A program made the position numbers and the translations under genes. The notes below the pieces were generated by a model. That model did no database searches, was not told the DNA's origin, and worked only from the letters and a program-made list of their open reading frames with translations. A DNA stretch of 64,000 bases, from assembly GCA_002490425.1 (NCBI GenBank), contig DKTZ01000035.1, forward strand, positions 12,024 to 76,023, in the 5' to 3' direction. Source of the stretch: Ruminococcaceae bacterium UBA7217. GTDB lineage: Bacteria > Bacillota > Clostridia > Oscillospirales > Acutalibacteraceae. This document shows, piece by piece, positions 1 to 64,000 of the stretch. Numbering within the stretch: position 1 is the stretch's first letter; each line of letters starts with the position of its first letter.

Positions 1-133
<133 letters not shown>

Positions 134-203
134 ATGCTAATGAATATTAAATTATGAAAAATGAATAATTTCAGTTGAAAATTATATGGACAGAAAGTCT
201 GTG

Positions 204-251
204 ATATGCGCCCCAAAAGTTATACAGCTTATGGAGGTGCATATTTTTTAT
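204..251 (+). terminator. possible intrinsic terminator after glmS
   Basis: ATATGCGCC (204-212) pairs with GGTGCATAT (236-244) with one G-U pair, followed by TTTTTTA. The loop is long (23 nt), so confidence is low. Confidence 0.3.
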
Positions 252-333
252 GGAAAAAAGAGTAAAAAAACAAAATTATATTTCGTAAAAATTCTCAAAA
301 AAATTCATCAAACCGCATCTTTCGACAAAATTC

Positions 334-347
334 TATAGACTATATAT
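334..347. repeat. TATAGACTATATAT motif, upstream copy (candidate operator)
   Basis: TATAGACTATA (334-344) is the perfect reverse complement of TATAGTCTATA (553-563). AGACTATATAT (337-347) recurs identically at 526-536. Confidence 0.5.
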
Positions 348-377
348 TGTACTATATCGCTGAAAGGATGTGAAAAT

Positions 378-545
378 ATGAAATATGAGTTAATACTAAA
401 AATATTGGCAGAGAAAAATAACTGCTCGCCCAAAGAAATTGAAGAGGAAATGATTAAAGCGTTACAGATTGCGATGGTTACTGCAACACCAAAATCTTTT
501 ATTACAACGGTTTCGCAGAAGGTAAAGACTATATATCATAATTAG
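378..545 (+). CDS. 55-aa protein resembling the last helices of the Spo0A C-terminal domain
   Basis: ATG at 378 follows GAAAGGA. The product is MKYELILKILAEKNNCSPKEIEEEMIKALQIAMVTATPKSFITTVSQKVKTIYHN. CSPKEIEEEMIKALQIAM parallels the Spo0A motif TTASRVERAIRHAIEVAW, and TPKSFITTVSQKV parallels KPTNSEFIAMVADKL. The ORF is below the 60-aa cutoff of the supplied track. Confidence 0.45.
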   Translation: MKYELILKILAEKNNCSPKEIEEEMIKALQIAMVTATPKSFITTVSQKVKTIYHN

Positions 546-563
546 TATATTTTATAGTCTATA
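526..563. promoter_or_regulatory. inverted repeat AGACTATA-N19-TATAGTCT between the mini-ORF and the XRE gene (candidate operator or hairpin)
   Basis: Read directly from the sequence. It shares its 11-nt core with the 334-347 copy. Confidence 0.4.
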
Positions 564-609
564 AAGCTTTGGAAAAATTAGTATCATACTTTTATTAGGA
601 GTGATACTT

Positions 610-852
610 ATGACTGTTTCCGAGGCGACACGGCTTAGAATTGAGGAGCTTTGCAACGAGAAAGGCATAAATTTTTGCCGACTTGCAACTGTTTGCGGTA
701 TTCCGTACACAACCGTTAAATCAATTATTTACAATCAAAGCAAAAATCCCGGAATTACCACTATCAAAAAAATTTGCGATGGACTTGATATTTCTATAAG
801 TGAATTTTTTGACACCGAAACATTCCGAAATCTCGAACAAGAGATTAAGTAA
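610..852 (+). CDS. XRE-family helix-turn-helix transcriptional regulator (80 aa)
   Basis: The HTH_3-like sequence is LRIEELCNEKGINFCRLATVCGIPYTTVKSIIYNQSKNPGITTIKKICDGLDISISEFF. The ATG at 610 lies 8 nt after AGGAG, whereas the track start at 601 is a GTG. Confidence 0.75.
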   Translation: MTVSEATRLRIEELCNEKGINFCRLATVCGIPYTTVKSIIYNQSKNPGITTIKKICDGLDISISEFFDTETFRNLEQEIK

Positions 853-856
853 AATA

Positions 857-881
857 GCGGCATTTTTGCCGTTTATTTTTT
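857..881 (+). terminator. intrinsic terminator after the XRE gene
   Basis: GCGGCA-TTTT-TGCCGT hairpin followed by TTATTTTTT. Confidence 0.5.
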
Positions 882-953
882 CTCCGCAATGATTAAATCC
901 GGCTTATAAAGTCCATAATAGTTTTGTACATAAAACAGCAAAGGAAGATTTGT

Positions 954-1721
954 GTGCAATACAGCAAAGTTGAAATCTGCGGAATAAATACATCTAAGCT
1001 TAAAGTATTAACTGAAAAGGAGAAAACTGACCTTCTTATAAAAGTCAAAAACGGCGACTCATATTCACGCCAAAAACTGATTGAGGGCAATTTACGGCTT
1101 GTGCTGTCGGTTGTTCAAAAATTCAGCGGCAGAGGTGAAAATCCCGACGACCTTTTTCAGGTTGGGTGCATAGGTTTAATTAAGTCAATAGATAATTTCG
1201 ACATTACGCAAAATGTTAAATTTTCAACCTATGCCGTGCCGATGATTATCGGCGAAATCAGGCGGTATTTACGTGACTACAACCCCATAAGAGTCAGTCG
1301 TTCGCTCCGTGACACAGCCTACCACGCAATGCAGGCAAAGGAACGAATACAAAATAATTTAGGCAGAGATGCTACTATAGAAGAGATTGCAAAAGAGCTG
1401 TCAATTAAGCCTACCGACGTTGTTTTGGCACTTGAGGCTATTGTCGAGCCGATGTCTCTCTATGAGCCTGTATATTCCGACGGCGGAGATACCATATACG
1501 TTATGGACCAGGTAGGCGGAGCGGAAAGCGATGACGATTGGCTCAATGAAATTTCAATAAAAGAAACCATCAAGCACTTGGGCGAGCGTGAAAAGCAAAT
1601 TCTGACTCTCAGGTTTATGCAGGGAAAAACGCAGATGGAGGTTGCTGAGGAAATCGGCATTTCTCAGGCACAGGTCAGCAGGCTCGAAAAAGGCGCACTG
1701 AAAAAAATCAAAGAAAATTAA
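954..1721 (+). CDS. sigG: sporulation sigma factor SigG
   Basis: Near-colinear with B. subtilis SigG as I recall it. Shared stretches include KVEICG-TSKL, GNLRLVLSV-Q-F, DDLFQVGCIGL-KSIDNFD, NVKFSTYAVPMIIGEIRRYLRD-NPIRVSRSLRD and GKTQMEVAEEIGISQAQVSRLEK. The likely start is the GTG at 954, 6 nt after AGGAAG, rather than the TTG at 924. Confidence 0.9.
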   Translation: MQYSKVEICGINTSKLKVLTEKEKTDLLIKVKNGDSYSRQKLIEGNLRLVLSVVQKFSGRGENPDDLFQVGCIGLIKSIDNFDITQNVKFSTYAVPMIIGEIRRYLRDYNPIRVSRSLRDTAYHAMQAKERIQNNLGRDATIEEIAKELSIKPTDVVLALEAIVEPMSLYEPVYSDGGDTIYVMDQVGGAESDDDWLNEISIKETIKHLGEREKQILTLRFMQGKTQMEVAEEIGISQAQVSRLEKGALKKIKEN

Positions 1722-1730
1722 TAAAAATTA

Positions 1731-1757
1731 AGAGGTGTGCACAACGCCTCTTTTTTT
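1731..1757 (+). terminator. intrinsic terminator after sigG
   Basis: AGAGGTG...CGCCTCT hairpin followed by TTTTTTT. Confidence 0.6.
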
Positions 1758-1795
1758 GCATATACTGTAATAAAACCAAGGGGGAAGACTTGTGT

Positions 1796-2101
1796 ATGAA
1801 CTGTTACATCACTGATTTAAACGAAAAAGAAGTTATAAATCTTTGCGACGGTGCAAGGCTTGGCAATGTTTGCGACGTTGAAGTGGATACCTGCTCAGGC
1901 TGTCTTGTTTCTATCATCATATACGGCAAAGGGAAATGCTTCGGTCTTTTAGGAAGGGAAAACGATATAAAAATATGCTGGAATGAAATCAAGGTTATCG
2001 GCGACGACACAATTCTTGTTGATATTAAACCGCCGAGGCGTGATGGCAGGCAATCGGGCGGTCTTCTTGACTCATTTCTAAAGAACGGACATAATGCTTG
2101 A
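1796..2101 (+). CDS. YlmC/YmxH-family sporulation protein (PRC-barrel)
   Basis: Family-typical sequence ITDLNEKEVINLCDGARLGNVCDVEVDTCSGCLVSIIIYGKGK...IKVIGDDTILVD. The ATG at 1796 lies 8 nt after AAGGGGGAAG. Confidence 0.8.
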   Translation: MNCYITDLNEKEVINLCDGARLGNVCDVEVDTCSGCLVSIIIYGKGKCFGLLGRENDIKICWNEIKVIGDDTILVDIKPPRRDGRQSGGLLDSFLKNGHNA

Positions 2102-2200
2102 AAAGCGGCAAATGATATGTTACAATAGCTTTATAAAGTTTTGCCGCTAATTTTATATTCGCTTCGTGCAAAACGGAATTTTAAAATTGAGGTGTGAAAA

Positions 2201-2587
2201 ATGGATAAAATCAGAGTTAAGCTTCATATCGGCGGAATCGATTACTATATCAATACTGATGAAACCCTTGAATATACTGTAGCTTTGGGAGACAAAATCA
2301 ACAAGCGTATGACGGAAATTCTCCGCAGTAATTCTTTAATTACTGTTAATCAGGCGGCTGTTTTAACTGCATTGGAAATTGCCGACGAGCTTGAAAAGGC
2401 AAACAGGACGGCTGATAATTTCCGTACACAGATAAGCGAATATCTTGAAGAGGCAACCAAAGCCAAGAACGAAAGAGATTATTACAAGCGTGAGCTTGAA
2501 CGTTACAAAACCGAAGTCAGCTTTAAAAATGACCAGATAAATCTTTTTGCGGGAACGAAAAATCAGAAAAACAATGAGAAAAAGTGA
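2201..2587 (+). CDS. zapA: cell division protein ZapA
   Basis: N-terminal ZapA-like sequence (KLHIGGIDYYINTDE...ALGDKINKRMTEI...NQAAVLTALEIADEL) followed by a coiled-coil tail. Confidence 0.7.
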   Translation: MDKIRVKLHIGGIDYYINTDETLEYTVALGDKINKRMTEILRSNSLITVNQAAVLTALEIADELEKANRTADNFRTQISEYLEEATKAKNERDYYKRELERYKTEVSFKNDQINLFAGTKNQKNNEKK

Positions 2588-4601
2588 GATTCTTGCTCCT
2601 GCAGGCAGCAGGGAAGCTTTAAAAGCCGCAGTTCTTTCAGGTGCTGACGCGGTATATTTCGGTGTGGGTAATTTTAATGCACGCAAAAATGCGGACAACT
2701 TTTCCACTGAAGAATTGAGCGAAACAATAAAATACTGTCATTCAAGGGGTGTTAAGGTACATATTACTCTTAACACCCTTATAAAAGATACGGAAATAGA
2801 CGAAGCAGCCGAAACGGTAAAAGCAATTTGCAATGCAGGTGCAGACGCTGTTATAGTGCAGGATTTAGGTGTGGCACGAATTGTAAGAACAGTTTGCCCC
2901 GATATAGCAATGCACGCAAGCACTCAAATGACGGTCGGCACAAAAGAGGGGTTACAGCTTTTAAAGAAAATGGGATTTTCCCGCGCGGTTCTCCCAAGAG
3001 AGCTGTCTCTTAATGAGATAAAAGCACTTGCCGAGGACTCGCCGATTGAACTCGAAATATTTGTTCACGGCGCACTTTGTATGTGCGTTTCGGGGCAGTG
3101 TCTTTTAAGCTCACTGCTCGGCTCACGAAGCGGTAACAGAGGGCTTTGCGCACAACCCTGCCGTCTGCCTTTTAAGGTGCTCGGCGGAACAGGACACGAT
3201 TTAAGCCTTAAGGATTTATCGCTGATAAATAATATAAAAGAGCTTTCGGATTTAGGTATAAGCTCATTTAAAATTGAGGGCAGAATGAAACGCCCCGAAT
3301 ATGTAAGCGCCGCAGTAACTGCTTGCAAAGCATCACTTCAGGGCAGTTATAGCGAAAATATGCAGACTGATTTACAAAATCTTTTTTCACGTTCAGGATT
3401 TACGGACGGATATTTTAAAGGCGAGCTTGGGCGAAATATGTTCGGCTACCGTGAAAAGGAAAATGTTCAGTCCGCTACCAAGGAGCTTTTAGACAAATAC
3501 GCTAAAATATATGAAAAAGAAAAGCCGAGATACAAGGTAAATTTTGATTTTCACGGAAAAATCGGTGAAAAGGCAGAGCTTACCGCCTGTTTTGAAAATA
3601 CAAGCGTAAATGTTTTCAGCGAAAACAAGTGTGAAGAGCCGCTAAACCGACCGATAAGCGTCGAGAGGATAAACGAGGCGCTCTTAAAATGTGGAGGCAC
3701 ACAGTTTGAGGCCGGCGAAATAAAGACAGATACAAATATTGATTATACCCTGCCCGTTTCGCAAATAAATCTTATGCGAAGATCGGCTATTGAGGTTTTA
3801 GCTGATAGAATCGGTGAAATTCCGTCAAGAAAAATATTCCCCTGCCCTATTCACACGGAAATTCCTGCCAAAAACGCAAATGAGATATATTGCAGATTTG
3901 ACAGTGCGGAAAAAGTTCCCGAAAATTTAGACGCAGACAAAATTTTTGTTCCGCTTAATACACCGAATGATGTTGTATTAAAATACGGCTATTCGGTGGA
4001 AATTCCTCACGGAATGTTCGGCAATGAAGATAAGGTTATTAAAATGCTGTCTGAATCCTCTGCCGAATATGCGTTTTGCCACACTCTTGACGCAGTGGCA
4101 ATTGCAAAAAAATGCGGCAAAAAAATTGTAGCGTCAAGCAGTATGAATATTTTAAATTCACTTTCGGCAGACGAGGCAAAAACGCTTGGAATTTCGGAAA
4201 TGATTTTGTCCTGTGAATGTGGTCTGGAGCGTGCAAATAAGCTTTCCGCACCGATTAAAAAAGGTGTTTTTGCATACGGCAGAATCCCGCTTATGCTCAC
4301 CCGCAACTGCCCCGTTAAAAACGGCAAGACCTGCGACGAATGTAATCGGCAAAGCAGTATAACGGACAGAAAAGGTATTTCATTCCCTGTGCGGTGCAAT
4401 ATGGGTTATTCAGAAATACTCAATTCCCGTCCCGTTTTTATGGCGGACAGGCTCGGTGAGATTAAAAACAGCGACTTTTTATTCTTTAATTTTACCGTTG
4501 AAACGAAAGACGAAGTAAATAAAATTATGGAGTCTTATTATAACGAAACGGGTCCCGACGGCGACTTTACCAGGGGACTTCTTTACAGAGGTGTTGAATA
4601 A
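2574..4601 (+). CDS. peptidase U32 family protein (collagenase-like, with C-terminal extension)
   Basis: MRKSEILAPAGSREALKAAVLSGADAVYFGV..., with the U32 signature region E-FVHGALC-C-SGQC-LSS...SGNRG-CAQPCR. The ATG at 2574 overlaps the end of zapA. Confidence 0.85.
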   Translation: MRKSEILAPAGSREALKAAVLSGADAVYFGVGNFNARKNADNFSTEELSETIKYCHSRGVKVHITLNTLIKDTEIDEAAETVKAICNAGADAVIVQDLGVARIVRTVCPDIAMHASTQMTVGTKEGLQLLKKMGFSRAVLPRELSLNEIKALAEDSPIELEIFVHGALCMCVSGQCLLSSLLGSRSGNRGLCAQPCRLPFKVLGGTGHDLSLKDLSLINNIKELSDLGISSFKIEGRMKRPEYVSAAVTACKASLQGSYSENMQTDLQNLFSRSGFTDGYFKGELGRNMFGYREKENVQSATKELLDKYAKIYEKEKPRYKVNFDFHGKIGEKAELTACFENTSVNVFSENKCEEPLNRPISVERINEALLKCGGTQFEAGEIKTDTNIDYTLPVSQINLMRRSAIEVLADRIGEIPSRKIFPCPIHTEIPAKNANEIYCRFDSAEKVPENLDADKIFVPLNTPNDVVLKYGYSVEIPHGMFGNEDKVIKMLSESSAEYAFCHTLDAVAIAKKCGKKIVASSSMNILNSLSADEAKTLGISEMILSCECGLERANKLSAPIKKGVFAYGRIPLMLTRNCPVKNGKTCDECNRQSSITDRKGISFPVRCNMGYSEILNSRPVFMADRLGEIKNSDFLFFNFTVETKDEVNKIMESYYNETGPDGDFTRGLLYRGVE

Positions 4602-5038
4602 TGGAGCTTAAAATCAAAAAAGTTAAAGAAGATGCAAAAATTCCCACAAGGGGGACTGACGGTGCGGCAGGCTTTGATCTTTACGCTTGCATTGATAAAC
4701 CCATAACACTGAATAAAGGCGACACAGCTTTAATTCCAACGGGCATTGCAATTGCAGTGCCCGAGGGTTATGCAGCGTTCATTCACTCACGCTCGGGGCT
4801 TAGCATTAAAAGAGGCATCTGCCTTTTAAATTCAGTAGGCGTTGTAGACAGCGATTACAGGGGTGAGGTGTGCGTTGGAGTTATCAAAGCGACAGACGAA
4901 CCTTATACAATAGAACCGTTTGAGCGAATCGCCCAAATGGTAATAAAGCAGGTGTGTATTCCCACGCTTGTTGAAACAGATGAGCTTGACGAAACAGACA
5001 GAGGCACCGGCGGCTTCGGTTCAACGGGGACGAAATAA
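4601..5038 (+). CDS. dut: dUTP diphosphatase
   Basis: PTRGTDGAAGFDLYA, SRSGL, G-VDSDYRGE and RGTGGFGSTG motifs. Confidence 0.92.
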   Translation: MELKIKKVKEDAKIPTRGTDGAAGFDLYACIDKPITLNKGDTALIPTGIAIAVPEGYAAFIHSRSGLSIKRGICLLNSVGVVDSDYRGEVCVGVIKATDEPYTIEPFERIAQMVIKQVCIPTLVETDELDETDRGTGGFGSTGTK

Positions 5039-5055
5039 GTAATCGAAAATTTTAA

Positions 5056-5093
5056 AGGCAGAGGTTTGCAATACGCTTTCCTCTGCCTTTTTG
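5056..5093. terminator. bidirectional terminator between dut (+) and the yabO-like gene (-)
   Basis: AGGCAGAGG (5056-5064) pairs with CCTCTGCCT (5080-5088). A T-run follows on the plus strand and an A-run precedes it. Confidence 0.6.
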
Positions 5094-5115
5094 CTTTTGT
5101 ATTTGAAATTATTCT

Positions 5116-5358
5116 TTATTTTATTTCCTCATACATTTCCGAGGCGGTTTGCTTTGTGGCGTATTCGGTGACATTCAGCACACGGTAACGGCTGATTTTT
5201 TCACCAAAACGGATTTCAAGAATATCGCCCATTTTCACATCGTAGGACGCTTTAACGGTCTTTCCGTTTGCGGTAACGTGTCCTGCGTCGCAAACCTCAT
5301 TCGCAACGGTACGCCGTTTTATTATTCGTGAAACCTTTAAAAATTTATCTAATCTCAT
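5116..5358 (-). CDS. RNA-binding S4 domain protein (YabO/Hsp15-like)
   Basis: MRLDKFLKVSRIIKRRTVANEVCDAGHVTANGKTVKASYDVKMGDILEI is a typical S4 fold sequence. Its position next to hup and mazG matches Bacillus yabN-yabO synteny. Confidence 0.8.
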   Translation of the reverse strand: MRLDKFLKVSRIIKRRTVANEVCDAGHVTANGKTVKASYDVKMGDILEIRFGEKISRYRVLNVTEYATKQTASEMYEEIK

Positions 5359-5400
5359 ATTTTCTTACAGCACGGTGTTAGCCTGTGCCGTCCTTTCCTA

Positions 5401-5431
5401 TAAAAAGAAACGGGGAGCTTTAAGCCCCCCG
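5401..5431 (-). terminator. intrinsic terminator after hup
   Basis: The minus strand reads CGGGGGG-CTTAAAG-CTCCCCG followed by TTTCTTTTT. Confidence 0.55.
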
Positions 5432-5447
5432 AACTTTCAAAAGTAAA

Positions 5448-5720
5448 TTATTTAACAGCTGCTTTAAGAGCTGCACCTGCTTTGAATGCAGGAACCTTTG
5501 TTGCGGGAACTTTGATTGTCTCGCCTGTTCTGGGGTTGCGAGCCTCTTTTGCTGCACGCTCTCTAACTTCAAATGTACCGAAACCGATAAGTTGAATCTT
5601 GTCGCCTGCCTTAAGAGCATCTGTAACTGCATCGATAACTGCTGCTACTGCCTTGTCAGCGTCTTTCTTTGAAATTTCTGCTTTTGCAGCAACTGCTGCT
5701 ACGAGTTCTGTCTTATTCAT
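5448..5720 (-). CDS. hup: HU family DNA-binding protein
   Basis: MNKTELVAAVA...GFGTFEVRERAAKEARNPRTGETIKVPATKVPAFKAGAALK. The ATG at 5720 is preceded by GGAGGAA. Confidence 0.93.
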   Translation of the reverse strand: MNKTELVAAVAAKAEISKKDADKAVAAVIDAVTDALKAGDKIQLIGFGTFEVRERAAKEARNPRTGETIKVPATKVPAFKAGAALKAAVK

Positions 5721-5764
5721 TGTGATTTCCTCCAATAAATTTTCTTAATTTATCTCCTAAAGGA

Positions 5765-6592
5765 TTACTCCTTTTTTGAAGCCTTTGCTATTTCCCAAAG
5801 CTTGTCCAATTCGCTTATATCGGTATTCTTCATATCAATATTTCGCTCTGCGGCAAGCTTTTCAACAACTGAAAACCGTTCAATAAACTTGTCCGTCGCT
5901 TTGGTTAAACACTCTTCGCTGTCACATCCGATAAAACGGGAAACATTGACAACCGAGAAAAGTAAATCGCCGAACTCTTCTTCAATGTCCTTTTGCTCGC
6001 CGCTGTTTACAGCCGCTTTAAGCTCCGTAAGCTCTTCTGCAACCTTATCATAAGCGCCGTCTGCACTGTCCCAGTCAAAGCCTACTTTGCGTGCCTTTTT
6101 CTGAACCTTGTCCGCACGCATAAGAGCGGGAAACTCACGGGGAATTGCAAGCATTGAATCAGTCTGCGTTTTTTGATTTTTGGAATTTTTCTTAATAGCG
6201 TCCCAGTTAGTGAGTACCTCACCTGTGGAGCTGACTGTCACGTCACCGAAAACATGAGGGTGGCGCTCAATAAGCTTTTTGCAAATTCCGTCGCAGACAT
6301 CGTCAATATTAAACACGCCCTTTTCGGTTTCCATTTCGGAATGAAGCGTTACCTGCAAAAGAACGTCGCCAAGCTCTTCACAGAGCATTTCGGGACTTTG
6401 TTTATTTATCGCCTCAATAACCTCATAGGTTTCTTCAATAAAATCACGGCGAATACTTTTATGAGTCTGCTCCCTGTTCCACGGACAACCGCCGGGAGAA
6501 CGGAGAAGATGCGTAATGTAAACTAAATCGTCAAAATTGTACCTGTCTTTAAAAACAAAACCGTCTACCATTTGCGCACTCCTTAAAGGCAT
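5765..6592 (-). CDS. mazG: nucleoside triphosphate pyrophosphohydrolase MazG (tandem MazG domains)
   Basis: LRSPGGCPWNREQTHKSIRRDFIEETYEVIEAI, EELGDVLLQV, RHPHVF, and second-domain motifs EEFGDLLFSVVN. The start could instead be the internal ATG at 6571. Confidence 0.88.
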   Translation of the reverse strand: MPLRSAQMVDGFVFKDRYNFDDLVYITHLLRSPGGCPWNREQTHKSIRRDFIEETYEVIEAINKQSPEMLCEELGDVLLQVTLHSEMETEKGVFNIDDVCDGICKKLIERHPHVFGDVTVSSTGEVLTNWDAIKKNSKNQKTQTDSMLAIPREFPALMRADKVQKKARKVGFDWDSADGAYDKVAEELTELKAAVNSGEQKDIEEEFGDLLFSVVNVSRFIGCDSEECLTKATDKFIERFSVVEKLAAERNIDMKNTDISELDKLWEIAKASKKE

Positions 6593-6613
6593 GGAAAGCC
6601 TTATGTATATATA

Positions 6614-8401
6614 TTACCCTATAAATCCATATTTTGCAAGCACTTTTGCTATTTTTTCTCCTTTTGGGAGCATAATTACATCATCTTTTGCAATTCCTTT
6701 GACGAAAAGCATCGAAATTACATAGACAACTCCGCCCACAGCAATTGCAAGACCTAAACAAAGTATTGCTTTAAGGGAATGACCTGCAAGTGATAATTCG
6801 GGGATAAACCTGTTGCAGACAGCAAACGAGGTGTATGCGCCGAGTCCGCAAAGGAGTCCGCAAAAAGTAGGCTTTACGAAAACAGAGACAAAATTTATTC
6901 GTACTCTTGTGTATTTAATAAGTGCAAAAAGATTGATTGTATCAATAATTATATAGCAAACTACTGTACCGATTACTGCGCCGTTAACATTCATTTTCGG
7001 AATTGCAACGAGGACAAAATTCAAAATCACCTTTACGAGTGCACCTACAGAAAGAGAAATTATGGGTACATTCGTTTTTTCGATAGCCTGAAGCATATTG
7101 GTCATAGGCTGTGAAAGGGCTATCAGGAAAACCGTTGCGCCGTAAGCCGCCATTACGGGGGCCGCTATCGGAATTGAAGACGCCGCCGTGCCGCCGCCGT
7201 AGAAAATTGCAAGAATTGGCTGAGCGAGCACTGCCATACCTATTCCGCAGGGCATTGCTACGAGCATTGTAACCCGAAGTACAGATTCGATTGAAGTTTT
7301 TATCTGGCGTTTGTTTCTCATTGCCCATGCCGCCGAAATTGCCGGGATTGCACTGACACCGAGAGTCAGCGTTATTGACGGAATAAGGTTTTTGAAATCC
7401 ACTGACAAAGAATATGCGCCGTAAAGGAAATCCTTTACATCCGCGTCCAAAACTCCCTGAAGCTCCGCTGAATAAAGCGAACGTATAAATGAAAGATTTT
7501 TTGACACAACATATTCCAATCGGTTCTGTATTGTAACCGCATCAATAACATTGGTTATGCTGAAAACAAGGGAACTGAAAATTACGGGGATTGAAAAGCT
7601 TACAAGCTTTCCTGAAATAGCTGAAGATTTTGCAGGTCTGGGAGATGCCGCAAGCTCAGCCTTTGTAATCCCGTCGCCCTTTATTTTGCCTAAAATTACA
7701 AGGTAAATCATACCGAGAACCGTGCCGAGTGTAACACCTGCGGTAGCACCCGCCGCCGCATAAGGGTAAATTCGGCTAAGTGCTTCCGTTTCAGTTGCTG
7801 CAACCTCCCCGAATACGGAAAGACCTGCATTAAATCTTGAATAGCCGTAGCTGATTACCGCTTTTGAACAAATAATACCGAAAATAAGCTTTCCGAGCGC
7901 CTCAAGAACCTGCGAAACCGCAGTGGGAGTCATATTGCGAAGTCCGTTGTAATAGCCTCGGTAAATTGACATTATACAGCAGAAGAAAATTGACGGCCCG
8001 ATTATTATAAGAGAGGGAATTGCCTCAGTTGTTTTTATTGAAAGGGCATAAGGGTACATAAGAAGGAAGATTAACAGCGTACCTACGATACCCATCATTA
8101 AAAACAGTCTTTTTGACACCTTGTGAATAAGCTTTACATCACGGAAACGCCCCAGCGCCATTTCCTCAGACACCATTTTTGAAACAGCAACGGGCAGCCC
8201 TGCCATTGAAATGGTGTAAATCGGGACATAAAGACTGTACGCCGAGTCAAAATAACCCCTGCCTATTGTACCAATCATATTGGTAAGCGGTATTTTGTAA
8301 ATAACACCTATAATTTTAACAATTATGGTTGAAAGACTAAGCACAAGCGCACCGTTAAGCAGCGACTGACTTTTTCTTTGTTTATTTGCCATTTTCTTCA
8401 C
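6614..8401 (-). CDS. MOP-superfamily flippase, SpoVB/YabM-like polysaccharide biosynthesis protein
   Basis: 595 aa and polytopic (about 14 hydrophobic segments). It sits next to mazG as yabM/spoVB does in Bacilli. Confidence 0.7.
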   Translation of the reverse strand: MKKMANKQRKSQSLLNGALVLSLSTIIVKIIGVIYKIPLTNMIGTIGRGYFDSAYSLYVPIYTISMAGLPVAVSKMVSEEMALGRFRDVKLIHKVSKRLFLMMGIVGTLLIFLLMYPYALSIKTTEAIPSLIIIGPSIFFCCIMSIYRGYYNGLRNMTPTAVSQVLEALGKLIFGIICSKAVISYGYSRFNAGLSVFGEVAATETEALSRIYPYAAAGATAGVTLGTVLGMIYLVILGKIKGDGITKAELAASPRPAKSSAISGKLVSFSIPVIFSSLVFSITNVIDAVTIQNRLEYVVSKNLSFIRSLYSAELQGVLDADVKDFLYGAYSLSVDFKNLIPSITLTLGVSAIPAISAAWAMRNKRQIKTSIESVLRVTMLVAMPCGIGMAVLAQPILAIFYGGGTAASSIPIAAPVMAAYGATVFLIALSQPMTNMLQAIEKTNVPIISLSVGALVKVILNFVLVAIPKMNVNGAVIGTVVCYIIIDTINLFALIKYTRVRINFVSVFVKPTFCGLLCGLGAYTSFAVCNRFIPELSLAGHSLKAILCLGLAIAVGGVVYVISMLFVKGIAKDDVIMLPKGEKIAKVLAKYGFIG

Positions 8402-8404
8402 CTC

Positions 8405-9325
8405 TCAGCCTAAAAACTCACGAAGAAGAGAACCTTTAGGAACTTGTGTCTCGTCAATATCTTCAAATTTATTAAGTGCGTCACGAAGCCTTTGAACATC
8501 GTATGCAAAATCGTCGGAAATTTCGCTTTGAAGAATCTCCAACGCCTGTTTTTTCAAAACACATGGCTCGTAAAGGTGCACTGTATTTATTTTTATGTCC
8601 GCATTGTCTCTGTACGGAAACAAATATTTATCCTCACCGTAGGTAACATTTCTCCAAAGAGAATATGTGTAATCTGCCGAGCTTCCTCTGAATTTAAAAT
8701 CACGCACCAATCGCCTTACAAAGCGCAGATTTCTTTTATTAAGAATTATTTTACCCTTTTGATTGTAAATTCTTGATGAAACGCTGATATATATTTTAAA
8801 AAGATTTCCGCTGATTTTATCGGTAATAATCGGGTTTAATGCGTGAAGTCCCTCAATAATGACAACATCCTTTGAGCCTAATGTTATTTCGTTATATTCG
8901 TTTTGTTTTCGTGTACCCGTTACGAAATCAAAAATCGGCGTTTTAACGGTTTCGCCCCGTAAAAGAGCATTTACGATTTCGGTAAAATAATCCAAATCAA
9001 GAGCATAAACCGTTTCAAAATCTCTTGTACCGTCGGGTAAAAGCGGAATATCGTCACGGTTAAGGTAAAAATCGTCAAGGCTCAAAACAAATGTATGCAC
9101 GCCGTTTTTCTTACATTCCTCGCTGATTTTTCTTGCGGTGGTGGTTTTTCCCGATGATGACGGCCCTGCAAGCATTACAACCTGTCTTTCACCCTTGTCG
9201 CATATTGTTTTTGACACAGACGCAATAATATTGCTGTACCTACTCTCGCATTTTTCAATAAACTCCTGCGGATTTAATTTTGCTTCTCCGTTTATATATT
9301 CAATTTCATTTGTAAGTTTTGCCAT
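8405..9325 (-). CDS. uridine kinase/phosphoribulokinase-family nucleoside kinase-like protein
   Basis: P-loop LAGPSSSGKTTTARKI, then LSLDDFY and VIIEGLHALNP, characteristic of PRK/uridine kinase family proteins. Confidence 0.7.
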   Translation of the reverse strand: MAKLTNEIEYINGEAKLNPQEFIEKCESRYSNIIASVSKTICDKGERQVVMLAGPSSSGKTTTARKISEECKKNGVHTFVLSLDDFYLNRDDIPLLPDGTRDFETVYALDLDYFTEIVNALLRGETVKTPIFDFVTGTRKQNEYNEITLGSKDVVIIEGLHALNPIITDKISGNLFKIYISVSSRIYNQKGKIILNKRNLRFVRRLVRDFKFRGSSADYTYSLWRNVTYGEDKYLFPYRDNADIKINTVHLYEPCVLKKQALEILQSEISDDFAYDVQRLRDALNKFEDIDETQVPKGSLLREFLG

Positions 9326-9340
9326 ATCTACTCTCCACTT

Positions 9341-10774
9341 TTAAAAGTATGTATTGTAAAACTCTGTTATTCTTTTCTTTCGCTTTATAAGCTCTTCAAA
9401 ACCCGAAATATATTCAAACGGATATTTAAAATTAAAAATACGCTCAATATAATCCCCGGACTGTGCCTTCAGCTTTGTTACCGCCCCTGCACCGACCGCA
9501 AAAATTGTGTGACATTCTTCCATCATAAAAATATTGTAAAGACATTCCGTATCTTTCTTGCACCAGCCTGTGTTTTCAAGACTTCCTACCGATTTTGACT
9601 GACGGTACATATAATAAGGAGCGTATTTTCCGTTCAGCTTTTCATAAGTATATTTTAACATTTCATTGACTTTTTTAGCATTTTCGGAGGTAACACGCAT
9701 ATCCTGCACGCCCAGATTTGACGAGCGTTTAAGCGCCAGAGTGTGCACCGTGATATTTTCAGGGTCAAGTGAAAAAGCCTCGTCAAGCGAATACTTAAAC
9801 CCGTCCGCCGTGTCCCCGGGAAGACCTGCGATTAAATCCATATTTATGCAGTCAAAGCCGATTCTACGTGCAAGGTTAAATGCTGTTACCGTTTCTTCTG
9901 CGCTGTGACACCTGCCGATGTTTTTTAGCACTTCATCTGAAAAGGTCTGGGGATTTATGCTGATTCTTGTGACGGGGCTGTTTTTAAGCACCTTTAACTT
10001 TTCTTCCGTCACGGTATCAGGTCTGCCTGCCTCTACCGTAAATTCACGGCAACCGGATAAATCAAAATTATCCGTAACAGCTTTAAGCAAATCTTCCATT
10101 TGCTGTGCGGAAATTGTTGTGGGAGTGCCGCCGCCTATATAAACGCTTTCAAGGCGCAGTCCGAGTGCCTTTGCAATTTTGCCCGTTTCCTCAATTTCTT
10201 TCAGGAGTAAATCGCAATATTTCGGCACAAGTGCTTTTGCTTTTTCGGTTTGAACCGAATGTGACACAAATGAGCAGTAACTGCATCTTGTGGGGCAAAA
10301 CGGAATTGAAATATAAAGACTGAACGAATTTTCTTTTGAAAGAGAGATTATTCTCTGCTCGCAGTCGGCAACACGCCGTGCAAGAGCGTACTTTTCTTCA
10401 CTCACCAAAAGGTCACCCAAAAAATATTCTTTGGTTTTTTCTCTGCCGAGCCGTTTTTCCGTCGCCATTAAAAGCTTTGACGGTCGAACTCCCGTAAGCA
10501 CGCCCCATTTGGGATAAATCTTTGTATATTCGCCAAAAATCGAATAAACCATTCTGCCCATTTGCATTTCGTTATCTTCGCAAAGGGGAGCAGTCAGCCG
10601 TTTTTCAAAATCTCCTGCCTTAAAGTTAACCGTTATTTCGTCGCTGACCTCTGTGTAAAGACCGTCGCCGTCCGAATTTTCTTTTGTAACCTCAATTTTT
10701 TCGTTAGGGAGAAAAAGGCGGACAAGCTTTTCCATTTCATAATGGTATTTATGATTTACAACCGTAATACGCAT
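9341..10774 (-). CDS. hemZ: radical SAM coproporphyrinogen dehydrogenase-like protein (HemZ/HemN family)
   Basis: CPTRCSYCSF radical-SAM cluster motif, YIGGGTPT, and HemN-like length and layout. Confidence 0.75.
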   Translation of the reverse strand: MRITVVNHKYHYEMEKLVRLFLPNEKIEVTKENSDGDGLYTEVSDEITVNFKAGDFEKRLTAPLCEDNEMQMGRMVYSIFGEYTKIYPKWGVLTGVRPSKLLMATEKRLGREKTKEYFLGDLLVSEEKYALARRVADCEQRIISLSKENSFSLYISIPFCPTRCSYCSFVSHSVQTEKAKALVPKYCDLLLKEIEETGKIAKALGLRLESVYIGGGTPTTISAQQMEDLLKAVTDNFDLSGCREFTVEAGRPDTVTEEKLKVLKNSPVTRISINPQTFSDEVLKNIGRCHSAEETVTAFNLARRIGFDCINMDLIAGLPGDTADGFKYSLDEAFSLDPENITVHTLALKRSSNLGVQDMRVTSENAKKVNEMLKYTYEKLNGKYAPYYMYRQSKSVGSLENTGWCKKDTECLYNIFMMEECHTIFAVGAGAVTKLKAQSGDYIERIFNFKYPFEYISGFEELIKRKKRITEFYNTYF

Positions 10775-10800
10775 TCTGTTTCCGCCCCTTTCCTAAAAAA

Positions 10801-11433
10801 TCAGTGTCTCATATATCTGTTATTCTCACGCTCAAACTGTAATGTCGTTTCTTCTCCGTGACCGGGGTACACTGTGTAATCCCCCGGAAGCTGTGCAAGT
10901 CTTTTAAGCGACGCTATTTCATTACGTCCTGCCAAAACAGGGCTTATGCCTGCTAAATCCGTCCTGCCTGCCGAAAGGCGGAAAAGTGTGTCGCCGGAGA
11001 AAATAATTCTGTCATTTTCAAGAATATAGCAAACACTGCCGTTAGTGTGCCCTTTGGTGTGCATTACACGAATTTTTGTATTGCCGAATTCCAATTCATC
11101 GCCGTCATTTAACAGTATATCCGCTTTAATCGGCTCTTGAATACCGCTGAAATGAGAATTGTAAAGGCTTTTATTCCCGTCAAGGAGCATTTCGCTGTCA
11201 AGAGAATGAGCACAAACCTCGGCTCCCGTTTCACGGACAACCGAGCTTACTCCTGAAATATGGTCAAAATGGCCGTGAGTTAATAAAATATATTTTACAT
11301 TTTTACCTTTTATAAAATCCAAAAGCTCTGCATTTTCCAAAGCAGGGTCAATAACGGCAAAAACGCCGTCAGACTCTAACACATACGTATTTGTTTCAAT
11401 TTCACCTATAACGAATTTTGTTACATTCAGCAT
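10801..11433 (-). CDS. MBL-fold metallo-hydrolase (glyoxalase II-like)
   Basis: LLTHGHFDHISG and HTKGHTNGS motifs. The ATG at 11433 overlaps the dtd stop (ATGCTGA). Confidence 0.8.
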   Translation of the reverse strand: MLNVTKFVIGEIETNTYVLESDGVFAVIDPALENAELLDFIKGKNVKYILLTHGHFDHISGVSSVVRETGAEVCAHSLDSEMLLDGNKSLYNSHFSGIQEPIKADILLNDGDELEFGNTKIRVMHTKGHTNGSVCYILENDRIIFSGDTLFRLSAGRTDLAGISPVLAGRNEIASLKRLAQLPGDYTVYPGHGEETTLQFERENNRYMRH

Positions 11434-11888
11434 CTTTTCACCCAAATTTCAGTGTCATAAACTATTGTTACAGGTCCGTCGTTTATTAAATCGACCTTCA
11501 TATCAGCACCGAATACGCCTTTTTTTACGCATTTTACACCGTTTTCTAAAAGCTTTCGGCAAAATTCTTCATAAAACTCATTTGCTTTTTCGGGTTCTTT
11601 TGAACGGATAAACGAAGGTCTGTTACCTTTTTTCACATCAGCGCAAAGGGTAAACTGAGAAATTGCAAGAATTTCTCCGTCTATACTCTTAATATCAAGA
11701 TTCATTTTGCCGTTTTCGTCCTCAAAAACACGAAGAGAGGCGATTTTTTTCGCAAGAATATCAATATCCTCCGCCGTATCGTCATCCATAACGCCTAAAA
11801 GAATCATATACCCTTTGCCTATACGGCTGATTTCCTTGCCGTCCACGGTGACTCCTGCATTTTTTACTCTTTGTACTACTGCTTTCAT
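11427..11888 (-). CDS. dtd: D-aminoacyl-tRNA deacylase
   Basis: MKAVVQRV...ILLGV...SQFTL-AD-KKGNRPSF...NDGPVT, typical of Dtd. Confidence 0.92.
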   Translation of the reverse strand: MKAVVQRVKNAGVTVDGKEISRIGKGYMILLGVMDDDTAEDIDILAKKIASLRVFEDENGKMNLDIKSIDGEILAISQFTLCADVKKGNRPSFIRSKEPEKANEFYEEFCRKLLENGVKCVKKGVFGADMKVDLINDGPVTIVYDTEIWVKRC

Positions 11889-11891
11889 AAT

Positions 11892-14114
11892 TTAACGCTC
11901 GACGTTTATTACGCCCTGTACTTTCTCAATTTTTGCTACGATGCTTTTAAGGTGCTCAATGCCCTCAACCTGAACGGTTACTTCAATAATACATCTGCCG
12001 TCCTTGGTATCGTGTGTGGCAAGCCCTGCAATGTTAACCTTCATATTTGATATTTGCTGGCTGACATCGGCAATAAGCCCTATTCTTTTAAGGCAGGTAA
12101 CGGTGATTGTAGCACTGTATTTGTCAGTCGTTGCCGTATCCCAATGCACCTTTACCCAGCGCTCAGGCTCTGCACAGTGGGCTATATCCGCAGGCACGTT
12201 TACGCAGTCCGCCTTATGAACGGAGACACCGTGCCCTCTCGTTATAAAGCCGATTACCTTATCGCCCGGAAGAGGATTGCAGCAGCGTGAAAACTTAATA
12301 AGACAGTTGTCTATGCCGTCAACAATAATTCCGTCCTTGGATTTTCTTTTAACAGGCTGTTTAGCAGATATTTCCTCAATGTGACTTTTATCGTAATTTT
12401 TGTGATATTCATCTTTAATATACGGCATCTGCTTTGAAACGGAAAGTCCGCCGTAGCCGATTGCCGCATAAAAATCTTCCACAGAGTCCATATGTTGGCG
12501 TGCTGCAAGCTTTTTGACGAATGTTTCGTATTCTTCTTCTGTAAGACGAATATAATTGCGCCTGAACTCACGCTCAATCTCCGCCTTGCCCTCGGCAATA
12601 TTTTCGTCACGCTTTTCGTTTTTAAACCATGAGCGAATTCGGCTTTTTGCCTTGCTTGATTTTGCAATGTTGAGCCAATCCCTACTCGGACCCTTACCGG
12701 GTTGAGAAGAGGTGAGAATTTCAACAATTTCGCCCGTTTTGACAACATAGTCAAGCGGAACTATGCGCCCGTCAACCTTTGCTCCCATCATTTTATGTCC
12801 GACCGCCGTGTGAATAGCATAGGCAAAGTCAATAATAGTTGACCCCTGAGGAACATTGATAACATCGCCCTTGGGGGTAAACACGAGCACCTCTTCGGGA
12901 ACTAAATCAGTTTTAATTGAAGATACTATTTCCCTTGCATCGCCTGACTCCTCCTGAACCTCAAGCATTTCTTTAATCCAGTTAAGTCCGTCGTTAAAGC
13001 TTTGACCTTTGCCGTTAGTCATTCCGATTTTATATTTCCAGTGCGCCGCAATACCGAATTCAGCTGTACGGTGCATATCCCAAGTACGGATTTGCACCTC
13101 AAAGGGAATAGCATCCTTGCCGACAACGGTTGTGTGAAGCGACTGGTAACGGTTAGGCTTCGGCGTTGAAATGTAATCCTTAAAACGCCCCGGAAGAGGA
13201 CTGAACATATCGTGAATTATACCGAGGCAATTGTAGCAGTCGCCTATTGTATCAACAATAATTCGAACTGCGTAAATATCGTAAATCTCGCTGAACTGCT
13301 TATTCTGCATATACATTTTGCGGTATATGCCGTGAACGCTTTTAATTCGTCCGCTGATTGCGGCATTAGGAACAGTCTCCCTGACGCGTTCTAAAATTCG
13401 CTTTTTAATGCTGTTAAGGAATTCGTTGCCCGACGCATTGAATTTGTGAAGCTGTTCTTCAATGCCGGCATAAGCCACGGGGTCAAGAAAGCGTATGGCT
13501 CTGTCTTCAAGTTCCTCTTTAAAGGAACGGATGCCAAGCCTGTGGCTTATAGGCGCAAAAATTTCCAGGGTTTCAAGCGCTTTGTCCCTTTGCTTTTGCG
13601 GGGCAACATATTCAAGAGTACGCATATTGTGAAGTCTGTCAGCAAGCTTAATTACAATAACACGAATGTCCTTACTCATTGCGAGGAGCATTTTGCTGAT
13701 GTTTTCAGCCTGCATTTCTTCTCTTGAATCCCTTTCGGAATACTGTAAATGACCAAGCTTTGTAACGCCGTCAACAAGCACGGCAATTTCACCGCCGAAC
13801 TCGGATTTCAGCTCATCAAGCGTATAATCGGTATCTTCAACAACATCGTGAAGAAGAGCCGCAACAATCGACTGATAATCCATACCGAAATCGACAAGAA
13901 TGTCGGCAACGGCAATGGGGTGAATAATGTACGGCTCGCCCGAACGGCGCAACTGACCGCCGTGCTGTTTCTTTGCAACCTCAAACGCCTTATTGATTAT
14001 ATTTATTTCGTTTTCGCTTTGATGTACTTTTTTTATCTTTTCCAAAAGCTTCGCATAAAGAGCGTCAACATCTACATCCTCTACAGGGGTTTTATCAGTT
14101 TTGATTTCACTCAT
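11892..14114 (-). CDS. relA: bifunctional (p)ppGpp synthetase/hydrolase RelA/SpoT
   Basis: HD domain (HPIAVA..LHDVVEDT), synthetase domain (YQSLHTTV, EVQIRT..MH..AE.G.AAHW.YK), and TGS and ACT regions. The likely start is the ATG at 14114, after GGAGGTG, overlapping the recJ stop as ATGAGTGA. Confidence 0.93.
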   Translation of the reverse strand: MSEIKTDKTPVEDVDVDALYAKLLEKIKKVHQSENEINIINKAFEVAKKQHGGQLRRSGEPYIIHPIAVADILVDFGMDYQSIVAALLHDVVEDTDYTLDELKSEFGGEIAVLVDGVTKLGHLQYSERDSREEMQAENISKMLLAMSKDIRVIVIKLADRLHNMRTLEYVAPQKQRDKALETLEIFAPISHRLGIRSFKEELEDRAIRFLDPVAYAGIEEQLHKFNASGNEFLNSIKKRILERVRETVPNAAISGRIKSVHGIYRKMYMQNKQFSEIYDIYAVRIIVDTIGDCYNCLGIIHDMFSPLPGRFKDYISTPKPNRYQSLHTTVVGKDAIPFEVQIRTWDMHRTAEFGIAAHWKYKIGMTNGKGQSFNDGLNWIKEMLEVQEESGDAREIVSSIKTDLVPEEVLVFTPKGDVINVPQGSTIIDFAYAIHTAVGHKMMGAKVDGRIVPLDYVVKTGEIVEILTSSQPGKGPSRDWLNIAKSSKAKSRIRSWFKNEKRDENIAEGKAEIEREFRRNYIRLTEEEYETFVKKLAARQHMDSVEDFYAAIGYGGLSVSKQMPYIKDEYHKNYDKSHIEEISAKQPVKRKSKDGIIVDGIDNCLIKFSRCCNPLPGDKVIGFITRGHGVSVHKADCVNVPADIAHCAEPERWVKVHWDTATTDKYSATITVTCLKRIGLIADVSQQISNMKVNIAGLATHDTKDGRCIIEVTVQVEGIEHLKSIVAKIEKVQGVINVER

Positions 14115-16158
14115 TTCCGTCACCTCCGTCAATAAAAGAATTTAACCTGTTCAGTATTTCTGAGCTTTCAAGCTCTACTTTTTGGTTATTGCCGTCAAAT
14201 ATTATTTTTCCGTCTGATATTTTGAGAAGCTCCAATTCGCAAAGAATATCAAGAGAGGTCTGCATAATACAGTAATTATGTACGGGACAGCCTGTACGTT
14301 TTACCAGTGTTTCAGTATCAAAGCTCCATTCTCCTTGCTGTTTAATAAAGCTGTATACAGCCAAAAGGAACTCCCTTGACGGTGTAATGAATTTTGCCTC
14401 TTTCGGAGAAAGGCTCTCGCCACGCTTGAATTTTTCGTAAAGCGAAAGCGAGCCGAAAAGCTTATCCTCATCCGTTCCCGAAAAACGGATATTCTTTATC
14501 TGAACAGAGGGCTTTACCTCACCTCTGTATTCGTTTTTATCAATCCTTACTGCTAAATCAAGCGTGTCGCCCTTGCAGTAGGGAAAATCCTCTAACGCAG
14601 TTGAAAATTTCATAGCAGTGAGCGGCGTTCCGCCCTTAAAGAAGGTAAGCCTTAAATGCTTGCCCTCGCCAACACTCTTTATATCGGAAAGAGTAACTCC
14701 GTAAATGCCGAACACAGGCTGGCTGTTACCTGCTCCGTACGGTTCAAGTGCCGATAAAGAAGAAAGTAAATCATTGTTTATATATGCAGGATTTAACTTG
14801 CAGTTGATTAAAAGCTCAGGGACAACAGCTGAAACGGACTGAGCGTATACATTTATTCTGTTAAAAAACTCATTTATATTATCTTTTTTAATACCAAGTC
14901 CGGCCGCCATTGTATGACCGCCGAAATGAGTGAGTAAATCGCCGCAGGATTTAATTGCGTCATAAATTGAAAAACCGTAAATGCTTCTTGCAGAGCCTGT
15001 GCCTTCATCGCCGTCAAAGGTGATTACTATTGCCGGTCTGCCGTATTTTTCGGTAATCCGTGCCGCCACAATGCCGATAACACCGTGGTGCCAGCCCTCA
15101 CCGCAAACAACAATAACCCTTGCATACTTTAACTTGTCATCGGATTCAATGTGTTCTATTGCCGCTTTAGTTATTTCATTTTCAACGGTGTGGCGTTCCC
15201 TGTTACATTCATCAACATCTTTTGCAAGAGAAAAAGCCGAATCTTCATCTTCACTCAAAAGCAATTTAAGAGCTGTTTCGGCAGACGCCATTCTGCCTGC
15301 GGCATTTATTCTCGGCGCTAATGAATAAGTAACTCCCACTGAGCTTATATATTTATCACCCACGCCTGAAATTTGCTTTAATGCATTTATTCCGAAGCAG
15401 GGGTCAGAATTGATTTTAGCAACGCCGTACCGAACAATTGCGCGGTTTTCATCTGTAAGGTCAACAACATCGGCAATTGTGCCGACAGCAATAATATCTG
15501 CATATCTTGAAAGAATATCCATACAGTCGCCGTCATTTAATGCAGACACCACCTTAAAGGCAACGCCTACGCCCGCCCAATCCCGAAATGACAAATTGTC
15601 ATCCTCACGGTGAGGGTCAACAACCGCCACGGCATTCGGCAACGTTTCCGAGGGCTTGTGGTGGTCGGTTACAACAACATCTACACCAAGTGTTTTAGCA
15701 AAATCCACTTCTTCTGCCGAGGAAATCCCGTTATCAACCGTTACAATAAGTTTTACGCCGCTGTCCGCAATTTTTTGGACTGCGCCATTGTTCATTCCGT
15801 ACCCTTCAGTTATTCTGTCGGGAATGTAATAGGTAACGTCAGCACCGACAGACCTTAGAAAAGAGTACATAAGTGCAGTTGAGGTTACTCCGTCAGCGTC
15901 GTAATCGCCGTAAACGCATATTTTCTCAAAGCTGTCTATTGCTTTTTGTATTCTTTGAACCGCCCTGTCCATATCACGGATAAGGTACGAATCGCAAAAA
16001 GCAAAATCCGAATCAAAGAACTCCTCAATATCTTCATATTCGGTAATTCCGCGTGAGGTGAGAATAAGAGCTGTAAACGGGTCTAAGCTGTGTGTTTCGG
16101 CAATATCTGCCGCCGTGTCTTTATCAATATGCGCCAAAGTCCATTTTTTACGGCTCAT
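14107..16158 (-). CDS. recJ: single-stranded-DNA-specific exonuclease RecJ
   Basis: DHH motifs (VYGDYDADGVTS, VTVDNG, VVTDHH), DHHA1 motif (GGH..AAG) and the recJ-relA-dtd synteny. The start is taken at the ATG at 16158. Confidence 0.9.
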   Translation of the reverse strand: MSRKKWTLAHIDKDTAADIAETHSLDPFTALILTSRGITEYEDIEEFFDSDFAFCDSYLIRDMDRAVQRIQKAIDSFEKICVYGDYDADGVTSTALMYSFLRSVGADVTYYIPDRITEGYGMNNGAVQKIADSGVKLIVTVDNGISSAEEVDFAKTLGVDVVVTDHHKPSETLPNAVAVVDPHREDDNLSFRDWAGVGVAFKVVSALNDGDCMDILSRYADIIAVGTIADVVDLTDENRAIVRYGVAKINSDPCFGINALKQISGVGDKYISSVGVTYSLAPRINAAGRMASAETALKLLLSEDEDSAFSLAKDVDECNRERHTVENEITKAAIEHIESDDKLKYARVIVVCGEGWHHGVIGIVAARITEKYGRPAIVITFDGDEGTGSARSIYGFSIYDAIKSCGDLLTHFGGHTMAAGLGIKKDNINEFFNRINVYAQSVSAVVPELLINCKLNPAYINNDLLSSLSALEPYGAGNSQPVFGIYGVTLSDIKSVGEGKHLRLTFFKGGTPLTAMKFSTALEDFPYCKGDTLDLAVRIDKNEYRGEVKPSVQIKNIRFSGTDEDKLFGSLSLYEKFKRGESLSPKEAKFITPSREFLLAVYSFIKQQGEWSFDTETLVKRTGCPVHNYCIMQTSLDILCELELLKISDGKIIFDGNNQKVELESSEILNRLNSFIDGGDGNE

Positions 16159-16250
16159 ACTCACCCTCACCTCCAAAATAAATAAATTAACCGATTTTAA
16201 TTATAATATTATACTACTGTATACCTATAAAATCAAGAGTTACGGACAGC

Positions 16251-16284
16251 AAAAAAGCGGACAGGCGTGGAAGCCTGTCCCTAC
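16251..16284 (-). terminator. GTAGG-hairpin element acting as the intrinsic terminator of the GT2 gene
   Basis: The minus strand reads GTAGGGACAGGC-TTCCAC-GCCTGTCC followed by GCTTTTTTG. It belongs to the same family as the copies at 26306 and 58009. Confidence 0.65.
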
Positions 16285-16301
16285 AAAATTCTAATTAATT
16301 G

Positions 16302-17228
16302 TCACCGTTTATCTGATTTCCCGACACGCTTTGACACTATATAACGCGGTCTGCCCTTTACTTCTTCATAAATTCTCGCAATGTAATAGCCAATAATGCC
16401 CAGCGCCATCATCAGAGAACCGCCTATCAAAAGTAAAAGAAGAATTACGGTTGTAAAGCCCTCAGCCGAAGAGCCGCAAAGATAACGCACAAGCGTTTGC
16501 ACCGCCAAAATTGCCATAAAGCAAAGAAGAACTGCACCGATTACCGTTACAGCCTGCAAAGGGGCGGTTGTAAACGATGTTATGTTTGAAACAGCATATT
16601 TTGTAAGCTTTGTTAAATTCCATTTTGACTTTCCGTTTGCTCTTTTTTCTACCTTAAACTCAATCTGCGTTGAATTAAAGCCTGACCAAAACGAAAGCGC
16701 CCTGAAAAAGGTGTTTCTTTCTGGCAAAGAGATGAGCGTGTCGATAACCTTTCTGTCAATAAGCTTAAAATCCGACGTTGACTGCATATCCACCCCTACA
16801 AAACGGCTGATAATTTTATAAAAGCTCTTTGCGAACATATTATACATTGCAGAGCCGCCGCCACGGTCGCTCTTAATGCCCTCAACAACCTCAAAGCCCT
16901 GCTCCCAAAGTCTGTACATTTCAACAATTTTTGAAGGCGGAAACTGCAAATCACAGTCAAATATTACTGCGCAGTCGCCGCTCGCTTCCTCAAGTCCCGC
17001 AAAAATTGCAGACTCCTTGCCGAAATTTCTGCTGAACGAAATGCCCTTTACGTTTTCATCAAACTGTGCCGACTTGCAGATTTCAAGATAGGTTTTATCC
17101 CTCGAACCGTCGTCAACGAATATGATTTCATAGGAAATTTCTTCATTTTCAAAAAGCTTCGACAGCGTTTTTGCGGCAAGAGCAATATTTTGCTCCTCAT
17201 TGTATGCGGGAATAATTACAGAAAGCAT
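16302..17228 (-). CDS. family 2 glycosyltransferase, polyprenyl-phosphate sugar transferase type (GtrB/CsbB-like) with two C-terminal TM helices
   Basis: SVIIPAYNEE, FVDDGS-D and DCDLQ motifs, plus a C-terminal membrane anchor. Confidence 0.8.
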   Translation of the reverse strand: MLSVIIPAYNEEQNIALAAKTLSKLFENEEISYEIIFVDDGSRDKTYLEICKSAQFDENVKGISFSRNFGKESAIFAGLEEASGDCAVIFDCDLQFPPSKIVEMYRLWEQGFEVVEGIKSDRGGGSAMYNMFAKSFYKIISRFVGVDMQSTSDFKLIDRKVIDTLISLPERNTFFRALSFWSGFNSTQIEFKVEKRANGKSKWNLTKLTKYAVSNITSFTTAPLQAVTVIGAVLLCFMAILAVQTLVRYLCGSSAEGFTTVILLLLLIGGSLMMALGIIGYYIARIYEEVKGRPRYIVSKRVGKSDKR

Positions 17229-17376
17229 AGCGCACCTTCTTTTAAACTTAAAAATATTGCATATACTTGTATTATAATATCACCGACACACTTTGTTGTC
17301 AATAAAACCTACTATTGAAATAGCCGCAGAATTATGTTAATATAAACTCATATAAAATAAAATCGGAGGGGTATTT

Positions 17377-18756
17377 ATGAATAAAAACGATATTGCCGTA
17401 ATTATGGCAGGCGGAAGCAGCACTCTTTTAAAATCGGCTAATTCACCTGTTCTCGCAAAGGTACTCGGGCAGCCAATGATTCAGAGCGTTACTGAAGCGG
17501 CACTGCTTTCGGGAATTGAAAGGCTCGCAATTATTGTACCCTCGGGCGACACACAAATCCGCTCGCTTATTAAAAAAGAATTTCCCGACGCAGATATTGA
17601 GTTTTTTGAGCAATCCGTACCTCTGGGCACTGCACACGCTGTACTGGCGGCACAAGAATCAATTGAAGCCGTAAAAGACGGAAATGTGCTTATTTTAAAC
17701 GGAGATACCCCGTTTATTGACGCTTCGACCATAAATTCCGCCTATGTTCTGCACACCGCTATGCAAAACGATGCAACTGTAATCACTGCAACAGTTACAA
17801 AGCCTTTCGGCTACGGAAGAATTTTAAGAGATGCAAACGAGCATTTTTCGGGAATTGTTGAAGAGGCTGATGCAGACAGCAGTACAAAGAAAATTACTGA
17901 AATTTCGTCAGGCACCTATTGGTTTAAGTCGGATGTGCTATTAAATGCTCTTCATAACCTCTCTCCCCGTGCAAACGGCCATTTTAACCTTGTAGATGTT
18001 ATTTCAAATGTAATCCGTTCAGGAATGAAGGCAGATACTTTTTTTGCGCCTAACTCCGATATTATTCTCGGTGCTAACGACCGTATTCAGCTTATGGAGC
18101 TTAATGAATACGCAAAAATGCAGACTATACAGTACCACCTTTCGGCAGGCGTTGAAATTCCGTATTCAGACGGCGTTGTTATTGAAAAGGGCGTCCAAAT
18201 CGGAACGGACACCTGCATTTTACCCGGCACAATAATTAAGGGGAAAACAGTTATCGGCAAAAACTGCGTAATAGGTCCTAACAGCGTTATTGAGGACTCG
18301 GTTATCGGCGATAATGTTAAGCTTAATCAGACCCAGTGCGAACAGTGCATTGTAAAAAGCGGTGCAAACATCGGCCCGTTTGTTCATATCCGTCCGAATT
18401 CCGTTATCGGCGACAGCGTTCACCTCGGCAATTTTGTTGAGGTGAAGAACTCAAATATTGATACGGGAACTAAGGTTTCGCACTTAACGTATGTCGGCGA
18501 CTCAGATGTCGGCAAGCGTGTAAACTTCGGCTGCGGCACTGTTACGGTTAACTATTCGGGCAAGGCAAAATACCGCACTACCATTGGCGACGATGTATTT
18601 ATCGGCTGTAACACAAACCTTGTTGCTCCCGTAACTGTGGGCAACGGCGCTTATACGGCGGCAGGCTCAACCATAACCGAAGATGTTCCTGAGGATTCAC
18701 TTGGCATTGCAAGGGCAAGGCAGGTCAACAAAATCGGCTGGAAAGTAAAAAAATAA
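17377..18756 (+). CDS. glmU: bifunctional UDP-GlcNAc pyrophosphorylase / GlcN-1-P N-acetyltransferase
   Basis: N-terminal nucleotidyltransferase (AVIMAGG, GTAHAV, LNGDTP) and a C-terminal left-handed beta-helix of hexapeptide repeats. Confidence 0.9.
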   Translation: MNKNDIAVIMAGGSSTLLKSANSPVLAKVLGQPMIQSVTEAALLSGIERLAIIVPSGDTQIRSLIKKEFPDADIEFFEQSVPLGTAHAVLAAQESIEAVKDGNVLILNGDTPFIDASTINSAYVLHTAMQNDATVITATVTKPFGYGRILRDANEHFSGIVEEADADSSTKKITEISSGTYWFKSDVLLNALHNLSPRANGHFNLVDVISNVIRSGMKADTFFAPNSDIILGANDRIQLMELNEYAKMQTIQYHLSAGVEIPYSDGVVIEKGVQIGTDTCILPGTIIKGKTVIGKNCVIGPNSVIEDSVIGDNVKLNQTQCEQCIVKSGANIGPFVHIRPNSVIGDSVHLGNFVEVKNSNIDTGTKVSHLTYVGDSDVGKRVNFGCGTVTVNYSGKAKYRTTIGDDVFIGCNTNLVAPVTVGNGAYTAAGSTITEDVPEDSLGIARARQVNKIGWKVKK

Positions 18757-18781
18757 AATTAACCGAAAGGCATTAAAAAAT

Positions 18782-19393
18782 ATGTTCAACAGATTCAAAA
18801 ATACTCCTACTGAATCTGTCGGCACACCTGAATTTATCGTGGCAGGGCTTGGAAATCCTGATAGGAAGTACACCTATACACGGCATAATTCGGGGTTTTT
18901 GTGCGTTGATATGTTATCGTCAAAGCATAATTTCAGTGTTGACAGATTAAAATTCAAATCACTTATTTGCGATACTGTTATAGCAGGACACCGCTGTATT
19001 GTAATGAAACCGCAGACCTATATGAACAACAGCGGCGAGGCAATCAGAGACTGCGCCGCATTTTACAAAATTCCGCCCGAAAAAATACTTATAATTTGCG
19101 ACGACATCAATTTAGACATTGGCAGACTTCGTATCAGGCGAAAGGGCAGTGACGGCGGACAAAACGGTATAAAAAATATTATTTACCACATGAACAGCGA
19201 CTGTTTCCCCCGTATTAAAATCGGCGTAGGCAAAAAGCCTCACCCCGATTACAATTTGGCTGACTGGGTGCTTTCGGAATTTACGAAAAAAGAGTTAGAA
19301 TCTCTTGAAAGTGTACTTAAAAATGCCTGTGACGCTGTGGAGCTTATAATAAACGGCAAAACAGACGAGGCTATGAACCTTTTTAACAGTTAA
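18782..19393 (+). CDS. pth: peptidyl-tRNA hydrolase
   Basis: GLGNP...Y..TRHN.GF, PQTYMNNSGE and GGQNGIKNII motifs. Confidence 0.92.
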   Translation: MFNRFKNTPTESVGTPEFIVAGLGNPDRKYTYTRHNSGFLCVDMLSSKHNFSVDRLKFKSLICDTVIAGHRCIVMKPQTYMNNSGEAIRDCAAFYKIPPEKILIICDDINLDIGRLRIRRKGSDGGQNGIKNIIYHMNSDCFPRIKIGVGKKPHPDYNLADWVLSEFTKKELESLESVLKNACDAVELIINGKTDEAMNLFNS

Positions 19394-19404
19394 CGGAGCG
19401 TATT

Positions 19405-22400
19405 ATGTCCGGATTCTCATCATTAAGTGAAAAGTCCTCCGAATATTCCGCTGTTGTAAGATGCTTTCAAAAAGGCTTTTTACCGCAAGGAATTTTAGGA
19501 CTTTTGCCTGTGCAAAAAGCACAGATAATTTCATCACTCAACGAGAGCTTACAGCGAAAAGCTCTCGTTATTGTCCCTGACGAGTCTTCCGCCGCAAAGC
19601 TTTGCGACGACATAAGACCCTTCGGGGTTTCAGTGTTGCAATACCCCGCGCGAAGCTTTTCATTTTACGGTCAGGACGCACAGTCTCACGAATACGAACA
19701 AAAACGCATTAAAACCTTACGAGCAATGCTTGACGGCAAATTCCGGATAATTGTAGCCTCGGTTGAGGCTGCCGCAAGCTTTACAATTCCGCCCTGCGAA
19801 CTTCTCCAAAAGTCCGTCATTATTAAACGGGGCGAGGATATTCCTCTCGAGAAAATTCTTTCAGCTCTTGAAAATGCAGGATATACAAGAGTTGACGCCG
19901 TTGAGGGCGTCGGTCAGTATTCTTCACGTGGGGGAATTATTGACTTTTTCTCGCCCGACAGTGAAAGCCCTGTACGAATTGAGCTTTGGGGCGACACCGT
20001 TGACACAATGTGTCAGTTTGACATTGAAACTCAGCGCCGCACTGTCAGCATTGACGAAATTATAATTGCCCCGTCAAAGGAGATTATTGCAGACCCCGAA
20101 GAGCTTTCCGAAAAACTTGCAAAGCTTTCCTCAGCACAAAGAGGGAAAAAAGCCGAAAGTATCAAGAAAAACATTGAAACCGACATTGAAAGGCTTAAAA
20201 GCGGTCTCAACGTAAGCTCACCTGACAGATATTTACCCCTTGTTTACTCCCCTGCCACTGTTTTTGATTATCTCGGCTCTTCGGATGCGGTTTTTGTGTC
20301 CGAAACGGGTGCTGTAAAAGAAAAACTCACCTCCTACGATAAGCTACTGAATGAAGATGTCAAATCCTGCTTTGAGGACGGAATACTTTGCAAGGGTCTT
20401 GAAAAATTTGCATTAACAACTGCCGAGCTTTTTGGTATCTATGAAAAATACCCGACCGCATTTCTTGACAACTTTGCAAGGGGTAGCTTTGACGTGCCGA
20501 TTAAAAATCTTACAACCTTTTCGGCATCGTCTCTTCCTGTCTGGAACGGAAAATTAGATGTGCTGAAAGAGGATATTACACCGATTCTTTCTAAAGACGC
20601 AACCGTAACGGTGTTTGCAGGTACGGACAAGAGCGCAAGGGTACTTGCCGAAAATCTTAACGACGATAAAATCCCTGCTCTGTATTTTCCCGTAATTCCC
20701 GATACATTTCCGAAAGGCACTGTAACGGTGCTTCCCGGCTCGCTTTCTTCTGGCTTTGCCTACCCCTCACAAAAGCTCTATGTTTTCACATATTCCCGTG
20801 TATATACCTCAACAGTTAAAAGGCGCAACAAAAACTACAAGGCAAAGGATACAATCCATTCTCTTGACGAGCTTCACAAAGGGGATTACATTGTCCATTC
20901 CGTACACGGTATAGGCGTTTTTGAGGGAGTTACACAGCTCCAGAACGGAAAAATAATTAAGGATTACATTAAAATTAAATATGCCAAAAGCGATGTGCTG
21001 TATGTTCCCGTCACTCAGCTTGACCTTGTTTCAAAATATATCGGCCCTCACGAGGACGACGGCAAAGCAATAAAGCTGAACCGTCTCGGCGGCGGAGATT
21101 GGGAAAAAACCAAATCAAAGGTACGCTCCGCTGTAAAGGATATGGCAGACGAGCTTATAAAGCTATATTCAAAGCGAATGGAATCGCAGGGCTTTGCGTT
21201 TTCGCCCGATATTGATATGCAAAGTGATTTTGAAAGAAGATTTGAATATGAAGAAACGGGCGACCAATTAAGATGTATAGCCGAAATAAAGCGTGATATG
21301 GAAGAACCTCACCCTATGGACAGACTTTTGTGCGGAGATGTCGGCTTCGGCAAAACCGAGGTTGCACTGCGCGCCGTTTTCAAATGTATTGCAGACGGCA
21401 AGCAGTGTGCAATTCTTGTCCCTACAACAATACTTGCTCTTCAGCATTATCAGACTATTATGAAACGCTTTGACGGCTTCCCCGTTGAAGCTGAAATGCT
21501 GTCACGCTTCCGCACGAAAACACAGCAGGAAAAAATAATTAAGGGTATAAATTCAGGCTTTATTGATATAATAGTCGGCACACACCGTCTTATTTCAAAG
21601 GATATTAAGTTTAAGGATTTAGGTCTTTTGATTGTTGACGAGGAACAGCGTTTCGGAGTGGCTCAGAAAGAAAAGCTAAAAGAAAAATTCCCGAATGTTG
21701 ACGTACTGACTCTCTCCGCAACGCCTATACCCCGAACGCTTAATATGGCAATGTCGGGTATTCGTGATATGTCCGTTATTGAAGAAGCTCCGTCCGACCG
21801 TTTCCCTGTGCAAACTTATGTTCTTGAGCATAATTTACCTCTTTTGTGCGAAGCTATGGACAAGGAGCTTCGCCGAGGCGGTCAGGTTTACTATCTTCAC
21901 AACAACACGGAGGATATTGACCGCACTGCTAACAGCATAAAAGAATTTTTACCTGACGCAAAAATTGCTGTCGCTCACGGTAAAATGGACGAAGAAACGC
22001 TTTCGGGGCTTTGGCGTGACCTTATGGAAGGAAACATTGATATTCTTGTCTGCACAACAATAATTGAAACGGGCGTTGATGTGCCGAACTGCAACACACT
22101 TATTATTGAGGATGCAGACCGCTTAGGTCTTTCACAGCTTCACCAGATAAGGGGGCGTGTAGGCAGAAGTACAAGACGAGCATTTGCATATTTCACATAC
22201 AAAAAAGACAAAAATCTTACCGAGGTTGCATACAAGCGCTTGCAGGCAATCCGTGAATACACCGAATTTGGCTCAGGCTTTAAAATTGCAATGCGTGACC
22301 TTGAAATAAGGGGTGCTGGCAACCTTTTGGGCGCACAACAGCACGGGCACTTGGCATCTGTCGGGTACGATATGTATATGAAGCTTTTATCCGAGGCAAT

Positions 22401-22881
22401 CAAAGGCGAAAAGGGCGAAGAACCGAAGAATACAAAGGACTGCCTTATTGATCTTCAGATAAACGCACATATTCCCGACAAATACATCACTGCGCTCTCG
22501 GCAAGGCTTATGACATACCGAAGAATTGCAGATGTCAGAACTACGGAAGAGGCGGACGATGTGCGTGACGAGCTGCGTGACCGCTTCGGCGAGATTCCGC
22601 CGTCGGTAAACGGACTTATTGAGGTTTCGCTTTGCAGGAACAGAGCCGCTGAAATGGGCATTCACGAAATTGGCCAAAGAGGGAATACTCTCGCACTTTA
22701 CTGCGAAAGCATCGAGCCCGCTCTCGTGCTGGAAATTTCGTCAGTTCTGCGTGGGCGTATAAGCGTAACAGCTTCAGGCAAGCAGAGTATAAATGTTAAA
22801 ATGCTTCCAATGCAAAGTCCTCTTGAAACACTTACGGAAATTTTTGACGCGGCAAAGAGTTTTTCCGCCGATAAATTATAA
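19405..22881 (+). CDS. mfd: transcription-repair coupling factor
   Basis: 1158 aa with a CarD-like region (GDYIVHSVHGIG.F), a superfamily-2 helicase (GDVGFGKTEVA, DEEQRFGV, QLHQIRGRVGRS) and a TRCF C-terminal domain. Confidence 0.95.
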   Translation: MSGFSSLSEKSSEYSAVVRCFQKGFLPQGILGLLPVQKAQIISSLNESLQRKALVIVPDESSAAKLCDDIRPFGVSVLQYPARSFSFYGQDAQSHEYEQKRIKTLRAMLDGKFRIIVASVEAAASFTIPPCELLQKSVIIKRGEDIPLEKILSALENAGYTRVDAVEGVGQYSSRGGIIDFFSPDSESPVRIELWGDTVDTMCQFDIETQRRTVSIDEIIIAPSKEIIADPEELSEKLAKLSSAQRGKKAESIKKNIETDIERLKSGLNVSSPDRYLPLVYSPATVFDYLGSSDAVFVSETGAVKEKLTSYDKLLNEDVKSCFEDGILCKGLEKFALTTAELFGIYEKYPTAFLDNFARGSFDVPIKNLTTFSASSLPVWNGKLDVLKEDITPILSKDATVTVFAGTDKSARVLAENLNDDKIPALYFPVIPDTFPKGTVTVLPGSLSSGFAYPSQKLYVFTYSRVYTSTVKRRNKNYKAKDTIHSLDELHKGDYIVHSVHGIGVFEGVTQLQNGKIIKDYIKIKYAKSDVLYVPVTQLDLVSKYIGPHEDDGKAIKLNRLGGGDWEKTKSKVRSAVKDMADELIKLYSKRMESQGFAFSPDIDMQSDFERRFEYEETGDQLRCIAEIKRDMEEPHPMDRLLCGDVGFGKTEVALRAVFKCIADGKQCAILVPTTILALQHYQTIMKRFDGFPVEAEMLSRFRTKTQQEKIIKGINSGFIDIIVGTHRLISKDIKFKDLGLLIVDEEQRFGVAQKEKLKEKFPNVDVLTLSATPIPRTLNMAMSGIRDMSVIEEAPSDRFPVQTYVLEHNLPLLCEAMDKELRRGGQVYYLHNNTEDIDRTANSIKEFLPDAKIAVAHGKMDEETLSGLWRDLMEGNIDILVCTTIIETGVDVPNCNTLIIEDADRLGLSQLHQIRGRVGRSTRRAFAYFTYKKDKNLTEVAYKRLQAIREYTEFGSGFKIAMRDLEIRGAGNLLGAQQHGHLASVGYDMYMKLLSEAIKGEKGEEPKNTKDCLIDLQINAHIPDKYITALSARLMTYRRIADVRTTEEADDVRDELRDRFGEIPPSVNGLIEVSLCRNRAAEMGIHEIGQRGNTLALYCESIEPALVLEISSVLRGRISVTASGKQSINVKMLPMQSPLETLTEIFDAAKSFSADKL

Positions 22882-22949
22882 TTATTGTAATACAAGATAA
22901 AATGTGCTATATTATATAATAATATGGAAAAATAAAGGAGTGTTGAAAT

Positions 22950-24776
22950 ATGTTTTTAGTTTTAGGTGCCGTAATTTCGGTACTGTTCGGAATTGCAGAT
23001 GCTTTTCTGTTTACTCCCGAACGCAAGATTTTTGCAAAAATTAAAACAGTTATCTGTTATTTGCTTGAGGCAAACATCTTTGCAATGTCCATTGCAAAAT
23101 TCGTAATGAAGGTGCCTGATATTCTTCAGACTTCGCTTCACTCTTCCGGCTATAAATTCAAATATGCCGCTTTAGTGCTTGCAGTCAGCCTTATAATATT
23201 TGTTTTAAGAGGTTTTATTCTAAATGCATTGTCACTTCAAAAGTCCGAGCCCAAAAACAAGAAAAAGGCAAAAGCAGTAAAAATTGTTTCTATAATTCTG
23301 TTTTCACTCGGCACAATAGCTTACTTTGCTTCAGTTTGGGGTATGGAAGCATTCGGTAATCTTTCTCCCGACCAAATTCTTATTAACATCACCTCACCCG
23401 TTGCAGGTAATGAAGTAGGTGTTTACTATTCGGTATTTGAAGGGCCTGTATTAAAAGCCGCATTTGCAATATCTGTTTTTTCTTTACTTGTATTCTTCCC
23501 GTATAATATAATTTTTACTTTCAAAGAAAAAAGCCAAACAATTCTTTCGGAATTTTCTTTAAGAATTATCTCCCTTTTAATTGCAATTTCGGTAATTATC
23601 GGCGGATGTGCCTTCGGCATTACAAAGTTCCAATTGCAAGACCTTGTTTCTGCATATTTCTTTGATTCCGAATTTATTGAGGACAATTACGTTGCTCCCG
23701 CCGACGCCGGTCTTAAATTTCCTGAGAAAAAACGTAATTTAATAATGTTTTACCTTGAATCAATGGAAAATACTTTCCTTTCTAAGGATTTAGGCGGCTA
23801 TATGAACGAAAACCTTATTCCCGAGCTTACTGAGCTTGCAAACGAGGGTTATGTTTTCTCTCATACCGACAATAAACTCGGCGGATTTTTACCGTCAACG
23901 GGTGCAGGTTGGTCAGTAGCTTCTATGGTCAATATGGGCTTCGGCGTTCCGATGAAGGTTCCGACAGACGGCAACTCTTACGGTACAGAGGGCAACTTCC
24001 TCCCCGGCGGCACATCGTTAGGCGATATTTTACACGAGCAAGGGTATGAGCAAACTTTAATGTTCGGCGCAGACGCAGCCTTCGGCGGTGTTGACCATTA
24101 CTTTAATCTCCACGGCGAATTTAATATTATTGACTACAAAGCCGCTAAAGAAAAAGGCTTAATTCCTGACGACTACTATGTTTGGTGGGGTTATGAGGAC
24201 GACAAGCTCTATGAATTCGCAAAGGATGAGCTGACACGTCTTTCCGAAACCGGCAAGCCCTTCCATTTTGTTATGGAAACAGCCGACACTCACGCTCCCG
24301 AAGGATATTTAAGTCCAAATGCTGAAAAGAAATTCCCTGACCAATATTCAAACACTATTTATTACAGTCAGGCGGAAGCAGTTAAATTTGTCCGTTGGAT
24401 TCAGGCTCAGCCATTCTATGAAAATACTACAATCGTTATCATCGGAGACCATTTAACTATGGCTTCGTGTATTTCGGAAACAGTTAAGGATTATCAAAGA
24501 ACCTGCTTCAACCTTATTCTTAACCCTGCCGAGGATTTGAGAAATCTTCCCGAAAACCGCTTCAGAAACCGTCAATGGGCGTCATTTGATATGTTCCCGA
24601 CAATGCTTGCAGGGTTAGGTGTCCAGATACCTGACAATCACTTAGGCATAGGCACAAATCTTTTCTCAGGCGAAAAGACTCTGTTTGAAAAATACGGTGT
24701 AAGTGAAGTAAACGACAAGCTTACTCAAAAGAGCAATTTCTACAACGAAAACATTCTTATAAATCCAAATAAATAA
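22950..24776 (+). CDS. LTA-synthase / sulfatase-family phosphoglycerol transferase-like membrane protein
   Basis: About 5 N-terminal TM helices, then an extracellular sulfatase-type domain (YLESMENTF, ETADTHAPEGY, IIGDH). Confidence 0.7.
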   Translation: MFLVLGAVISVLFGIADAFLFTPERKIFAKIKTVICYLLEANIFAMSIAKFVMKVPDILQTSLHSSGYKFKYAALVLAVSLIIFVLRGFILNALSLQKSEPKNKKKAKAVKIVSIILFSLGTIAYFASVWGMEAFGNLSPDQILINITSPVAGNEVGVYYSVFEGPVLKAAFAISVFSLLVFFPYNIIFTFKEKSQTILSEFSLRIISLLIAISVIIGGCAFGITKFQLQDLVSAYFFDSEFIEDNYVAPADAGLKFPEKKRNLIMFYLESMENTFLSKDLGGYMNENLIPELTELANEGYVFSHTDNKLGGFLPSTGAGWSVASMVNMGFGVPMKVPTDGNSYGTEGNFLPGGTSLGDILHEQGYEQTLMFGADAAFGGVDHYFNLHGEFNIIDYKAAKEKGLIPDDYYVWWGYEDDKLYEFAKDELTRLSETGKPFHFVMETADTHAPEGYLSPNAEKKFPDQYSNTIYYSQAEAVKFVRWIQAQPFYENTTIVIIGDHLTMASCISETVKDYQRTCFNLILNPAEDLRNLPENRFRNRQWASFDMFPTMLAGLGVQIPDNHLGIGTNLFSGEKTLFEKYGVSEVNDKLTQKSNFYNENILINPNK

Positions 24777-24832
24777 GTAAATTGCTTCTGTAATATCCTG
24801 CGGAGCATATATTTACAAAGTAATATAAAAAA

Positions 24833-24865
24833 GTACCGTCAGGATATAATAAGTCCTGACAGTAC
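24833..24865 (+). terminator. hairpin downstream of the LtaS-like gene (weak terminator, no U-tract)
   Basis: GTACCGTCAGGA pairs with TCCTGACAGTAC with one mismatch. No T-run follows on the plus strand. Confidence 0.3.
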
Positions 24866-24885
24866 GGCAAAACAGGAGGATACTA

Positions 24886-26217
24886 ATGAGTAAAACGGAA
24901 ATAAAAATCAAAAAACGCAAGAGTAAAACTGCGCTTAAGGTTTTGGGAATAATTGCTGCGGTTATTGCAGTTTTATCCTGCATAGGCATAATTGCAACTG
25001 CTGTTTCAAGCAAAGCAAATATGCAGTTGGCTTCGTCCTTCTCTAAGGTTGAAAATGAAGACCGAATAGTCCCCGTTTACAAAGACGGATATTGGACATT
25101 TACAACTGACAGAGATTTAAAAATTGTTCAGCTTACAGATGTACATATAGGCGGCGGCTGGATGTCGGCTGAAAAAGACTCCTTAGCTATTAACGCAGCA
25201 GCTTCAATGGTAACGGCTGAAAAGCCCGACCTTGTAATTGTAACGGGCGATATTTCTTTTCCCGTTCCCTTTCAGGCAGGAACTCTCAACAATAAAAATG
25301 CCGCTAAAATATTTGCCGCTCTTATGGAGTCGTTAGAGGTTTATTGGGTACCCGTTTACGGTAACCATGACACTGAAGCCTACAGCCTTTATTCCCGTGA
25401 GCAGCTTTCTGAATTTTACGGAAGCGACGATTTAAAATACTGCCTGTTCCAAACAGGCGACGAAAATGTTGACGGCTACGGAAACAGTGCAATCCTTGTA
25501 AAGAACAGCAAAGATGTTATTACTCAGTCACTTTTCCTTTTTGATTCGCATTCTTACACAGACGGTGACTCTTTCGGCATATTCTGGAAATATGACAATA
25601 TCCACGAAAACCAAATTGAATGGTACAAAAAGCTTGTAGGCGAATTTAATGCTCAAAATGCCGAGGCTATTGAAAAGGGATATGACACAGAAGAGGAAAA
25701 AAATGAGGCAATAAAAAATTTCGGAACTGTACCATCCCTCGCTTTTTACCATATTCCGTCCGAAGAATATATGACGGCATGGAAAGAGTACTGTGCCAAC
25801 GGCAGAAAAGACACGGAAAACGTTAAATTGCTTTACGGCACGGCGGGTGAAAGCGGCAAAGTAATCTGCATAGGAATTCACCCTGACAATCTGTTTGAAA
25901 CTATGCAGGAATTAGGCTCAACAAAGGGTATTTTCTGCGGTCATGACCATTTGAACACATTTTCTCTTGATTACAAGGGAATAAGACTTACATACGGCTA
26001 CAGCATTGACTATCTTGCATATTCAGGTATAAGCAAAATAGGCACTCAAAGAGGTTGCACTATTATTACCGTTTCACCCGACGGCTCGTTTACAAATGAA
26101 GGTTCGAGCTATTATCAGGATAAATATCAGATTCTGTCTGGCGGAACAAAGGAAAGCGTAACTATGCAGGACCTTGATAAAGAGGCAAATCCGGACGACC
26201 TGATTTTCAAAAAATAG
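24886..26217 (+). CDS. membrane-anchored calcineurin-like metallophosphoesterase
   Basis: N-terminal TM helix, then DVHIGG, GDISFP, GNHD and GHDH metallophosphatase motifs. Confidence 0.75.
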   Translation: MSKTEIKIKKRKSKTALKVLGIIAAVIAVLSCIGIIATAVSSKANMQLASSFSKVENEDRIVPVYKDGYWTFTTDRDLKIVQLTDVHIGGGWMSAEKDSLAINAAASMVTAEKPDLVIVTGDISFPVPFQAGTLNNKNAAKIFAALMESLEVYWVPVYGNHDTEAYSLYSREQLSEFYGSDDLKYCLFQTGDENVDGYGNSAILVKNSKDVITQSLFLFDSHSYTDGDSFGIFWKYDNIHENQIEWYKKLVGEFNAQNAEAIEKGYDTEEEKNEAIKNFGTVPSLAFYHIPSEEYMTAWKEYCANGRKDTENVKLLYGTAGESGKVICIGIHPDNLFETMQELGSTKGIFCGHDHLNTFSLDYKGIRLTYGYSIDYLAYSGISKIGTQRGCTIITVSPDGSFTNEGSSYYQDKYQILSGGTKESVTMQDLDKEANPDDLIFKK

Positions 26218-26250
26218 AATATCAGCAAAAGTTATATCGGCAAACTAAAA

Positions 26251-26275
26251 AGAGGGCGAGAAGCCCTCTTTTTTA
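26251..26275 (+). terminator. intrinsic terminator
   Basis: AGAGGGC-GAGAA-GCCCTCT followed by TTTTTT. Confidence 0.7.
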
Positions 26276-26280
26276 GTTTA

Positions 26281-26514
26281 TGTGATGAATTTACAGCAGT
26301 AACCTGTAGGTGCAGGTTTCCAAGCCTGCCCGATGACAGATCGATTAGTATTTCGGTTTATTTATAATCGTATAGGTCGTCTACATCTACAATCTTGTAG
26401 GGTACGCCGACTCGGCGTACCGTGGGGAATGGCTTGCAAATTCAAGATTATACTCGTGATGATGTGGCAGCGTCCCCTATTACTACAACACATCATCCAA
26501 TGCCAAAGTATTCA
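26281..26514. repeat. cluster of GC-rich hairpin (REP-like) elements
   Basis: GTAGGTGCAGGTTTCCAAGCCTGCCC (26306-26331), GTAG+GGTACGCCGACTCGGCGTACC (26397-26421), CTACAA-TC-TTGTAG (about 26385-26398), and GATGATGTG...CACATCATC (26458-26497). The track ORF at 26333-26608 here is not credible as coding. Confidence 0.6.
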
Positions 26515-27138
26515 TTACCTACGAATTTTAATAAGCAGTGCTTTGCCTTTTTTAACCGTTATTTCGGCTGTTTTTCCGGGTAGCGGCTCATTGCTTATTC
26601 CGTACTGATATTCGCAGTTGATTTTTGCATTTTCAAGCGGAAATTTTGCGTTTTTCTCAGTTATTTCCTCAGCCTCGCCAGTAATATTCAAAAGAGAAAA
26701 ATATGAATATGAATTGTCAACGAATACTGTTTCGTTTGACACGATCTGCATTTCGGAAAAATCGTCTATCATCTCTGCCTTTTTTCCAAGCGAAAACAGA
26801 TAAAGCAAAACGGAAACATTGCCGAGCGTGTGGTCAAGCCGTCCGCCGACAGTTCCTATTAAAATAAACTCATCAAAGCCACGTTTTACAGCTTCCTTTG
26901 CAGCAAAAAAAGTGTCGGTATCATCTTTTTCACAGGGCAAAACTATTGTTTCAATGTTCAAATTAGGATTTTCGTGCGAATCAAAATCCCCTACTATTAA
27001 GTTCGGTTCAACGCCGAGCTTTTCTCTGTGACGAATTCCGCAATCGCAAAAAATAAAGTAATCGTCTTTGCTGATTTTTCGGCAGACAGCGTCAAAATTT
27101 TCTATATCCGCTCCGCCAACTATTACACATCTTTTCAT
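26515..27138 (-). CDS. thiN: thiamine diphosphokinase
   Basis: MKRCVIVGGADI..., VGDFDS, DDTD, GGRLDHTLGN. The start is the ATG at 27138, after AGGTGA. Confidence 0.85.
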   Translation of the reverse strand: MKRCVIVGGADIENFDAVCRKISKDDYFIFCDCGIRHREKLGVEPNLIVGDFDSHENPNLNIETIVLPCEKDDTDTFFAAKEAVKRGFDEFILIGTVGGRLDHTLGNVSVLLYLFSLGKKAEMIDDFSEMQIVSNETVFVDNSYSYFSLLNITGEAEEITEKNAKFPLENAKINCEYQYGISNEPLPGKTAEITVKKGKALLIKIRR

Positions 27139-27142
27139 TTTG

Positions 27143-27865
27143 TCACCTGTAAACCTTAAGCTCCATAACGGCTCTGTCTTTTTTCGTTCTTCGCAGTTCC
27201 TGCACAACGGCAAACCTACCGAACCCCCTGACGGACACGCTGTCACCGTCCGAAACGGTATAAGATGCGCTTTTCAAGCTCCCGTTCACAAAAACCTTTT
27301 CCTTAGAAAAAAGCTCCGCCGCACTTTTTCGTGAAAGTCCGAAAACCGCCGCTGTTAAAACATCAAGCCGCCGTGACGAAACGATAAAATTCGCTGATTC
27401 GGGTTCGGGAACAGCAAAAATGGGTAATTCGCCGCATTTTTCTGTCTTTACCGTGGTGTGCTTAACCTCATTTAAGTTTTCGGTAATATAGTCCGCAATA
27501 CTGTCAAGACAAAACATACAACCGCAGTTTTCATTTATAATAATGTCGCCTATAACATCTCTTTTTATTCCGAGACCGAGAACTGCTCCCAAAAAATCTC
27601 TGTGTGAAAGCTCGTCCGCAAATTTTTGGTTGACGGGTTTAACAGTGATAACGGAAATCGGAAAATCCTCATTTTCACATTCACCGAATGCGGCTACAAC
27701 TCTTTCCGCACCCGAAAATCCGCCCCAAAAATGCGGAGCGGGAAAAATGTGCATCGCTTTAAGCTCCGAAACAGACGACATCCCGAGGAAATCGGAAAAT
27801 ACAGTCCTTCCGCTGTTTTCAGCTCGGCGCATTAAATCAGCAAAATGCTTCGTTTCAATACTCAT
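27143..27865 (-). CDS. YlmH-like RNA-binding protein with C-terminal S4 domain
   Basis: YlmH-type N-terminus (F.DFL...E) and a C-terminal S4 motif (RLDVLTAAVFGLSRKSAAELFSKEKVFVNG). Confidence 0.7.
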   Translation of the reverse strand: MSIETKHFADLMRRAENSGRTVFSDFLGMSSVSELKAMHIFPAPHFWGGFSGAERVVAAFGECENEDFPISVITVKPVNQKFADELSHRDFLGAVLGLGIKRDVIGDIIINENCGCMFCLDSIADYITENLNEVKHTTVKTEKCGELPIFAVPEPESANFIVSSRRLDVLTAAVFGLSRKSAAELFSKEKVFVNGSLKSASYTVSDGDSVSVRGFGRFAVVQELRRTKKDRAVMELKVYR

Positions 27866-27965
27866 AAATTACTCTTTTCTGCAAATACAGACATAAATCG
27901 ACTTGATATTCTGCCATATTATTGCTATACTGTAATTAATTTCTAAAAGTTTGGAGGCTTATTAA

Positions 27966-29171
27966 ATGAAAAATAATCTAAAAAAGCTGCCAAAATTACT
28001 ATCTGTTATAATTTTAGTTGCTGCCGTTGGATTAACAATATTCGGCAGTAGCTTTAAGGCAGGTATTAAGAACAGCCCTGTAAATAATTCACAAAGCGAT
28101 TCTGCCTCCACTGAACCTGCCTCGGCGACCGAAGCAGTCGAACTACCTGATGCCAAGGTCAACATCATAGCCGTCGGCGATGATTTGCTTCATTTAAGCC
28201 TTATTGAATCAATGGCTAAAGATGCGGACGGTCATTATGACTTTCATCAGATTTTTTCGGAAGTTAAGGAAGATATAAAACAAGCTGACATTGCTGTAAT
28301 CAATCAGGAAACTATTCTCGGCGGCGAAGAGCTTGGACTGAGCGGTTACCCATGCTTCAACTCTCCGTGGTCTGCGGGAGACGCACTGGTGGACACCGGC
28401 TTTGACGTAGTTCTCGGAGCAAGCAACCACGCGCTCGATAAAGGTAAGCAAGGAGTGCTTAACACCGTTAATTTTTGGAAAACAAAGCATCCCGAAATCA
28501 CCCTGTTAGGTCTTAACGACAGCGAAGAAATGCAAGATAAAATTAACATTGTTGAGAAAAACGGGATTAAATTCGCTATGCTCAACTACACATACGGCAC
28601 CAACGGTATTCCCATGCCAAAGGACACGCCTTATGCTGTAAATATGCTTGACGACAAGGAAAAAGTTCTGTCAGATATAAAAAGAGCAAAAGAAAGTGCC
28701 GATGTTGTAATAGTATTTCCCCATTGGGGTGCCGAGTACACCTATTCGCCGAATGCGTATCAGGATGAGTGGACTGAAATCTTTTACGATAACGGTGTAG
28801 ATATTATAATAGGCGGACACACCCATTCAATTCAGCCGCTCGAAATGTACAGTAAAGACGGAGGACGCAAAATGCCTGTTTTTTACAGCCTCGGTAATTT
28901 TGTTTCGGGGCAAAAGGAATGGCAGACCATGCTCGGCTCGATGGCAAAGCTCACCGTTGAACGCAAAAACGGTCAGATTGAAATAACATCGGCCTCAGCA
29001 GTTCCCGTTGTAACGCATTATGAGATTTATTGGAACCGTGACCCGTCTCTTAAAACCTACAAGCTCTGTGATTATACGGAAGAGCTCGCAAGCAAGCATT
29101 ATTTACATATGAGCAAAAAACAGCTTGAGGACTTGGCAAAAGAGGTCTATGGCGAGTATTTGGAATATTAA
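27966..29171 (+). CDS. CapA-family (PGA_cap) metallophosphatase-like protein, membrane anchored
   Basis: IIAVGDDLLH, GASNHALDKG, FPHWGAEY and IIGGHTHSIQP motifs. Confidence 0.75.
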   Translation: MKNNLKKLPKLLSVIILVAAVGLTIFGSSFKAGIKNSPVNNSQSDSASTEPASATEAVELPDAKVNIIAVGDDLLHLSLIESMAKDADGHYDFHQIFSEVKEDIKQADIAVINQETILGGEELGLSGYPCFNSPWSAGDALVDTGFDVVLGASNHALDKGKQGVLNTVNFWKTKHPEITLLGLNDSEEMQDKINIVEKNGIKFAMLNYTYGTNGIPMPKDTPYAVNMLDDKEKVLSDIKRAKESADVVIVFPHWGAEYTYSPNAYQDEWTEIFYDNGVDIIIGGHTHSIQPLEMYSKDGGRKMPVFYSLGNFVSGQKEWQTMLGSMAKLTVERKNGQIEITSASAVPVVTHYEIYWNRDPSLKTYKLCDYTEELASKHYLHMSKKQLEDLAKEVYGEYLEY

Positions 29172-29252
29172 CGCTCTGAAAATATTATTTTTGAGCAGAA
29201 GATTAAAATTATGGGAAACACCCGGCGATGGATATTGCCACTCAAAAACAGT

Positions 29253-29282
29253 CAGCGAGAGATTCAACTCTCGCTGTTTTTT
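29253..29282. terminator. bidirectional terminator between the capA-like gene (+) and potD (-)
   Basis: CAGCGAGAG-ATTCAA-CTCTCGCTG flanked by an A-run and a T-run. Confidence 0.6.
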
Positions 29283-30522
29283 AAATGTCATAATATTTTT
29301 TCATTTTGCGTTTGTGAAGGGCAGCAATTATAACAACTACCGCAATTAACGTTATGCAAATAAAGAACGCAGTATATACCCATTCCGACTCATTACCGCC
29401 TTTAACCTTCATCCAAAGGGTGTTCATATACTGTAAAGTATCATTGGGAAGATTGTGAAATACCTGCGAATGAGTAATATCGCCGTCGTCAGGATAAACG
29501 GCTTTTGAATCGATAAGTGAATATTCACTGTTTTCCATAACTGCCTTATTAGGTGTGGCGTAATAAATATACTCTGCATTTGCAAGGGCAATTTCAGGCT
29601 CCATCATAAAGTTAATAAATGCCTCTGCGCCCTTTTTATTTTGTGCGCTTGCAGGAATACAGAATGCGTCGTAAAACGAGTTTACGCCCTCTTTCGGGAA
29701 AACGTAATCCAAATCCGGATTATTTTCAACCATTACCTCATAGTCGCCTGCATAATATGCCGCAAAATAATAATCGCCGCTTTCCATTTTAACGAAAACC
29801 TCATCCATAACGTAAGATGGCTGAACCTTTTCACGCTGTTCCTTTAAAAGCTCTGCCGCCGCATCCCAATCGGCTGTGTTTGTGCTGTTAAGATCCTGCC
29901 CAAGCATAAACTGAGCTATCGCAAAGGAGTCACGGGGGTTATTAAACATCAGCACCTTGCCCTTGTACTGCTCATCCCAAAGAACGCTCCAGCTGTCGGG
30001 CTTTTCTTTAACATATTTCGTGTTGTAAATAAGAACAGTAGTTCCGATGTTATAAATTACGGCGTAATCTTTAATTTTCTCACCGTTTACGGTGTCTTCA
30101 AGCAAATAGCCGTACCTTTCACTGTCAAAAAACTTTTCGTAATTGGGGATATTGTTAAAGTCAATTTTTTGAAGCGCACCCTCTGACATCAGCTTTTCAA
30201 CAGTATAATCCGACGGAACAACAATGTCATAGCTGACTCCGCCGCCCGAAAGCTTGGAATACATATTTTCATTCGATTCAAAGGTGGTGTAATTTACAGA
30301 GCAACCTGTTAAATGCTCAAACTCTTTAATTACATCAATATCTTCATCGGAAATGTATTCGCCCCAGTTATAGACATTAAGCTTTGTGCCCTGAAGCCCT
30401 AAATTTTTATAATAATTTACCGTTTCTTCCGAAAACTCAATATAATCGTAAGCAAAGGCAGGAAAAATGCAAGCGGACATTAAAATCACAAAAATAAGAA
30501 GGAAAGCAAAAAACTTTTTCAT
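29281..30522 (-). CDS. potD: spermidine/putrescine ABC transporter substrate-binding protein with an extra C-terminal TM anchor
   Basis: PotD-like SBP (LNVYNWGEYI..., PKEG). It is the last gene of the potABCD order. The C-terminus is WVYTAFFICITLIAVVVIIAALHKRKMKK. Confidence 0.8.
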   Translation of the reverse strand: MKKFFAFLLIFVILMSACIFPAFAYDYIEFSEETVNYYKNLGLQGTKLNVYNWGEYISDEDIDVIKEFEHLTGCSVNYTTFESNENMYSKLSGGGVSYDIVVPSDYTVEKLMSEGALQKIDFNNIPNYEKFFDSERYGYLLEDTVNGEKIKDYAVIYNIGTTVLIYNTKYVKEKPDSWSVLWDEQYKGKVLMFNNPRDSFAIAQFMLGQDLNSTNTADWDAAAELLKEQREKVQPSYVMDEVFVKMESGDYYFAAYYAGDYEVMVENNPDLDYVFPKEGVNSFYDAFCIPASAQNKKGAEAFINFMMEPEIALANAEYIYYATPNKAVMENSEYSLIDSKAVYPDDGDITHSQVFHNLPNDTLQYMNTLWMKVKGGNESEWVYTAFFICITLIAVVVIIAALHKRKMKKYYDI

Positions 30523-31346
30523 CTGTCTTCCCCCTTTTCTTTTCTCTGCTTTTTGTCCGAATTTGACTGCGCAATGTTCATCAAAATAAGCAAAACAAGA
30601 ATTACAACAAATATAAGCGTAGAAAGTGCGTACATATCGGGCTTTACACGCTTTTTTGTCATTGAGAAAATGTGTATGGGGAGCGTTTGAAAATCTGGTC
30701 CGTTTGTGAAATAGCTTATAATAAAGTCGTCAAGTGAAAGTGTAAACGCCATTATTGCGCCCGAAACAATCCCCGAACGGATTTGGGGCAAAACAACCTT
30801 GAAAAACGCCTTTACGGGGTGACAGCCCAAATCCTGCGCCGCCTCGAAAACACGTGGGTCAGACTGCCTGAGCTTCGGCAAAACGGAAAGAATTACATAG
30901 GGTAACTGAAATGTGATGTGCGCAATTAAAATTGTTGCAAAGCCCAGCACATTCGTCCTGTTCATCAGTACACCTGCAAACACAAACAGAAGCATCATTG
31001 AAATACCCGTTACAATTTCGGGATTCATCATCGGAATGTTTGTTGCAGTCATTACGGACGATTTCAAAAATTTATTTTTCATATTGTAAATTCCGACTGC
31101 CGCCGCCGAGCCTAAAAGCGTTGAAACAACTGAAGAAATCACTGCTAAAACGACAGTATTTTTAAGTGCGTTCATAGTAATGCTGTCATTAAAAAGGTGG
31201 CGGTACCACTGAAGTGAAAAACCATCCATAATATAAGTGCTTTCACTCCCGTTAAAGGAAAACACCGTCATTACAACCATCGGCGCATAAAGGAAAATAA
31301 ACACAAGCGCTATATAAAGCTTTGAAAGAGGTGAAGTCTTTGTCAC
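30519..31346 (-). CDS. potC: spermidine/putrescine ABC transporter permease
   Basis: Six-TM permease with the EAA loop (FEAAQDLG). It overlaps both neighbours by 4 nt. Confidence 0.85.
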   Translation of the reverse strand: MTKTSPLSKLYIALVFIFLYAPMVVMTVFSFNGSESTYIMDGFSLQWYRHLFNDSITMNALKNTVVLAVISSVVSTLLGSAAAVGIYNMKNKFLKSSVMTATNIPMMNPEIVTGISMMLLFVFAGVLMNRTNVLGFATILIAHITFQLPYVILSVLPKLRQSDPRVFEAAQDLGCHPVKAFFKVVLPQIRSGIVSGAIMAFTLSLDDFIISYFTNGPDFQTLPIHIFSMTKKRVKPDMYALSTLIFVVILVLLILMNIAQSNSDKKQRKEKGEDR

Positions 31347-32173
31347 ATCAACACGCTCCCTTCATCCTCACTGTCGGTAAAGTAGCCGAGCACACCGAGG
31401 CAGATTAAAATCATTACCATAAGAAGCAATGAGAGCGCCGCACCGAGATTATAGTTATTGGCAGTTTGGAACTGACCTTCAATAACGTCGCCGATAAGAT
31501 TTATCTGACCGCCGCCGAGCTTTTGAGTAATGTAAAATGTGCTGACGGACGGAACGAAAACCATTGTAATGCCGCTGACAACTCCGGGAACGGAAAGCGG
31601 AATAATTACCTTTCTTATGCAGTGCATTTTACCGCAGCCCAAATCCTGTGCCGCCTCCAAAAGAGAACGGTCCATTTTTGTCATAACGGTGTAAATAGGC
31701 AAAATCATATATGGCAGGAAATTATATACCATACCGAGTATTACAGCGCCCGGAGTGTTAAGCATTGTGACTGGGTCTATTCCGAAAAGTCCCAAAAATG
31801 AGTTTATTACTCCCGATTCTCCTAAAATCGTCATCCAGGAATATGTACGGATAAGAAAGCTCATCCACATCGGTAGCATAACGAGCATTACTGCCGTTCT
31901 TTGAAAAGAAGTTCCCGTATGAGCCAAATAATATGCAAACGGATAAGCGATTAAAAGACAGATAAGCGTAGCGACAGCACCGTACCCTACCGAGAGAATA
32001 AACGTGCTCAAATAGTCGCCTATGCCCTTTACATTATCAAGCGTAAAAGCACCTGTTCTATCGGTAAAAGCATAGTAAATTACCATTATGAGCGGAGCTA
32101 TAATGAAAAGCACCGACCAAAGAATATACGGTGCATTTATAAGCTTTGTAAGAAGTGGAGAACGCTTCATCAC
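31343..32173 (-). CDS. potB: spermidine/putrescine ABC transporter permease
   Basis: Permease with an [12 protein letters not shown] loop. Confidence 0.85.
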
Positions 32174-33306
32174 TCGCCCTCCTCCTCTGAAGAAACAGTC
32201 GGGTCGGAAAGCTCGTCAAACTCTTCGCTGAATGAACTGTAATCGCCGTAAAGTCCCGAATATTCGGACTTTTTCATTATGTGAATTTCGTCAGGCTTAA
32301 TTGAAATACCTATTATATCTCCGACCTCTGACTTGTCGGTAGTCTGAATCATCCACTTAAAGCCGTTAATATCAACGATTATTTCATAGTGAACGCCTTT
32401 AAAGGTTACAGAAGTAACCTCACCTTTGAGCATACCCTCGCTTTCGGGCACAATGTCAACGTCCTCAGGGCGGACTACAACGTCAACAGGCTCGTTCTGT
32501 TTAAAGCCCTTGTCAACGCACTTAAAGCGCATACCCTCAAATTCAACATTGAAATCCTCACGCATAATTCCGTCAAGAATGTTACTTTCTCCGATAAAAT
32601 CCGCAACGAATGCGTTTTTCGGCTCATTGTAAATATCTGTAGGAGAGCCGATATGCTGAATTTCACCGTTGTTCATAACAACAATGGTGTCCGACATTGA
32701 AAGAGCCTCTTCCTGGTCGTGCGTAACATAAATAAAGGTTATGCCCAGCTTCTGTTGAATGTTTTTAAGCTCAACCTGCATATCCTTGCGAAGCTTTAAG
32801 TCCAGAGCTCCCAAAGGCTCGTCAAGCAAAACAACTCTCGGATTAACCGCAAGCGCACGGGCAATAGCCACTCTTTGCTGCTGACCGCCCGAAAGTGAAT
32901 TGATATTTCTTGAGCCGAAGCCCTTAAGATTTACAAGCTCAAGCATTTCACGAACCTTCGCCTGAATATCCTTTTCTTTCATCTTCTTAAGGCGCAAACC
33001 GAAAGCAATATTTTCATATACATTCAAATACGGAAACAACGCATAACGCTGAAAAATGGTGTTAACCTGCCTTTTGTAAGGCGGAACACCATTGATATTT
33101 TTACCCTCAAAAATCACATCGCCCGAATCGGGATTCAAAAACCCTGCAATTATCCTGAGGGTTGTGGTTTTACCGCACCCGGAAGGACCGAGCAGAGTTA
33201 CAAATTCACCATCGTGAATCTGAAGGCTTATATTATTCAAAATTTTCTGACCGTCAAAGCTGACGCTGATGTTCTGCAAATCAATAATAACAGGATTGTT
33301 TTTCAA
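32170..33306 (-). CDS. potA: spermidine/putrescine ABC transporter ATP-binding protein
   Basis: Walker A (GPSGCGKTT), [15 protein letters not shown], Walker B (LLDEPL) and a C-terminal TOBE-like domain. Confidence 0.9.
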
Positions 33307-33447
33307 TTAGCAGCCCCTTTCCAACCGATAGATATAGTCGAGCTTCGGGGAAAGCATTCCTATTGCTCCCCAGCCCTATTTGGTATGAGATAAATATAAA
33401 GTAAAAATTCAAAAATGTCAATAATTTCGACAAATTTTTTGAAGAGT

Positions 33448-34236
33448 TTATATGTTAAATTTTCCCAGTATATCACAAAGAATGTCGGGACGTTTTGTCG
33501 TAATATTGTCAGGACGAAGCTTTAACACCTTGTAAAAGCCGCATTTGCTGTTAACAGTCCACAAAGAAACAAGCAGTCCCTCAGCTCTGAAGGCGTTTGC
33601 AAGCTGTTTCGACGCAGTCTTATAATTGATATTTATACCAATTGCACCGCTGTTTTTTACAGTTTCGACAATGTGGGAAATGTAAGCCTCGTCATTGTTT
33701 CCGTTTAATGAAACACTGTAATTAAGATAGTAAGGAATTTGGGGGCAAAGACGCTCTACAGCCGAAACATCTTTTGCAAATATGCCCGTAAAGAAAATTC
33801 GGTCGGAAACTCCGTATTCCTTAGCATATTTCGCAACCGTGCCGAGGTTTGACGTGTCCTTTACATCTACATTAGCTTTTATATTCTTGTGTTCTGCAAG
33901 GAACTTAAAAGCCTCTCTTAAATGCACCGCACCCTCTTCGGGCTCATTATGCGACAAAACAGGTTCTCCGTTTTTATCAAAATTCAAGTCAAATTCGACA
34001 ATGTCCGCCCCTGCCTTAACGCCTTTTTCCATAGCGTCAACAGTATTCGGAGCAGTTCCGAGGCACCCGGTGTGCGCTGTTACGGTAAAGCCTTTGGGCA
34101 TAACGGGAGTATTCTTTTTAAAACATTTTATTTGAATTGTCTTTATCATCTGCGTAATTACTGCAAGCAAAGCCGCAAAAACAATAACAGTCATTATCGC
34201 AACAAAAAGTATATCCACAGTTATATCCCATTTCAA
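33448..34236 (-). CDS. glycerophosphodiester phosphodiesterase family protein, N-terminal TM anchor
   Basis: GDPD-like sequence VTAHTGCLGTAPNTVDAMEKGVKAGADIVEFDLNF... Confidence 0.7.
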   Translation of the reverse strand: MKWDITVDILFVAIMTVIVFAALLAVITQMIKTIQIKCFKKNTPVMPKGFTVTAHTGCLGTAPNTVDAMEKGVKAGADIVEFDLNFDKNGEPVLSHNEPEEGAVHLREAFKFLAEHKNIKANVDVKDTSNLGTVAKYAKEYGVSDRIFFTGIFAKDVSAVERLCPQIPYYLNYSVSLNGNNDEAYISHIVETVKNSGAIGININYKTASKQLANAFRAEGLLVSLWTVNSKCGFYKVLKLRPDNITTKRPDILCDILGKFNI

Positions 34237-34246
34237 ATATTATTGT

Positions 34247-35173
34247 TTATTTGCAGAAAAGGTCGTTGTCATCAGAAAACAGCTCTATTCCCCTGTAAGA
34301 AATTGAAAAATCTACATCAACGGGACTTCCGCCGAATTCTCCGTCCAAAGACCATTCAGTGGGTCTGTCAAAATGTATTTTAAGATTTTTTGTATGCAGG
34401 AACAAAATCTGCTCGCCGTCGTAATTATGCTTTTGAACCTTGCCGAGCAGTTTAAAGCCGTCGGGAATACCCTTTACACCACGTACAAGGAGCAATTCAA
34501 ACATACCGTCATTAAGCTTTACGTCGGAACGGTCAAAGGTAATAAGCCCTGCAACAGATGTTGAGTTTGAAATTGCGCCGAAGCTGAAATCGTCTTCAAT
34601 TATACCGTCGTCATACTCAATTCTTGCGTGAACGGGCTTAAGACCTGCGAAAAGCTTACGCGGATGAAAAACAAACGGGTCAATAAAATATGCAGCTTTA
34701 CCTAAAATGTTTTTCATTTTCTGCGGAGTGGTATATGAAAATGAGCTTCCCACGCCGAAAGAGGCAACATAGCAGAAATGCTTGTCATTAAAATTACCTA
34801 TATCGTAAGTATTTCGCTTGTCTGACATTATAAGCTCAACAGCCGAGCGAATATCCGACGGAATTTTAAGAGTTGAGGCAAGGTCGCAGGTTGAGCCTGT
34901 AGGGATATATCCGATAGGACGTCTTTCGGGAAGCGACATAACGCCGTTTATTGTTTCGTTAAGCGTGCCGTCGCCGCCGCAGCAAAGAATGACATCGTAG
35001 TTTATTCCGTATTCCTTTGCAAATTCAGTAGCGTCTCCTCTTTTGGTTGTGGTTTTTATATCGAAATCGTAGCCGAGGGTTGAAAGAACATCGACAATGT
35101 CAAATGTACCTCTCTGTGACTTAGTACGCCCTGCAGCAGGGTTAATAATAGCAAGTATTTTTTTATTTTCCAA
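34247..35173 (-). CDS. diacylglycerol/lipid kinase (YegS/DagK family)
   Basis: INPAAGR and the CCGGDGTLNE DAGK catalytic-domain motifs. Confidence 0.85.
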   Translation of the reverse strand: MENKKILAIINPAAGRTKSQRGTFDIVDVLSTLGYDFDIKTTTKRGDATEFAKEYGINYDVILCCGGDGTLNETINGVMSLPERRPIGYIPTGSTCDLASTLKIPSDIRSAVELIMSDKRNTYDIGNFNDKHFCYVASFGVGSSFSYTTPQKMKNILGKAAYFIDPFVFHPRKLFAGLKPVHARIEYDDGIIEDDFSFGAISNSTSVAGLITFDRSDVKLNDGMFELLLVRGVKGIPDGFKLLGKVQKHNYDGEQILFLHTKNLKIHFDRPTEWSLDGEFGGSPVDVDFSISYRGIELFSDDNDLFCK

Positions 35174-35287
35174 TATAATATCCTCCTTTTTTTCAAATCA
35201 CGGCAAAGTTATAAATATTCCCGTGATATTTCCTATTTTAACCTTTATCGGAGCATAAATCAAGCACTTTTTTATATCTGCGCTTGC

Positions 35288-35316
35288 TTGATTTCTGTAT
35301 GTGTTTATGATAAAAT
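35288..35316 (+). promoter_or_regulatory. sigmaA-type promoter for the downstream membrane-protein gene
   Basis: TTGATT (35288-35293), 17-nt spacer, TAAAAT (35311-35316). Confidence 0.45.
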
Positions 35317-35344
35317 TTAATTACAGTCTTTCAGGAGATATAAA

Positions 35345-35875
35345 ATGAAAAACCAGAAATTCCAGAAGCTTGCCGACATCATTATTTTCGCAATGCTCGG
35401 CACGATAATGTTTATTTCAAAAATACTTATGGAAGCATTTCCGAACATTCATTTTATCGGAATGCTTACTATGGTTTATACCGTTGTTTACAGGAAAAAG
35501 GCGCTTATTCCTATTTATGTTTATGTTTTTCTCAACGGAATTTATGCCGGATTTTCGCCGTGGTGGATTCCTTACCTTTACCTGTGGGCAATTCTTTGGG
35601 GCGTCACCATGCTTTTACCGAAAAATATGAAAAGAAAAACCGCAGTGCCTGTTTACGCAATTGTTTGCTCTCTGCACGGACTGTTTTTCGGCACACTTTA
35701 CGCCCCTGCGCAAGCGCTTATGTTCCATCTGGATTTCAAAGCAATGATAGCTTGGATAATTGCAGGACTTCCCTTTGACGCGATTCACGCCCTCGGCAAC
35801 CTTGCAGCAGGACTTCTTATAGTTCCTCTTTCTGAGGTTCTTAAAAAAATTCACAGTCCGAAAACGGCAAAGTGA
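35345..35875 (+). CDS. small polytopic membrane protein, ECF-transporter S-component-like (substrate unknown)
   Basis: 176 aa with 5-6 TM segments and an aromatic-rich core (WWIPYLYLWAILWG). There are no adjacent ECF A/T genes. Confidence 0.45.
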   Translation: MKNQKFQKLADIIIFAMLGTIMFISKILMEAFPNIHFIGMLTMVYTVVYRKKALIPIYVYVFLNGIYAGFSPWWIPYLYLWAILWGVTMLLPKNMKRKTAVPVYAIVCSLHGLFFGTLYAPAQALMFHLDFKAMIAWIIAGLPFDAIHALGNLAAGLLIVPLSEVLKKIHSPKTAK

Positions 35876-35963
35876 ATTTTACGCATATTTACCTTTTTAA
35901 CTGATTGATTTTATTCGTCTGAAATACTATAATATTCAGTAACATAATGCTAAATAAACGGCG

Positions 35964-36893
35964 GTGAGAATTTTGAATATTTTACATATTAAATATGCGG
36001 TTGAGGTTGCAAAGGCAGGCTCGCTTAACAAGGCGGCGGAAAAGCTTTTAACTGCCGCACCGAATGTAAGCAGAGCCATAAAAGACCTTGAAGCAGACAT
36101 CGGCATTACAATTTTTGAACGCACAGCAAAAGGAATGGAAGTAACTCCCGACGGCGAGGAATTTATAAGCTATGCCAAAGGAATTTTAAATCAGATTGAA
36201 GAGGTCGAGGCTTTTTACAAAAGCGGCTCGGCAAAAAAGCAGAAATTTTCAATTTCAGTCCCCCGTGCTTGCTATATTTCAGAGGCCTTTGCACAGTTTT
36301 CAAAATCGCTTACTAAAGATTCAGCCGAAATTTTTTATAAAGAAACAAACTCTCAGCGTACAATCCGCAATATACTCGAAAACGGCTACAAGCTCGGAAT
36401 TATAAGATATGCTGAAAATTACGACAGATATTTCAAGGCAATGCTTGAGGAAAAGGGTCTTTGCTATGAGCTTGTTACAGAATTTTCATATTCGCTGATT
36501 ATGAGTGCAGAAAATCCGCTTGCGAAAAAAGAAACGGTAACATTTGACGATTTAACCGATTTCATTGAAATTGCCCACGCTGACCCGTACGTTCCCTCAA
36601 TGCCCCTTTCAAAGGTGGTCAAGGAAGAACTGCCCGACAACATTAACCGCCGCATATTCATTTTTGAGCGTGCAAGCCAATTTGATTTGCTTTCAAACAA
36701 TCCCGAAACCTTTATGTGGGTATCCCCTGCTCCGGAAAAACTGTTAAAGCGCTTCGGACTTGTTCAAAAAAAATGTGTTGATAACAAAAAAATCTATAAA
36801 GATGTGCTGATTTACAAGAACGGGTACAAATTATCCTCTCTTGACAGAGAATTTATTACGGAGCTTTGCAATTCCAAAAGAAAATATATGTAA
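35964..36893 (+). CDS. LysR-family transcriptional regulator
   Basis: N-terminal wHTH (LHIKYAVEVAKAGSLNKAAEKLLTAAPNVSRAIKDLEADIGITIFERTAKGM) and a C-terminal substrate-binding fold. The start is ambiguous between the GTG at 35964 and the TTG at 35973. Confidence 0.85.
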   Translation: MRILNILHIKYAVEVAKAGSLNKAAEKLLTAAPNVSRAIKDLEADIGITIFERTAKGMEVTPDGEEFISYAKGILNQIEEVEAFYKSGSAKKQKFSISVPRACYISEAFAQFSKSLTKDSAEIFYKETNSQRTIRNILENGYKLGIIRYAENYDRYFKAMLEEKGLCYELVTEFSYSLIMSAENPLAKKETVTFDDLTDFIEIAHADPYVPSMPLSKVVKEELPDNINRRIFIFERASQFDLLSNNPETFMWVSPAPEKLLKRFGLVQKKCVDNKKIYKDVLIYKNGYKLSSLDREFITELCNSKRKYM

Positions 36894-36906
36894 TTTTTCT
36901 TTTTTT

Positions 36907-36932
36907 CAGGTATTATATATATTGATAATACC
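36907..36932 (+). terminator. AT-rich 9-bp hairpin after lysR (a terminator, or a LysR T-N11-A-type palindrome)
   Basis: AGGTATTAT-ATATATTG-ATAATACCT followed by a T-rich tract. Confidence 0.35.
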
Positions 36933-36969
36933 TCTTATATATTTTAAGAATTCCTGTAAAGTAAAAACT

Positions 36970-36987
36970 ATGTTAAAATATTAACGA
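36970..36987 (+). promoter_or_regulatory. Rex-like operator upstream of adhE
   Basis: ATGTTAAAATATTAACGA matches the clostridial Rex consensus TTGTTAA-N4-TTAACAA at 12 of 14 specified positions. Confidence 0.5.
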
Positions 36988-37004
36988 AGTCAAAAAGTAA
37001 CAAA

Positions 37005-37033
37005 TTGACTAATATGTAATACTAAATATATAT
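37005..37033 (+). promoter_or_regulatory. possible adhE promoter
   Basis: TTGACT (37005-37010), 16-17 nt spacer, then a TATATA/ATATAT -10 element. Confidence 0.3.
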
Positions 37034-37049
37034 TTTCAGGAGGACTAAA

Positions 37050-39755
37050 ATGGAAGCTGAGAAATACGAAATCATTGACAGCGTTGAAAAGCTTGAAGAA
37101 GCAATAAAACGCACAAGAGAAGCTCAGGCAGAATTTGCAAAATTCACTCAGGAGCAGGTTGACAAAATCTTTCTTGCGGCGGCGTCGGCTGCAAATAAAG
37201 CAAGAATTCCGCTTGCAAAAATGGCTGTTGAAGAAACAGGAATGGGTGTTGTCGAGGACAAGGTAATTAAAAACAACTATGCCGCTGAATACATTTACAA
37301 CGCTTACAAGGACACAAAGACCTGCGGCGTTATTGAAGAGGATAAGGCTTTCGGCATTAAAAAGATTGCTGAGCCTATAGGCGTTATTGCCGCTGTTATC
37401 CCCACAACGAACCCCACATCTACCGCAATTTTCAAGTGCCTTATCGCTCTTAAAACACGCAATGCAATTATTATTTCTCCCCACCCGAGAGCTAAAAAGT
37501 CCACTATTGAGGCGGCAAAAATCGTTCTTGAAGCCGCTGTCAAGGCAGGCGCTCCCGAGGGCATAATCAACTGGATTGACATCCCCTCTCTTGAACTTAC
37601 AAATACCGTTATGAAAGAAGCGGACATTATCCTTGCAACAGGCGGCCCCGGAATGGTTAAAGCGGCTTATTCAAGCGGTAAACCTGCTCTGGGCGTAGGA
37701 GCCGGCAATACTCCCGCAATTATTGACGACAGTGCGGATATTCTTCTTGCAGTTAACTCAATTATTCATTCAAAGACCTTTGACAACGGTATGATTTGCG
37801 CATCTGAGCAGTCAGTCATTGTCCTTAAAGATGTTTATGACGCAGTTAAGGCGGAATTTGCCGCAAGAGGCTGTTATTTCCTCAAAGGTACTGAAATCGA
37901 AAAGGTTAGAAAGACAATCATAATAAACGGTGCGCTTAACGCAAAAATCGTAGGTCAGTCCGCCGCAAGAATTGCAGAGCTTGCAGGGGTAACCGTTCCC
38001 GAGGGCACAAAAATTCTTATCGGCGAGGTTGAAAATGTTGATATAAGCGAAGAATTTGCACACGAAAAGCTCTCACCCGTTCTTGCAATGTATAAAGCCG
38101 CAGACTTTGAGGACGCTCTCTCAAAAGCCGAGCACCTTATCGCTGACGGCGGCTACGGACATACATCTTCCGTTTATCTTAACGAGGTTACCGAGCAGGA
38201 AAAACTCCGTGAGTTTTCGGCGAGAATGAAAACCTGCCGTGTTCTTGTAAACACTCCGTCATCACACGGCGGTATCGGCGACCTTTACAACTTTAAGCTT
38301 GCTCCCTCTCTTACCCTCGGCTGCGGTTCTTGGGGCGGCAACTCGGTTTCGGAAAATGTCGGTGTAAAGCATCTTATTAACATTAAGACTGTTGCAGAAA
38401 GAAGGGAAAATATGCTTTGGTTCCGTGCGCCCGAAAAGGTTTACATTAAAAAGGGATGTCTGCCCGTTGCTCTTGACGAGCTTAGAACTGTAAGAAAAGC
38501 GCAAAAGGCATTTATTGTTACAGACTCATTCCTCTATGAAAACGGATACACTAAGCCGATTACGGACAAATTAGACGAAATCGGCATTGCACATACAACC
38601 TTCTTCAATGTTCAGCCCGACCCGACTCTTAAAAATGCTCAGGACGGCGTTGAGCAAATGAGAGCATTCAAGCCCGACACAATCATTGCTTTGGGCGGCG
38701 GTTCTGCAATGGACGCAGCAAAAATTATGTGGGTTCTTTACGAGCACCCCGAAGCAGACTTTATGGATATGGCAATGCGCTTTATTGATATCCGTAAGCG
38801 TGTTTACACCTTCCCCAAAATGGGCGAAAAAGCTTATTTCATCGCAATTCCCACATCGGCAGGCACAGGCTCAGAGGTTACCCCCTTTGCGGTTATCACC
38901 GATGAGAAAACGGGAGTTAAATACCCCCTTGCAGACTATCAGCTTATGCCCAATATGGCGATTATTGATACTGATTTCCATATGTCCGCACCAAAAGGTC
39001 TTACAGCGGCATCGGGTATTGACGCAGTAACACACGCTCTCGAAGCTTATGCGGCAATGCTTGCAACGGATTACACAGATTCACTTGCTATCGGTGCTCT
39101 TAAGAGTATATTCAAATATCTCCCCCGTGCTTACGACAACGGTCAGAACGATATTGAGGCAAGAGAAAAAATGGCTAACGCCGCAACAATGGCAGGTATG
39201 GCATTTGCAAATGCATTCTTAGGTGTTTGCCACTCAATGGCTCATAAACTCGGTGCATTCCACCACCTGCCCCACGGCGTTGCAAACGCACTTATGATTG
39301 AAGAGGTTCTGAGATTTAATGCGGCGGAAGCTCCCGCAAAAATGGGTACATTCTCACAGTATGACCACCCGCACACACTCGCACGCTATGCTGAAGTTGC
39401 AGACGCTTTAGGTCTCGGCGGAAAAACAGATGAAGAAAAGCTCGAAAATCTTATCAAGGCAATAAACGACCTCAAAGCAAGAGTCGGTATTAAAGAAACT
39501 ATTAAGGATTACGGCGTTGACGAAAAGGTATTCCTTGACAGACTTGACGAAATGACCGAACAGGCATTTGACGACCAGTGCACGGGCGCCAACCCGAGGT
39601 ATCCGCTTATGAGTGAAATTAAGCAGATGTACCTTAACGCTTACTACGGCGGCAGGCATTTCACCGAAAAAGCAATGCCAACAGCTTTAGATATTGAAGA
39701 TGTAGCCGAAACAGATAAAGTTAAAAAGAATTACCGCAAAGGTAAAAAAGCATAA
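37050..39755 (+). CDS. adhE: bifunctional acetaldehyde-CoA/alcohol dehydrogenase
   Basis: 901 aa. The N-terminal half is an ALDH domain (MICASEQS catalytic-Cys region) and the C-terminal half is an Fe-ADH domain (GGGSAMDAAK, the HSMAHKLGAFHHLPHG metal site). Confidence 0.95.
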   Translation: MEAEKYEIIDSVEKLEEAIKRTREAQAEFAKFTQEQVDKIFLAAASAANKARIPLAKMAVEETGMGVVEDKVIKNNYAAEYIYNAYKDTKTCGVIEEDKAFGIKKIAEPIGVIAAVIPTTNPTSTAIFKCLIALKTRNAIIISPHPRAKKSTIEAAKIVLEAAVKAGAPEGIINWIDIPSLELTNTVMKEADIILATGGPGMVKAAYSSGKPALGVGAGNTPAIIDDSADILLAVNSIIHSKTFDNGMICASEQSVIVLKDVYDAVKAEFAARGCYFLKGTEIEKVRKTIIINGALNAKIVGQSAARIAELAGVTVPEGTKILIGEVENVDISEEFAHEKLSPVLAMYKAADFEDALSKAEHLIADGGYGHTSSVYLNEVTEQEKLREFSARMKTCRVLVNTPSSHGGIGDLYNFKLAPSLTLGCGSWGGNSVSENVGVKHLINIKTVAERRENMLWFRAPEKVYIKKGCLPVALDELRTVRKAQKAFIVTDSFLYENGYTKPITDKLDEIGIAHTTFFNVQPDPTLKNAQDGVEQMRAFKPDTIIALGGGSAMDAAKIMWVLYEHPEADFMDMAMRFIDIRKRVYTFPKMGEKAYFIAIPTSAGTGSEVTPFAVITDEKTGVKYPLADYQLMPNMAIIDTDFHMSAPKGLTAASGIDAVTHALEAYAAMLATDYTDSLAIGALKSIFKYLPRAYDNGQNDIEAREKMANAATMAGMAFANAFLGVCHSMAHKLGAFHHLPHGVANALMIEEVLRFNAAEAPAKMGTFSQYDHPHTLARYAEVADALGLGGKTDEEKLENLIKAINDLKARVGIKETIKDYGVDEKVFLDRLDEMTEQAFDDQCTGANPRYPLMSEIKQMYLNAYYGGRHFTEKAMPTALDIEDVAETDKVKKNYRKGKKA

Positions 39756-39773
39756 ATAAGGGAGGGCGACACA

Positions 39774-40523
39774 ATGAAACTTGACAGAGTAATAGCAGTA
39801 AGAAACAGTAAAACCGTTTACCGTGACGGCGACAGATGCATTAAAGTTTTCAATGAGGATTATTCCAAGGCAGATGTACTCAACGAGGCTCTCAATCAGG
39901 CAAGAATTGAGGAAACAGGTCTTAACATTCCTAAAATTCTTGAAGTCAGTATGATTGACGGCAAATGGGCAATTGTTTCGGAATATATCAAGGGTAAAAC
40001 TCTTCAGCAGCTTATGGATGAAGACCCTGACAAGAAAAACGAATATATTGAGATGCTTGTTGACATTCAGCTCGGTATTCACGAAAAGGAATGTCCGCTT
40101 CTTAACAAGCTTAAGGATAAAATGAACAGAAAAATCTGCCAGAGCACACTTGACGCAACAACACGCTATGACCTGCACACCCGCCTTGAGGGTATGCCCA
40201 AGCACAAAAAGGTTTGCCACGGCGACTTTAATCCCTCAAACGTAATAATTACAGAGGACGGCACGCCCTATATTATTGACTGGGCACACGCAACACAGGG
40301 CAATGCCTCGGCAGACGCCGCAAGAACATATCTTCTCTTCTGGCTCGGCGGCGACATTGAGGGTGCAAAGACATATCTTGATATATTCTGCAAAAAAAGC
40401 AATACCGCAAAGCAATATGTTCAAAAATGGATGCCCATTGTTGCCGCTTCACAGTCAGTTAAGGGCAATCAGGCAGAAAGAGAATTCCTGCTTTCCTGGG
40501 TAGATGTTGTAGATTACGAATAA
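39774..40523 (+). CDS. APH/choline-kinase-fold (eukaryotic-like kinase superfamily) phosphotransferase-like protein
   Basis: Candidate ATP-binding Lys in CIKVF (K24), hinge SEYIKG, catalytic-loop (Brenner) motif CHGDFNPSNVII (H149-N156) and metal-binding IIDWAHA (D169). Confidence 0.65.
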   Translation: MKLDRVIAVRNSKTVYRDGDRCIKVFNEDYSKADVLNEALNQARIEETGLNIPKILEVSMIDGKWAIVSEYIKGKTLQQLMDEDPDKKNEYIEMLVDIQLGIHEKECPLLNKLKDKMNRKICQSTLDATTRYDLHTRLEGMPKHKKVCHGDFNPSNVIITEDGTPYIIDWAHATQGNASADAARTYLLFWLGGDIEGAKTYLDIFCKKSNTAKQYVQKWMPIVAASQSVKGNQAEREFLLSWVDVVDYE

Positions 40524-40535
40524 GGAGTTAAAATT

Positions 40536-40775
40536 ATGAAGGTTACGGTTTGCATCGGCAGTTCATGCCACATTAAGGGTTCAAGACAGGTTGTTGAACA
40601 GCTTCAGTATCTTATCAGCGAAAACGGTCTCGGCGATAAGGTTGAGCTTGGCGGCACATTCTGTATGGGCAAATGCCAGCAGGGCGTCTGCGTTACCATT
40701 GACGGCGAGTTTTTCTCAGTTTCACCTGAAACAGTGGAAACATTCTTTAATGACAATATAAAAGCAAAGCTTTAA
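40536..40775 (+). CDS. thioredoxin-like [2Fe-2S] ferredoxin (NuoE/HydC-like, 79 aa)
   Basis: Cys pattern C6-x4-C11 ... C43-x3-C47 in VCIGSSCHIKGS...GGTFCMGKCQQG. Confidence 0.7.
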   Translation: MKVTVCIGSSCHIKGSRQVVEQLQYLISENGLGDKVELGGTFCMGKCQQGVCVTIDGEFFSVSPETVETFFNDNIKAKL

Positions 40776-40834
40776 TACTGCGTAATTTTTAAAAAGGGTT
40801 ACATCTGCCGGAAAAAACGGCGGGTGTGCCCGAT

Positions 40835-40863
40835 TTGACGTTTTTATACATTTCAGTTACAAT
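40835..40863 (+). promoter_or_regulatory. near-consensus sigmaA promoter for hydS-pp2c-hydA
   Basis: TTGACG (40835-40840), 17-nt spacer, TACAAT (40858-40863). Confidence 0.55.
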
Positions 40864-40897
40864 GATATTAAAATAAATTGAGAGGATGTAACGGATA

Positions 40898-42577
40898 ATG
40901 CCGAACTGTTTAACATTAAAAAAATCCAACTGCAAAAACTGCTATAAATGTATTCGCCACTGTCCCGTAAAGGCAATCCGTTTTTCGGGAAATCAGGCTC
41001 ATATCATCGGCAACGAGTGTATTCTTTGCGGTCAGTGCTTTGTTGTCTGTCCTCAAAATGCAAAGGAAATTGTTGACGAAACCGAAAAGGTTAAGGTTCT
41101 TCTTCAGTCGGGCGACCCCGTTATTGTCAGTCTTGCACCGTCATTTGTTGCCAATTACGACGGCACGGGAATAAATTCAATGAGAAAGGCACTTAAAAAG
41201 CTGGGCTTTTACGATGTTGAAGAAACGGCAATCGGTGCAACAATAGTAAAAACAGAATACGAAAGAATGATTAAAGAGGATGAGAGGGATCTTATAATTT
41301 CCTCATGCTGTCATTCCATAAATCTTCTTATTCAAAAGCATTACCCCGCGGCGCTCCCGTACCTTGCGGACATAATGTCCCCAATGCAGGCGCACTGTAC
41401 CGATATAAAAAAGCGTTATAAAAATGCTAAAACCGTTTTCATAGGACCTTGCGTTGCAAAAAAGGACGAGGCAGAGCATTACGAGGGAATTGTCGACGCA
41501 GTTTTAACCTTTGAGGAACTAACCCAATGGCTGAAAGCAGAAAACATTGAAATTGAGTCGGAAACAGACAACGATGTTTGCAGCCGTGCGCGTTTCTTCC
41601 CGACAACAGGCGGTATACTTAAAACTATGGCTCAGGAAAACACGGGTTATACATATTTAGCAATTGACGGAGTTGAAAACTGTATTGCCGCACTTAAAGA
41701 CATCGAAAGCGGTAAAATTCATAACTGCTTTATTGAAATGTCAGCTTGTGTCGGCAGCTGTTCGGGCGGCCCCGTTATGGAGAAATACCACCGCACAGCG
41801 GCAGTTAAGGATTACATTACCATTGCAAATTATGCAGGTCCTAAGGATTTTGAGATATCTCAGCCTGCGGCAAAGGACCTTAAAAAGAACTTTGAATTTA
41901 TTGAACAGCGTCTTCCGCAGCCGAGCGAGAGTGAAATTAACGCAGTGCTTCGTCAGATGGGCAAATTCAAGCCCTCACAGGAGCTTAACTGCGGCTCCTG
42001 CGGCTATAATACCTGCCGTGAAAAGGCGGCGGCGATAATTCAGGGTAAGGCTGAAATTTCAATGTGTCTGCCTTTCCTTAAGGATAAAGCCGAGAGCTTT
42101 TCCGATACTGTTGTCAACAATTCACCAAACGGACTTATTGTACTTAACGAACAGCTTGAGGTTCAGCAGATTAACAAAGCCGCAAAAGAAATTATGAACA
42201 TCCGCTATGACTCGGATGTTCTCGGCACGCAGGTTATAAGAATCCTTGACCCTGCGCCCTTTATGAAGGTTCGTGACACAGGCAGAGGAATACACAACGA
42301 GCGTGTTTACCTTGCCGAATACAAGCGTTACGTTGAGCAAACCATTGTTTACGACCGTGATTCAAGAATGCTTGTGGGCATTATGCGTGATGTTACCGAC
42401 GAGCAGTATGAGAGAGAAAAGAAAGAGGATATAAGCAAGCAAACAGTTGAGGTTGCCGACAAGGTTGTTGAAAAGCAGATGAGAATTGTTCAGGAAATAG
42501 CATCACTTCTCGGTGAAACCGCCGCTGAAACGAAAATTGCACTTTCAAAGCTTAAGGAGTCAATAACCGATGAATGA
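40898..42577 (+). CDS. hydS: HydS-type (group C, putative sensory) [FeFe]-hydrogenase homologue with a C-terminal PAS domain
   Basis: Two CxxCxxCxxxCP ferredoxin motifs (residues 11-22 and 41-52). H-domain motifs are SSCCHS (135-140), GPCVAKKDE (183-191) and EMSACVGSCSGGP (280-292). An extra motif C365-x2-C368-x4-C373-x16-C390 follows, then a PAS-like region (about 400-520) and a helical tail. Confidence 0.8.
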   Translation: MPNCLTLKKSNCKNCYKCIRHCPVKAIRFSGNQAHIIGNECILCGQCFVVCPQNAKEIVDETEKVKVLLQSGDPVIVSLAPSFVANYDGTGINSMRKALKKLGFYDVEETAIGATIVKTEYERMIKEDERDLIISSCCHSINLLIQKHYPAALPYLADIMSPMQAHCTDIKKRYKNAKTVFIGPCVAKKDEAEHYEGIVDAVLTFEELTQWLKAENIEIESETDNDVCSRARFFPTTGGILKTMAQENTGYTYLAIDGVENCIAALKDIESGKIHNCFIEMSACVGSCSGGPVMEKYHRTAAVKDYITIANYAGPKDFEISQPAAKDLKKNFEFIEQRLPQPSESEINAVLRQMGKFKPSQELNCGSCGYNTCREKAAAIIQGKAEISMCLPFLKDKAESFSDTVVNNSPNGLIVLNEQLEVQQINKAAKEIMNIRYDSDVLGTQVIRILDPAPFMKVRDTGRGIHNERVYLAEYKRYVEQTIVYDRDSRMLVGIMRDVTDEQYEREKKEDISKQTVEVADKVVEKQMRIVQEIASLLGETAAETKIALSKLKESITDE

Positions 42578-43742
42578 TTTATGTGCCGATATTGGATATA
42601 AAAGTATAAATCATTACGGCGAAGAACTTTGCGGCGACCATGTTGACATTGTTGAGCCGAATGATGAATCAACCGTTATTGTGCTTTCGGACGGTCTTGG
42701 AAGCGGCGTTAAGGCGAGCATTCTCTCTACTCTTACGTCAAAAATTATTTCTACTATGCTGTCCGAAGGCTTATCGCTTGAGGAATGTGTTGAAACCATA
42801 GCCGCAACCTTACCTGTTTGCTCGGTAAGGGGCGTTGCTTATTCGACATTTACGATTATTCACCTTAAGCAAAACCAAACCGCTGAAATTATTCAGTACG
42901 ATAACCCCCATGCAATTATTATCCGTGACGAGAAAAATTGGGACTATCCCAAAACGGAAATGAATATAGGCGGAAAGAAAATTTTTAAATCCGTTATCAA
43001 ATTGCAGGAAAATGACATTTTTATCGCAATGAGCGACGGCTGTCCCCACGCAGGCATAGGCACTGCCTACAATTTCGGCTGGAAGAGAGAGGATATAATC
43101 ACCTTTATGGAGGCGCTCGCACACGTCGGATACACTGCGAAAACGCTTTCCACAATGCTTGTTGACGAATGTGACAATCTTTACGGTCACGAGCCGGGCG
43201 ACGATGCAACAGCCTGTGTTGTAAAAATACGAAAAAGAGAGCCGATGAATATTCTGTTCGGCCCGCCCTCAAACCGTGACGATGCAGACAGAATGATGTC
43301 CCTGTTTTTCGGGAAAGAGGGCAAGCACATTATCTGCGGCGGAACAACCTCGTCAATTGCCGCTAAATTTTTGAGAAAGCCTCTCAGAGCATCGCTTAAT
43401 TTTGAGCAGAGCGACATTCCCCCTATTGCGGAGCTTGAGGGTGTTGACCTCGTAACCGAGGGCGTTATTACTGTCAACAGAGTACTTGAATACGCTAAGG
43501 ACTACCTTGCGGAGAATAAGCAGTACGAGCATTGGGGCTTTAAAAATGACGGAGCGTCTTTAATTTGCCGTTTGCTTTTTGAAGAGGCTACGGATATAAA
43601 CTTTTATGTTGGCAGAGCAATAAATCCTGCTCACCAAAACCCCGACTTGCCCATAAATTTCAGCATAAAAATGAATCTTGTTGAAGAGCTTTCAAAATGT
43701 CTTAAACAGATGGGCAAAAAAATCAAAGTCAGTTATTTTTAA
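42570..43742 (+). CDS. PP2C/SpoIIE-family serine phosphatase with an uncharacterised ~170-aa C-terminal domain
   Basis: CGD (21-23), DGLGSGVKAS (41-50), MSDG and DDATACVV motifs. The start overlaps the hydS stop (ATGAATGA). Confidence 0.8.
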   Translation: MNDLCADIGYKSINHYGEELCGDHVDIVEPNDESTVIVLSDGLGSGVKASILSTLTSKIISTMLSEGLSLEECVETIAATLPVCSVRGVAYSTFTIIHLKQNQTAEIIQYDNPHAIIIRDEKNWDYPKTEMNIGGKKIFKSVIKLQENDIFIAMSDGCPHAGIGTAYNFGWKREDIITFMEALAHVGYTAKTLSTMLVDECDNLYGHEPGDDATACVVKIRKREPMNILFGPPSNRDDADRMMSLFFGKEGKHIICGGTTSSIAAKFLRKPLRASLNFEQSDIPPIAELEGVDLVTEGVITVNRVLEYAKDYLAENKQYEHWGFKNDGASLICRLLFEEATDINFYVGRAINPAHQNPDLPINFSIKMNLVEELSKCLKQMGKKIKVSYF

Positions 43743-43808
43743 GTCGGCGAGTATAATCAGATAAAAAACTGTTTCGGATTGTATTTGTCAACTCAAGGAG
43801 AAAGCAGT

Positions 43809-45230
43809 ATGAGAAAATTTGACACCAAGGTTCAGTATTTGAAATATAAGGTTTTAAGAGAAGTGGCTAACCGTGCGTGGAACGACACTTTGCTTCCGAC
43901 CTTGTTTGATATACCAAAGGCAATAGTTCCCGGCAAGACCTCGACCATGCGTTGTTGTGTCTACAAAGAACGCGCAATTTTGGGCGAACGTGTAAAAATC
44001 GCAATGGGCGGCAACAAGGAAAACCCAAATGTTATTGAGGTTATTGACATTGCCTGTGATGAATGTCCTGCGGCAGGTTATGAGGTAACCGACTCGTGCA
44101 GAGGCTGTCTTGCCCACAGGTGTGAGGACGTCTGCAAAAGAGGAGCTATTTCATTTGACCACAATCACGTGGCACACATTGACAAGTCAAAGTGTGTTGA
44201 ATGCGGTCAGTGCGCAAAGGTTTGCCCATATTCGGCGATTATTAACCGTAAGCGCCCCTGCCAAATCGCCTGCAAGGTAAAGGCAATTTCGATAAATGAA
44301 GAAAATGCCGCCGCTATTGACAATAACAAGTGTATTCAGTGCGGTGCTTGCGTTTACCAGTGCCCGTTCGGCGCAATTACCGATAAATCGTACATCTTGA
44401 ATGTAATTGATATGATAAAAAAGAGCGAGAACAATCAAAAATACAAGGTTTATGCCGTTGTCGCTCCGTCAATTTCAAGTCAGTTTAATTATGCAAAGCT
44501 CGGTCAGGTTATTTCGGGGCTTAAAGAGCTTGGCTTTTTTACAGTTGTTGAAGCGGCACTCGGAGCGGATATGGTAGCAATGGCGGAATCAAAAGAACTC
44601 AGCGAAAAGGGCTTCCTTACAAGCTCATGCTGTCCTGCATTTGTGCAGTATATAAAATCCTCATTCCCTGCTCTTTTGCCCTTCGTTTCTCATAACCTTT
44701 CCCCCATGGCAACGCTTGCGAAATACATAAAGGAAACAGACGGAAATGCAAAGGTTGTGTTTATAGGTCCGTGCACAGCTAAAAAAGCCGAAGCACAGCT
44801 TGACAGTGTGAAGCCTTATGTTGACTCAGTGCTTACCTTTGAGGAGCTTCAGGCGCTTTATGACAGCAAGGATATTGACATTACAACGCTTCCGGAAGAT
44901 GTGCTTGACAATGCCTCTTATTACGGCAGAATTTTTGCCCGTTCCGGCGGACTTTCCGATGCAGTGGCACAGGGACTTAAAGAACAAAATATTGACTTTA
45001 CTGTAAAACCCGCAGTTTGCGACGGAATTGAGGCTTGCAAGGTGGCTCTTCTCAAAAAAAGCAAAAATGTGCTTGATGCCAACTTTATTGAGGGTATGGC
45101 GTGCATTGGAGGGTGCATCGGCGGCGCAGGCTGTCTTACCCACGGCGAAAAGAACAAGGCTGAGGTTGACAAATATGGCAAAGAGGCTTATGAAAAAACC
45201 ATAGGCGATGCCGTATCTTTTATTAAATAA
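43809..45230 (+). CDS. hydA: [FeFe]-hydrogenase, catalytic type (473 aa; motif pattern suggests group B)
   Basis: Cys-rich N-terminus (RCC, CDEC, CRGC..C...C). Two 4Fe-4S motifs (CVECGQCAKVCP, CIQCGACVYQCP). H-cluster motifs TSSCCPAF, IGPCTAKKAE and EGMACIGGCIGGAGC. The ATG at 43809 follows AAGGAG. Confidence 0.85.
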   Translation: MRKFDTKVQYLKYKVLREVANRAWNDTLLPTLFDIPKAIVPGKTSTMRCCVYKERAILGERVKIAMGGNKENPNVIEVIDIACDECPAAGYEVTDSCRGCLAHRCEDVCKRGAISFDHNHVAHIDKSKCVECGQCAKVCPYSAIINRKRPCQIACKVKAISINEENAAAIDNNKCIQCGACVYQCPFGAITDKSYILNVIDMIKKSENNQKYKVYAVVAPSISSQFNYAKLGQVISGLKELGFFTVVEAALGADMVAMAESKELSEKGFLTSSCCPAFVQYIKSSFPALLPFVSHNLSPMATLAKYIKETDGNAKVVFIGPCTAKKAEAQLDSVKPYVDSVLTFEELQALYDSKDIDITTLPEDVLDNASYYGRIFARSGGLSDAVAQGLKEQNIDFTVKPAVCDGIEACKVALLKKSKNVLDANFIEGMACIGGCIGGAGCLTHGEKNKAEVDKYGKEAYEKTIGDAVSFIK

Positions 45231-45249
45231 TCCAAACAACTAAAGAAAA

Positions 45250-45281
45250 GGGCAGATACTTTTTTTGTATCTGCCTTTTTG
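45250..45281. terminator. bidirectional terminator between hydA (+) and the B12-regulated operon (-)
   Basis: AGGCAGATAC-TTTTTTT-GTATCTGCCT followed by TTTTT. A-rich sequence on the other side serves the minus strand. Confidence 0.75.
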
Positions 45282-45307
45282 TTATGTCAGTATTTACTTT
45301 TCTTCAA

Positions 45308-46444
45308 TCAATCAGCCTGTTTCTTCTTTTTCATTACAAAAGCGGTTGAAGCAATAACGCCGAGGGATATTACCGCCACAGACAATACCGAAAATCCGCC
45401 GTCCGTATTGGGAATATCGGGATTTTTATCGACACCGCTGTTGCCGTTTTCCGTGCTCGGTTCTGTAACATCAGGTGTATTGGGCTTTGTATCGGGATTG
45501 TCGGGAGTGACATCGGGAGAATCGGGAGTGTTTTCGGGCAAAATGCTGTAATATGCAGAAAGTCCCTTTATTGCATCCGCCGCTGAATATTTGCTTTCAG
45601 CGCCGTCATAAGTGTAGCTTCCCTCTGTTTCGCCCTTAAACGCCAAAAGTGCATTATACAAACCGGTAAGCTCTGAAAGATTTTCACTTACAGTACCTTT
45701 ATATGTGTAATATGCACATTTTGCCATTAAAGCAAGCGCCGTTGAGTTAACATTGGGCGCTGTGCCGTACTCAGGGTTATAGCAATATCCGCCCTCTGTT
45801 TTGTATGTGTCAAGTACCTTTGCCGCGTCATCAATATAAGCGTTATAACAGTCAAGTCCGCTCTGCGAAATTGCCGAAAGGAACATTGCCGTATTGTCAC
45901 AGCCATAACCCCAGTAATCCATACCGCTTCCCATAGTGTAATAATTCTCAATAAAGCTGTCACAAAGCGATTTTACAAAAGCTTCGCCGCAATACTTTGC
46001 CGCAACGGGAATAATGAAATTATAGAAATAAGGACTTGAAACCTCTTTGTTATCAAGCTTTTCAAAAAGCTCAACAAGGTTTACGGAATTCACATTTGTG
46101 GGGTCGCCGCCCATAGCGTCAAGTATGCCGATTACAGCAGCATAAGAGCTTATATTTTCGCCGTAAGCCGTAACTAATTTTCCGTCGTTATCGTCAAGAT
46201 TTGCCTTTACACTTGCAAGAAATCCGTTATAAAACGCATTTGCGCTTTCGCTCGTACCTACAAGATAGTAATAATCCGCAGCGTTGTCTGCCGTATAGCC
46301 TGAAGCCGCACTGCTTACATAGCCGACCGCATTATCAATTTCTTTCTTAACGCTGTCCTTGCTCGTTAAGCCGACTGCCAATACCGACAGCGAAAGTGAC
46401 AAAGCGAGAATAAGTGCTAAACAGATTGATAAGGTTTTTTTCAT
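45308..46444 (-). CDS. secreted, C-terminally anchored surface protein with an aromatic/Gly-rich helical-repeat domain (prenyltransferase/terpene-cyclase-like alpha/alpha toroid suspected)
   Basis: Signal peptide (MKKTLSICLALILALSLSLSVLA). About 290 aa rich in Y/W/G/A repeats. Pro/Asp/Thr-rich linker (PENTPDSPDVTPDNPDTKPNTPDVTEP). The end is IPNTDGG, a hydrophobic helix and KKKKQAD, resembling a sortase-type or plain TM anchor. Confidence 0.55.
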   Translation of the reverse strand: MKKTLSICLALILALSLSLSVLAVGLTSKDSVKKEIDNAVGYVSSAASGYTADNAADYYYLVGTSESANAFYNGFLASVKANLDDNDGKLVTAYGENISSYAAVIGILDAMGGDPTNVNSVNLVELFEKLDNKEVSSPYFYNFIIPVAAKYCGEAFVKSLCDSFIENYYTMGSGMDYWGYGCDNTAMFLSAISQSGLDCYNAYIDDAAKVLDTYKTEGGYCYNPEYGTAPNVNSTALALMAKCAYYTYKGTVSENLSELTGLYNALLAFKGETEGSYTYDGAESKYSAADAIKGLSAYYSILPENTPDSPDVTPDNPDTKPNTPDVTEPSTENGNSGVDKNPDIPNTDGGFSVLSVAVISLGVIASTAFVMKKKKQAD

Positions 46445-46488
46445 TTTTTATTGCTCCTTTAATTTTTATTCAAAGACAGCGGTTTTTT

Positions 46489-47169
46489 CTAACAAACATA
46501 AGAAAGAACTATGCTGTCTCCGTTTTTTATTTTATAATTTCCGAGTCCCACGCTCGGAGATTTACCGTTAACGGTATAAACCCAACCGCTCTGTGCTCCG
46601 CAGTCCTTTTCTTCAATACCACCGATGCCCACAACATAAACACCGAAAGAAGATTTTTGTGCGTTAAGAGCTATACCTTTTTGGACGCAGGCCTTTTGCA
46701 AAACGTCAAAAGCCGAAGCACCGTCATCGAAATTCACGCTTACAGGCGAAAGAATTATTCCGTTTGACGGAACAAGGGAAATATCCTTTTTAAATTTATT
46801 TTTCTTGCTGAGTATTGATTTACACTCTATTTCAACGGTACAAACCGTTTTTGGCTGAGGCTGTGTAGATTTTTCGGTAGTGGTTACCGTAGGTACCGTG
46901 CTGATTTCGGTTTTTGACGAGGGATTTTTCGTTTCCGTATTTCCCTTTTCGGTACTGCCGTGAGTCTTTGTGATTTCAGTTGAATTTGTTTCACTCGAAT
47001 TTTCAATAGAAATGACACTTTCTTTTTCCGAATATTCCGATGTGTTTTCTGCCGTGCCTGTATTTTCACCGATTGCACTTACATTCAGTTCTGCATTCGG
47101 CGATTTTCCGCAGGCAGAAAACGAAATACATATTATTAAGGATAAAACAACTGCGATAATCTTTTTCAT
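46489..47169 (-). CDS. DUF4430-domain lipoprotein (homologue of the transcobalamin beta-domain)
   Basis: Lipobox in MKKIIAVVLSLIICISFSAC-G and a Ser/Thr/Glu-rich linker. The C-terminal ~110 aa carry DUF4430 hallmarks (CTVEIECKSIL, GASAFDVLQKA, YVVGIGGIEEKDCGAQSGWVYTVNGKSPSVGLGNYKIKNGDSIVLSY). The start is taken at the ATG at 47169. Confidence 0.75.
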   Translation of the reverse strand: MKKIIAVVLSLIICISFSACGKSPNAELNVSAIGENTGTAENTSEYSEKESVISIENSSETNSTEITKTHGSTEKGNTETKNPSSKTEISTVPTVTTTEKSTQPQPKTVCTVEIECKSILSKKNKFKKDISLVPSNGIILSPVSVNFDDGASAFDVLQKACVQKGIALNAQKSSFGVYVVGIGGIEEKDCGAQSGWVYTVNGKSPSVGLGNYKIKNGDSIVLSYVC

Positions 47170-47172
47170 AAG

Positions 47173-47199
47173 CAAAAAACCTCTGCTTTTGGGCAGAGG
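47173..47199 (-). terminator. expression-platform terminator of the cobalamin riboswitch
   Basis: The minus strand reads CCTCTGC-CCAAAA-GCAGAGG followed by TTTTTT, ending 4 nt before the ATG of the DUF4430 gene. Confidence 0.65.
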
Positions 47200-47261
47200 T
47201 ATAGTGTAAAGATAAGTTTCTTTAACTCTCCCGCTTGCCCAAGAGTTTAACAAAATTTTAG

Positions 47262-47440
47262 CTTAAGGCAGGTCTCCCGACTTGAGACAAAGCTGACTTT
47301 TAATCAGCGCATAAGCACGCCTTCTCGAAAAAAATCCAATGGCAATTGTGCTTAATTCATCTGATACGGTAATGGCGGTTGCTCAGGATTCTGACCTGAT
47401 TCCCTTTTAATTTCGGTTTCCCGAAAACCGTTAAGCAAAT
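47262..47440 (-). promoter_or_regulatory. cobalamin (B12) riboswitch
   Basis: The minus strand reads AAAAGGGAATCAGGTCAGAATCCTGAGCAACCGCCATTACCGT ... TTGCCATTGG ... GAGAAGGCG ... AAGTCGGGAGACCTGCC. This matches the conserved GGGAA-GGTG-AA-TCC core, the GCCACTG-like element, and the B12 box (consensus rAGYCMGgAgaCCkGCc). Confidence 0.85.
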
Positions 47441-47454
47441 ATTTAATTGTATTT

Positions 47455-47483
47455 ATTTTATATCAATATATTTTAATTGTCAA
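47455..47483 (-). promoter_or_regulatory. consensus sigmaA promoter driving the riboswitch
   Basis: The minus strand reads TTGACA (47483-47478), 17-nt spacer, TAAAAT (47460-47455). Confidence 0.6.
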
Positions 47484-47496
47484 TAGCATAAAAAAC

Positions 47497-47517
47497 ACCC
47501 GTGATATACACGGGCAT
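47497..47517 (-). terminator. terminator hairpin, copy 1 of a 21-bp perfect direct repeat
   Basis: ACCCGTGATATACACGGGCAT. The minus strand reads CCCGTG-TATAT-CACGGG followed by TGTTTTTT. It is identical to 47775-47795. Confidence 0.6.
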
Positions 47518-47559
47518 CGGTCTATGATAAACTATTTTGCAATAGAAAAATAATCAAAA

Positions 47560-47720
47560 GTTTTCGCCCGCCTTTTTCAAAAGGCGGTAGGGCGGTGGGG
47601 CAAAGCCCCGCCTTGCAGTCCGCAGACTGCAAAATTTCTTTACTCACAAAAGCGCAGGAGGGGAGAAAGAACAGTCCGGTGGACTGTTCTTTCGGGGAAC
47701 CCTCGCCGGGGGTTCCCCAT
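47560..47720. repeat. chain of five perfect GC-rich hairpins (REP-like cluster)
   Basis: The hairpins are at 47568-47587 (CCGCC/GGCGG), 47597-47609 (GGGG/CCCC, preceded by GTAG at 47587), 47613-47632 (TTGCAGTC/GACTGCAA), 47665-47693 (13-bp stem GAAAGAACAGTCC/GGACTGTTCTTTC) and 47694-47718 (GGGGAACC/GGTTCCCC). Confidence 0.65.
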
Positions 47721-47774
47721 TGACCTGTTCTTTTGTGCACATTATCGAATGATATATATTTTAGAAAAGAAAAT

Positions 47775-47795
47775 ACCCGTGATATACACGGGCAT
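47775..47795 (-). terminator. terminator hairpin after the lipase gene, copy 2 of the 21-bp direct repeat
   Basis: ACCCGTGATATACACGGGCAT. On the minus strand the hairpin is followed by TATTTTCTTTTC. Confidence 0.6.
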
Positions 47796-47828
47796 TTAAT
47801 TTAAAATCTTTACTCTTGTTTAAATAAT

Positions 47829-49505
47829 TTACGCTTTGTAATCCGTCGCATAGGTGTCTGCAATTGACTGAACCTCATCTTTTGAAATAACGCCGTCAAT
47901 TGTTATGCCGTCTGCTCTTTGAAGATTTACCTTTTCGAGTGTGTCACGCTCAAGCAGGTGTCTTAAGGCAAGTCTTGCGTCAACAAGGTCAATGGTGCCG
48001 TCCATATTAACATCACCGTATTTATCAAGATAAACAGACATATAGTCAGCGTCAATATTGTAATACAGGAACTGAGTGAACAGCGGATTTGAATGAACGG
48101 TATACTGTTTGTCAGCCGTTATAAGCCATGCGTGAAGCGCCGCTGAGCTGTCGCTGTAAAACTTAACGTGATCCAAATTCTTAATAAACCATGTGCACTC
48201 GGGGAAAGCGCAGGTAGAAGCATCAACCACTGTGTCGGGTGAAACGTGATTGTGCCCGTCGGAATTCTTCTGAGCATAATTTTCACCGAGAGTTGTGTTT
48301 CTGTCTGCAACCGTTGCGCCGTAGCTTGTGTGTGCTGTTTCGATTATGCCGTCTGAGTTCATTGTGGACGACGGTGTTACGGGAGCTATCTGGCGGTTAT
48401 AGTTTGAAACTATGCTGAAGCAGATATTTTCATCCTTATAATACTCGTCACAACGCTCTTTAAGTGTTGCCTGAACCTCATCGTGATAAGCCGTCAGCTT
48501 TTCAATGTAAGAATCAGACGGGCGGAATGAGAAAGTATCGTTGTTATACATATAGTTAATTGCTTCGTCGAATTTATCTTCGGGGACAAATGACCAAACG
48601 CCGGCATACATTCCGAAATACGGAATCAAAAGCTCATCATAAAGTCTGTCCTTATATTCGCCTTCATTAAGGAGCGGAGCAAATTTTTCAATAACCTTTT
48701 CAAAAAGTCCTGTGTATTTTAAGAGCTCACCTAAAGCATTTTTATCGGGACTGCCGTTAATTGCCTGAACCAAAATGTCGGTAAGTCCGTCAGCGTCAAC
48801 GCTGAGTTTGCCTGTGAAAAGGTCACCGCACATTTCAAGTCCTGTAAATGCTCCTGAGAACATACCTATATTTTTAATATCTTTTGTTCCGTACTGCGCT
48901 AAATATGCCTGAACAATGCAAGTACCCATTGACTGACCGTTTATTGACACCTTGTCGTGGCCTGTTGTTTTCTTTACCTTTTGAATATAATCGTTAAGGT
49001 CTTTAGCGGTATCCATAGGGCTTCTGCGCCAGTCATGGCTGAAAATAAACGTGTGGTCGCCGCCGACTGTTTTGGCACATTCAAGGGAAAGTCCGTCCTG
49101 ACCGTCGCCTTTGATTTTGTAATCGTATGTATCGCAGCTCTCTTCATAAAAGCGTTCAACCGTAACCGTCGGGTCAACCGAGTCGCCGTTTTCGTCACAT
49201 TTAATCGGGTCAAAAAGCTGTTTTGCTGCAGGAATAACTGAGTCAAGCAAAGCGCCTGCGTCACCGTCCGAAAGGAACTGTAAAAGTGATGGAACACAAG
49301 GCAGAACCGCCTCAACTATTGTTTTTGCCTCAGGAGCAAAAACCTGAGTTCCCTCGCCGTTAACAAGCGGAACATGACCGAAGCCTACTACGGAAACTAC
49401 GGGAGTTTTACCGCAGTTGCACTTTTTCTCTGCCGCAAACGACGGAGCAAGCATTGAAAACATCATCAATGCGCAAAGTATTACGCAAACTATACGTTTT
49501 TTCAT
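47829..49505 (-). CDS. secreted alpha/beta-hydrolase (LCAT/PGAP1-like lipase/esterase) with a C-terminal dockerin
   Basis: Signal peptide MKKRIVCVILCALMMFSMLAPSFA. HDWR motif and nucleophile elbow GQSMGT. The C-terminus is dockerin-like (GDVNMDGTIDLVDARLALRHLL ... ADGITIDGVISKDEVQSIAD). Confidence 0.7.
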   Translation of the reverse strand: MKKRIVCVILCALMMFSMLAPSFAAEKKCNCGKTPVVSVVGFGHVPLVNGEGTQVFAPEAKTIVEAVLPCVPSLLQFLSDGDAGALLDSVIPAAKQLFDPIKCDENGDSVDPTVTVERFYEESCDTYDYKIKGDGQDGLSLECAKTVGGDHTFIFSHDWRRSPMDTAKDLNDYIQKVKKTTGHDKVSINGQSMGTCIVQAYLAQYGTKDIKNIGMFSGAFTGLEMCGDLFTGKLSVDADGLTDILVQAINGSPDKNALGELLKYTGLFEKVIEKFAPLLNEGEYKDRLYDELLIPYFGMYAGVWSFVPEDKFDEAINYMYNNDTFSFRPSDSYIEKLTAYHDEVQATLKERCDEYYKDENICFSIVSNYNRQIAPVTPSSTMNSDGIIETAHTSYGATVADRNTTLGENYAQKNSDGHNHVSPDTVVDASTCAFPECTWFIKNLDHVKFYSDSSAALHAWLITADKQYTVHSNPLFTQFLYYNIDADYMSVYLDKYGDVNMDGTIDLVDARLALRHLLERDTLEKVNLQRADGITIDGVISKDEVQSIADTYATDYKA

Positions 49506-49597
49506 TTCAAACATCCTTTCCCAAATTGAAACAATATATAACCGAATTTATTTTACCATAAATCTCCTTTGAAATCAACTGTGTTCTTTTAACAAAA

Positions 49598-50521
49598 TCA
49601 AAATACGCTTTCTATGACTTTTTCCGAAATATCAGGGGAATAGCGCCAGTAATCCATATGCTCTCCGTCAAAATAATATTTAAGCGGAATGTGCTTAGGT
49701 TCGGCAGGAAATGTATCTACAATTGCAAGCTTAATTTTCATTTTCTGAGGATTTACGCTCTTAATGTATACGCTTGCACTGTCGCCCGCACGCACATTTT
49801 CCGAATATTCCGCAAGCCCCGCCAAATTTGGGGCAAGCTCTATAAATACGCCGTATTTTTCAACGGAGCGAACAATTCCCCCCACTGTCTGCCCTGCTTT
49901 AAATTTTTCGGCATTTTCCTCCCACGTTCCAAGAAGCTCTTTAAGCGACAGAGTAACTCTGCCGTTTTCATCAATACTTTTTACAATAGCATTTATCTGC
50001 GTATTCACCGCAAAGCGTGCTTCGGGGCTCGGTATTCTTGAAACGGATATACTGTCTATGGGCAAAAGCGCCGAAATTCCGCAGCCGATGTCGCAGAAAG
50101 AGCCGAAATGCTCATTATGAGTTACCTTTGCCGTTATAATATCGCCCGAAGTGAGCTTTGCTATGTAGTCACGGGCACACTCCTCCTGCACGGCTCTTCG
50201 GGATAAAAATGCTGTGCGGACGCCGTTTTCATCATCTCTGAAATCTGTTATCTTAAATACAACAGGTTTGTTAACTCTCGAAACTATTGCAATATCCTTA
50301 GTTGTGCCCTCGGCTATTCCGAGCGCACACTCCTCCCTCGGAATAATCCCTTTTATTCCTCCTAAATCCACATGCAGATTATGCTCCCCGTCGCAAAGAG
50401 TGGCTTTTGCCTCTAAAATTCTGCCCTCAAAAAAGCTTTCACGCAAAGCGGGCACCGATGAAATGCTCCGTTTATTTTGCTTTGTTTCGTAAATTACACC
50501 TTCAGGGTAATATTTTGTCAT
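49598..50521 (-). CDS. S1 RNA-binding domain protein (multiple S1 repeats)
   Basis: S1-like segments such as GDIITAKVTHNEHFGSFCDIG and GQTVGGIVRSVEKYGVFIELAPNLAGL. The start is the ATG at 50521, after AAGGTGA. Confidence 0.7.
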   Translation of the reverse strand: MTKYYPEGVIYETKQNKRSISSVPALRESFFEGRILEAKATLCDGEHNLHVDLGGIKGIIPREECALGIAEGTTKDIAIVSRVNKPVVFKITDFRDDENGVRTAFLSRRAVQEECARDYIAKLTSGDIITAKVTHNEHFGSFCDIGCGISALLPIDSISVSRIPSPEARFAVNTQINAIVKSIDENGRVTLSLKELLGTWEENAEKFKAGQTVGGIVRSVEKYGVFIELAPNLAGLAEYSENVRAGDSASVYIKSVNPQKMKIKLAIVDTFPAEPKHIPLKYYFDGEHMDYWRYSPDISEKVIESVF

Positions 50522-50692
50522 ATCTCTCACCTTTATTTTTTTAGTTTGCAGAATTTCCTGCCTTAAAAGATATGATTGATTTTGCAGAAATATAATGTAA
50601 TTATTATATAATTTGTATTGTTGATATTATTTACAAAATGTGGTATGATAAAATATTATATAATGTGATAAAGTTGTAAAAGGATAATGAAT

Positions 50693-50902
50693 ATGGATAT
50701 ACATGTTAACGACGATATAATTATGAAAAAAGCCCACCCGTGTGGCGGAAACGAATTTACGGTTCTGCGTGTGGGTATGGATTTTCGTATTCACTGCAAA
50801 AAATGCGGTCGCGAGGTTATGGTGCCGCGTGCCAAAATAGAGAAAAATATAAAAAAGATTATCAGAGACGGAAAAGAAATGTCAGCAAAGGAGAAAATTT
50901 AA
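50693..50902 (+). CDS. DUF951 family protein
   Basis: IIMKKAHPCGGNEFTVLRVGMDFRIHCKKCGREVMVPRAKIEKNIKKI, a four-Cys zinc-ribbon-like sequence typical of DUF951. Confidence 0.75.
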   Translation: MDIHVNDDIIMKKAHPCGGNEFTVLRVGMDFRIHCKKCGREVMVPRAKIEKNIKKIIRDGKEMSAKEKI

Positions 50903-51973
50903 ATGCTTGATAAGCTTGCAGGTATTGAAGAACGGTTTGAAAAAATAAATGAACAGCTCTGCTTGCCCGAAACGGTCAGCGACCAGGAAAAGTACCCCAA
51001 ACTTATGAAAGAGCTGCGCAGTCTTACTCCCGTTGTTGAAAAATACCGTGAATACAAAAAATATGACGAAACCCTTAAAGAATCAAAAGAACTGCTTGAC
51101 GCAGGCGGACTTGATAAGGATTTTAAAGAGCTTGTGCAGGAAGAATTTGAACAGGCTAAAGCCGATATTGAGCGGTGCTCGGAGGAATTAAAAATTCTGC
51201 TTTTGCCAAAAGACCCCAACGATGACAAAAGCGTTATCGTTGAAATCCGCGGCGGTGCAGGCGGAGAGGAAGCGGCTCTTTTCGCAGGTGAGCTTTACAG
51301 AATGTATTCAATGTATTCGGAAGCAAAGGGATTTAAAACCGAAATTCTTTCAGAAAATCCCACAGAACTCGGCGGATACAAGGAAATTGTATTTAATGTT
51401 GAGGGCGAGGGCGCATATTCACGCTTTAAGTTTGAAAGCGGCGTTCACCGTGTTCAGCGTGTTCCCGAAACCGAAAGTCAGGGACGAATACAGACCTCAA
51501 CCGTAACAGTTGCAGTGCTTCCCGAAGCTGAAGAGGTTGATTTTGAGCTTAACCCTGCCGATTTACAGATAGATGTTTTCCGCTCTTCGGGTGCAGGCGG
51601 TCAAAAGGTTAACAAAACCTCGTCAGCTATCCGTGTAACACACCTGCCCACGGGTATGGTGGTTGAGTGTCAGGACGAGCGAAGCCAATACAAAAACAAG
51701 GATAAAGCCTTAAAGGTACTGCGTTCACGCCTTCTTGAAATTGAGCAGGCAAAGCACGATGCTGAAATTGCAGGCACAAGAAAATCTCAGGTCGGCACAG
51801 GCGACAGGAGCGAGCGAATCCGCACCTACAACTTCCCTCAGGGCAGAGTTTCAGACCACCGAATAGGCTTAACTCTTTACAAAATCGACGCAATTATGAA
51901 CGGTGACTTAGACGAAATTATTGATGCGCTCATTACAGCCGACACCGCCGAAAAGCTTAAAGCAGAGGAATAA
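50903..51973 (+). CDS. prfA: peptide chain release factor 1
   Basis: The PET tripeptide ([14 protein letters not shown]) and GGQ motif ([14 protein letters not shown]) identify RF1 rather than RF2. Confidence 0.95.
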
Positions 51974-51975
51974 TT

Positions 51976-52179
51976 ATGAAAGAATTCAAGCTGAGCGCAT
52001 TTGAAAAATTTGTTATCGGTCACAAAAAAGTGCTTATTCAATTCTTTTCAACTATTTTGCAAGATTTGAAAACACCGAAAAAGCGGTTTACTACGCAAAC
52101 GAAATTGTAAAAATCGGTAATGACTCTCTGTTTGAATACCGCAAGGCAAAGGAATATTTAGAAAAATGCAAACAAATGT
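51976..52179 (+). pseudogene. small ORF split by a frameshift at an A6 tract (or two overlapping mini-ORFs)
   Basis: Frame 1 reads MKEFKLSAFEKFVIGHKK... (ATG at 51976, stop at 52108-52110). Frame 0 is open from 52005 and reads ...SAYSILFNYFARFENTEKAVYYANEIVKIGNDSLFEYRKAKEYLEKCKQM* (stop at 52177-52179). The frames meet at AAAAAA, 52024-52029. Confidence 0.35.
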
Positions 52180-53179
52180 AATTGATATAAGATTAGAATA
52201 TGAAAGGGCGCTGAATGAAGCGTCACAGCTCATAAATGACGGCGAGGTTGTGGGGATTCCCACCGAAACCGTTTACGGTCTTGCCGCAAACGCATTGGAC
52301 GAAGAGGCTGTCAAAAAAATCTACATAGCAAAAGGCAGACCGTCCGACAACCCGCTGATTGTGCATATAAGCGATATTTCGGAGCTTTCCCCTCTTGTTA
52401 GAGAGATACCTGAAAAGGTTAAAATAATGGCGGAAAAATTCTGGCCCGGCCCTTTAACAATGATTATGAAAAAGAGCGATTTAATTCCGTTTAAAACTTC
52501 GGGCGGACTTGACACCGTTGCAATAAGAATGCCCTCAAACAAATATGCACGGGCAATCATCAAAACAAGCGGCGTCCCGTTGGCCGCACCGAGCGCCAAT
52601 CTTTCGGGAAGTCCAAGCCCCACAAACGCAAAATATGTTTATGACGATATGAACGGGCGAATCCCCTTAATTATTGACGGCGGTGCATCAAAAATCGGCG
52701 TTGAGTCAACTGTTATTACATTTGTAACCGAAATACCGACCGTTTTGCGCCCGGGCGGCATAACTCTGGAAGAAATAAGAGCCACAATAGGTGAAACAAG
52801 GCTTGCCGACGCAGTTCTGCACGAGCTCAAAGACGGCGAAGCTGCCGCCTCCCCGGGAATGAAATACAAGCATTACGCTCCGAGGGCGAATATAACCATT
52901 CTCAAAGGCAGTTTGGACAAATTTGTTGAATACACTAAAGGCAAGGATTTCTTTGCGCTTGTTTTTGAGGGCGAGGAAAAATATTTTGAAAATGCCGTTA
53001 CATACGGAAAACCTCTTGACGGAAAATCCGAAGCGAACAGGCTGTTTGACGCTCTTCGTGAGCTTGACGAAAAGGGAGCCAAAACCGTTTACGCACGCTG
53101 TCCTGAGCTTTCGGGTGTGGGTCTTGCGGTTTACAACAGACTTATTCGCTCGGCAGGATTTAATATTATTGAGCTGTGA
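52166..53179 (+). CDS. tsaC: L-threonylcarbamoyladenylate synthase, long Sua5-type
   Basis: GIPTETVYGLAANA, KGRP..NPLIVHI, SANLSG.PSPT, and a C-terminal Sua5 domain. Confidence 0.9.
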   Translation: MQTNVIDIRLEYERALNEASQLINDGEVVGIPTETVYGLAANALDEEAVKKIYIAKGRPSDNPLIVHISDISELSPLVREIPEKVKIMAEKFWPGPLTMIMKKSDLIPFKTSGGLDTVAIRMPSNKYARAIIKTSGVPLAAPSANLSGSPSPTNAKYVYDDMNGRIPLIIDGGASKIGVESTVITFVTEIPTVLRPGGITLEEIRATIGETRLADAVLHELKDGEAAASPGMKYKHYAPRANITILKGSLDKFVEYTKGKDFFALVFEGEEKYFENAVTYGKPLDGKSEANRLFDALRELDEKGAKTVYARCPELSGVGLAVYNRLIRSAGFNIIEL

Positions 53180-53180
53180 G

Positions 53181-53789
53181 ATGAAAAAAATGCTTATTAT
53201 CGGTTTAACAGGTCAAACGGGTGCGGGAAAATCCACCGTATCCGAAATTTTGGAAAAATACGGCTGTTACCACATTGATGCTGACAAGGTTGCGCACGAC
53301 ATTCTTGAAAATGACAAAGAAGTGCAGGAAAAGCTCAAAGAGCGTTTCGGCGAAGATATTACAGATACAGACGGCAAAATCAACCGCAAAATTTTAGCCG
53401 CCCGTGCATTTTCCGATAACGAAAGCACGCTTTCCCTCAATGCCATAACCCACCCTGCCGTCAACAACGAAATTCAGAATATTATTCTAAAGCAAAAGAA
53501 GTACGGCACAAAGGCTGTTATAATCGACGCAATAGCTCTGTTTGAAAGCGGAGAGGCAAAAATATGCGATTACACCGTTGCCGTTACCGCTCCGAGGGAA
53601 ACCCGCCTTGAACGGATTATTGCTCGTGACGGTATTTCTCTTTCCCGTGCGAATGAGCGGATAAACGCGCAAAAGGACGAAAGTTTTTTCACATTAAACG
53701 CCGACTACATAATAAACAACTGCGAGCCGTATAATATATACGATGAAACAGAAAAATTAGCATATAAGCTTAAACTAAAAAAGGAGTAA
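53181..53789 (+). CDS. coaE: dephospho-CoA kinase
   Basis: IGLTGQTGAGKSTV P-loop, plus typical CoaE length and motifs (D.D.VAH, HP.V). Confidence 0.9.
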   Translation: MKKMLIIGLTGQTGAGKSTVSEILEKYGCYHIDADKVAHDILENDKEVQEKLKERFGEDITDTDGKINRKILAARAFSDNESTLSLNAITHPAVNNEIQNIILKQKKYGTKAVIIDAIALFESGEAKICDYTVAVTAPRETRLERIIARDGISLSRANERINAQKDESFFTLNADYIINNCEPYNIYDETEKLAYKLKLKKE

Positions 53790-53793
53790 CAAT

Positions 53794-55197
53794 ATGAGCG
53801 AAAAAAATATTATTAAAGAGCTTCAGGAGGAGCTTTTCTATTCACCTAAGCACGCTTCCGAAATCATTTCCGATGAGGAGCAAAAAAACGCAGACAGCTT
53901 TGCCGAGGGCTATAAATACTATATGAACAACGGCAAAACCGAGCGTGAATCAGTAAAATTCTTTATCAAAAAGGCTGAAGATTTAGGCTATACTCCGTTT
54001 GACCGCAGTAAAAAATACAATGCAGGCGACAAGGTTTATTATAACAACAGAGGAAAGTCGGTTATCCTTTGCGTTTTCGGCAAAAGGCCGATTTCAGACG
54101 GCGTTAAAATCTCCGCCGCGCACCTTGACTCTCCCCGTCTTGACTTAAAGCCTAATCCCCTTTACGAGGACGGAGAAATGGCATATTTCAAAACTCATTA
54201 TTACGGCGGTATTAAAAAATATCAGTGGACTGCAATCCCTCTTTCACTTCACGGCGTAATTGTAAAGAAAAACGGCGAAAGTGTCGAGGTAAATGTGGGC
54301 GAAGATGAAAACGACCCGCAATTCGTAATCACAGACCTGCTCCCGCACCTTGCAGGCGAGCAGATGAAACGTACAATGGCCGAGGGCGTTAAAGGCGAAA
54401 GCCTTAATATTCTTATAGGCTCACGTCCGTTCTCTAAGGATGAGGGCAGCGAAAAGGTTAAGCTTAACATAATTAAGCTTCTCAATGAAAAATACGGCAT
54501 TACCGAAAGTGATTTCCTCTCTGCCGAGCTTGAAATTGTACCTGCCTTCAAGGCACGTGACATCGGCTTTGACAGAAGTCTTATAGGCGCATACGGCCAC
54601 GATGACAAGGTTTGTGCATACCCCGCCGCTGAAGCAATTTTTGCAGTTGAAAATCCGAGCTACACTGTTCTTACCGTTCTTACGGACAAAGAGGAAACAG
54701 GCTCTGACGGCAACACAGGGCTTAACTCTTCTTACCTTAAATATTTCATTTCAGACTTGGCGGTTATGGGCGGCGAAGAGCCGTGGAGAGTTCTTAGCGC
54801 CAGCGAATGTCTTTCGGCAGATGTAAATGCGGCTTACGACCCGATGTTTCCCGATGTAAGCGAGCCGAAAAACGCCTCATTCGTTAACAAGGGCGTTGTT
54901 ATTACTAAATACACAGGCGCAAGAGGAAAAGGCGGCACAAGCGACGCCTCGGCTGAATTTATGGGCAAAATCCGCAGAATGCTCGACAAAGAAAACGTTG
55001 TATGGCAAATAGGCGAGCTTGGCAAGGTAGACATCGGCGGCGGCGGAACAGTCGCTATGTATATTGCAAATCTTGACATTGACGTTGTGGATTTGGGCGT
55101 TCCCGTTCTTTCAATGCACGCACCATTTGAGGTTATTTCAAAGCTTGATTTGTATATGGCTTTCCGTGCATTTAAAGCATTTTTCGAGCAGGAATAA
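53794..55197 (+). CDS. M18-family aminopeptidase
   Basis: AAHLDSPRLDLKP, HYYGGIKKYQW, GHDDKVC and DKEETGS motifs. Confidence 0.85.
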   Translation: MSEKNIIKELQEELFYSPKHASEIISDEEQKNADSFAEGYKYYMNNGKTERESVKFFIKKAEDLGYTPFDRSKKYNAGDKVYYNNRGKSVILCVFGKRPISDGVKISAAHLDSPRLDLKPNPLYEDGEMAYFKTHYYGGIKKYQWTAIPLSLHGVIVKKNGESVEVNVGEDENDPQFVITDLLPHLAGEQMKRTMAEGVKGESLNILIGSRPFSKDEGSEKVKLNIIKLLNEKYGITESDFLSAELEIVPAFKARDIGFDRSLIGAYGHDDKVCAYPAAEAIFAVENPSYTVLTVLTDKEETGSDGNTGLNSSYLKYFISDLAVMGGEEPWRVLSASECLSADVNAAYDPMFPDVSEPKNASFVNKGVVITKYTGARGKGGTSDASAEFMGKIRRMLDKENVVWQIGELGKVDIGGGGTVAMYIANLDIDVVDLGVPVLSMHAPFEVISKLDLYMAFRAFKAFFEQE

Positions 55198-55200
55198 ATT

Positions 55201-55450
55201 TTTACTCTCTAATTGAAGTACGGAACTCTCGGCTCCCCTGAAAGGGGAGCTGTCGAGCGTTAGCGAGACTGAGGGGTTAATTTCTTTAGCAAAAAACTTT
55301 ATAACCCCTCTGTCACTTCGTGACATCTCCATTACTCGCCTGCCGGCTCAGACAGCGTTAATTCGGCATCCGCCGGATGCCCACGCCCTTTCAGGTGCGA
55401 CAAGGATTTTGTAGGGACAACCGCGGTCGGCTGTCCCTACCGCGCTCATC
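55201..55450. repeat. cluster of GC-rich hairpins and REP-like elements
   Basis: Hairpins are GCTCCCC-TGAAA-GGGGAGC (55232-55250), GGGGTTA...TAACCCC (55273-55308), TGTCAC-TTC-GTGACA (55311-55325), GGCATCC-GCC-GGATGCC (55365-55381) and GTAGGGACA-N12-TGTCCCTAC (55411-55440). Confidence 0.65.
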
Positions 55451-55535
55451 TCTATGTCAAAAAAATAAACAATTTTTTGTTAAATTCGCATATTGTTAAG
55501 ACTAAAAGATAAGAGTAAAATATCTGTAATAAAAA

Positions 55536-55560
55536 AGAGCATTTTTTGATGCTCTTTTTA
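55536..55560. terminator. A/T-flanked hairpin upstream of the MFS gene (bidirectional terminator-like)
   Basis: AGAGCAT-TTTTTG-ATGCTCT flanked by AAAAA and TTTTT. Confidence 0.45.
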
Positions 55561-55593
55561 ATTTCTTCAAATTTTTTCAGAAAGGAAATGTTT

Positions 55594-57069
55594 ATGAAAA
55601 AGTATATGAAAAAGTCCGAAATATGGACTTTCGGCATCGGTCTTTTCGGCGTTGCCTTAATGACAGGCTGGATGCCTGATTACACTGCAACTTTCTTTGC
55701 GGATTTTGCTTTTAAGGGCAAGGGCTTTGACCCTGACACTATGGCAAATGCCATTTCGGCAGTGTTCCTTGTTGCAGGTATTGTGGGCGCTGTGTGCGAG
55801 CTTGTTATCGGATATCTTGTTGACAACACACGTACAAAATTCGGCAAGGTAAAACCTTGGTTCGGCTTCGGCGTTATTCCGCTTGCTCTCGTTGCAATGC
55901 TCGTTTTCATTGCGCCGAACACAAACAGCCAAACTGCTGCAATTATTTGGATGTTCGTAATTTATTCACTTTACACGGCGTTCAGCTGTGCGGTTGAAAG
56001 CCCGTCAAACTGCTTCGGCTCGCTTTGCTCGCCCAACCCCGAGGAGCGTTCAAGCGCAATTTCAATTGCGTCATTCCTGCGCTCTGTCGGTCAGTCCGGC
56101 GGTATGGTTGTGCTTATGGTTGTTGCCGCAATTATGAAAGCCGTTATGGGCAAACAGCAGTATCAAAACGCAGAAGGCAGAGGTCTTGACCTTTTAATTT
56201 CCACCGCGGTTTGCGCTTTGGGACTTATTCTTTTTGTTATGATATTCTTTACCAACAACAAAGAAAATGTTCCCTATACAAATGAAAAGGTTAATCTTAA
56301 AGACGCAATTAAGGTTGTTTTCACCTATAAAAACCTTTTAATGGTTTCTCTTACAAAGCTTTGCGGCTTCGGCAGAGGCGTTTACGGCACGGTTTCTCTT
56401 TACATAGCAGTTTACCTTTTAGGTTCAAAGGACTTAAAGCTTGCTTTGCTCCTGCCAATGGGTATCGGCACAGCTGTAGGCACACTGCTTGTAAACCTTG
56501 TTCTTAAAAAATTCTCCACAAAGCAGACATTTATTTTGTTCTGCATTTACGGTGCGTCATCAATGGGCATTCTGTTCCTTGTTTCAAGAGGAATAGGCTT
56601 TAACGACGGACTTATTATTCCGTTCCTTATTCTCAACTTCTTCTGCGGACTCCAGCACGGCAACACAAATGTTACACCCAATATTATGATTGCCGACTGT
56701 GTTGACGAAATCGAGTACAAAACCGGTAAGCGCCAGGACGGTCTTGCTTATGCAGGCTACGGTCTTTTCTCAAAGGTTGCATCTGCATTTACAAAGGGTC
56801 TCGGCCCGTGGCTCCTTTACACATGGTCAGGCTATATGGTTTCAACAGATGCAAACGTTGCATACGCTCAGCAATCCGACGCAACGCTTAATAAAATGCT
56901 TGCGATTTACACAATTATTCCCGCAATCTTCGTTATCTTGCAGGGTGTTCCGATTTTGTTCTACGATATGGTAGGTGAAAAGAAGGAAATGATTGTAAAA
57001 GCGCTTGCCGAGCGCCGCGAAGCCGCAAAAGCAAACGAAGCGAATGCCGAAACGGCAGTAGAAGGCTGA
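55594..57069 (+). CDS. MFS transporter, glycoside-pentoside-hexuronide (GPH) cation-symporter-like
   Basis: About 12 TM segments and GPH-like N-terminal motifs (W.FG.G.FG, D.T.T.FGK.KPW). The ATG at 55594 follows AAAGGAA. Confidence 0.7.
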   Translation: MKKYMKKSEIWTFGIGLFGVALMTGWMPDYTATFFADFAFKGKGFDPDTMANAISAVFLVAGIVGAVCELVIGYLVDNTRTKFGKVKPWFGFGVIPLALVAMLVFIAPNTNSQTAAIIWMFVIYSLYTAFSCAVESPSNCFGSLCSPNPEERSSAISIASFLRSVGQSGGMVVLMVVAAIMKAVMGKQQYQNAEGRGLDLLISTAVCALGLILFVMIFFTNNKENVPYTNEKVNLKDAIKVVFTYKNLLMVSLTKLCGFGRGVYGTVSLYIAVYLLGSKDLKLALLLPMGIGTAVGTLLVNLVLKKFSTKQTFILFCIYGASSMGILFLVSRGIGFNDGLIIPFLILNFFCGLQHGNTNVTPNIMIADCVDEIEYKTGKRQDGLAYAGYGLFSKVASAFTKGLGPWLLYTWSGYMVSTDANVAYAQQSDATLNKMLAIYTIIPAIFVILQGVPILFYDMVGEKKEMIVKALAERREAAKANEANAETAVEG

Positions 57070-57082
57070 GGGGGTAACAGAT

Positions 57083-57994
57083 ATGAAAGAAAAAACCTTT
57101 AATCTTAAAATATACGGTGCGATTGCTTTCTTTGCGGTTGCCGCCGCCCTTGCACTTATGGTTGTATTTACCTTCAAGAACAAATACACGGCATTCCACC
57201 CCGAAGAGGTAGCAAAAAACTATGCCGACACAATAGTTCAGACAGGTGACGGCTACAACGCTTATAAAAATGCGCTTGTAAGCAAAAGCTCAAAATACGG
57301 TGACTTTATCCGCAAGTACTATATGTACCCTGTAATTTACCGTGAAACAAATTACAAGCCTGGTGACAAAACAGACGAACTCAAAGGCTTTAACGACGAG
57401 TCATATATGAGCGACAAATCCAAAAACGATGACGGCTCACTTCAGGGTAAGGTTATCGAAAAGATGTACCCCTATTACGTTCAGCTCGCAGAAAACGGCT
57501 GGGACAACTACGATGAAATTTTCAAAAAATATTTTGAAGAGCTTGTACGTGTACGCAAAGAGATTTTCGGCGACGACTATATGACAGACGAGATTATGTT
57601 CACAGCCCTTGAAAGCAATGTTAAGACATACGGCGAAACGCTGACAGGTACTGAGGACGAGTTTGACAAAAACACCAAAAAGCAAATTTCATTCAAGAGC
57701 ATAGGCGAATACGAAAAGGTGTACGGCGAGGATTACAAATTCACATCTTCTGTTGCAGGCGAAAAAGCGATTGACCTTAATACATACAAAGCAAATATTA
57801 ACGCAGATAAATTCGCTGAATACGGCGTTTCGGCAGACGATATTTCAGATGTTAAGTGCTATACCGTTGAAGTAAAAACGGCTGACGGAAAAACAGTTAC
57901 AAGCGCAGATGTAACCGTTGTAAAAATCGGCAGCTCGTGGTATGTTGACTCTGCAGCAACTAACACTTCTCCCCTTTATTCGTTCTATAAATAA
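57083..57994 (+). CDS. hypothetical membrane-anchored extracytoplasmic protein
   Basis: One N-terminal TM helix (IYGAIAFFAVAAALALMVVFTF) and an acidic Tyr/Lys-rich ectodomain. It starts 13 nt after the MFS gene. I recognise no family. Confidence 0.5.
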   Translation: MKEKTFNLKIYGAIAFFAVAAALALMVVFTFKNKYTAFHPEEVAKNYADTIVQTGDGYNAYKNALVSKSSKYGDFIRKYYMYPVIYRETNYKPGDKTDELKGFNDESYMSDKSKNDDGSLQGKVIEKMYPYYVQLAENGWDNYDEIFKKYFEELVRVRKEIFGDDYMTDEIMFTALESNVKTYGETLTGTEDEFDKNTKKQISFKSIGEYEKVYGEDYKFTSSVAGEKAIDLNTYKANINADKFAEYGVSADDISDVKCYTVEVKTADGKTVTSADVTVVKIGSSWYVDSAATNTSPLYSFYK

Positions 57995-58008
57995 TTCTAA
58001 ATTACTTC

Positions 58009-58042
58009 GTAGGGTCAGGTTTCCATGCCTGACCCTTTTTTG
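58009..58042 (+). terminator. GTAGG-hairpin element acting as an intrinsic terminator
   Basis: GTAGGGTCAGGT-TTCCAT-GCCTGACCC followed by TTTTTTG. Confidence 0.7.
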
Positions 58043-58245
58043 TTCTCGCCATTTAGTAGGGAATGTAATTTTCCGTTTCATACCCCTCATAAGTCGGCTG
58101 CGCTGACAGCTTCCCCCCTCGGGGGAAGCCTTTTTATGCCTTCCCCTCAAGGGGAAGGGGGACCGCATTAGCGGTGGATGAGGTGTAACGAATTTAATTC
58201 AACAGAAAACAGTCGTCGCCCTACAAATTAAATTTACATATTTAC
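58043..58245. repeat. cluster of GC-rich hairpins and REP-like elements
   Basis: GCTTCCCCC-CTC-GGGGGAAGC (58109-58129), CCTTCCCC-TCAA-GGGGAAGG (58139-58158), ACCGC-ATTA-GCGGT (58162-58175), and CCCTACAA (58220-58227), which is TTGTAGGG on the minus strand. Confidence 0.65.
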
Positions 58246-58821
58246 TTATATATACAGCGGTTCATTTTGCTTTCCGTTTGTTAAAACGAAATCCAGTGTT
58301 TCAGGTATTTTCGTAAAATCCGCCACTATTGAATTAGGCTTGTTCAGGGGGTCATCCTGCCGCATCGGAACAAAATAAATATTTTTGCTGTTCATTAAAA
58401 GCCCTATGTTCTTTGCCGCAGCGCCCAGTGCGTCATTTGTCGAAACCGCAATTATAATCGGTCTGCAATTCCGCAGGTGTGCCTTTGCGGACAGAGTAAC
58501 CGATGTATCCGTTATTCCGTTTGCCATTTTACCGAGAGTGTTGCCGGTACAGGGCGCAATTACGAGCGCATCCAAAAGCATTTTCGGCCCTATCGGTTCT
58601 GCACCGCAAATTGTATGGATTATTTTTTTACCCGTTATATCTTCAATCTGCTTAATAAAATCTTCTGCTTTGCCGAAGCGGGTATCAGTTGAATATGAAA
58701 CACCCGACATTATGGGAATTACATTGTACCCCAGGGAAACAAGCGCTTCAATCTGCGGGATAACCTTTTTAAACGTGCAAAACGAACCGCACAAAGCAAA
58801 TCCCACATTCGATTTACTCAT
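58246..58821 (-). CDS. dpaB: dipicolinate synthase subunit B
   Basis: Flavoprotein-fold SpoVFB sequence: GFALCGSFCTF, APCTGNT..K.A.GI.D, and VPMRQDDP..KPNS. Confidence 0.9.
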   Translation of the reverse strand: MSKSNVGFALCGSFCTFKKVIPQIEALVSLGYNVIPIMSGVSYSTDTRFGKAEDFIKQIEDITGKKIIHTICGAEPIGPKMLLDALVIAPCTGNTLGKMANGITDTSVTLSAKAHLRNCRPIIIAVSTNDALGAAAKNIGLLMNSKNIYFVPMRQDDPLNKPNSIVADFTKIPETLDFVLTNGKQNEPLYI

Positions 58822-59674
58822 CTTTCTCCTCCTCTTGTAAAGTTTTAACTATCTTCTTTCCGATAAGCTCCCCTGCCGTTTTTGCCGTGTATTTTCCAGG
58901 AAGTCCCGGCGCTTTTATTACACTTACCGAATATTTTTCCGCTTCTTCGGGGTTTACCCCGAAAGGTGCTGATGCAAGCTCGATTATTTTACAGTCGGGT
59001 CTTATTTTCCTGAGCGTTTCACTGTCAATTACTCTTTGCGGCACAGTGTTTATAATAATGTCGAATTTGTCGGCATACTCTGATAATTTATTCAGTTTTT
59101 CCGCTCTGCACCCTCGCAAAGAAGCGCCTGTCAGCGCCTCTTCGCTTCTTGCAAACACTGTCACATCGCAGGAAAGTTTTTTAAGCAAGTCTGCTGTTTC
59201 CCGACCGACTCTGCCGTAGCCCGTAATTGCAAATGTGCCTAAAGACGCGGCAAAATCAATATGCTCAAGTATTATTTTTAAAGTACCGAACGCTGTCAAA
59301 TAAGCGTTTTCGGATATAAACGTGCTGTCGTAATAATCGTAAAAGGGTATATGCTTTTCGTTTAAAGAATTTGAAAACTCGCCGCTGAACATTCCGCCGA
59401 AAACCTTATTTTCGGAGCCGATAAGATTTAAAAGCCTTATAAGCGGCAGCTCCCGTTTTGAAAAAGGCATAAAAACAGTTTTTCCGTTTTTGCTGACAGG
59501 CAACGGAAGAATTATTACGCTTTGGGGCGTTATTAAGGCTTTTAGTCTTTCCGAATCGTCATCCCAATCGTAAAGACCGTAGCAATCAACCGCTTTTCCG
59601 CACATTTTCAGATATTCTCCGAGATATTTTTGGCGTTTGTCACCGCCGATGATAACAAAATTACTGTTTTTCAC
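58814..59674 (-). CDS. dpaA: dipicolinate synthase subunit A
   Basis: VIIGGDKRQ N-terminus and an NAD-binding GYGRVG motif. It overlaps dpaB. The likely start is the GTG at 59674, 6 nt after AAGGGGAG, while the track ORF extends to 59719. Confidence 0.85.
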   Translation of the reverse strand: MKNSNFVIIGGDKRQKYLGEYLKMCGKAVDCYGLYDWDDDSERLKALITPQSVIILPLPVSKNGKTVFMPFSKRELPLIRLLNLIGSENKVFGGMFSGEFSNSLNEKHIPFYDYYDSTFISENAYLTAFGTLKIILEHIDFAASLGTFAITGYGRVGRETADLLKKLSCDVTVFARSEEALTGASLRGCRAEKLNKLSEYADKFDIIINTVPQRVIDSETLRKIRPDCKIIELASAPFGVNPEEAEKYSVSVIKAPGLPGKYTAKTAGELIGKKIVKTLQEEEKDE

Positions 59675-59801
59675 CTTTTTCTCCCCTTTCATCTTGCAAT
59701 AACATACTATGATTTTCATAAAAAATGGTGATTAGGTCTTTTATTTTAATTAAAATTGCAATATAATATATGTAATACTACAATTTGGAACGGCGGTTAT
59801 T

Positions 59802-61175
59802 ATGGCTAACATTTCGGAAATATTAAAAAATGCAAAAAGAATTCATTTTATAGGAATAGGCGGAAGCGGAATGTGCCCTCTTGCGGAAATTCTGCACGCA
59901 AAAGGTTATTCGCTTCAAGGCTCTGACAATAACGAAAGCTCAATAGTTGACAGAATCAGAGCTATGGGCATCCCCGTTATGATGGGGCAAAAGGCAGAAA
60001 ACATAAAGGGCGCTGATATGATAGTATATTCGGCGGCAATTCAGCGCGGCAACCCCGAGCTTGAAGCGGCTCTTTCAAGCGGTATCCCCACATTTCAGCG
60101 AGCGGAATTATTAGGCGAGGTTTCCCGTCACTTCAGCAATTGTATCGGTATTTGCGGAACACACGGCAAGACTACCACTACCTCAATGACCGTGCAGACA
60201 ATGCTTTCGGCAGGGCTTGACCCGTCGGCTGTAATCGGCGGAAAATTGCCCCTTACAAACAGCTACGGCAGAGTCGGAAACACCGAAACTATTGTTATGG
60301 AATCATGCGAATATCAAGATACATTTCTTCATATGTCCCCCGATGTTGCAGTTATTCTTAACATTGACGAGGACCATATGGAATATTTCAAGACTCTCGA
60401 CAACCTTATCCTGAGCTTTACAAAATTTGCAAATTCCGCCGCAAAAGCAGTCATTTACAACGGCGACGATGCCAATACTCTTAAAGCCGTTGAGGGAATA
60501 ACCGGCAAGGAAATGATTTCATTCGGATTCCAAAATACTAATGACTACTATGCCGAAAATATTGAAGAAATTAGCGGTGCGTACACCCGTTTTGACATTG
60601 TGCACAAAGGTGAAAAGCTCGGAACGGTTTCTCTTTCAGTCCCCGGAAAGCACAATATTCTCAATGCTTTGGCATCAATTGCCTGTGCTCTTTATTCAGG
60701 TGCGGAATTTAAAAACTGCATTAAAGGACTTGAGGAGTTTAAAGGTGCAGGCAGGCGGTTTGAGCACCTCGGCACATATAATGGGATTGATTTTATTGAT
60801 GATTACGCCCATCACCCGGCAGAACTTAAGGTTACAATTGAAGCCGCAATGAAGCTTGGCTACAAAACGGTTTGGGCAGTTTTTCAGCCTTTCACCTATT
60901 CAAGAACGGTAATGCACTTTGACGAATTTGTAGATGTTCTCAGTATTCCCGACAGATGCGTTATGACTGAAATTATGGGTTCCCGTGAAACAAACACCTA
61001 TGGTGTTTATACCTCTCAGCTTGCTGAAAAAATTCCGAACTCCGTTTGGTTTAATACGCAGGAAGAAGTTGCGGATTATGTTGTCAAAAACGCTTCGGCA
61101 GGCGACCTTGTTTTAACAATGGGGTGCGGAGATATTTATAAATCCGCTCATATGATGATAAATATGCTCAAATAG
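59802..61175 (+). CDS. murC: UDP-N-acetylmuramate--L-alanine ligase
   Basis: HFIGIGGSGM, GTHGKTTTTSM, DDYAHHP.E. Confidence 0.95.
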   Translation: MANISEILKNAKRIHFIGIGGSGMCPLAEILHAKGYSLQGSDNNESSIVDRIRAMGIPVMMGQKAENIKGADMIVYSAAIQRGNPELEAALSSGIPTFQRAELLGEVSRHFSNCIGICGTHGKTTTTSMTVQTMLSAGLDPSAVIGGKLPLTNSYGRVGNTETIVMESCEYQDTFLHMSPDVAVILNIDEDHMEYFKTLDNLILSFTKFANSAAKAVIYNGDDANTLKAVEGITGKEMISFGFQNTNDYYAENIEEISGAYTRFDIVHKGEKLGTVSLSVPGKHNILNALASIACALYSGAEFKNCIKGLEEFKGAGRRFEHLGTYNGIDFIDDYAHHPAELKVTIEAAMKLGYKTVWAVFQPFTYSRTVMHFDEFVDVLSIPDRCVMTEIMGSRETNTYGVYTSQLAEKIPNSVWFNTQEEVADYVVKNASAGDLVLTMGCGDIYKSAHMMINMLK

Positions 61176-61194
61176 CCGTTAGTCAGGAGATAAT

Positions 61195-61863
61195 ATGGTT
61201 ACATTCGGAAATAATTGGGATATTTTGCTTGAAAATGAATTTAAAAAGGATTACTACATAAATTTGCGAAAATTTTTGGTGTCCGAGTACAAAACGCAGA
61301 CAATTTACCCTGATATGAATAACATCTTTAACAGCCTGAAGCTCACCGACTACAAGGATGTTAAGGTTGTAATTTTGGGGCAGGACCCGTACCACGAACC
61401 GGGTCAGGCGCACGGGCTTGCCTTTTCGGTAAAAAAAGGCGTTCAGCCCCCGCCGTCACTTCAGAATATTTACAAGGAAATTCACGCAGAATTGGGACTG
61501 CCTATTCCGCCCCACGGTGAGCTTACCGACTGGGCAAAACGGGGCGTTCTTCTTATGAACACCTGTCTGACAGTCCGCAGAGGGCAGGCAAACAGCCACA
61601 AGGGCTGCGGCTGGGAAATATTCACCGACAATGTTATTAAGCTTCTGAACGCCCGTCCTGAGCCTATTGTATTTTTGCTTTGGGGAAGAAATGCGAGGGA
61701 CAAGGCGAAATTCATTACGAATCCCGTTCATTTGGTGCTTGAATCCGCCCACCCAAGTCCGCTTTCGGCTTATAACGGATTTTTCGGCAACGGGCATTTT
61801 AAAAAAGCAAACGATTTTCTCCGCAGGACCTACGGCGAAGAAATTGATTGGGAAATTAAATAG
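61195..61863 (+). CDS. ung: uracil-DNA glycosylase (family 1)
   Basis: VVILGQDPYH, GVLLLN-type motif (GVLLMNT) and HPSPLS. Confidence 0.95.
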   Translation: MVTFGNNWDILLENEFKKDYYINLRKFLVSEYKTQTIYPDMNNIFNSLKLTDYKDVKVVILGQDPYHEPGQAHGLAFSVKKGVQPPPSLQNIYKEIHAELGLPIPPHGELTDWAKRGVLLMNTCLTVRRGQANSHKGCGWEIFTDNVIKLLNARPEPIVFLLWGRNARDKAKFITNPVHLVLESAHPSPLSAYNGFFGNGHFKKANDFLRRTYGEEIDWEIK

Positions 61864-61880
61864 GAAAGGCAGCGAATATT

Positions 61881-62807
61881 ATGATTAGAAAAGAATTTAA
61901 GTTTCCGTCCTCTTCGGGACTTTGCGACATTTTTGCACAGAGCTTCACTCCCGACGGCGGCAATGTAAAGGCGGTAATTCAGATTTCACACGGAATGACA
62001 GAACACAGCGACCGTTACATTCCGTTTGCCGAAAAGCTTTGCGAGGCAGGCTATGCCGTTTTCACAAACGACCATTTAGGTCACGGGCGTTCTGTAAAGG
62101 ATGACAGTATGCTCGGCTTTTTCGGAAGTGAAAAGGGCTATATGAACATAGTAAACGACTGCAAAAAGCTCACCGAAATCGCAAAAAAAGAATATCCAAA
62201 TGTGCCCTATTTCTTTTTCGGGCACAGTATGGGTTCATTCATTGCACGGTGCTACACAAAATATTACGGCGACGGAATAGACGCGGCGGTTTACTGCGGA
62301 ACAAGCGGTCCGAACCCCGGGGCGAGCGTGGGAATTGCTATGGCAAAGCTTATAAGCAAAACAAAAGGCGAAATGCACCGTTCAAAGTTTATAAATTCAG
62401 TTGCTTTCGGTACATACAACAAAAAGACCGGCAAGAAAACCGACTGCGACTGGCTGACTAAGGACGAGGCTATAGTTAACGAATACATTGCCGATAAATA
62501 CTGCGGATTTATCTTCACGGCGGCAGGCTTTAAAGACCTTTTCAGCGTTCTCAATGAAGTAAACGCAAATGATTGGTACTTATCATTCGACAAAAAGCTC
62601 CCCGTTTTGCTCATAGCCGGCGAGGACGACCCCGTAGGCGCATACGGCAAGGGTGTTACCGCAGTTTACAATAATCTTTTGAAAACGGGTCACGAAGATG
62701 TGAGTCTTAAGCTGTACCCAACAGACCGCCACGAAATTCTCAATGAAACAGACAGAGAAGACGTTATGAAATACCTCATAGAATGGTTTGACAGTAAATT
62801 AAAATAA
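61881..62807 (+). CDS. alpha/beta hydrolase (lysophospholipase/monoacylglycerol-lipase-like)
   Basis: HGMTEHSDRY, the nucleophile elbow GHSMGS, and a C-terminal DRHEI His region. Confidence 0.8.
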   Translation: MIRKEFKFPSSSGLCDIFAQSFTPDGGNVKAVIQISHGMTEHSDRYIPFAEKLCEAGYAVFTNDHLGHGRSVKDDSMLGFFGSEKGYMNIVNDCKKLTEIAKKEYPNVPYFFFGHSMGSFIARCYTKYYGDGIDAAVYCGTSGPNPGASVGIAMAKLISKTKGEMHRSKFINSVAFGTYNKKTGKKTDCDWLTKDEAIVNEYIADKYCGFIFTAAGFKDLFSVLNEVNANDWYLSFDKKLPVLLIAGEDDPVGAYGKGVTAVYNNLLKTGHEDVSLKLYPTDRHEILNETDREDVMKYLIEWFDSKLK

Positions 62808-62820
62808 TATTGGTAAAAAT

Positions 62821-63240
62821 ATGAAAAATTTTTTTCTTAAAATTTACATTGTGTTGCTGACAGTTTTAATAAATATAAATGTTCTATACAGACTCGTGGG
62901 TTATGTTATATTTTTCTTGAATGCAAATAACCTTTACTACTTTAAAAACGATTTATTAAATCTGCTCTACGCTGAAGAAAAATCAATTGTATTTATCTTT
63001 ATTTCTGCTTTTTGCTTTATTGTATTTGCTGTGCTGTCATTATTCCTGCGCGGTATTGTGTCAAAAAAAGAACGAGCGGTTTACACCCTAAGTGCTTTAA
63101 TTCCGTTTGTTATTCCACAGGCAATACCGTATCTAATCCCGCCTTTAGTGTGGAATATTATTCTCGTTTTTGGAGCACTTGCATTGACGACATATTTTAT
63201 TTATCTTATATATTTGTGCGTGTCCGTTATCAAAAGATAA
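62821..63240 (+). CDS. hypothetical small membrane protein (about 4 TM)
   Basis: Hydrophobic segments throughout and a very AT-rich gene. I recognise no family. Confidence 0.45.
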   Translation: MKNFFLKIYIVLLTVLININVLYRLVGYVIFFLNANNLYYFKNDLLNLLYAEEKSIVFIFISAFCFIVFAVLSLFLRGIVSKKERAVYTLSALIPFVIPQAIPYLIPPLVWNIILVFGALALTTYFIYLIYLCVSVIKR

Positions 63241-63274
63241 GATAACCATTAAAAATTTTATACCGATTTTATTA

Positions 63275-63302
63275 AAAGGGGTGCTTCGGCGCCCTTTTGT
63301 TT
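63275..63302 (+). terminator. intrinsic terminator
   Basis: AAAAGGGGTGC-TTCG-GCGCCCTTTT followed by GTTTT. Confidence 0.65.
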
Positions 63303-63361
63303 TGGAAGTAAAATATATGCTGTATGCTGCGAAGCGTTGCTTTGATGAAACGGAGGATTTC

Positions 63362-63390
63362 TTGATATTGCGCAGAGATACCGCTATAAT
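63362..63390 (+). promoter_or_regulatory. near-consensus sigmaA promoter
   Basis: TTGATA (63362-63367), 17-nt spacer, TATAAT (63385-63390). Confidence 0.55.
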
Positions 63391-63434
63391 AAAACCGTCA
63401 GCTGAACAACTCACAAAATTCGGAGGATTGCAAT

Positions 63435-64000
63435 ATGGAAACCAACGGCAATGTAACAAACACATTCGGAGAAAAGCTGAAATCAGCAAGGAAAAAAGCG
63501 GGCTTTACGCAGGATGAGCTTTCGCAAAAACTTGCTGTGTCACGGCAGGCGGTCACAAAATGGGAATCGGACAAGGGATTACCCGATATTGAAAATTTAA
63601 AGCGTATTTCTAAGCTTTTAAATGTAAGCATTGATTACCTTATTGACAGCGGAGAAAGTATAGACTTATCTGTTATAAGAGAAGAAATCGACCTTGACAG
63701 TTACACCTATGACCCCAAAATATGTAAAAGACTTATTAAAAAAACAGGCAAAAAGGATATGGCGGTAACGGAAAAATATCCCGATGCCGAAATTCATTAT
63801 CTTATGGGAAAACAACTTCTTACCAAAAAAGAAAAAATCACCGATAATGCGATAGGCTTTTTAACTGATGCACCGTTCGGCTTGCCCGATTTTATCAACG
63901 GCATTAAAAATACGGACAAGGAATTTTATCTTGTAAATTTGCCTGACAGGCAGTATTTGGTAACTGTAACAGACGAATTTATTGAGAGCAGACAGCTCGC
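63435..64000 (+). CDS. XRE-family HTH protein with an additional C-terminal domain (partial; runs off the window end)
   Basis: ATG at 63435. The product begins METNGNVTNTFGEKLKSARKKAGFTQDELSQKLAVSRQAVTKWESDKGLPDIENLKRISKLLNVSIDYLI... and the frame stays open to nt 64000. It is absent from the track because no stop codon lies in the window. Confidence 0.75.
   Translation, partial: METNGNVTNTFGEKLKSARKKAGFTQDELSQKLAVSRQAVTKWESDKGLPDIENLKRISKLLNVSIDYLIDSGESIDLSVIREEIDLDSYTYDPKICKRLIKKTGKKDMAVTEKYPDAEIHYLMGKQLLTKKEKITDNAIGFLTDAPFGLPDFINGIKNTDKEFYLVNLPDRQYLVTVTDEFIESRQL

Follow-up and report, generated by a model that had tools for sequence, protein, structure and literature searches.

Hairpins of the analyzed window

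The analyzed window comprises 64,000 nucleotides of the Ruminococcaceae bacterium UBA7217 assembly (G000), namely positions 12024-76023 of contig DKTZ01000035.1 (C56:12024-76023). It contains several short hairpins with a GTAG tetranucleotide at the 5' foot, three of which belong to one sub-type (copies 1 to 3 below). Copy 1 begins 18 nt past the stop codon of a glycosyltransferase-like gene (16302-17228), and a promoter-like site for the next gene comes after it. Copy 2, which has no T-tract, is found between convergent genes, past an ordinary terminator (26250-26276) that is distinct from it. Copy 3 begins 15 nt past the stop codon of the gene at 57083-57994. REPs are short DNA palindromes that form hairpins in single-stranded DNA, and the RAYT protein (also called TnpA-REP) recognizes both the shape of the hairpin and the unpaired GTAG foot. 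The following features of the window are those that we interpret in these terms.

16250..16287, minus strand: REP copy 1, GTAG GGACAGGCT-TCCA-CGCCTGTCC, then GCTTTTTTG; hairpin at 16284-16259; 38.1 bits, E 8e-9
26303..26334, plus strand: REP copy 2, GTAGGT GCAGGTT-TCCA-AGCCTGCCC; hairpin at 26306-26331; 29.4 bits
26394..26424, plus strand: REP with a stem of a different sub-type, GTAG GGTACGCCG-ACT-CGGCGTACC; same orientation as copy 2 and 65 nt past it; 41.9 bits, the best score of the window
47587..47612, plus strand: GTAG-footed hairpin of uncertain membership, GTAGGGCGGTGGGGC-AAA-GCCCCGCC, inside a hairpin cluster
55408..55443, both strands: double-foot REP, GTAGGGACAACCG-CGGT-CGGCTGTCCCTAC; 27.0 and 26.5 bits
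58006..58042, plus strand: REP copy 3, GTAG GGTCAGGTT-TCCA-TGCCTGACC plus CTTTTTTG; hairpin at 58009-58035; 31.5 bits
58053..58077, plus strand: degenerate REP remnant, GTAGGGAA-tgtaatt-TTCCGTT; 16.5 bits, E 0.018

The first-pass annotation had described copies 1 to 3 as homologous, and both their sequences and their locations proved exact. The pattern that unites them (GTAGGNNCAGGN8CCTG) occurs at 3 sites in the 64-kb window, against 0.02 sites expected from dinucleotide-preserving shuffles. The compensatory changes reported at the variable stem position of the three copies (A:T, G:C, T:A) are likewise present. In copy 2 the sequence is GTAGGT, which turns the second stem pair into a T.C mismatch. 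When folded as RNA, the window copies have energies between -14.8 and -19 kcal/mol, at z-scores from -3 to -6 relative to shuffles (dG -16.4 and z -4.7 for copy 1; dG -19 and z -6 for copy 3). A search with the covariance model R1, described below, returned five loci, at 16256-16287 (minus strand), 26303-26334 (plus), 26394-26424 (plus), 55408-55443 (both strands) and 58006-58037 (plus), as well as the remnant at 58053-58077. Among three additional hairpins that had been noted on account of their GTAG prefix, those at 26397-26421 and 55411-55440 are thus recovered by the model, and the one at 47587-47612 had no match to R1 in the window search; by its sequence the latter looks like a variant of the second REP type introduced in the next section.

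Genome-wide family of GTAG-tagged palindromes

The UBA7217 assembly consists of 1,935,781 bp in 61 contigs, with 40.7% GC and an estimated completeness of 96.5%. The strict pattern of the first-pass annotation has 17 matches in this genome. For a broader search we defined a strict scan for GTAG followed by a 9/3-4/9 hairpin with at least 8 pairs, and ran it for all tetramers in place of GTAG. GTAG precedes 116 such sites and is surpassed only by AAAA (239) and TTTT (139); across the 255 tetramers other than GTAG the median is 25. Family members account for 109 of the 116 sites. The covariance model R1, which was built from an alignment of 108 copies and used with a cut-off of E <= 0.01, identified 126 matches in the genome, compared with the 109 members from the strict scan. 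In addition, a second REP type, GTAGGGCGGGGGCTTGCTCCCGCC, is represented by about 21 extragenic copies, of which 13-14 are identical. The concern that only a few copies might exist genome-wide is therefore not borne out, given 109-126 copies of the abundant type plus about 21 of the second. Across the genome the family amounts to about 130 GTAG-tagged palindromes, and the three window hairpins represent one of its sub-types.

The common plan of the abundant type spans 26 nt and includes GTAG, a 9-bp GC-rich stem starting with GG, a loop of 3-4 nt (ACT, ACCT, ACC, TCCA or CCCA), and usually GT after the stem. Placed in this register, the sub-type of copies 1 to 3 reads GGACAGGYT-TCCA-YGCCTGTCC, that is, a nine-position stem with a TCCA tetraloop, in which the last two stem pairs are Y.G and T.Y. 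It shares the 26-nt layout with GGGACGATG-CCCA-CATCGTCCC, and intermediates such as GGACAGGTG-CCCA-CACCTGTCC connect it to the remaining family. The TTCCA loop, considered fixed in the first-pass annotation, is common genome-wide, but TTCTAT, TCTCTG and TCTCCG occur too. The 109 copies fall into 50 distinct stems and 84 distinct full sequences, with a maximum of five copies per variant, and to judge from this diversity the abundant type looks like an old, diversified population.

Base pairing was assessed in an alignment of 108 copies (A1). The proportion of 95% paired positions in A1 is circular, because the copies were selected for pairing, and the evidence is confined to the diversity of pair types. 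Eight of the nine stem pairs vary on both sides, with 30 further pair types, and the covariation score of 0.67 exceeds that of shuffles (0.19) and of slid controls (no more than 0.12). GTAG does not vary in A1 and is followed immediately by the 9-bp stem, the first two positions of which are nearly always GG. The family therefore has the attributes by which REPs are known: a GTAG foot attached to a stem, dispersed extragenic copies in high number, and compensatory stem changes as judged from pair-type diversity.

Gene context, orientation and pairing

The genomic context of the copies was described on a crude map of longest ORFs (1,720 ORFs, 88.7% coding). On this map 94 of the 109 copies lie outside ORF calls, and the 15 that fall 'inside' are mostly in short, probably spurious ORFs. 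Between tandem genes, 41 copies are co-oriented with transcription vs 13 that are anti-oriented; convergent intergenic regions hold 38 copies and divergent ones 5. Most copies follow a gene in sense orientation within about 50 nt, the median distance to the preceding stop codon being 48 nt, and in convergent regions the copy is closer to the co-oriented gene in 25 of the 38 cases. Relative to local GC skew the copies split 60 to 49, without bias, and we rejected a link between REP orientation and the replication strand on these numbers.

About two thirds of the copies are singletons. The neighboring copies within 150 nt of each other form 19 tail-to-tail pairs (GTAG...> <...CTAC), 4 direct pairs and 3 head-to-head pairs, and the spacers of 16 of the 19 tail-to-tail pairs measure 23-80 nt. 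Hence the inverted pairs that the first-pass annotation proposed to look for do exist, and the family shows the REPIN/BIME organization with its preference for tail-to-tail pairs.

RAYT transposase genes

The RAYT-like family of UBA7217 includes one full-length gene, one truncated paralog and one fragment.

C36:31716-32249: full-length RAYT, an ORF of 177 aa; matches NF047646
C36:39016-39474: 5'-truncated RAYT paralog, 84% identical to the full-length gene; matches NF047646
C30:2502-2729: fragment of a RAYT interior between a recR-like gene and smpB; tblastn E = 3.7e-6 to locus L015

Both matches to NF047646 ('REP-associated tyrosine transposase') are located on contig C36 within an inositol-catabolism gene cluster, and their scores of 45-54 bits are below the NCBIfam cut-off of 80. 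The genome-wide search with Pfam Y1_Tnp yielded a single RAYT-like gene (21.9 bits, relative to a cut-off of 23 bits) and no IS200-type tnpA. In an alignment of 12 homologs from UBA7217 and related genomes, H95 and H97 of the HUH motif, Q142, Y162 and N166 (Y-I-x-x-N-P) are invariant, and the motifs NHIH, FQ and YIDEN(P/V) are present. A single RAYT sequence gave no match against PDB, and a profile was needed: the profile of the 12 homologs has E. coli TnpA-REP (4ER8) as its best PDB match (E = 3.8e-9), in an alignment that lines up HUH, WQ and YIxxNP. A Y1 transposase homolog of the kind postulated in the first-pass annotation is thus encoded in the genome and its relatives. The full-length UBA7217 protein has MTNH for MPNH and YIDENV for YIDENP at near-invariant positions, and its activity is therefore uncertain.

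The expectation that RAYT genes would be flanked by these elements (the REPtron layout) does not hold for UBA7217, where flanking REPs are found at neither of the two C36 copies. They are seen at the related loci L008, L010 and L011, and one of these flanking copies has the TTCCAC loop of the window sub-type. The nearest RAYT relatives in GTDB genomes belong to metagenome-assembled genomes (MAGs) of uncultured Clostridia / Eubacteriales and to a MAG of a Faecousia sp. Two of the record names point to the animal gut (deer colon, cecum).

REPs within RAYT coding sequences

We identified in-frame REPs inside the RAYT ORF of UBA7217 and at 14 related loci, at two fixed positions and in tail-to-tail orientation. 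Both sites are present in 11 of the related loci, and the first is degenerate in the UBA7217 gene. The first site is on the coding strand, near codons 44-52, where GTAGGGCGGGGGCTTGCTCCCGCC reads V-G-R-G-L-A-P-A. The second is on the other strand, just past the HUH motif, and reads A-G-A-S-P-R-P-T. Other RAYT lineages have different stems at the same two sites, for example GGAACGGTG-CCCA and GGTGCGATG-CCCT at L011, or GGGGCGACG-ACCT and GGGCTGACG-ACCT at L015. The architecture and stem families of these L011 and L015 elements are those abundant in UBA7217, and the resident UBA7217 genes embed the minor, homogeneous REP type.

A RAYT lineage with embedded REPs similar to the abundant type is detectable in UBA7217 only as the C30 fragment. 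In this element GTAGGGGACGACG-ACT-CGGCGTCCC comes first and GGACAGCCGAGGTGTCTGTCCCTAC last, with 89 nt in between. The translation of these 89 nt, ...ILKDNGKIVEKYINSIHAAF..., shows homology with the RAYT interior without the HUH part, and neither N- nor C-terminal RAYT sequence was found in the flanks on either side. In relatives, interior-deleted RAYT pseudogenes are present at L012, L024, L025, L028, L030 and L031. At L024 a single double-foot REP, GTAGGGAACGGT-CAAG-ACCGTTCCCTAC, connects the N- and C-terminal parts, which are out of frame with each other, and such a junction is the expected remainder of a deletion between two embedded inverted REPs.

Together, the interior-deleted RAYT genes and the REP-interior-REP structure on C30 suggest that the REP-bounded interior is separable. 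We advance only tentatively, and as a rather unlikely proposal, that the inverted REP pair placed in frame around the HUH segment, in effect a REPIN, makes the RAYT interior behave as a separable unit. The interior deletions may have been caused by the RAYT enzyme or by replication slippage between the hairpin arms. If the enzyme is responsible, the transposase would mobilize part of its own gene and inactivate itself in doing so. A self-mobilized interior would, if true, explain the many dead RAYT genes and the orphan REP populations.

A derivation of REP-pair spacers from the RAYT interior was also considered. Local alignment with shuffles of 15 tail-to-tail spacers against three interiors gave best values of p = 0.015-0.045, uncorrected for 45 tests. 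We rejected this candidate, since there was nothing convincing among the spacers and only the C30 element is demonstrably interior-derived.

Co-occurrence of REPs and RAYT genes

The distribution of both components was compared in two samples of genomes. Among 16 relatives from outside the genus, the two RAYT-positive genomes have 79 and 71 R1 matches, and the 14 RAYT-negative genomes have none in 12 cases and 8 and 3 matches in the other two. Within the genus, three near-complete genomes are devoid of both RAYT and REP matches. The larger sample covered 149 genomes from 97 genera of the order, in which RAYT presence was defined by E <= 1e-10 and R1 counts had a ceiling of 48 scored candidates per genome. 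At least ten matches were found in 19 of 33 RAYT-positive vs 2 of 116 RAYT-negative genomes, and any match in 27 of 33 vs 13 of 116, respectively; related genomes are non-independent in these statistics, though the positives come from many families. Across the order, REPs in high number thus co-occur with RAYT. There are also genomes that keep REPs without an intact RAYT gene, including G016 (54 matches and only an interior-deleted RAYT), G018 (21 matches) and G017 (14 matches), the latter two being only 75-78% complete.

Turnover of sites and predicted terminator function

Comparison of orthologous positions revealed that the sites differ between species. For the gene upstream of copy 3, a REP is present downstream in none of seven genus orthologs (58-71% identity), whose species each have an unrelated terminator of their own there. 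The gene preceding copy 1 has ten orthologs (71-88% identity), of which only one has REPs, in the form of a doublet. The orthologous position in G020, G021 and G006 is occupied by an ordinary hairpin (e.g., AAAGCGGAGCTTTGGCTCCG) with the same T-tract and downstream promoter, and in UBA7217 the REP stem occupies this place. At both sites the terminators of sister species are unrelated in sequence and without GTAG.

Conspecific strains were collected as assemblies encoding an identical flanking protein (exact-protein look-up). The three window copies are kept unchanged in every conspecific contig that covers them, save that two assemblies differ from the others by two bases in the loop of copy 3. 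Copy 3 itself is present in 10 of 10 assemblies. This constancy among strains gives no hint of recent movement of the three copies. The remainder of the intergenic region past copy 3 exists as two unrelated strain haplotypes. One holds the degenerate remnant; the second, 106 nt longer, has a full REP, GTAGGGTATGCCG-ACCT-CGGCATACC, at the position of the remnant (58053..58077), and contains altogether three additional REP matches and a shorter GTAG-footed remnant. One of its extra REPs is of the minor type with a compensatory G:C-to-T:A change. A degenerate-pattern scan for the gene end by copy 3 had 0 matches in JGI metagenome contigs.

Copies 1 and 3 satisfy the terminator consensus, with a GC-rich hairpin and a T-tract straight after the stop codon. 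The first-pass annotation was accurate in placing two of the three copies, with a U-tract, exactly where terminators are needed. Since sister species have ordinary terminators at the same positions, the REP is predicted to serve as the terminator stem at both sites. In the whole family, five or more T within 8 nt follow the hairpin in 14 of 109 copies, or in 24 by a looser criterion. About 10 of these 24 belong to the TTCCA-loop sub-type by manual count, and REPs with T-tracts make up about 4% of 594 intergenic terminator-like hairpins. The view of the family as domesticated into terminators may consequently apply to the minority of about 20% with a T-tract, including copies 1 and 3 by their position, but not to the approximately 80% without a T-run. 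Roles in transcription termination and in protection of mRNA 3' ends have been proposed for the REP systems of E. coli and Pseudomonas.

Interpretation and alternatives

We interpret the hairpins as GTAG-tagged REP elements of a REP/RAYT system that includes an HUH/Y1 tyrosine transposase, a reading to which we assign a probability of roughly 85%. The REP-like character put forward at first pass is borne out by the family size, the RAYT genes, the in-gene REPs and the co-occurrence of both components. By analogy with E. coli TnpA-REP, RAYT would cleave and re-join single-stranded DNA at the hairpins, leading to the spread of REPs; the co-occurrence of REPs with RAYT and the turnover of sites are indirect evidence for such an activity. 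The REPs would be co-transcribed at mRNA 3' ends, where those next to a T-tract (approximately 20%, with window copies 1 and 3 among them) would act as intrinsic terminators. The second REP type may represent a currently or recently active population, because 13-14 of its copies are identical and share their sequence with the REP inside the resident RAYT genes. As for the abundant population, it may be a relic, or the resident RAYT may cross-mobilize it.

That the abundant REPs were spread by a RAYT lineage lost since then, and now persist as immobile stem-loops, useful or harmless at 3' ends as terminators or barriers to 3' exonucleases, has in our estimate a somewhat less than even chance. 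Any activity of the resident RAYT would then be confined to the minor GGCGGGGG-CTTG type. This explanation agrees with the 84 distinct sequences among 109 copies and the absence of any variant with more than five copies, with the reduction of the RAYT lineage carrying similar embedded REPs to the C30 fragment, and with the retention of REPs without an intact RAYT in G016, G018 and G017. The invariance of the three window copies among strains and an orientation that follows transcription (41 vs 13) rather than GC skew (60 vs 49) point the same way. However, E. coli TnpA-REP reads GTAG and the hairpin shape, so the resident RAYT may cross-mobilize the abundant type; the REP cluster adjoining copy 3 differs completely between conspecific strains; and in an assembly of 61 contigs that is 96.5% complete a RAYT gene could be missing.

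Two further explanations dispense with REPs altogether. Convergent terminator composition, i.e., independent selection of GC-rich stems with U-tracts at gene ends without common descent or mobility, accords with the location of the copies at gene 3' ends and with the terminator consensus of two window copies. It is, however, exceedingly improbable: the 14-24 copies with a T-tract are a small part of about 110, neither the invariant GTAG nor the nearly invariant GG is required for termination, identical elements lie inside RAYT coding sequences, the terminators of sister species at these sites are unrelated and GTAG-free, and GTAG-footed hairpins are less common in RAYT-free relatives, copy number tracking the transposase. 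We also consider it very unlikely that the hairpins are ends or remnants of another mobile element (IS200/IS605, MITE or attC-like) or host-protein binding sites unrelated to RAYT. IS200/IS605 elements use short hairpins as well, and some of the copies are clustered with other hairpins; yet the Y1_Tnp search produced one RAYT-like gene only, the units of about 26 nt stand alone or form REPIN-like pairs and have no internal sequence in common, and the GTAG foot and the co-occurrence with RAYT indicate REPs. CRISPR repeats (no arrays), attC sites (no integrase context) and IS200/IS605 ends (no IS200-type tnpA) were each rejected.

Relation to known REP systems

The REP/RAYT reading places the family beside several described systems. 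Similar to the GTAG-tagged REP superfamily (Di Nocera, De Gregorio & Rocco 2013, PMC3733652), it has an unpaired 5' GTAG at the foot of a GC-rich stem-loop (20-40 nt in that survey), more than 100 extragenic copies scattered over the genome, several stem families side by side, many inverted pairs, and a location between unidirectional or convergent genes near stop codons. Unlike the elements of that survey, those described here are short (26 nt, with a 9-bp stem and a tetra- or triloop) and reside in a genome of 1.94 Mb with 40.7% GC. The survey lists GTAG REPs for Proteobacteria, Cyanobacteria, Chloroflexi and the PVC superphylum, and Firmicutes and Clostridia are absent from its text.

In the classification of Quentin et al. 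(2018, PMC6006769), in-frame REPs within tnpA-REP and 'double-foot' REPs (GTAG...CTAC) are the hallmark of TnpA-Y1 subclass 2.4, which is equated there with Bertels' RAYT Group 4. Subclass 2.4 is characterized by the motifs NH[IFV]H, WQ and YIxNNP, a median length of 194 aa, and a range of 'Cyanobacteria, Bacteroidetes and various phyla' (PMC6006769). The RAYTs of the present clade resemble it in their NH[IFV]H, W/F-Q and YIxxNP motifs, their length of about 160-195 aa, the in-frame and double-foot REPs, and a patchy distribution. In contrast to the description in PMC6006769, there is an upstream embedded site here, giving an inverted pair that brackets the HUH segment. From the motifs and the in-gene and double-foot REP hallmark, we provisionally assign these RAYTs to subclass 2.4. 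Clostridia appear in the main text of PMC6006769 only for subclass 1.1 and are absent from two supplementary files; Bertels et al. (2017) name Clostridia only for RAYT Group 1. A full-text word search for literature treating RAYTs together with Firmicutes retrieved none.

The Clostridia system shares with the REP/BIME elements and TnpA-REP of E. coli (RayT/YafM, PDB 4ER8) and with the REPIN-RAYT systems of Pseudomonas an HUH/Y1 protein, whose nuclease role would be analogous, a GTAG-footed hairpin, and inverted pairs. It differs from E. coli TnpA-REP in its distant sequence, detectable by profile only (E = 3.8e-9). It also differs from both systems, in which one RAYT copy is vertically inherited, in having several diverged RAYT lineages and many pseudogenes in one genus. 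Copies 1 and 3 resemble Rho-independent terminators in their GC-rich hairpin and T-run after the stop codon, but their stem recurs at dispersed sites with the GTAG foot conserved, and about 80% of the family has no T-run. The first-pass annotation had regarded the family as undescribed in Clostridia. In support of this, PMC3733652, PMC6006769 and Bertels et al. (2017) list no such REPs for that class; against it, the REP/RAYT kind is well known in other phyla, and some documentation in Clostridia, although sparse, exists.

Significance

The general picture of REPs is unchanged by the Clostridia family. REP/RAYT systems have been studied almost entirely in Proteobacteria, and the occurrence of REPs at high density in AT-rich genomes of only about 2 Mb from gut Clostridia widens their known range. 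For the annotation of gut Clostridia, which are mostly uncultured, these hairpins are relevant as markers of gene ends, as a source of assembly breaks and in-frame insertions, and as sequences that may be confused with terminators or regulatory RNAs. The comparison of orthologous sites provides a concrete case of a mobile hairpin located where sister species have a terminator stem. Finally, several RAYT lineages, each with its own embedded REP type, offer a natural system for the study of co-evolution between an enzyme and its target.

RAYT genes and their fragments

RAYT genes (REP-associated HUH/Y1 transposase genes) of this genome and its relatives carry REPs at two positions, embedded tail-to-tail and in frame within the open reading frame.

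G000 (the UBA7217 genome), C36:31716-32249 and C36:39016-39474, outside the window: RAYT-like gene pair (loci L003/L004 and L001)
G019 (sister species), C29:6300-7000, feature at 393-420: RAYT pseudogene L024
G000, C30:2502-2729, minus strand, outside the window: REP, RAYT-interior fragment and REP unit

The C36 paralogues, one of which is 5'-truncated, are 84% identical to each other and lie about 7 kb apart within an inositol-catabolism (iol) gene cluster. In each of them the non-coding strand carries GTAGGGCGGGGGCTTGCTCCCGCC, directly past the HUH motif and in frame. The sister-species RAYT pseudogenes L024, L012, L025, L028, L030 and L031 no longer have the stretch that the two embedded REPs enclose; in L024, the deletion junction carries one double-foot REP (GTAG...CTAC), and the reading frame is shifted. 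The C30 unit, located between a recR-like gene and smpB, has the exact borders GTAG...CTAC and includes neither RAYT gene end nor the HUH-coding part.

Intergenic REPs and other hairpins

Window 58043-58245: intergenic region 3' of REP copy 3, compared with 2455-2770 of L065/L067 (conspecific assemblies)
G000, C40:9515-9556, C32:36809, C53:49022 and C60:32779: longer GTAG-footed palindrome of a third kind
Window 16194-16236, minus strand: promoter-like site TTGATT-17-TATAAT

Within the species, the region following REP copy 3 comes in two unrelated haplotypes, one of which is 106 nt longer. This longer haplotype contains three additional REP matches and one shorter remnant; among the three matches is a compensatory variant of the minor REP type.

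The third palindrome, GTAGGGC GGGGTTGCGGGTGT-(loop)-ACACCCGCAACCC, has a stem of about 14 bp and occurs several times in the genome; it may represent another REP family. Pieces resembling it were observed at C21:40001-40178 and C34:3845-4042. Separately, window 47540-47720 contains perfect hairpins one after another, around the GTAG-footed hairpin at 47587-47612.

The promoter-like site lies directly 3' of REP copy 1 and its T-tract. Since this site is kept in the sister species, we read the short spacer as a putative terminator and a promoter-like site of the next gene, arranged back to back.

Follow-up and report, generated by a model that had tools for sequence, protein, structure and literature searches.

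We analysed 64,000 nucleotides of DNA (the window) from an uncultured animal-gut Oscillospirales bacterium. Positions 35964-45230 hold an island of seven co-oriented genes, lysR, adhE, an APH-like gene, fdx, hydS, pp2c and hydA, and all seven open reading frames were found on the + strand where the original prediction had placed them. The Rex-like box, the TTGACG-17-TACAAT element and the hydS/pp2c overlap that it described are also in the sequence. Profile searches with Pfam and NCBIfam verified the domains of every island protein and recovered those expected, with the PAS domain of HydS (21.8 bits) slightly below the Pfam cut-off (22.6). The features are:

35964-36893, + strand: lysR, a LysR-type transcription regulator of 309 aa, the first gene of the island
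36908-36933, no strand: palindrome AGGTATTAT-N8-ATAATACCT, a candidate LysR-binding site
36922-36951, + strand: promoter-like TTGATA-18-AAGAAT, with the -10-like block TTTTAAGAATT kept across species
36970-36987, no strand: predicted Rex operator ATGTTAAAATATTAACGA
37050-39755, + strand: adhE, a bifunctional acetaldehyde-CoA/alcohol dehydrogenase of 901 aa
39774-40523, + strand: an APH/choline-kinase-fold phosphotransferase-like protein of 249 aa, starting 18 nt past adhE
40536-40775, + strand: a thioredoxin-like [2Fe-2S] ferredoxin of 79 aa (PF01257, 30.3 bits, cut-off 24.8)
40776-40897, + strand: a 122-nt gap at the site of a second ferredoxin gene (fdx2) in relatives
40898-42577, + strand: hydS, a sensory-type [FeFe]-hydrogenase homologue of 559 aa
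42570-43742, + strand: pp2c, 390 aa, its start overlapping the hydS stop by 8 nt
42570-43220, + strand: PP2C/SpoIIE domain, aa 1-217 (PF07228, 52.6 bits)
43221-43742, + strand: PP2C C-terminal alpha/beta domain, 173 aa, family-less
43809-45230, + strand: hydA, a group B monomeric, ferredoxin-dependent-type [FeFe]-hydrogenase of 473 aa
45251-45275, no strand: predicted bidirectional intrinsic terminator, a 9-bp stem GGCAGATAC/GTATCTGCC and then a T-run

The island is chromosomal and flanked by housekeeping genes. A promoter-like TTGATT-17-TATAAT lies 5' of lysR (35905-35933), and the gene 3' of the terminator is on the opposite strand.

The LysR protein matched the HTH_1 profile of Pfam (PF00126, E=1.6e-16) and aligned over its full length to LTTR models; its effector domain was recognised weakly (LysR_substrate, 17.9 bits, cut-off 28). 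It is 66% identical to its orthologue in Ruminococcus albus 7. AdhE scored 1402 bits with NF010378 (cut-off 951) and is 75% identical to R. albus AdhE, and the ferredoxin is 77% identical to R. albus Fdx1. HydA scored 565 bits with the profile for group B monomeric [FeFe]-hydrogenases (TIGR04105, cut-off 450), carries the canonical H-cluster motifs TSSCCPAF, GPCTAKKAE and EGMACIGGC, and is 79% identical to R. albus HydA2. We placed its start at an ATG behind AAGGAG, while the mechanical open reading frame opens at a TTG (43779); the length of 473 aa was also found in independent gene calls on metagenome contigs with identical proteins. As predicted, hydEFG were not found in the window, where the sole radical-SAM open reading frame is HemZ.

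HydS (71.9% identical to R. albus pRUMAL01 HydS) contains two [4Fe-4S] clusters (aa 8-55, 2x Fer4), an H-domain (aa 74-292, Fe_hyd_lg_C), a C-x2-C-x4-C-x16-C motif (aa 362-392, PF04060 4-Cys FeS) and the PAS domain (aa 404-499). Its H-cluster motifs, SSCCHS, GPCVAKKDE and EMSACVGSC, retain all four H-cluster cysteines and show M-to-G and M-to-S changes in the pocket. These domains and motifs bear out the proposal that HydS, with its altered pocket, is a homologue of the sensory type and is coupled to PP2C. The same plan of FeS clusters, H-domain, Cys motif and PAS is found in TmHydS (Thermotoga maritima) and TamHydS (Thermoanaerobacter mathranii), which share with the window HydS methionine replacements near the H-cluster. 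However, the cysteine in contact with the H-cluster amine is missing from these two (PMC11376134), whereas the HydS proteins of the window, R. albus and Monoglobus keep a CC pair; in the window HydS, this pair lines up with TSCCP, a motif of T. maritima HydA. Because it keeps a ligand-adjacent cysteine that is absent from the two characterised sensory enzymes, HydS could turn over H2 and not merely sense it.

The phosphatase motifs GD, SDGLGSG and MSDG align to SpoIIE structures, and the hydS/pp2c overlap is kept in 52 of 55 loci. The C-terminal domain of PP2C has invariant motifs in the alignment (CGGTT, EGVDLVTEGVIT, DGAS and NPAHQ) and is also conserved in Monoglobus PP2C. It had no Pfam match, and in the PDB no fold matched its model (pLDDT 84.5) at E<=1e-3, with TM<=0.45. 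The phosphatase domain is of the SpoIIE family, as in the SpoIIE/RsbU/RsbP partner-switching modules, and a PAS domain is presumed to provide the input both in RsbP and in the window system. Unlike in those modules, the PAS domain here belongs to another, translationally coupled protein, the phosphatase has a structurally unmatched C-terminal domain, and the 64-kb window, island included, holds no STAS substrate, RsbW/SpoIIAB-type kinase or sigma factor gene. Histidine kinases and response regulators were likewise not found in it, which agrees with the original prediction. As a comparison, in the HoxBC-HoxJ-HoxA system of Cupriavidus necator (Ralstonia eutropha), as outlined in PMC5707799, a hydrogenase homologue senses H2 and phosphorylation controls hydrogenase genes; that sensor is of the unrelated [NiFe] class and acts with a histidine kinase and a response regulator, both of which are missing from the window.

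The island had been described as having no conventional output module. This overlooks its LysR regulator and the apparent adhE promoter, which is conserved, carries a LysR-type dyad and a Rex operator, and would be such an output. The palindrome contains a dyad, TATC-N6-GATA across species and TATA-N6-GATA in the window (36914-36927), and overlaps the -35-like TTGATA (36922-36927). An alignment of 21 loci without rex showed the dyad to be conserved, and R. albus 7 also has it, 5' of rex. When the whole 64-kb window was scanned with the Rex consensus TTGTTAANNNNTTAACAA, allowing up to two mismatches, the predicted operator was the sole match. At the same threshold, about 25 of 28 loci without rex had a Rex box upstream of adhE, and 9 of 27 had one upstream of rex; in many rex-bearing relatives, the 260 nt scanned contained no good Rex box. 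In the 21-species alignment, conservation is confined to the dyad, the -10-like block, the Rex box and the RBS. An alternative promoter from the original prediction, TTGACT-18-TATATT (37005-37034), sits in a non-conserved stretch. Promoter-like hexamers on their own are no better than chance, with 19 matches observed and 16.4 +/- 3.8 in shuffled sequence. From the conserved motifs, we infer that LysR and Rex bind at the adhE promoter. In the Rex regulon of Clostridia, the operator TTGTTAANNNNTTAACAA also lies 5' of adhE; the window operator, which has two mismatches and is conserved in relatives, differs in that it would also govern genes for a sensory hydrogenase, a phosphatase and a kinase-like protein.

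The gap before hydS carries an imperfect hairpin and TTGACG-17-TACAAT (40835-40863), which had been read as hydS's own promoter. The element is present, but it is confined to this lineage, where it follows loss of the second ferredoxin gene. The closest relatives have fdx2 at this site, merely 15-35 nt before hydS, and the gap showed no homology to fdx2.

We surveyed synteny in the best 80 of at least 596 species genomes that hold a relative of the APH-like kinase. In this survey, which was anchored on the kinase and is silent on the fraction of all HydS-PP2C loci that have one, the partners were adhE directly 5' (62/65, with a spacing of 17-40 nt in most loci), Fdx (66/76), HydS (61/71), PP2C (56/66), HydA (47/58), LysR (45/54 evaluable loci, upstream) and Rex (29/54). 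About half of the relatives have rex within the operon; the window has no rex gene. Among these best 80 genomes, most relatives have adhE and the kinase in synteny with hydS-pp2c, as had been expected, and the island gene order recurs in most, with dozens at 76-91% kinase identity. Because it recurs in dozens of species, the order is far beyond chance. In some loci LysR-adhE-kinase stands alone with unrelated genes downstream, Fdx-HydS-PP2C-HydB occurs alone without the kinase in Monoglobus, and one lineage has LysR-adhE-kinase-fdx-HydS-PP2C without HydA. The gene content of these loci points to two modules that are also found apart, lysR-(rex)-adhE-APH-like kinase and fdx-hydS-pp2c-hydA.

The island is the chromosomal orthologue of the adhE-hydS-hydA2 cluster of R. 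albus 7 and so of a published kind, first described in R. albus, not a novel one. That cluster, on pRUMAL01, has the order lysR-rex-adhE-phosphotransferase-fdx-fdx-hydS-SpoIIE-hydA2 (Zheng et al., 2014; Greening et al., 2019). R. albus 7 has orthologues of all seven window genes (66-81% amino acid identity) in the same order and orientation, and shares the 8-nt hydS/pp2c overlap and a dyad (TATC-N6-GATA in R. albus) before the first operon gene. An adhE inside the island and an APH-fold gene as its only kinase-like gene, both thought unusual, are therefore already found in that cluster, and in most of the 80 species. By contrast, the R. albus cluster is on a megaplasmid and includes rex and a second ferredoxin gene; the window has neither. 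Rex must therefore work in trans here, on an operator that is strong, and the second ferredoxin gene is replaced by the 122-nt gap with its promoter-like site. The eight-gene R. albus cluster is co-regulated and was down 111-fold in co-culture with an H2 consumer that keeps H2 low (PMC6776011). The hfsABCD operon of Thermoanaerobacterium saccharolyticum, by published description, shares the HydS-PP2C-group B hydrogenase core (HfsB HydS-like, HfsC PP2C, HfsD HydA2-like) and a genetic link to adhE expression and ethanol yield, but its adhE is unlinked and it lacks an APH-like kinase and a LysR gene. When hfsA or hfsB is deleted, the adhE transcript rises 2-3-fold, and some data hint at post-transcriptional control (PMC5707799). 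Results from both organisms make it plausible that the island sets ethanol versus H2, as originally proposed.

The APH-like protein matched PF01636 (APH, 52 bits, cut-off 23) and, weakly, a thiamine kinase profile; the Pkinase profile scored below cut-off. In the alignment, the catalytic residues K24, E38, H149-G150-D151, N156 and D169 are all intact and an activation segment is absent. The pattern HGDxxPxN ... IDWxHxxxGNxxxD is that of the choline/aminoglycoside kinase family, and the top 50 Foldseek matches of its AlphaFold model (pLDDT 95) were all small-molecule kinases (APH(4), APH(3'), LicA or YtaA). The gene tracks adhE rather than PP2C, and its link to adhE is more faithful than that to hydS. 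In divergent relatives adhE is kept beside it in 13 of 18 and HydS in 4 of 17, and it occurs with adhE but without PP2C in about 10 of 66 close species and most divergent relatives; the catalytic aspartates are intact in 34 of 34 such loci.

Together, these data make it likely that the island is a composite operon for 'high-H2' fermentation, with HydS/PP2C as the H2 input and the APH-like protein as an AdhE-linked accessory. Transcription would start upstream of adhE, where the island LysR would activate via the dyad at -35 and Rex, encoded elsewhere in the genome, would repress until NADH/NAD+ climbs with H2 accumulation. HydS may bind H2 at its modified H-cluster and steer the translationally coupled PP2C via PAS, adding a direct H2 input on AdhE/HydA expression or activity; the phosphoprotein substrate of PP2C would not be a STAS protein encoded nearby. 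The view that the route downstream of HydS is unresolved agrees with a 2024 review (PMC11376134). The APH-like protein would be primarily an AdhE-linked accessory and may be a writer opposing PP2C, although a role on a small molecule or directed at AdhE would suit its fold and distribution just as well or better.

It is possible, though clearly less likely, that the APH-like protein is a small-molecule kinase tied to adhE and not to the sensor, while HydS-PP2C signals via an unrelated target elsewhere; the product might be an AdhE-related metabolite or cofactor, or a co-inducer sensed by LysR. The fold, motif pattern and thiamine kinase match favour this, as do adhE as the tightest genomic partner and LysR-adhE-kinase as the minimal conserved unit. 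Nevertheless, no substrate can be named, 249 aa is at the small end of the family, very high conservation suits a protein-protein interface equally as a metabolite pocket, and a few loci hold the kinase and HydS module without adhE.

The original prediction, in which HydS signals H2 to PP2C and the APH-fold kinase phosphorylates a protein (AdhE, HydA, Fdx or LysR) that PP2C dephosphorylates, setting ethanol or H2 as the electron sink, seems unlikely to us. Some APH-fold proteins, such as YihE/SrkA, are protein kinases, and here the catalytic set is complete. Kinase and PP2C share one co-oriented cluster in most close relatives and are among the best-conserved island proteins (mean cross-species identity 82% and 81%, with 77% for HydS), and kinase-fdx-hydS-pp2c is kept in three species genomes where adhE is not adjacent. 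The hints of post-transcriptional AdhE control in Thermoanaerobacterium also fit, and HydS-to-adjacent-kinase signalling was already proposed for the R. albus cluster in 2014 (Zheng et al., as related in PMC5707799). But the idea of antagonism between kinase and PP2C was weakened by our results, since the kinase tracks adhE, keeps its active residues without PP2C and has a small-molecule-kinase fold, and since HydS-PP2C is widespread without it, as in Monoglobus and Thermoanaerobacterium. The gene calls and the pairing of sensor with PP2C stood, while the unusual points and the output claim did not.

We consider it more doubtful still that HydS is no sensor but serves a multi-subunit Hfs-type hydrogenase (Fdx-HydS-HydA) as a subunit for electron transfer or low-activity catalysis, with PP2C merely regulating this enzyme. 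The retained H-cluster cysteines and the adjacent proton-relay cysteine of catalytic enzymes would suit such a role, the hfs operon was initially described as the main hydrogenase, and Fdx, HydS and HydA travel together. However, one lineage, as above, dispenses with HydA, and the pocket changes, PAS and extra FeS motif are typical of sensory enzymes. Deletion of hfsA or hfsB also alters H2 more strongly than deletion of the whole operon (PMC5707799), which argues for regulation. Accidental juxtaposition of unrelated neighbours with no common function, to which the chance-level promoter-like and terminator-like matches might have pointed, is refuted by the synteny survey with its conserved order, tight spacing and overlap, and by the co-regulation of the R. 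albus orthologues.

In the composite operon that we favour, AdhE would turn NADH into ethanol and the group B ferredoxin-type hydrogenase would convert reduced ferredoxin to H2. Such a cluster would let gut bacteria form ethanol plus H2 as H2 builds up.

Profile searches bore out the identity that the original prediction gave to each of the seven co-oriented ORFs of the island, which lie in the order lysR, adhE, kinase, fdx, hydS, pp2c and hydA. The elements considered here are listed by window position.

35964-45230 (+), the island
36908-36933, 26-nt palindrome upstream of adhE
36970-36987, Rex box upstream of adhE
39774-40523 (+), 249-aa kinase-like protein of the APH/choline-kinase fold
40776-40897, 122-nt gap between fdx and hydS
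40835-40863, promoter-like site in this gap
41306-41311, CC pair of HydS (residues 137-138)
42570-43742 (+), PP2C phosphatase of the SpoIIE family (390 aa)
43221-43742 (+), C-terminal domain of PP2C (residues 218-390, 173 aa)
45251-45275, strong bidirectional terminator at the island end
45308-46444 (-), 378-aa protein
46489-47253 (-), DUF4430 protein
47250-47447 (-), cobalamin riboswitch (96 bits)
47829-49514 (-), 561-aa secreted-looking protein

AdhE was matched by profile NF010378 with 1402 bits, and fdx was found by profile search to encode a 79-aa thioredoxin-like [2Fe-2S] ferredoxin. The 473-aa HydA scored 565 bits with TIGR04105 (cut-off 450), which identifies it as a group B monomeric [FeFe]-hydrogenase, and its L1-L3 motifs are canonical (TSSCCPAF, GPCTAKKAE and EGMACIGGC). 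The HTH_1 domain of LysR is clear (60 bits) but its LysR_substrate effector domain is weak (17.9 bits, under the cut-off of 28); the protein aligns full-length to LTTR models, among which CidR scores highest with 76 bits, well short of the CidR cut-off of 415. The island is considered chromosomal because it is flanked by housekeeping genes (relA, recJ, mfd, prfA, sua5, murC and a polyamine ABC transporter) and the GC content is uniform along the region. Recent horizontal transfer was rejected since the island (GC content 0.41-0.45) resembles its flanks. The hydEFG genes are absent from the window, as had been stated, because the only radical-SAM gene found there is HemZ. No rex gene was found in the window and no known RNA element inside the island.

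Beyond the terminator, the cobalamin riboswitch precedes the genes for the DUF4430 protein and the 378-aa protein. The latter has no family match; at its C-terminal end, a stretch rich in Pro, Asp and Thr leads into a hydrophobic anchor and then KKKK. Together riboswitch and genes probably form a B12-controlled surface or uptake operon that is convergent with hydA. The 561-aa protein had no Pfam or NCBIfam match at 1e-5; by eye, its C-terminus resembles a dockerin calcium-binding loop (DVNMDGTIDLVD).

The closest described counterpart of the island is in Ruminococcus albus 7. A megablast of the island core against plasmids gave no match and R. albus 7 surfaced at the protein level, where a translated search aligned HydS over its full length, with 71.9% identity, to plasmid pRUMAL01. 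The annotated order on this plasmid is LysR, Rex, adhE, phosphotransferase, two (2Fe-2S) ferredoxins, HydS, SpoIIE phosphatase and HydA2. All island proteins of the window are orthologous to those of pRUMAL01, in identical order and with 66-81% identity; conservation is highest in the kinase-like protein (81%) and PP2C (80%). The only differences are that the window has no rex, no second ferredoxin gene (fdx2) and a chromosomal location; rex and fdx2 are likewise absent from a minority of relatives.

In R. albus 7, the only organism for which such a response of the cluster is known, it goes down 111-fold when an H2 consumer shares the culture; Greening et al. proposed direct H2 sensing via the PAS domain and the phosphatase (PMC6776011). 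According to the account in Eminoglu et al. (2017), Zheng et al. (2014) proposed that HydS senses H2 and signals via PAS to an adjacent Ser/Thr kinase (PMC5707799). No publication turned up under the old locus tags of R. albus. The general idea that H2 controls the choice between ethanol and H2 agrees with published work. By contrast, two features had been called unusual, namely that adhE lies within the island and that the only kinase of the island has an APH fold; both are present in the R. albus system and so are not unusual. As this cluster has been known since 2014, the window is not a new case and the novelty claimed for it does not stand. The hfsABCD operon of Thermoanaerobacterium has only the HydS-PP2C-HydA2 core; there, deletion of hfsA or hfsB raises the adhE transcript, with hints of post-transcriptional control. 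Monoglobus has Fdx, HydS, PP2C and a group B hydrogenase with neither adhE nor the kinase.

The kinase-like family is large and uniform, with at least 8000 candidates at E<1e-5 in a word-indexed search and 357 representative clusters at E<1e-30 in an exhaustive search, nearly all of them consisting of a single domain and about 250 aa long. Species-representative genomes were scanned with a close 10-sequence kinase alignment, since a 29-sequence one was too diverse, and at least 596 of them contain relatives. Among these, the best 80 are 76-91% identical and are gut MAGs that carry the labels Clostridia, Acutalibacteraceae, Oscillospiraceae or Ruminococcus. The exact window proteins and layout were also found again in public metagenome assemblies.

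Gene neighbourhoods of the kinase in the best 80 of at least 596 genomes, scored with the island proteins. Denominators are evaluable loci; because the survey is anchored on the kinase, frequencies are shares of kinase loci and not of all HydS loci.
adhE directly upstream of the kinase: 62/65
Fdx near the kinase: 66/76
Second Fdx near the kinase: 59/73
HydS near the kinase: 61/71
PP2C near the kinase: 56/66
HydA near the kinase: 47/58
LysR near the kinase: 45/54
Rex near the kinase: 29/54

The order of the island therefore recurs in most of these loci, as the synteny check of the original prediction called for, but the kinase parts from HydS in more divergent relatives. In a divergent set from metagenomes, adhE mostly remains beside the kinase as HydS becomes rarer.

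Neighbours of the kinase in the divergent metagenome set, by kinase identity.
Below 70%: adhE adjacent 13/18, HydS present 4/17
70-80%: adhE adjacent 19/22, HydS present 13/24
80% or more: adhE adjacent 11/11, HydS present 12/12

About ten of the species in the genome survey have LysR-adhE-kinase followed by unrelated and varied genes. Conversely, three species genomes (L053, L058 and L084) and at least one metagenome contig carry kinase-fdx-hydS without an adjacent adhE. In L058 an AdhE-like gene, 39% identical, lies further upstream. A metagenome contig (L116, 4505-9270) has two kinase paralogues. Thus, LysR-adhE-kinase and Fdx-HydS-PP2C-hydrogenase are separable modules, each of which also occurs apart, and the kinase is the hinge between them. 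One lineage (L003-L006; for example L003, another gut species, at 4331-12937) has LysR-adhE-kinase-fdx-HydS-PP2C without hydA. There a spoIIAA (STAS)-spoIIAB-sigF operon and spoIIIA genes adjoin the island back to back, an adjacency seen in this species only and probably coincidental.

The kinase-like protein has a Pfam APH score of 52.1 bits against a cut-off of 23.2, and it has the H149-G-D151-x4-N156 loop and D169. Across an alignment of 29 diverse members the beta-3 lysine, the alpha-C glutamate, HGDxxPxN and IDW are conserved, and the segment after IDW is a short GNxxxD of the APH-enzyme type that replaces the activation loop. The nearest solved structure by sequence is a choline kinase. 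The AlphaFold model is confident (pLDDT 95), and its best 50 fold matches in the PDB are all aminoglycoside or choline kinases or CotS-type YtaA (TM 0.6-0.7), with no Hanks-type kinase among them. Score, loop, IDW aspartate and fold thus all place the protein in the APH/choline-kinase (CAK) family. A Hanks-type Ser/Thr protein kinase was rejected because the Pkinase score of 21.7 bits is under the cut-off of 31.7, the match is limited to the catalytic loop and there is no activation segment.

Of the family representatives in alignment A1 that diverge most, about a quarter have lost the catalytic and/or metal-binding aspartate (P0252, P0254, P0342, P0372, P0375, P0390 and P0293). These may be decaying copies. 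The idea of a pseudokinase was set aside; the one checked, P0254, is a singleton whose contig of 928 bp offers no gene context. In the adhE-linked clade both aspartates are kept in 152 of 155 loci, and they are kept in all 34 loci that have no HydS. From its fold and distribution, a protein kinase opposing PP2C is one possibility for this protein and not the default. Both partners of the predicted pair are in the island, but the pairing is unproven and the kinase is a partner of adhE with the fold of a small-molecule kinase, not an obligate partner of PP2C.

The overlap that had been noted between the hydS stop and the pp2c start measures 8 nt. It is kept in 52 of 55 loci, so that translational coupling links the sensor to the phosphatase in nearly all of them. 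Such conservation argues for a stoichiometric HydS-PP2C complex. PP2C scored 52.6 bits with PF07228 (cut-off 25), and its GD, SDGLGSG and MSDG motifs (GD, DGxGxG and SDG) align to SpoIIE crystal-structure sequences. No Pfam family was found for its C-terminal domain, which has invariant motifs (CGGTT, EGVDLVTEGVIT, DGAS and NPAHQ) that persist in the 57%-identical Monoglobus protein. The model of this domain is a Rossmann-like alpha/beta fold (pLDDT 84.5), a fold search against the PDB gave no significant match, and we found no mention of the domain in the cited literature on HydS-type clusters. In line with the original prediction, no STAS, anti-sigma kinase or two-component gene occurs among the island genes and scanned window ORFs. 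A partner-switching module was rejected because neither STAS nor RsbW/SpoIIAB-type kinase genes are present there.

The 559-aa HydS, compared here with the sensory (group C) [FeFe]-hydrogenases, has two [4Fe-4S] motifs, an H-domain, the PF04060 four-Cys motif (FeS, 43.9 bits, clear) and a PAS match (21.8 bits, barely under the cut-off of 22.6; PAS_8, 18.8 under 21.8). It scored 178 bits with Fe_hyd_lg_C. Its four H-cluster cysteine ligands come from SSCCHS, GPCVAKKDE and EMSACVGSC, which stand in for the catalytic TSCCP, MPCxxKxxE and ExMACxxGC. The pocket is altered as predicted: relative to catalytic group A, the second-sphere changes MPC to GPC and xMAC to MSAC replace two pocket methionines and the cluster ligands are intact. 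The CC pair of HydS aligns with that of a catalytic enzyme. The two characterised sensory enzymes, TmHydS and TamHydS, were reported to be without one cysteine of this pair (PMC11376134). This cysteine lies next to a cluster ligand and is a proton relay in catalytic enzymes; HydS of the window, R. albus and Monoglobus retain it.

Upstream of adhE, conservation is confined to four blocks when the lysR-adhE intergenic regions of 21 rex-less species are aligned: a dyad, a -10-like block, a Rex box and the ribosome-binding site. The dyad, TATC-N6-GATA, lies in the window within the 26-nt palindrome and overlaps a -35-like TTGATA. The -10-like block, TTTTAAGAATT, is conserved across the rex-less species; both this block and the dyad recur in R. 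albus, where they precede rex. The promoter TTGACT-18-TATATT that had been proposed falls in a non-conserved stretch. The Rex-like box has two mismatches to the clostridial consensus TTGTTAANNNNTTAACAA and is the only site in the window with two or fewer. Boxes with at most two mismatches occur in about 25 of the 28 loci without rex and, where rex is present, ahead of that gene in 9 of 27, compared with a chance expectation of about 0.004 per region, taken from the single site in 64 kb. It is thus a predicted operator, and the regulated promoter is predicted to carry both LysR-type and Rex sites.

The 122-nt gap between fdx and hydS stands where most relatives carry fdx2. The closest relatives have fdx2 only 15-35 nt before hydS, and the lineage of the window is, from this comparison, one that lost the gene. 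No homology to fdx2 was found in the gap, so a decayed fdx2 was rejected. The sequence TTGACG-17-TACAAT, predicted to be the own promoter of hydS, is there, but it is lineage-specific because the closest relatives keep fdx2 and the short spacer, and promoter-like matches overall are at chance level.

These comparisons establish that the island is modular and orthologous to that of R. albus, that its operator and dyad are conserved and that hydS is coupled to pp2c. In the mechanism that we propose, LysR would activate and Rex would repress a single promoter upstream of adhE, and rising NADH at high H2 would turn on AdhE and the ferredoxin-type hydrogenase. HydS would be an added, direct H2 input that controls PP2C through PAS. 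The substrate of PP2C would not be a STAS protein encoded nearby, and the kinase-like protein would work alongside AdhE, its substrate being a small molecule or a protein. A more specific version, which we think unlikely, would make the APH-fold protein a protein kinase dedicated to AdhE or to the island LysR, and HydS-gated PP2C its eraser. The two would then form a Ser/Thr phospho-switch that is under H2 control and acts on a central fermentation enzyme, with the C-terminal domain of PP2C as a docking or regulatory element. If true, the signalling route below a sensory [FeFe]-hydrogenase would be worked out for the first time.

The comparison sharpens the picture in four respects, which are the tie of the kinase to adhE, the near-universal hydS-pp2c coupling, the extra PP2C domain and the LysR-type and Rex sites predicted in the promoter. 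These results provide testable handles and sharper hypotheses about HydS signalling for work in R. albus or Thermoanaerobacterium. H2 sensing and the switch between acetate plus H2 and ethanol in gut fermenters underlie interspecies hydrogen transfer and rumen methane output.

Follow-up and report, generated by a model that had tools for sequence, protein, structure and literature searches.

The 249-residue protein described here, from an uncultured gut bacterium of the Ruminococcaceae, is predicted to be a catalytically competent, ATP-dependent phosphotransferase with the APH/choline-kinase fold. We have very little doubt that its gene is the orthologue of Rumal_3402 of R. albus 7 and that it belongs to an H2/redox fermentation operon. 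The gene is not new, as its counterpart has already been described in the H2-sensing ethanol/hydrogen operon of R. albus and C. thermocellum. Regarding its function, we tentatively propose that the kinase may be the phosphorylating arm of a reversible H2/redox fermentation switch, a proposal whose chances we place just short of even.

Ever since the first descriptions of interspecies hydrogen transfer, it has been asked by what mechanism fermenting bacteria shift from ethanol to acetate and H2 when a partner organism holds H2 low. The foremost candidate for a sensor of this shift is the cluster of HydS, PP2C and kinase, whose signalling steps are putative.

The kinase gene and its operon

In the window, by which we mean the whole stretch of 64,000 nucleotides that was analysed, the kinase gene lies between adhE and a ferredoxin gene, with gaps of 18 and 12 nt, respectively (Table 1). 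The raw sequence of both gaps contains Shine-Dalgarno-like elements, GGGAGGG between adhE and the kinase gene and AAGGAG between the kinase and ferredoxin genes. The first-pass annotation had reported the same two gaps, which agree with the ORF coordinates, and had placed the motifs K24, HGDFNPSN and D169 in the 249-residue ORF exactly where we compute them from the translation (CIKVF at 22–26 with K24, HGDFNPSN at 149–156 and IIDW at 167–170 with D169).

Table 1. Positions of the kinase gene, its operon neighbours and flanking elements in the window
Feature	Position	Strand	Basis
LysR-type transcription regulator, upstream of operon	35964..36893	+	Pfam HTH_1 1.6e-16
adhE, bifunctional acetaldehyde-CoA/alcohol dehydrogenase, 901 aa	37050..39755	+	NCBIfam NF010378, 1402 bits vs cutoff 951
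APH/ChoK-fold kinase gene, 249 aa	39774..40523	+	ATG start, ORF list and translation
Thioredoxin-like [2Fe-2S] ferredoxin, 79 aa, HfsA-like	40536..40775	+	Pfam 2Fe-2S_thioredx 4.5e-7
HydS, putative sensory group C3 [FeFe] hydrogenase, HfsB-like	40898..42577	+	Pfam Fe_hyd_lg_C 2.8e-52, FeS 2e-11, PAS 2e-4
SpoIIE/RsbU-type PP2C protein phosphatase, HfsC-like	42570..43742	+	Pfam SpoIIE, residues 32-220
HydA, monomeric group B [FeFe] hydrogenase, HydA2/HfsD-like	43779..45230	+	NCBIfam TIGR04105, 564.9 bits vs cutoff 450
Hairpin between hydA and convergent downstream gene, cluster 3' end	45251..45275	.	Terminator-like call, minus strand, 9-bp stem, T-run

Between adhE and hydA, the plus strand carries no terminator-like site with a stem comparable to that of the hairpin beyond hydA, only two weak 5-bp sites. 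The promoter/terminator scan of the window returned sites at chance frequency, and the hairpin is therefore weak evidence. The short gaps, the ribosome-binding sites and the lack of a strong plus-strand terminator-like site would fit co-transcription of the operon, without pressing it on us. Matches to the Rex box number 8 in the window against 6.5 expected, with none near or upstream of adhE, and Rfam has no match in the operon or in the intergenic region of a further locus (L108). The homologue of the LysR regulator occupies the same position in R. albus, and in three distant loci it directly precedes the kinase gene.

The four cysteines C6, C11, C43 and C47 of the small ferredoxin are invariant in 13 homologues, and in the loci compared the kinase gene and hydS are always separated by one or two ferredoxin copies. 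Supplementary material (PMC6776011) assigns Rumal_3405, the R. albus orthologue of HydS, to FeFe group C3, and the HydDB definition of that group is phosphatase-linked. The sequence profile of the PP2C matches the structures of SpoIIE and RsbX. Its AlphaFold model (pLDDT 88) returns SpoIIE, RsbX and the RsbU domain of Rv1364c in Foldseek, all as matches to the PP2C domain. Since these matches are limited to that domain, the conserved alpha/beta C-terminal domain of about 165 residues at 226–390, which has no Pfam match, stays without family assignment. It contains invariant motifs such as CGG, which is predicted to sit at a strand–helix junction and has T as its next residue in at least 90% of the sequences; an SIS-like match of this domain is not significant (E = 0.037).

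The kinase is 81.5% identical to Rumal_3402 (WP_013483408), which is also 249 residues long and has the same position in the gene order. The R. albus 7 cluster (Zheng et al. 2014; Greening et al. 2019) lies on plasmid pRUMAL01 and reads LysR-Rex-adhE-kinase-Fdx-Fdx-HydS-PP2C-HydA; it thus differs from the window by the presence of rex and of a second ferredoxin gene. The two loci are otherwise collinear, with identities of 66% for LysR, 75% for AdhE, 81% for the kinase, 77% for the ferredoxin, 72% for HydS, 80% for the PP2C and 79% for HydA (Rumal_3407). In low-H2 co-culture of R. albus, RNA-seq showed all eight genes Rumal_3400–3407 to be down about 90- to 130-fold, the kinase gene Rumal_3402 by 114-fold. 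The earlier idea that the kinase gene is co-transcribed with adhE is thus backed by co-expression that others have documented for the R. albus orthologue.

C. thermocellum carries a gene annotated as aminoglycoside phosphotransferase (Cthe_0424/Clo1313_1797) between adhE (Cthe_0423) and hfsABCD. The cluster Cthe_0422–0430 has a similar order and similar annotations (Fdx, HydS, SpoIIE, hydrogenase), is co-regulated under stress and, compared with the window, contains an additional NuoE-like gene, Cthe_0428. Cthe_0424 is likely the counterpart of the window kinase, matched by annotation and position rather than by sequence. A model of Zheng et al. (2014), as related in a passage of a 2017 paper, has the PAS domain of HydS signal to an adjacent downstream putative Ser/Thr kinase, the place given to Rumal_3402 (PMC5707799). 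The gene order of R. albus 7, the comparable C. thermocellum cluster and this 2014 proposal overturn the statement, made in the first-pass annotation, that no description of such a role is known. The literature accessible to our search yielded neither biochemical nor genetic tests of members of the kinase family, and nothing informative on phosphorylation of AdhE.

Fold and active site of the kinase

The Pfam APH model (PF01636, gathering score 23.2) matches residues 16–190 of the protein with 52.1 bits (E = 1e-13). The Brenner motif H-x-D-x4-N is present as H149-G-D151-FNPS-N156, and the Mg-binding Asp as D169-W170. The AlphaFold model is of high confidence (pLDDT 96.2, pTM 0.92) and places K24 in strand 21–26 and E38 in helix 32–46, as the counterparts of the ATP-anchoring beta-3 Lys and its alpha-C Glu partner in APH/ChoK enzymes. 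Five helices follow the DW motif after residue 178 and form a C-terminal helical subdomain, giving a predicted bilobal fold.

The best Foldseek matches of the model are APH(3')-Ia, APH(4)-Ia and the choline kinase LicA, all with full-length alignments; the TM score to APH(4)-Ia is 0.70–0.72 over about 280 columns. The closest folds are small-molecule kinases, namely, APH(3'), APH(4), LicA and the capreomycin phosphotransferase Cph (TM 0.6–0.72, 14–17% identity). YtaA (2q83) is also among the matches, with a TM score of 0.53–0.55. The motifs CHxD...N and DW...G....D.A align with those of LicA. Pfam, residue conservation, the AlphaFold model and Foldseek hence agree with the original reading of the gene as encoding a kinase of the APH/ChoK fold whose active site is intact. 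Its further remark that a recognisable substrate-binding extension is missing is not borne out, given the five C-terminal helices of the model and the TM score of 0.72 to APH(4)-Ia.

Other kinase families match over short segments. The Hanks-type Ser/Thr kinase model PF00069 stays below threshold (21.7 versus 31.7 bits) and covers only residues 144–181, and PDB profile matches to StkP and MEK are confined to the N-lobe or the catalytic loop. Pfam RIO1 reaches 39.8 bits, but over residues 133–175 only (42 of 187 profile positions). The NCBIfam Bud32 models are missed (38 versus 125 and 35 versus 188), and RIO and Bud32 structures are absent from the top 50 Foldseek matches. The best NCBIfam match, TIGR02172 (Fibrobacter succinogenes paralogous family), is missed as well, with 61.2 bits against a trusted cutoff of 228.2. 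The same is true of all resistance models (APH_3p, 29.2 versus 205; APH_3p_I, 23.9 versus 400; APH_4_Ia, 16.3 versus 725; APH_9_Ia, 15.6 versus 680; MphL, 22.2 versus 612) and of thiamine kinase (28.8 versus 299 bits).

Conservation and genomic linkage

The label 'orphan' given to the gene at first has to be dropped, because the kinase belongs to a large family: 3842 representatives of 50%-identity clusters are found at E ≤ 0.001 (357 at E ≤ 1e-30), and more than 8000 close matches are present in the 90%-identity database. A family member goes by the name 'RdoA' in one source. Searching with a profile of 51 distant representatives only led back to the hyper-abundant rumen clade, a metagenome scan with a 10-sequence profile yielded mostly kinases 63–86% identical to the window protein, and the genome scan retained only relatives of at least 83% identity; distant contexts were taken from look-ups of cluster representatives. 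Plasmid matches with 22–34% identity (Rhizobium, Bacillus, C. estertheticum) probably belong to other subfamilies. Tsac_0415 of T. saccharolyticum, which adjoins adhE, was rejected as a homologue, being divergently transcribed and restricted to its genus.

Five of the six catalytic residues are strongly conserved among 106 representatives (K24, 97%; E38, 92%; H149, 98%; N156, 99%; D169, 94%). The sixth, D151, is kept in 77%, whereas 24 of the 106 have N, E, H, S, C, K or G in its place. At least one catalytic residue is missing in 32% of the family representatives, some of them still located upstream of HydS. HGN and HGE variants occur directly upstream of Fdx-HydS, and an NCN variant directly upstream of HydA. 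Such losses are confined to loci without a detected upstream adhE, and all 121 adhE-adjacent homologues, like the window protein, keep the full set K/E/H/D/N/D. In six of eight distant loci, every other module member is better conserved than the kinase (e.g., 66–75% versus 42% in locus L086), a pattern that looks regulator-like, with the kinase diverging faster than its partners.

Linkage was surveyed in 180 loci. Among clusters dereplicated at 95%, HydS lies downstream of the kinase in 59 of 75, and adhE lies directly upstream in 62 of the 72 for which upstream sequence is available. Where both flanks are informative (97 loci), adhE and HydS are both present in 63, adhE only in 20, HydS only in 9, HydA only in 1 and neither in 4. 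At 38–57% identity, Fdx-HydS directly follows the kinase in 8 of 11 independent contexts (nine from look-ups, Collinsella and one lone short contig), and down to about 40% identity the kinase keeps its place within the fermentation operon across lineages. In Collinsella and a large clade from the human gut, it is found with adhE alone, and no PP2C lies within 7–9 kb. Conversely, HydS–PP2C pairs exist without the kinase in Monoglobus, Peptoclostridium acidaminophilum and a Cellulosilyticum-like contig. Co-occurrence with HydS/PP2C, a check suggested by the first-pass annotation, is thus strongly non-random, but its framing of the kinase as a partner of the PP2C proved too narrow: the tie to adhE is about as strong, and each of the two links can be found without the other.

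Possible roles and related systems

In the mechanism that we propose, the unit adhE-kinase-[2Fe-2S] Fdx-HydS-PP2C-HydA would respond to H2 and redox state. HydS, an H-cluster/PAS protein, would provide the H2 input, and the SpoIIE-type PP2C would act as the erasing arm opposite the kinase. Together they would set the phosphorylation state of some protein of the ethanol/H2 branch, and the outcome would be the division of reducing equivalents between ethanol and H2. AdhE is the first substrate candidate because adhE and the kinase remain paired where the hyd module is missing; the alternatives are HydA, the small ferredoxin, HydS or the PP2C itself and the LysR/Rex regulator. We infer the protein substrate, the opposition to the PP2C and the control by HydS, and the mechanism as a whole is one that we would doubt slightly more readily than believe. 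It is favoured by orthology and gene order, the published HydS-PAS model, co-regulation, the two-sided linkage, the active site, fast divergence and a PP2C of the protein-phosphatase type. It is disfavoured by the small-molecule-kinase folds, the sub-threshold and partial protein-kinase matches, the lack of GHKL and STAS domains, the existence of HydS–PP2C pairs without the kinase and of the kinase without PP2C, and the catalytic losses. A more specific version, which we think improbable though worth stating, is that the kinase directly phosphorylates AdhE first and possibly the group B HydA, and that HydS controls the PP2C that erases the mark. In fermenters of the gut and rumen, a post-translational H2-sensing switch of this kind would partition electrons between ethanol and H2, with the AdhE–kinase half alone left in Collinsella and the human-gut clade. 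In a less likely variant, the kinase would generate a phospho-metabolite, and the unassigned C-terminal domain of the PP2C would read it.

The kinase might instead act on a small molecule, either a metabolite or cofactor connected with the function of AdhE or hydrogenase or the precursor of a phospho-ligand sensed by the module, with no protein substrate at all. We regard this as rather unlikely, although it agrees with the full-length structural similarity to APH(4)-Ia, APH(3')-Ia, LicA and Cph, with the motifs shared with LicA and with the C-lobe helical subdomain, which forms the substrate pocket in APH/ChoK enzymes. The occurrence of the kinase with adhE alone or HydA alone, in the absence of PP2C, points in the same direction, and the C-terminal domain of the PP2C with its CGG motif could bind a phospho-ligand; however, the SIS-like match that would speak for this is insignificant. 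No candidate substrate emerges, and every curated NCBIfam model of a small-molecule kinase, those for thiamine kinase and APH(3') among them, remains far under cutoff. Moreover, the fastest evolution within the operon and the loss of the catalytic Asp in about 23% of the representative clusters are not what one would expect of a metabolic enzyme. A further alternative, an antibiotic (aminoglycoside or macrolide) phosphotransferase located in the operon by chance, is highly improbable. The passed Pfam APH model, the resistance enzymes among the best structural matches and the public annotations as 'aminoglycoside phosphotransferase' are outweighed by the scores for every NCBIfam resistance model, the 14–17% identity to solved APH structures, a predicted pI of 5.8, the fixed place in a fermentation operon across lineages and the roughly 114-fold H2 response of the R. 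albus orthologue.

The replacement of D151, with K24, H149, N156 and D169 remaining at 94–99%, could also mean that the protein is a pseudokinase-like, nucleotide-binding switch or scaffold, in which binding of ATP or ADP rather than phosphotransfer modulates HydS/PP2C, HydA or AdhE. The HGN, HGE and NCN variants beside Fdx-HydS and HydA and the rapid sequence divergence would fit this. Nevertheless, a Glu at position 151 could still serve as base, and the complete K/E/H/D/N/D set of the window protein and of the adhE-adjacent homologues argues for catalysis in that clade. We therefore consider a purely nucleotide-binding role quite unlikely.

For the proposed fermentation switch, the comparative data sharpen the question in three respects: the tie of the kinase to adhE is independent of HydS–PP2C, the catalytic set is intact wherever adhE adjoins, and the kinase is dispensable for many HydS–PP2C pairs. 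AdhE thus becomes a concrete candidate substrate. The C. thermocellum gene Clo1313_1797 is genetically tractable, and the matter bears on the engineering of ethanol yield and on H2 and methane output in the rumen and gut.

APH(4)-Ia, APH(3')-Ia and LicA share with the kinase the bilobal fold (TM 0.62–0.72), the C-terminal helical subdomain, the Brenner motif and the Mg-binding Asp. They differ from it in sequence, and the context in the window is regulatory and fermentative rather than one of resistance or teichoic-acid synthesis. APH-fold kinases that act on proteins have been reported, such as E. coli YihE/SrkA and the B. subtilis spore kinases CotS/YtaA; these are a precedent for the fold, although the TM score to YtaA is low.

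SpoIIE-type PP2Cs typically work together with GHKL kinases on substrates that carry STAS domains. The PP2C of the operon falls into the same subgroup as the phosphatases of the partner-switching modules (SpoIIE/RsbU with SpoIIAB/RsbW and SpoIIAA/RsbV), and both systems would share the principle of one switch protein on which a kinase and a phosphatase act. In contrast to these modules, neither HATPase_c (GHKL) nor STAS domains were matched by Pfam in the operon proteins or their immediate flanks, and the operon's kinase has an unrelated fold. In Ralstonia eutropha, the regulatory [NiFe] hydrogenase HoxBC controls hydrogenase genes together with the HoxJ/HoxA two-component system, according to a passage in PMC5707799. 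The proposed switch would resemble it in coupling a hydrogenase-like H2 sensor to a phosphorylation output, but with an [FeFe] instead of a [NiFe] sensor and with an APH-fold kinase and a PP2C in place of a histidine kinase and a response regulator.

The kinase gene and its operon

The kinase ORF starts with ATG and encodes 249 amino acids, with CIKVF at residues 22–26 (K24), HGDFNPSN at 149–156 and IIDW at 167–170 (D169). It starts 18 nt past the adhE stop codon and stops 12 nt short of the next gene, with Shine–Dalgarno-like sequences in both gaps. ORF calling and translation bear out the length, motifs and gap lengths of the first-pass annotation, and domain searches its list of neighbors. 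Beyond the operon, genes on both flanks are unrelated and mostly on the opposite strand.

Positions of the operon genes and of other features discussed
Feature	Sequence	Position	Strand	Basis
LysR regulator	window	35964–36893	+	Pfam, NCBIfam
AdhE	window	37050–39755	+	Pfam, NCBIfam
Kinase	window	39774–40523	+	Pfam APH
Thioredoxin-like [2Fe-2S] ferredoxin (Fdx)	window	40536–40775	+	Pfam, NCBIfam
Gap before hydS	window	40776–40897		
HydS-type [FeFe] hydrogenase, FeS and PAS domains	window	40898–42577	+	Pfam, NCBIfam
SpoIIE-type PP2C	window	42570–43742	+	Pfam, NCBIfam
PP2C second domain (residues 226–390)	window	43245–43739		
Monomeric group-B [FeFe] hydrogenase (HydA)	window	43779–45230	+	Pfam, NCBIfam
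Alpha/beta-hydrolase with dockerin	window	47829–49514	-	
Region compared with the window LysR gene, R. albus	L081	4556–6251		
Region compared with the gap before hydS, R. albus	L081	10013–10261		
Region of the N-C-N kinase homolog and HydA	L090	7001–9183		
Ldh gene(s) after hydA	L089	12367–14421		
Ldh gene(s) after hydA	L092	12604–13557		
Human-gut clade arrangement	L108	6200–7000		

The LysR-type regulator is kept upstream of the operon, at 50–87% identity across loci whose kinases are just 40–56% identical. Between the kinase gene and hydS, the window has one Fdx gene and a 122-nt gap, whereas Ruminococcus albus and many relatives carry two Fdx genes in tandem; the longer gap of close relatives (∼ 270 nt) might contain a degenerate second copy. 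The hydrolase downstream ends in a type I dockerin domain, pointing to a Ruminococcus-like host with a cellulosome.

Fold and active site of the kinase

Pfam APH matches the kinase with 52.1 bits (gathering score, 23.2), and the Pfam matches to RIO1, Pkinase and TCAD9 are confined to the catalytic-loop segment. All NCBIfam models score below cutoff, with TIGR02172 as the best hit (61 bits versus 228); the resistance APH models score 16–29 bits against cutoffs of 205–725. An AlphaFold model, calculated with an alignment of 105 diverse sequences, has a pLDDT of 96.2 and a pTM of 0.92. Its top Foldseek matches in the PDB are APH(3')-Ia, APH(4)-Ia (TM, 0.70–0.72 over ∼ 281 columns), choline kinase LicA, capreomycin phosphotransferase and spore kinase YtaA, all at 12–17% identity; RIO, Bud32 and Hanks-type kinases are absent from the top 50. 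Against PDB sequences, the family profile matches LicA best (6.8e-9, C-lobe), and the motifs CHGD..P.N and DW....G....D.A line up with their LicA counterparts. Because of the Foldseek matches and this motif alignment, the kinase is predicted to possess the usual C-terminal helical lobe of APH/ChoK enzymes, contrary to the initial view that it has no substrate-binding extension.

Nor is the gene an orphan: the family comprises 3842 representatives of 50%-identity clusters (E ≤ 0.001), the nearest genome match (Ruminococcaceae MAG UBA3329) is 98% identical, and the R. albus counterpart is 81.5% identical. When 106 full-length cluster representatives (50% identity) are aligned, K24, E38, H149, N156 and D169 are 92–99% conserved, but the catalytic Asp151 is kept in only 77% (N, E, H, S, C, K or G in the others) and all six residues in only 68%.

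Linkage to adhE and to HydS–PP2C

Co-occurrence, which the first-pass annotation had proposed to measure, was assessed in 180 loci from three sources: genomes (80 loci; kinase identity, 83–98%), metagenomes (80 loci; 63–86%), and look-ups of distant representatives together with plasmid hits. Both flanks are informative in 97 loci, 63 of which have adhE upstream and Fdx–HydS downstream; 20 have adhE only, 9 HydS only, 1 HydA only and 4 neither. When the loci are dereplicated at 95% kinase identity, 59/75 clusters have HydS within 2 kb downstream and 62/72 have AdhE immediately upstream; at 80%, the counts are 13/21 and 19/28, respectively.

Distant contexts, in which the kinase (K) is 38–57% identical to the window protein, are varied: Rex-adhE-K-Fdx-HydS-PP2C-HydA (L083), K-Fdx-HydS-PP2C-HydA (L086), LysR-K-Fdx-HydS-PP2C-HydA-Ldh (L089, L092), LysR-K-Fdx-Fdx-HydS-PP2C-HydA (L091), Rex-K-Fdx(-Fdx)-HydS-PP2C (L093, L100), K-Fdx-Fdx-HydS (L094), K-HydA (L090), adhE-K in the actinobacterium Collinsella aerofaciens (L082) and a lone kinase gene on a short contig (L099). 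The adhE-lacking loci L089 and L092 carry one or two lactate dehydrogenase genes downstream of hydA and codirectional with it, as though a different NADH sink stood in for AdhE in the module.

In a large human-gut clade (kinase ∼ 65% identical; L108, and similarly L121, L125, L132 and L139–L144), adhE is followed by a strong intrinsic terminator, a ∼ 750-nt AT-rich non-coding gap (no Rfam match in L108) and the kinase gene, set apart as a unit by itself; within 7 kb there is no hyd module. Conversely, some HydS–PP2C pairs lack the kinase: those of Monoglobus (Fdx-HydS-PP2C-HydA), of Peptoclostridium acidaminophilum (HydS-PP2C) and of a Cellulosilyticum-like contig, where the pair adjoins bifurcating HydABC. 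Since kinase loci with only adhE or only HydS exist, as do HydS–PP2C pairs without the kinase, the linkage has two separable sides: the kinase accompanies adhE independently of its place as an accessory to the hfs-type module. Partnership with PP2C, one of the two roles first suggested, is thus too narrow a description of the kinase.

The kinase is the least conserved module protein in 6/8 distant loci (42% in L086, versus 66, 67, 72 and 75% for Fdx, HydS, PP2C and HydA; 49% in L094, versus 81 and 75% for its partners). The full K/E/H/D/N/D set is kept in 121/121 kinases with adhE adjacent, and the variants (E38A, D151E/N/C, H149N, D169G) all come from loci without detected upstream adhE, a few with flanks too short to judge. 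In these sequences the pattern fits a need for catalysis beside AdhE that is relaxed elsewhere, with phylogenetic relatedness as a confounder. In L090, a Christensenellaceae homolog (43% identical) has N-C-N instead of H-G-D in its catalytic loop and lies directly upstream of a group-B-like HydA; HydS, PP2C, ferredoxin and adhE are absent, and the homolog could be a hydrogenase companion without catalytic activity.

Proposed role of the kinase and relation to known systems

The gene is almost certainly the ortholog of R. albus Rumal_3402 (with Cthe_0424 the likely Clostridium thermocellum counterpart), and its product a phosphotransferase of APH/ChoK fold whose active site is intact and which functions within an adhE/hfs fermentation-switch operon. 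As the likeliest mechanism, we tentatively propose that it would form the phosphorylating arm of a switch that PP2C would oppose and HydS would gate; the independent adhE–kinase pairing makes AdhE the foremost candidate substrate. That H2-gated phosphorylation acts directly on AdhE or HydA is unlikely.

A small-molecule kinase, which the fold neighbors favor, is possible though rather doubtful, given the regulator-like evolution of the protein and its lack of a match to any curated enzyme family. A nucleotide-binding, pseudokinase-like switch, plausible for the active-site-variant clades and less so for the window kinase, is improbable here, and an antibiotic resistance enzyme is barely credible.

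The N-terminal domain of PP2C matches SpoIIE, RsbX and the RsbU domain of Rv1364c in sequence profile and fold, placing it in the protein-phosphatase subgroup of partner-switching systems; unlike in those systems, domain searches found no GHKL kinase or STAS protein among the operon proteins. Its second alpha/beta domain (∼ 165 residues) is as strongly conserved as the phosphatase domain across Clostridia down to ∼ 40% identity, with invariant GP, CGG and DL.TEG motifs. It has no Pfam hit, and its one SIS-like match (E = 0.037) is not significant; the domain could bind a ligand or partner protein.

On the 420-kb R. albus 7 plasmid pRUMAL01, the order is LysR-Rex-adhE-phosphotransferase-Fdx-Fdx-HydS-SpoIIE-HydA, and the proteins other than the kinase are 66–80% identical to those of the window. 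The plasmid (L081, NC_014824.1) is mobilizable and carries the entire cluster. Across MAGs labeled Acutalibacteraceae, Ruminococcus, Lachnospiraceae, Butyrivibrio and Eubacterium (L001–L080), cluster proteins are 75–95% identical, perhaps because the cluster spreads horizontally or because the taxonomic labels are loose. Matched by order, the plasmid genes are Rumal_3400–3407, whose transcripts fall 130-, 121-, 114-, 109-, 107-, 122-, 101- and 90-fold at low H2 in co-culture with Wolinella; the 114-fold drop is that of Rumal_3402, labeled 'aminoglycoside phosphotransferase'. In the model of Zheng et al. (2014), as summarized by Eminoglu et al. (PMC5707799), HydS-PAS signals to an adjacent Ser/Thr kinase, which by position can only be Rumal_3402. 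HydDB classes such HydS sensors as group C3, 'phosphatase-linked (putative)'. Our literature search found no paper testing the kinase.

In C. thermocellum, a co-regulated cluster comprises Cthe_0422 (Rex), 0423 (AdhE), 0424 ('aminoglycoside phosphotransferase'), 0425–0427 (hypothetical protein, Fe-S cluster protein, SpoIIE), 0428 (NuoE-like) and 0430 (hydrogenase), and the hfs operon is Clo1313_1796–1793; compared by description, the cluster resembles that of the window in annotation and gene order. In contrast to R. albus, C. thermocellum and L083, the window has neither a rex gene nor a Rex box before adhE.

Both the cluster with its kinase hypothesis (2014) and the data on co-regulation (2019) are already in print, contrary to the first-pass statement that no description of either role was known, and the window contributes one further example, found in an uncultured relative. 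The points that may be newly noted are that the adhE linkage is separable, that active-site loss follows a pattern and that HydS–PP2C pairs frequently lack the kinase; they sharpen experiments and leave the kind of system unchanged.
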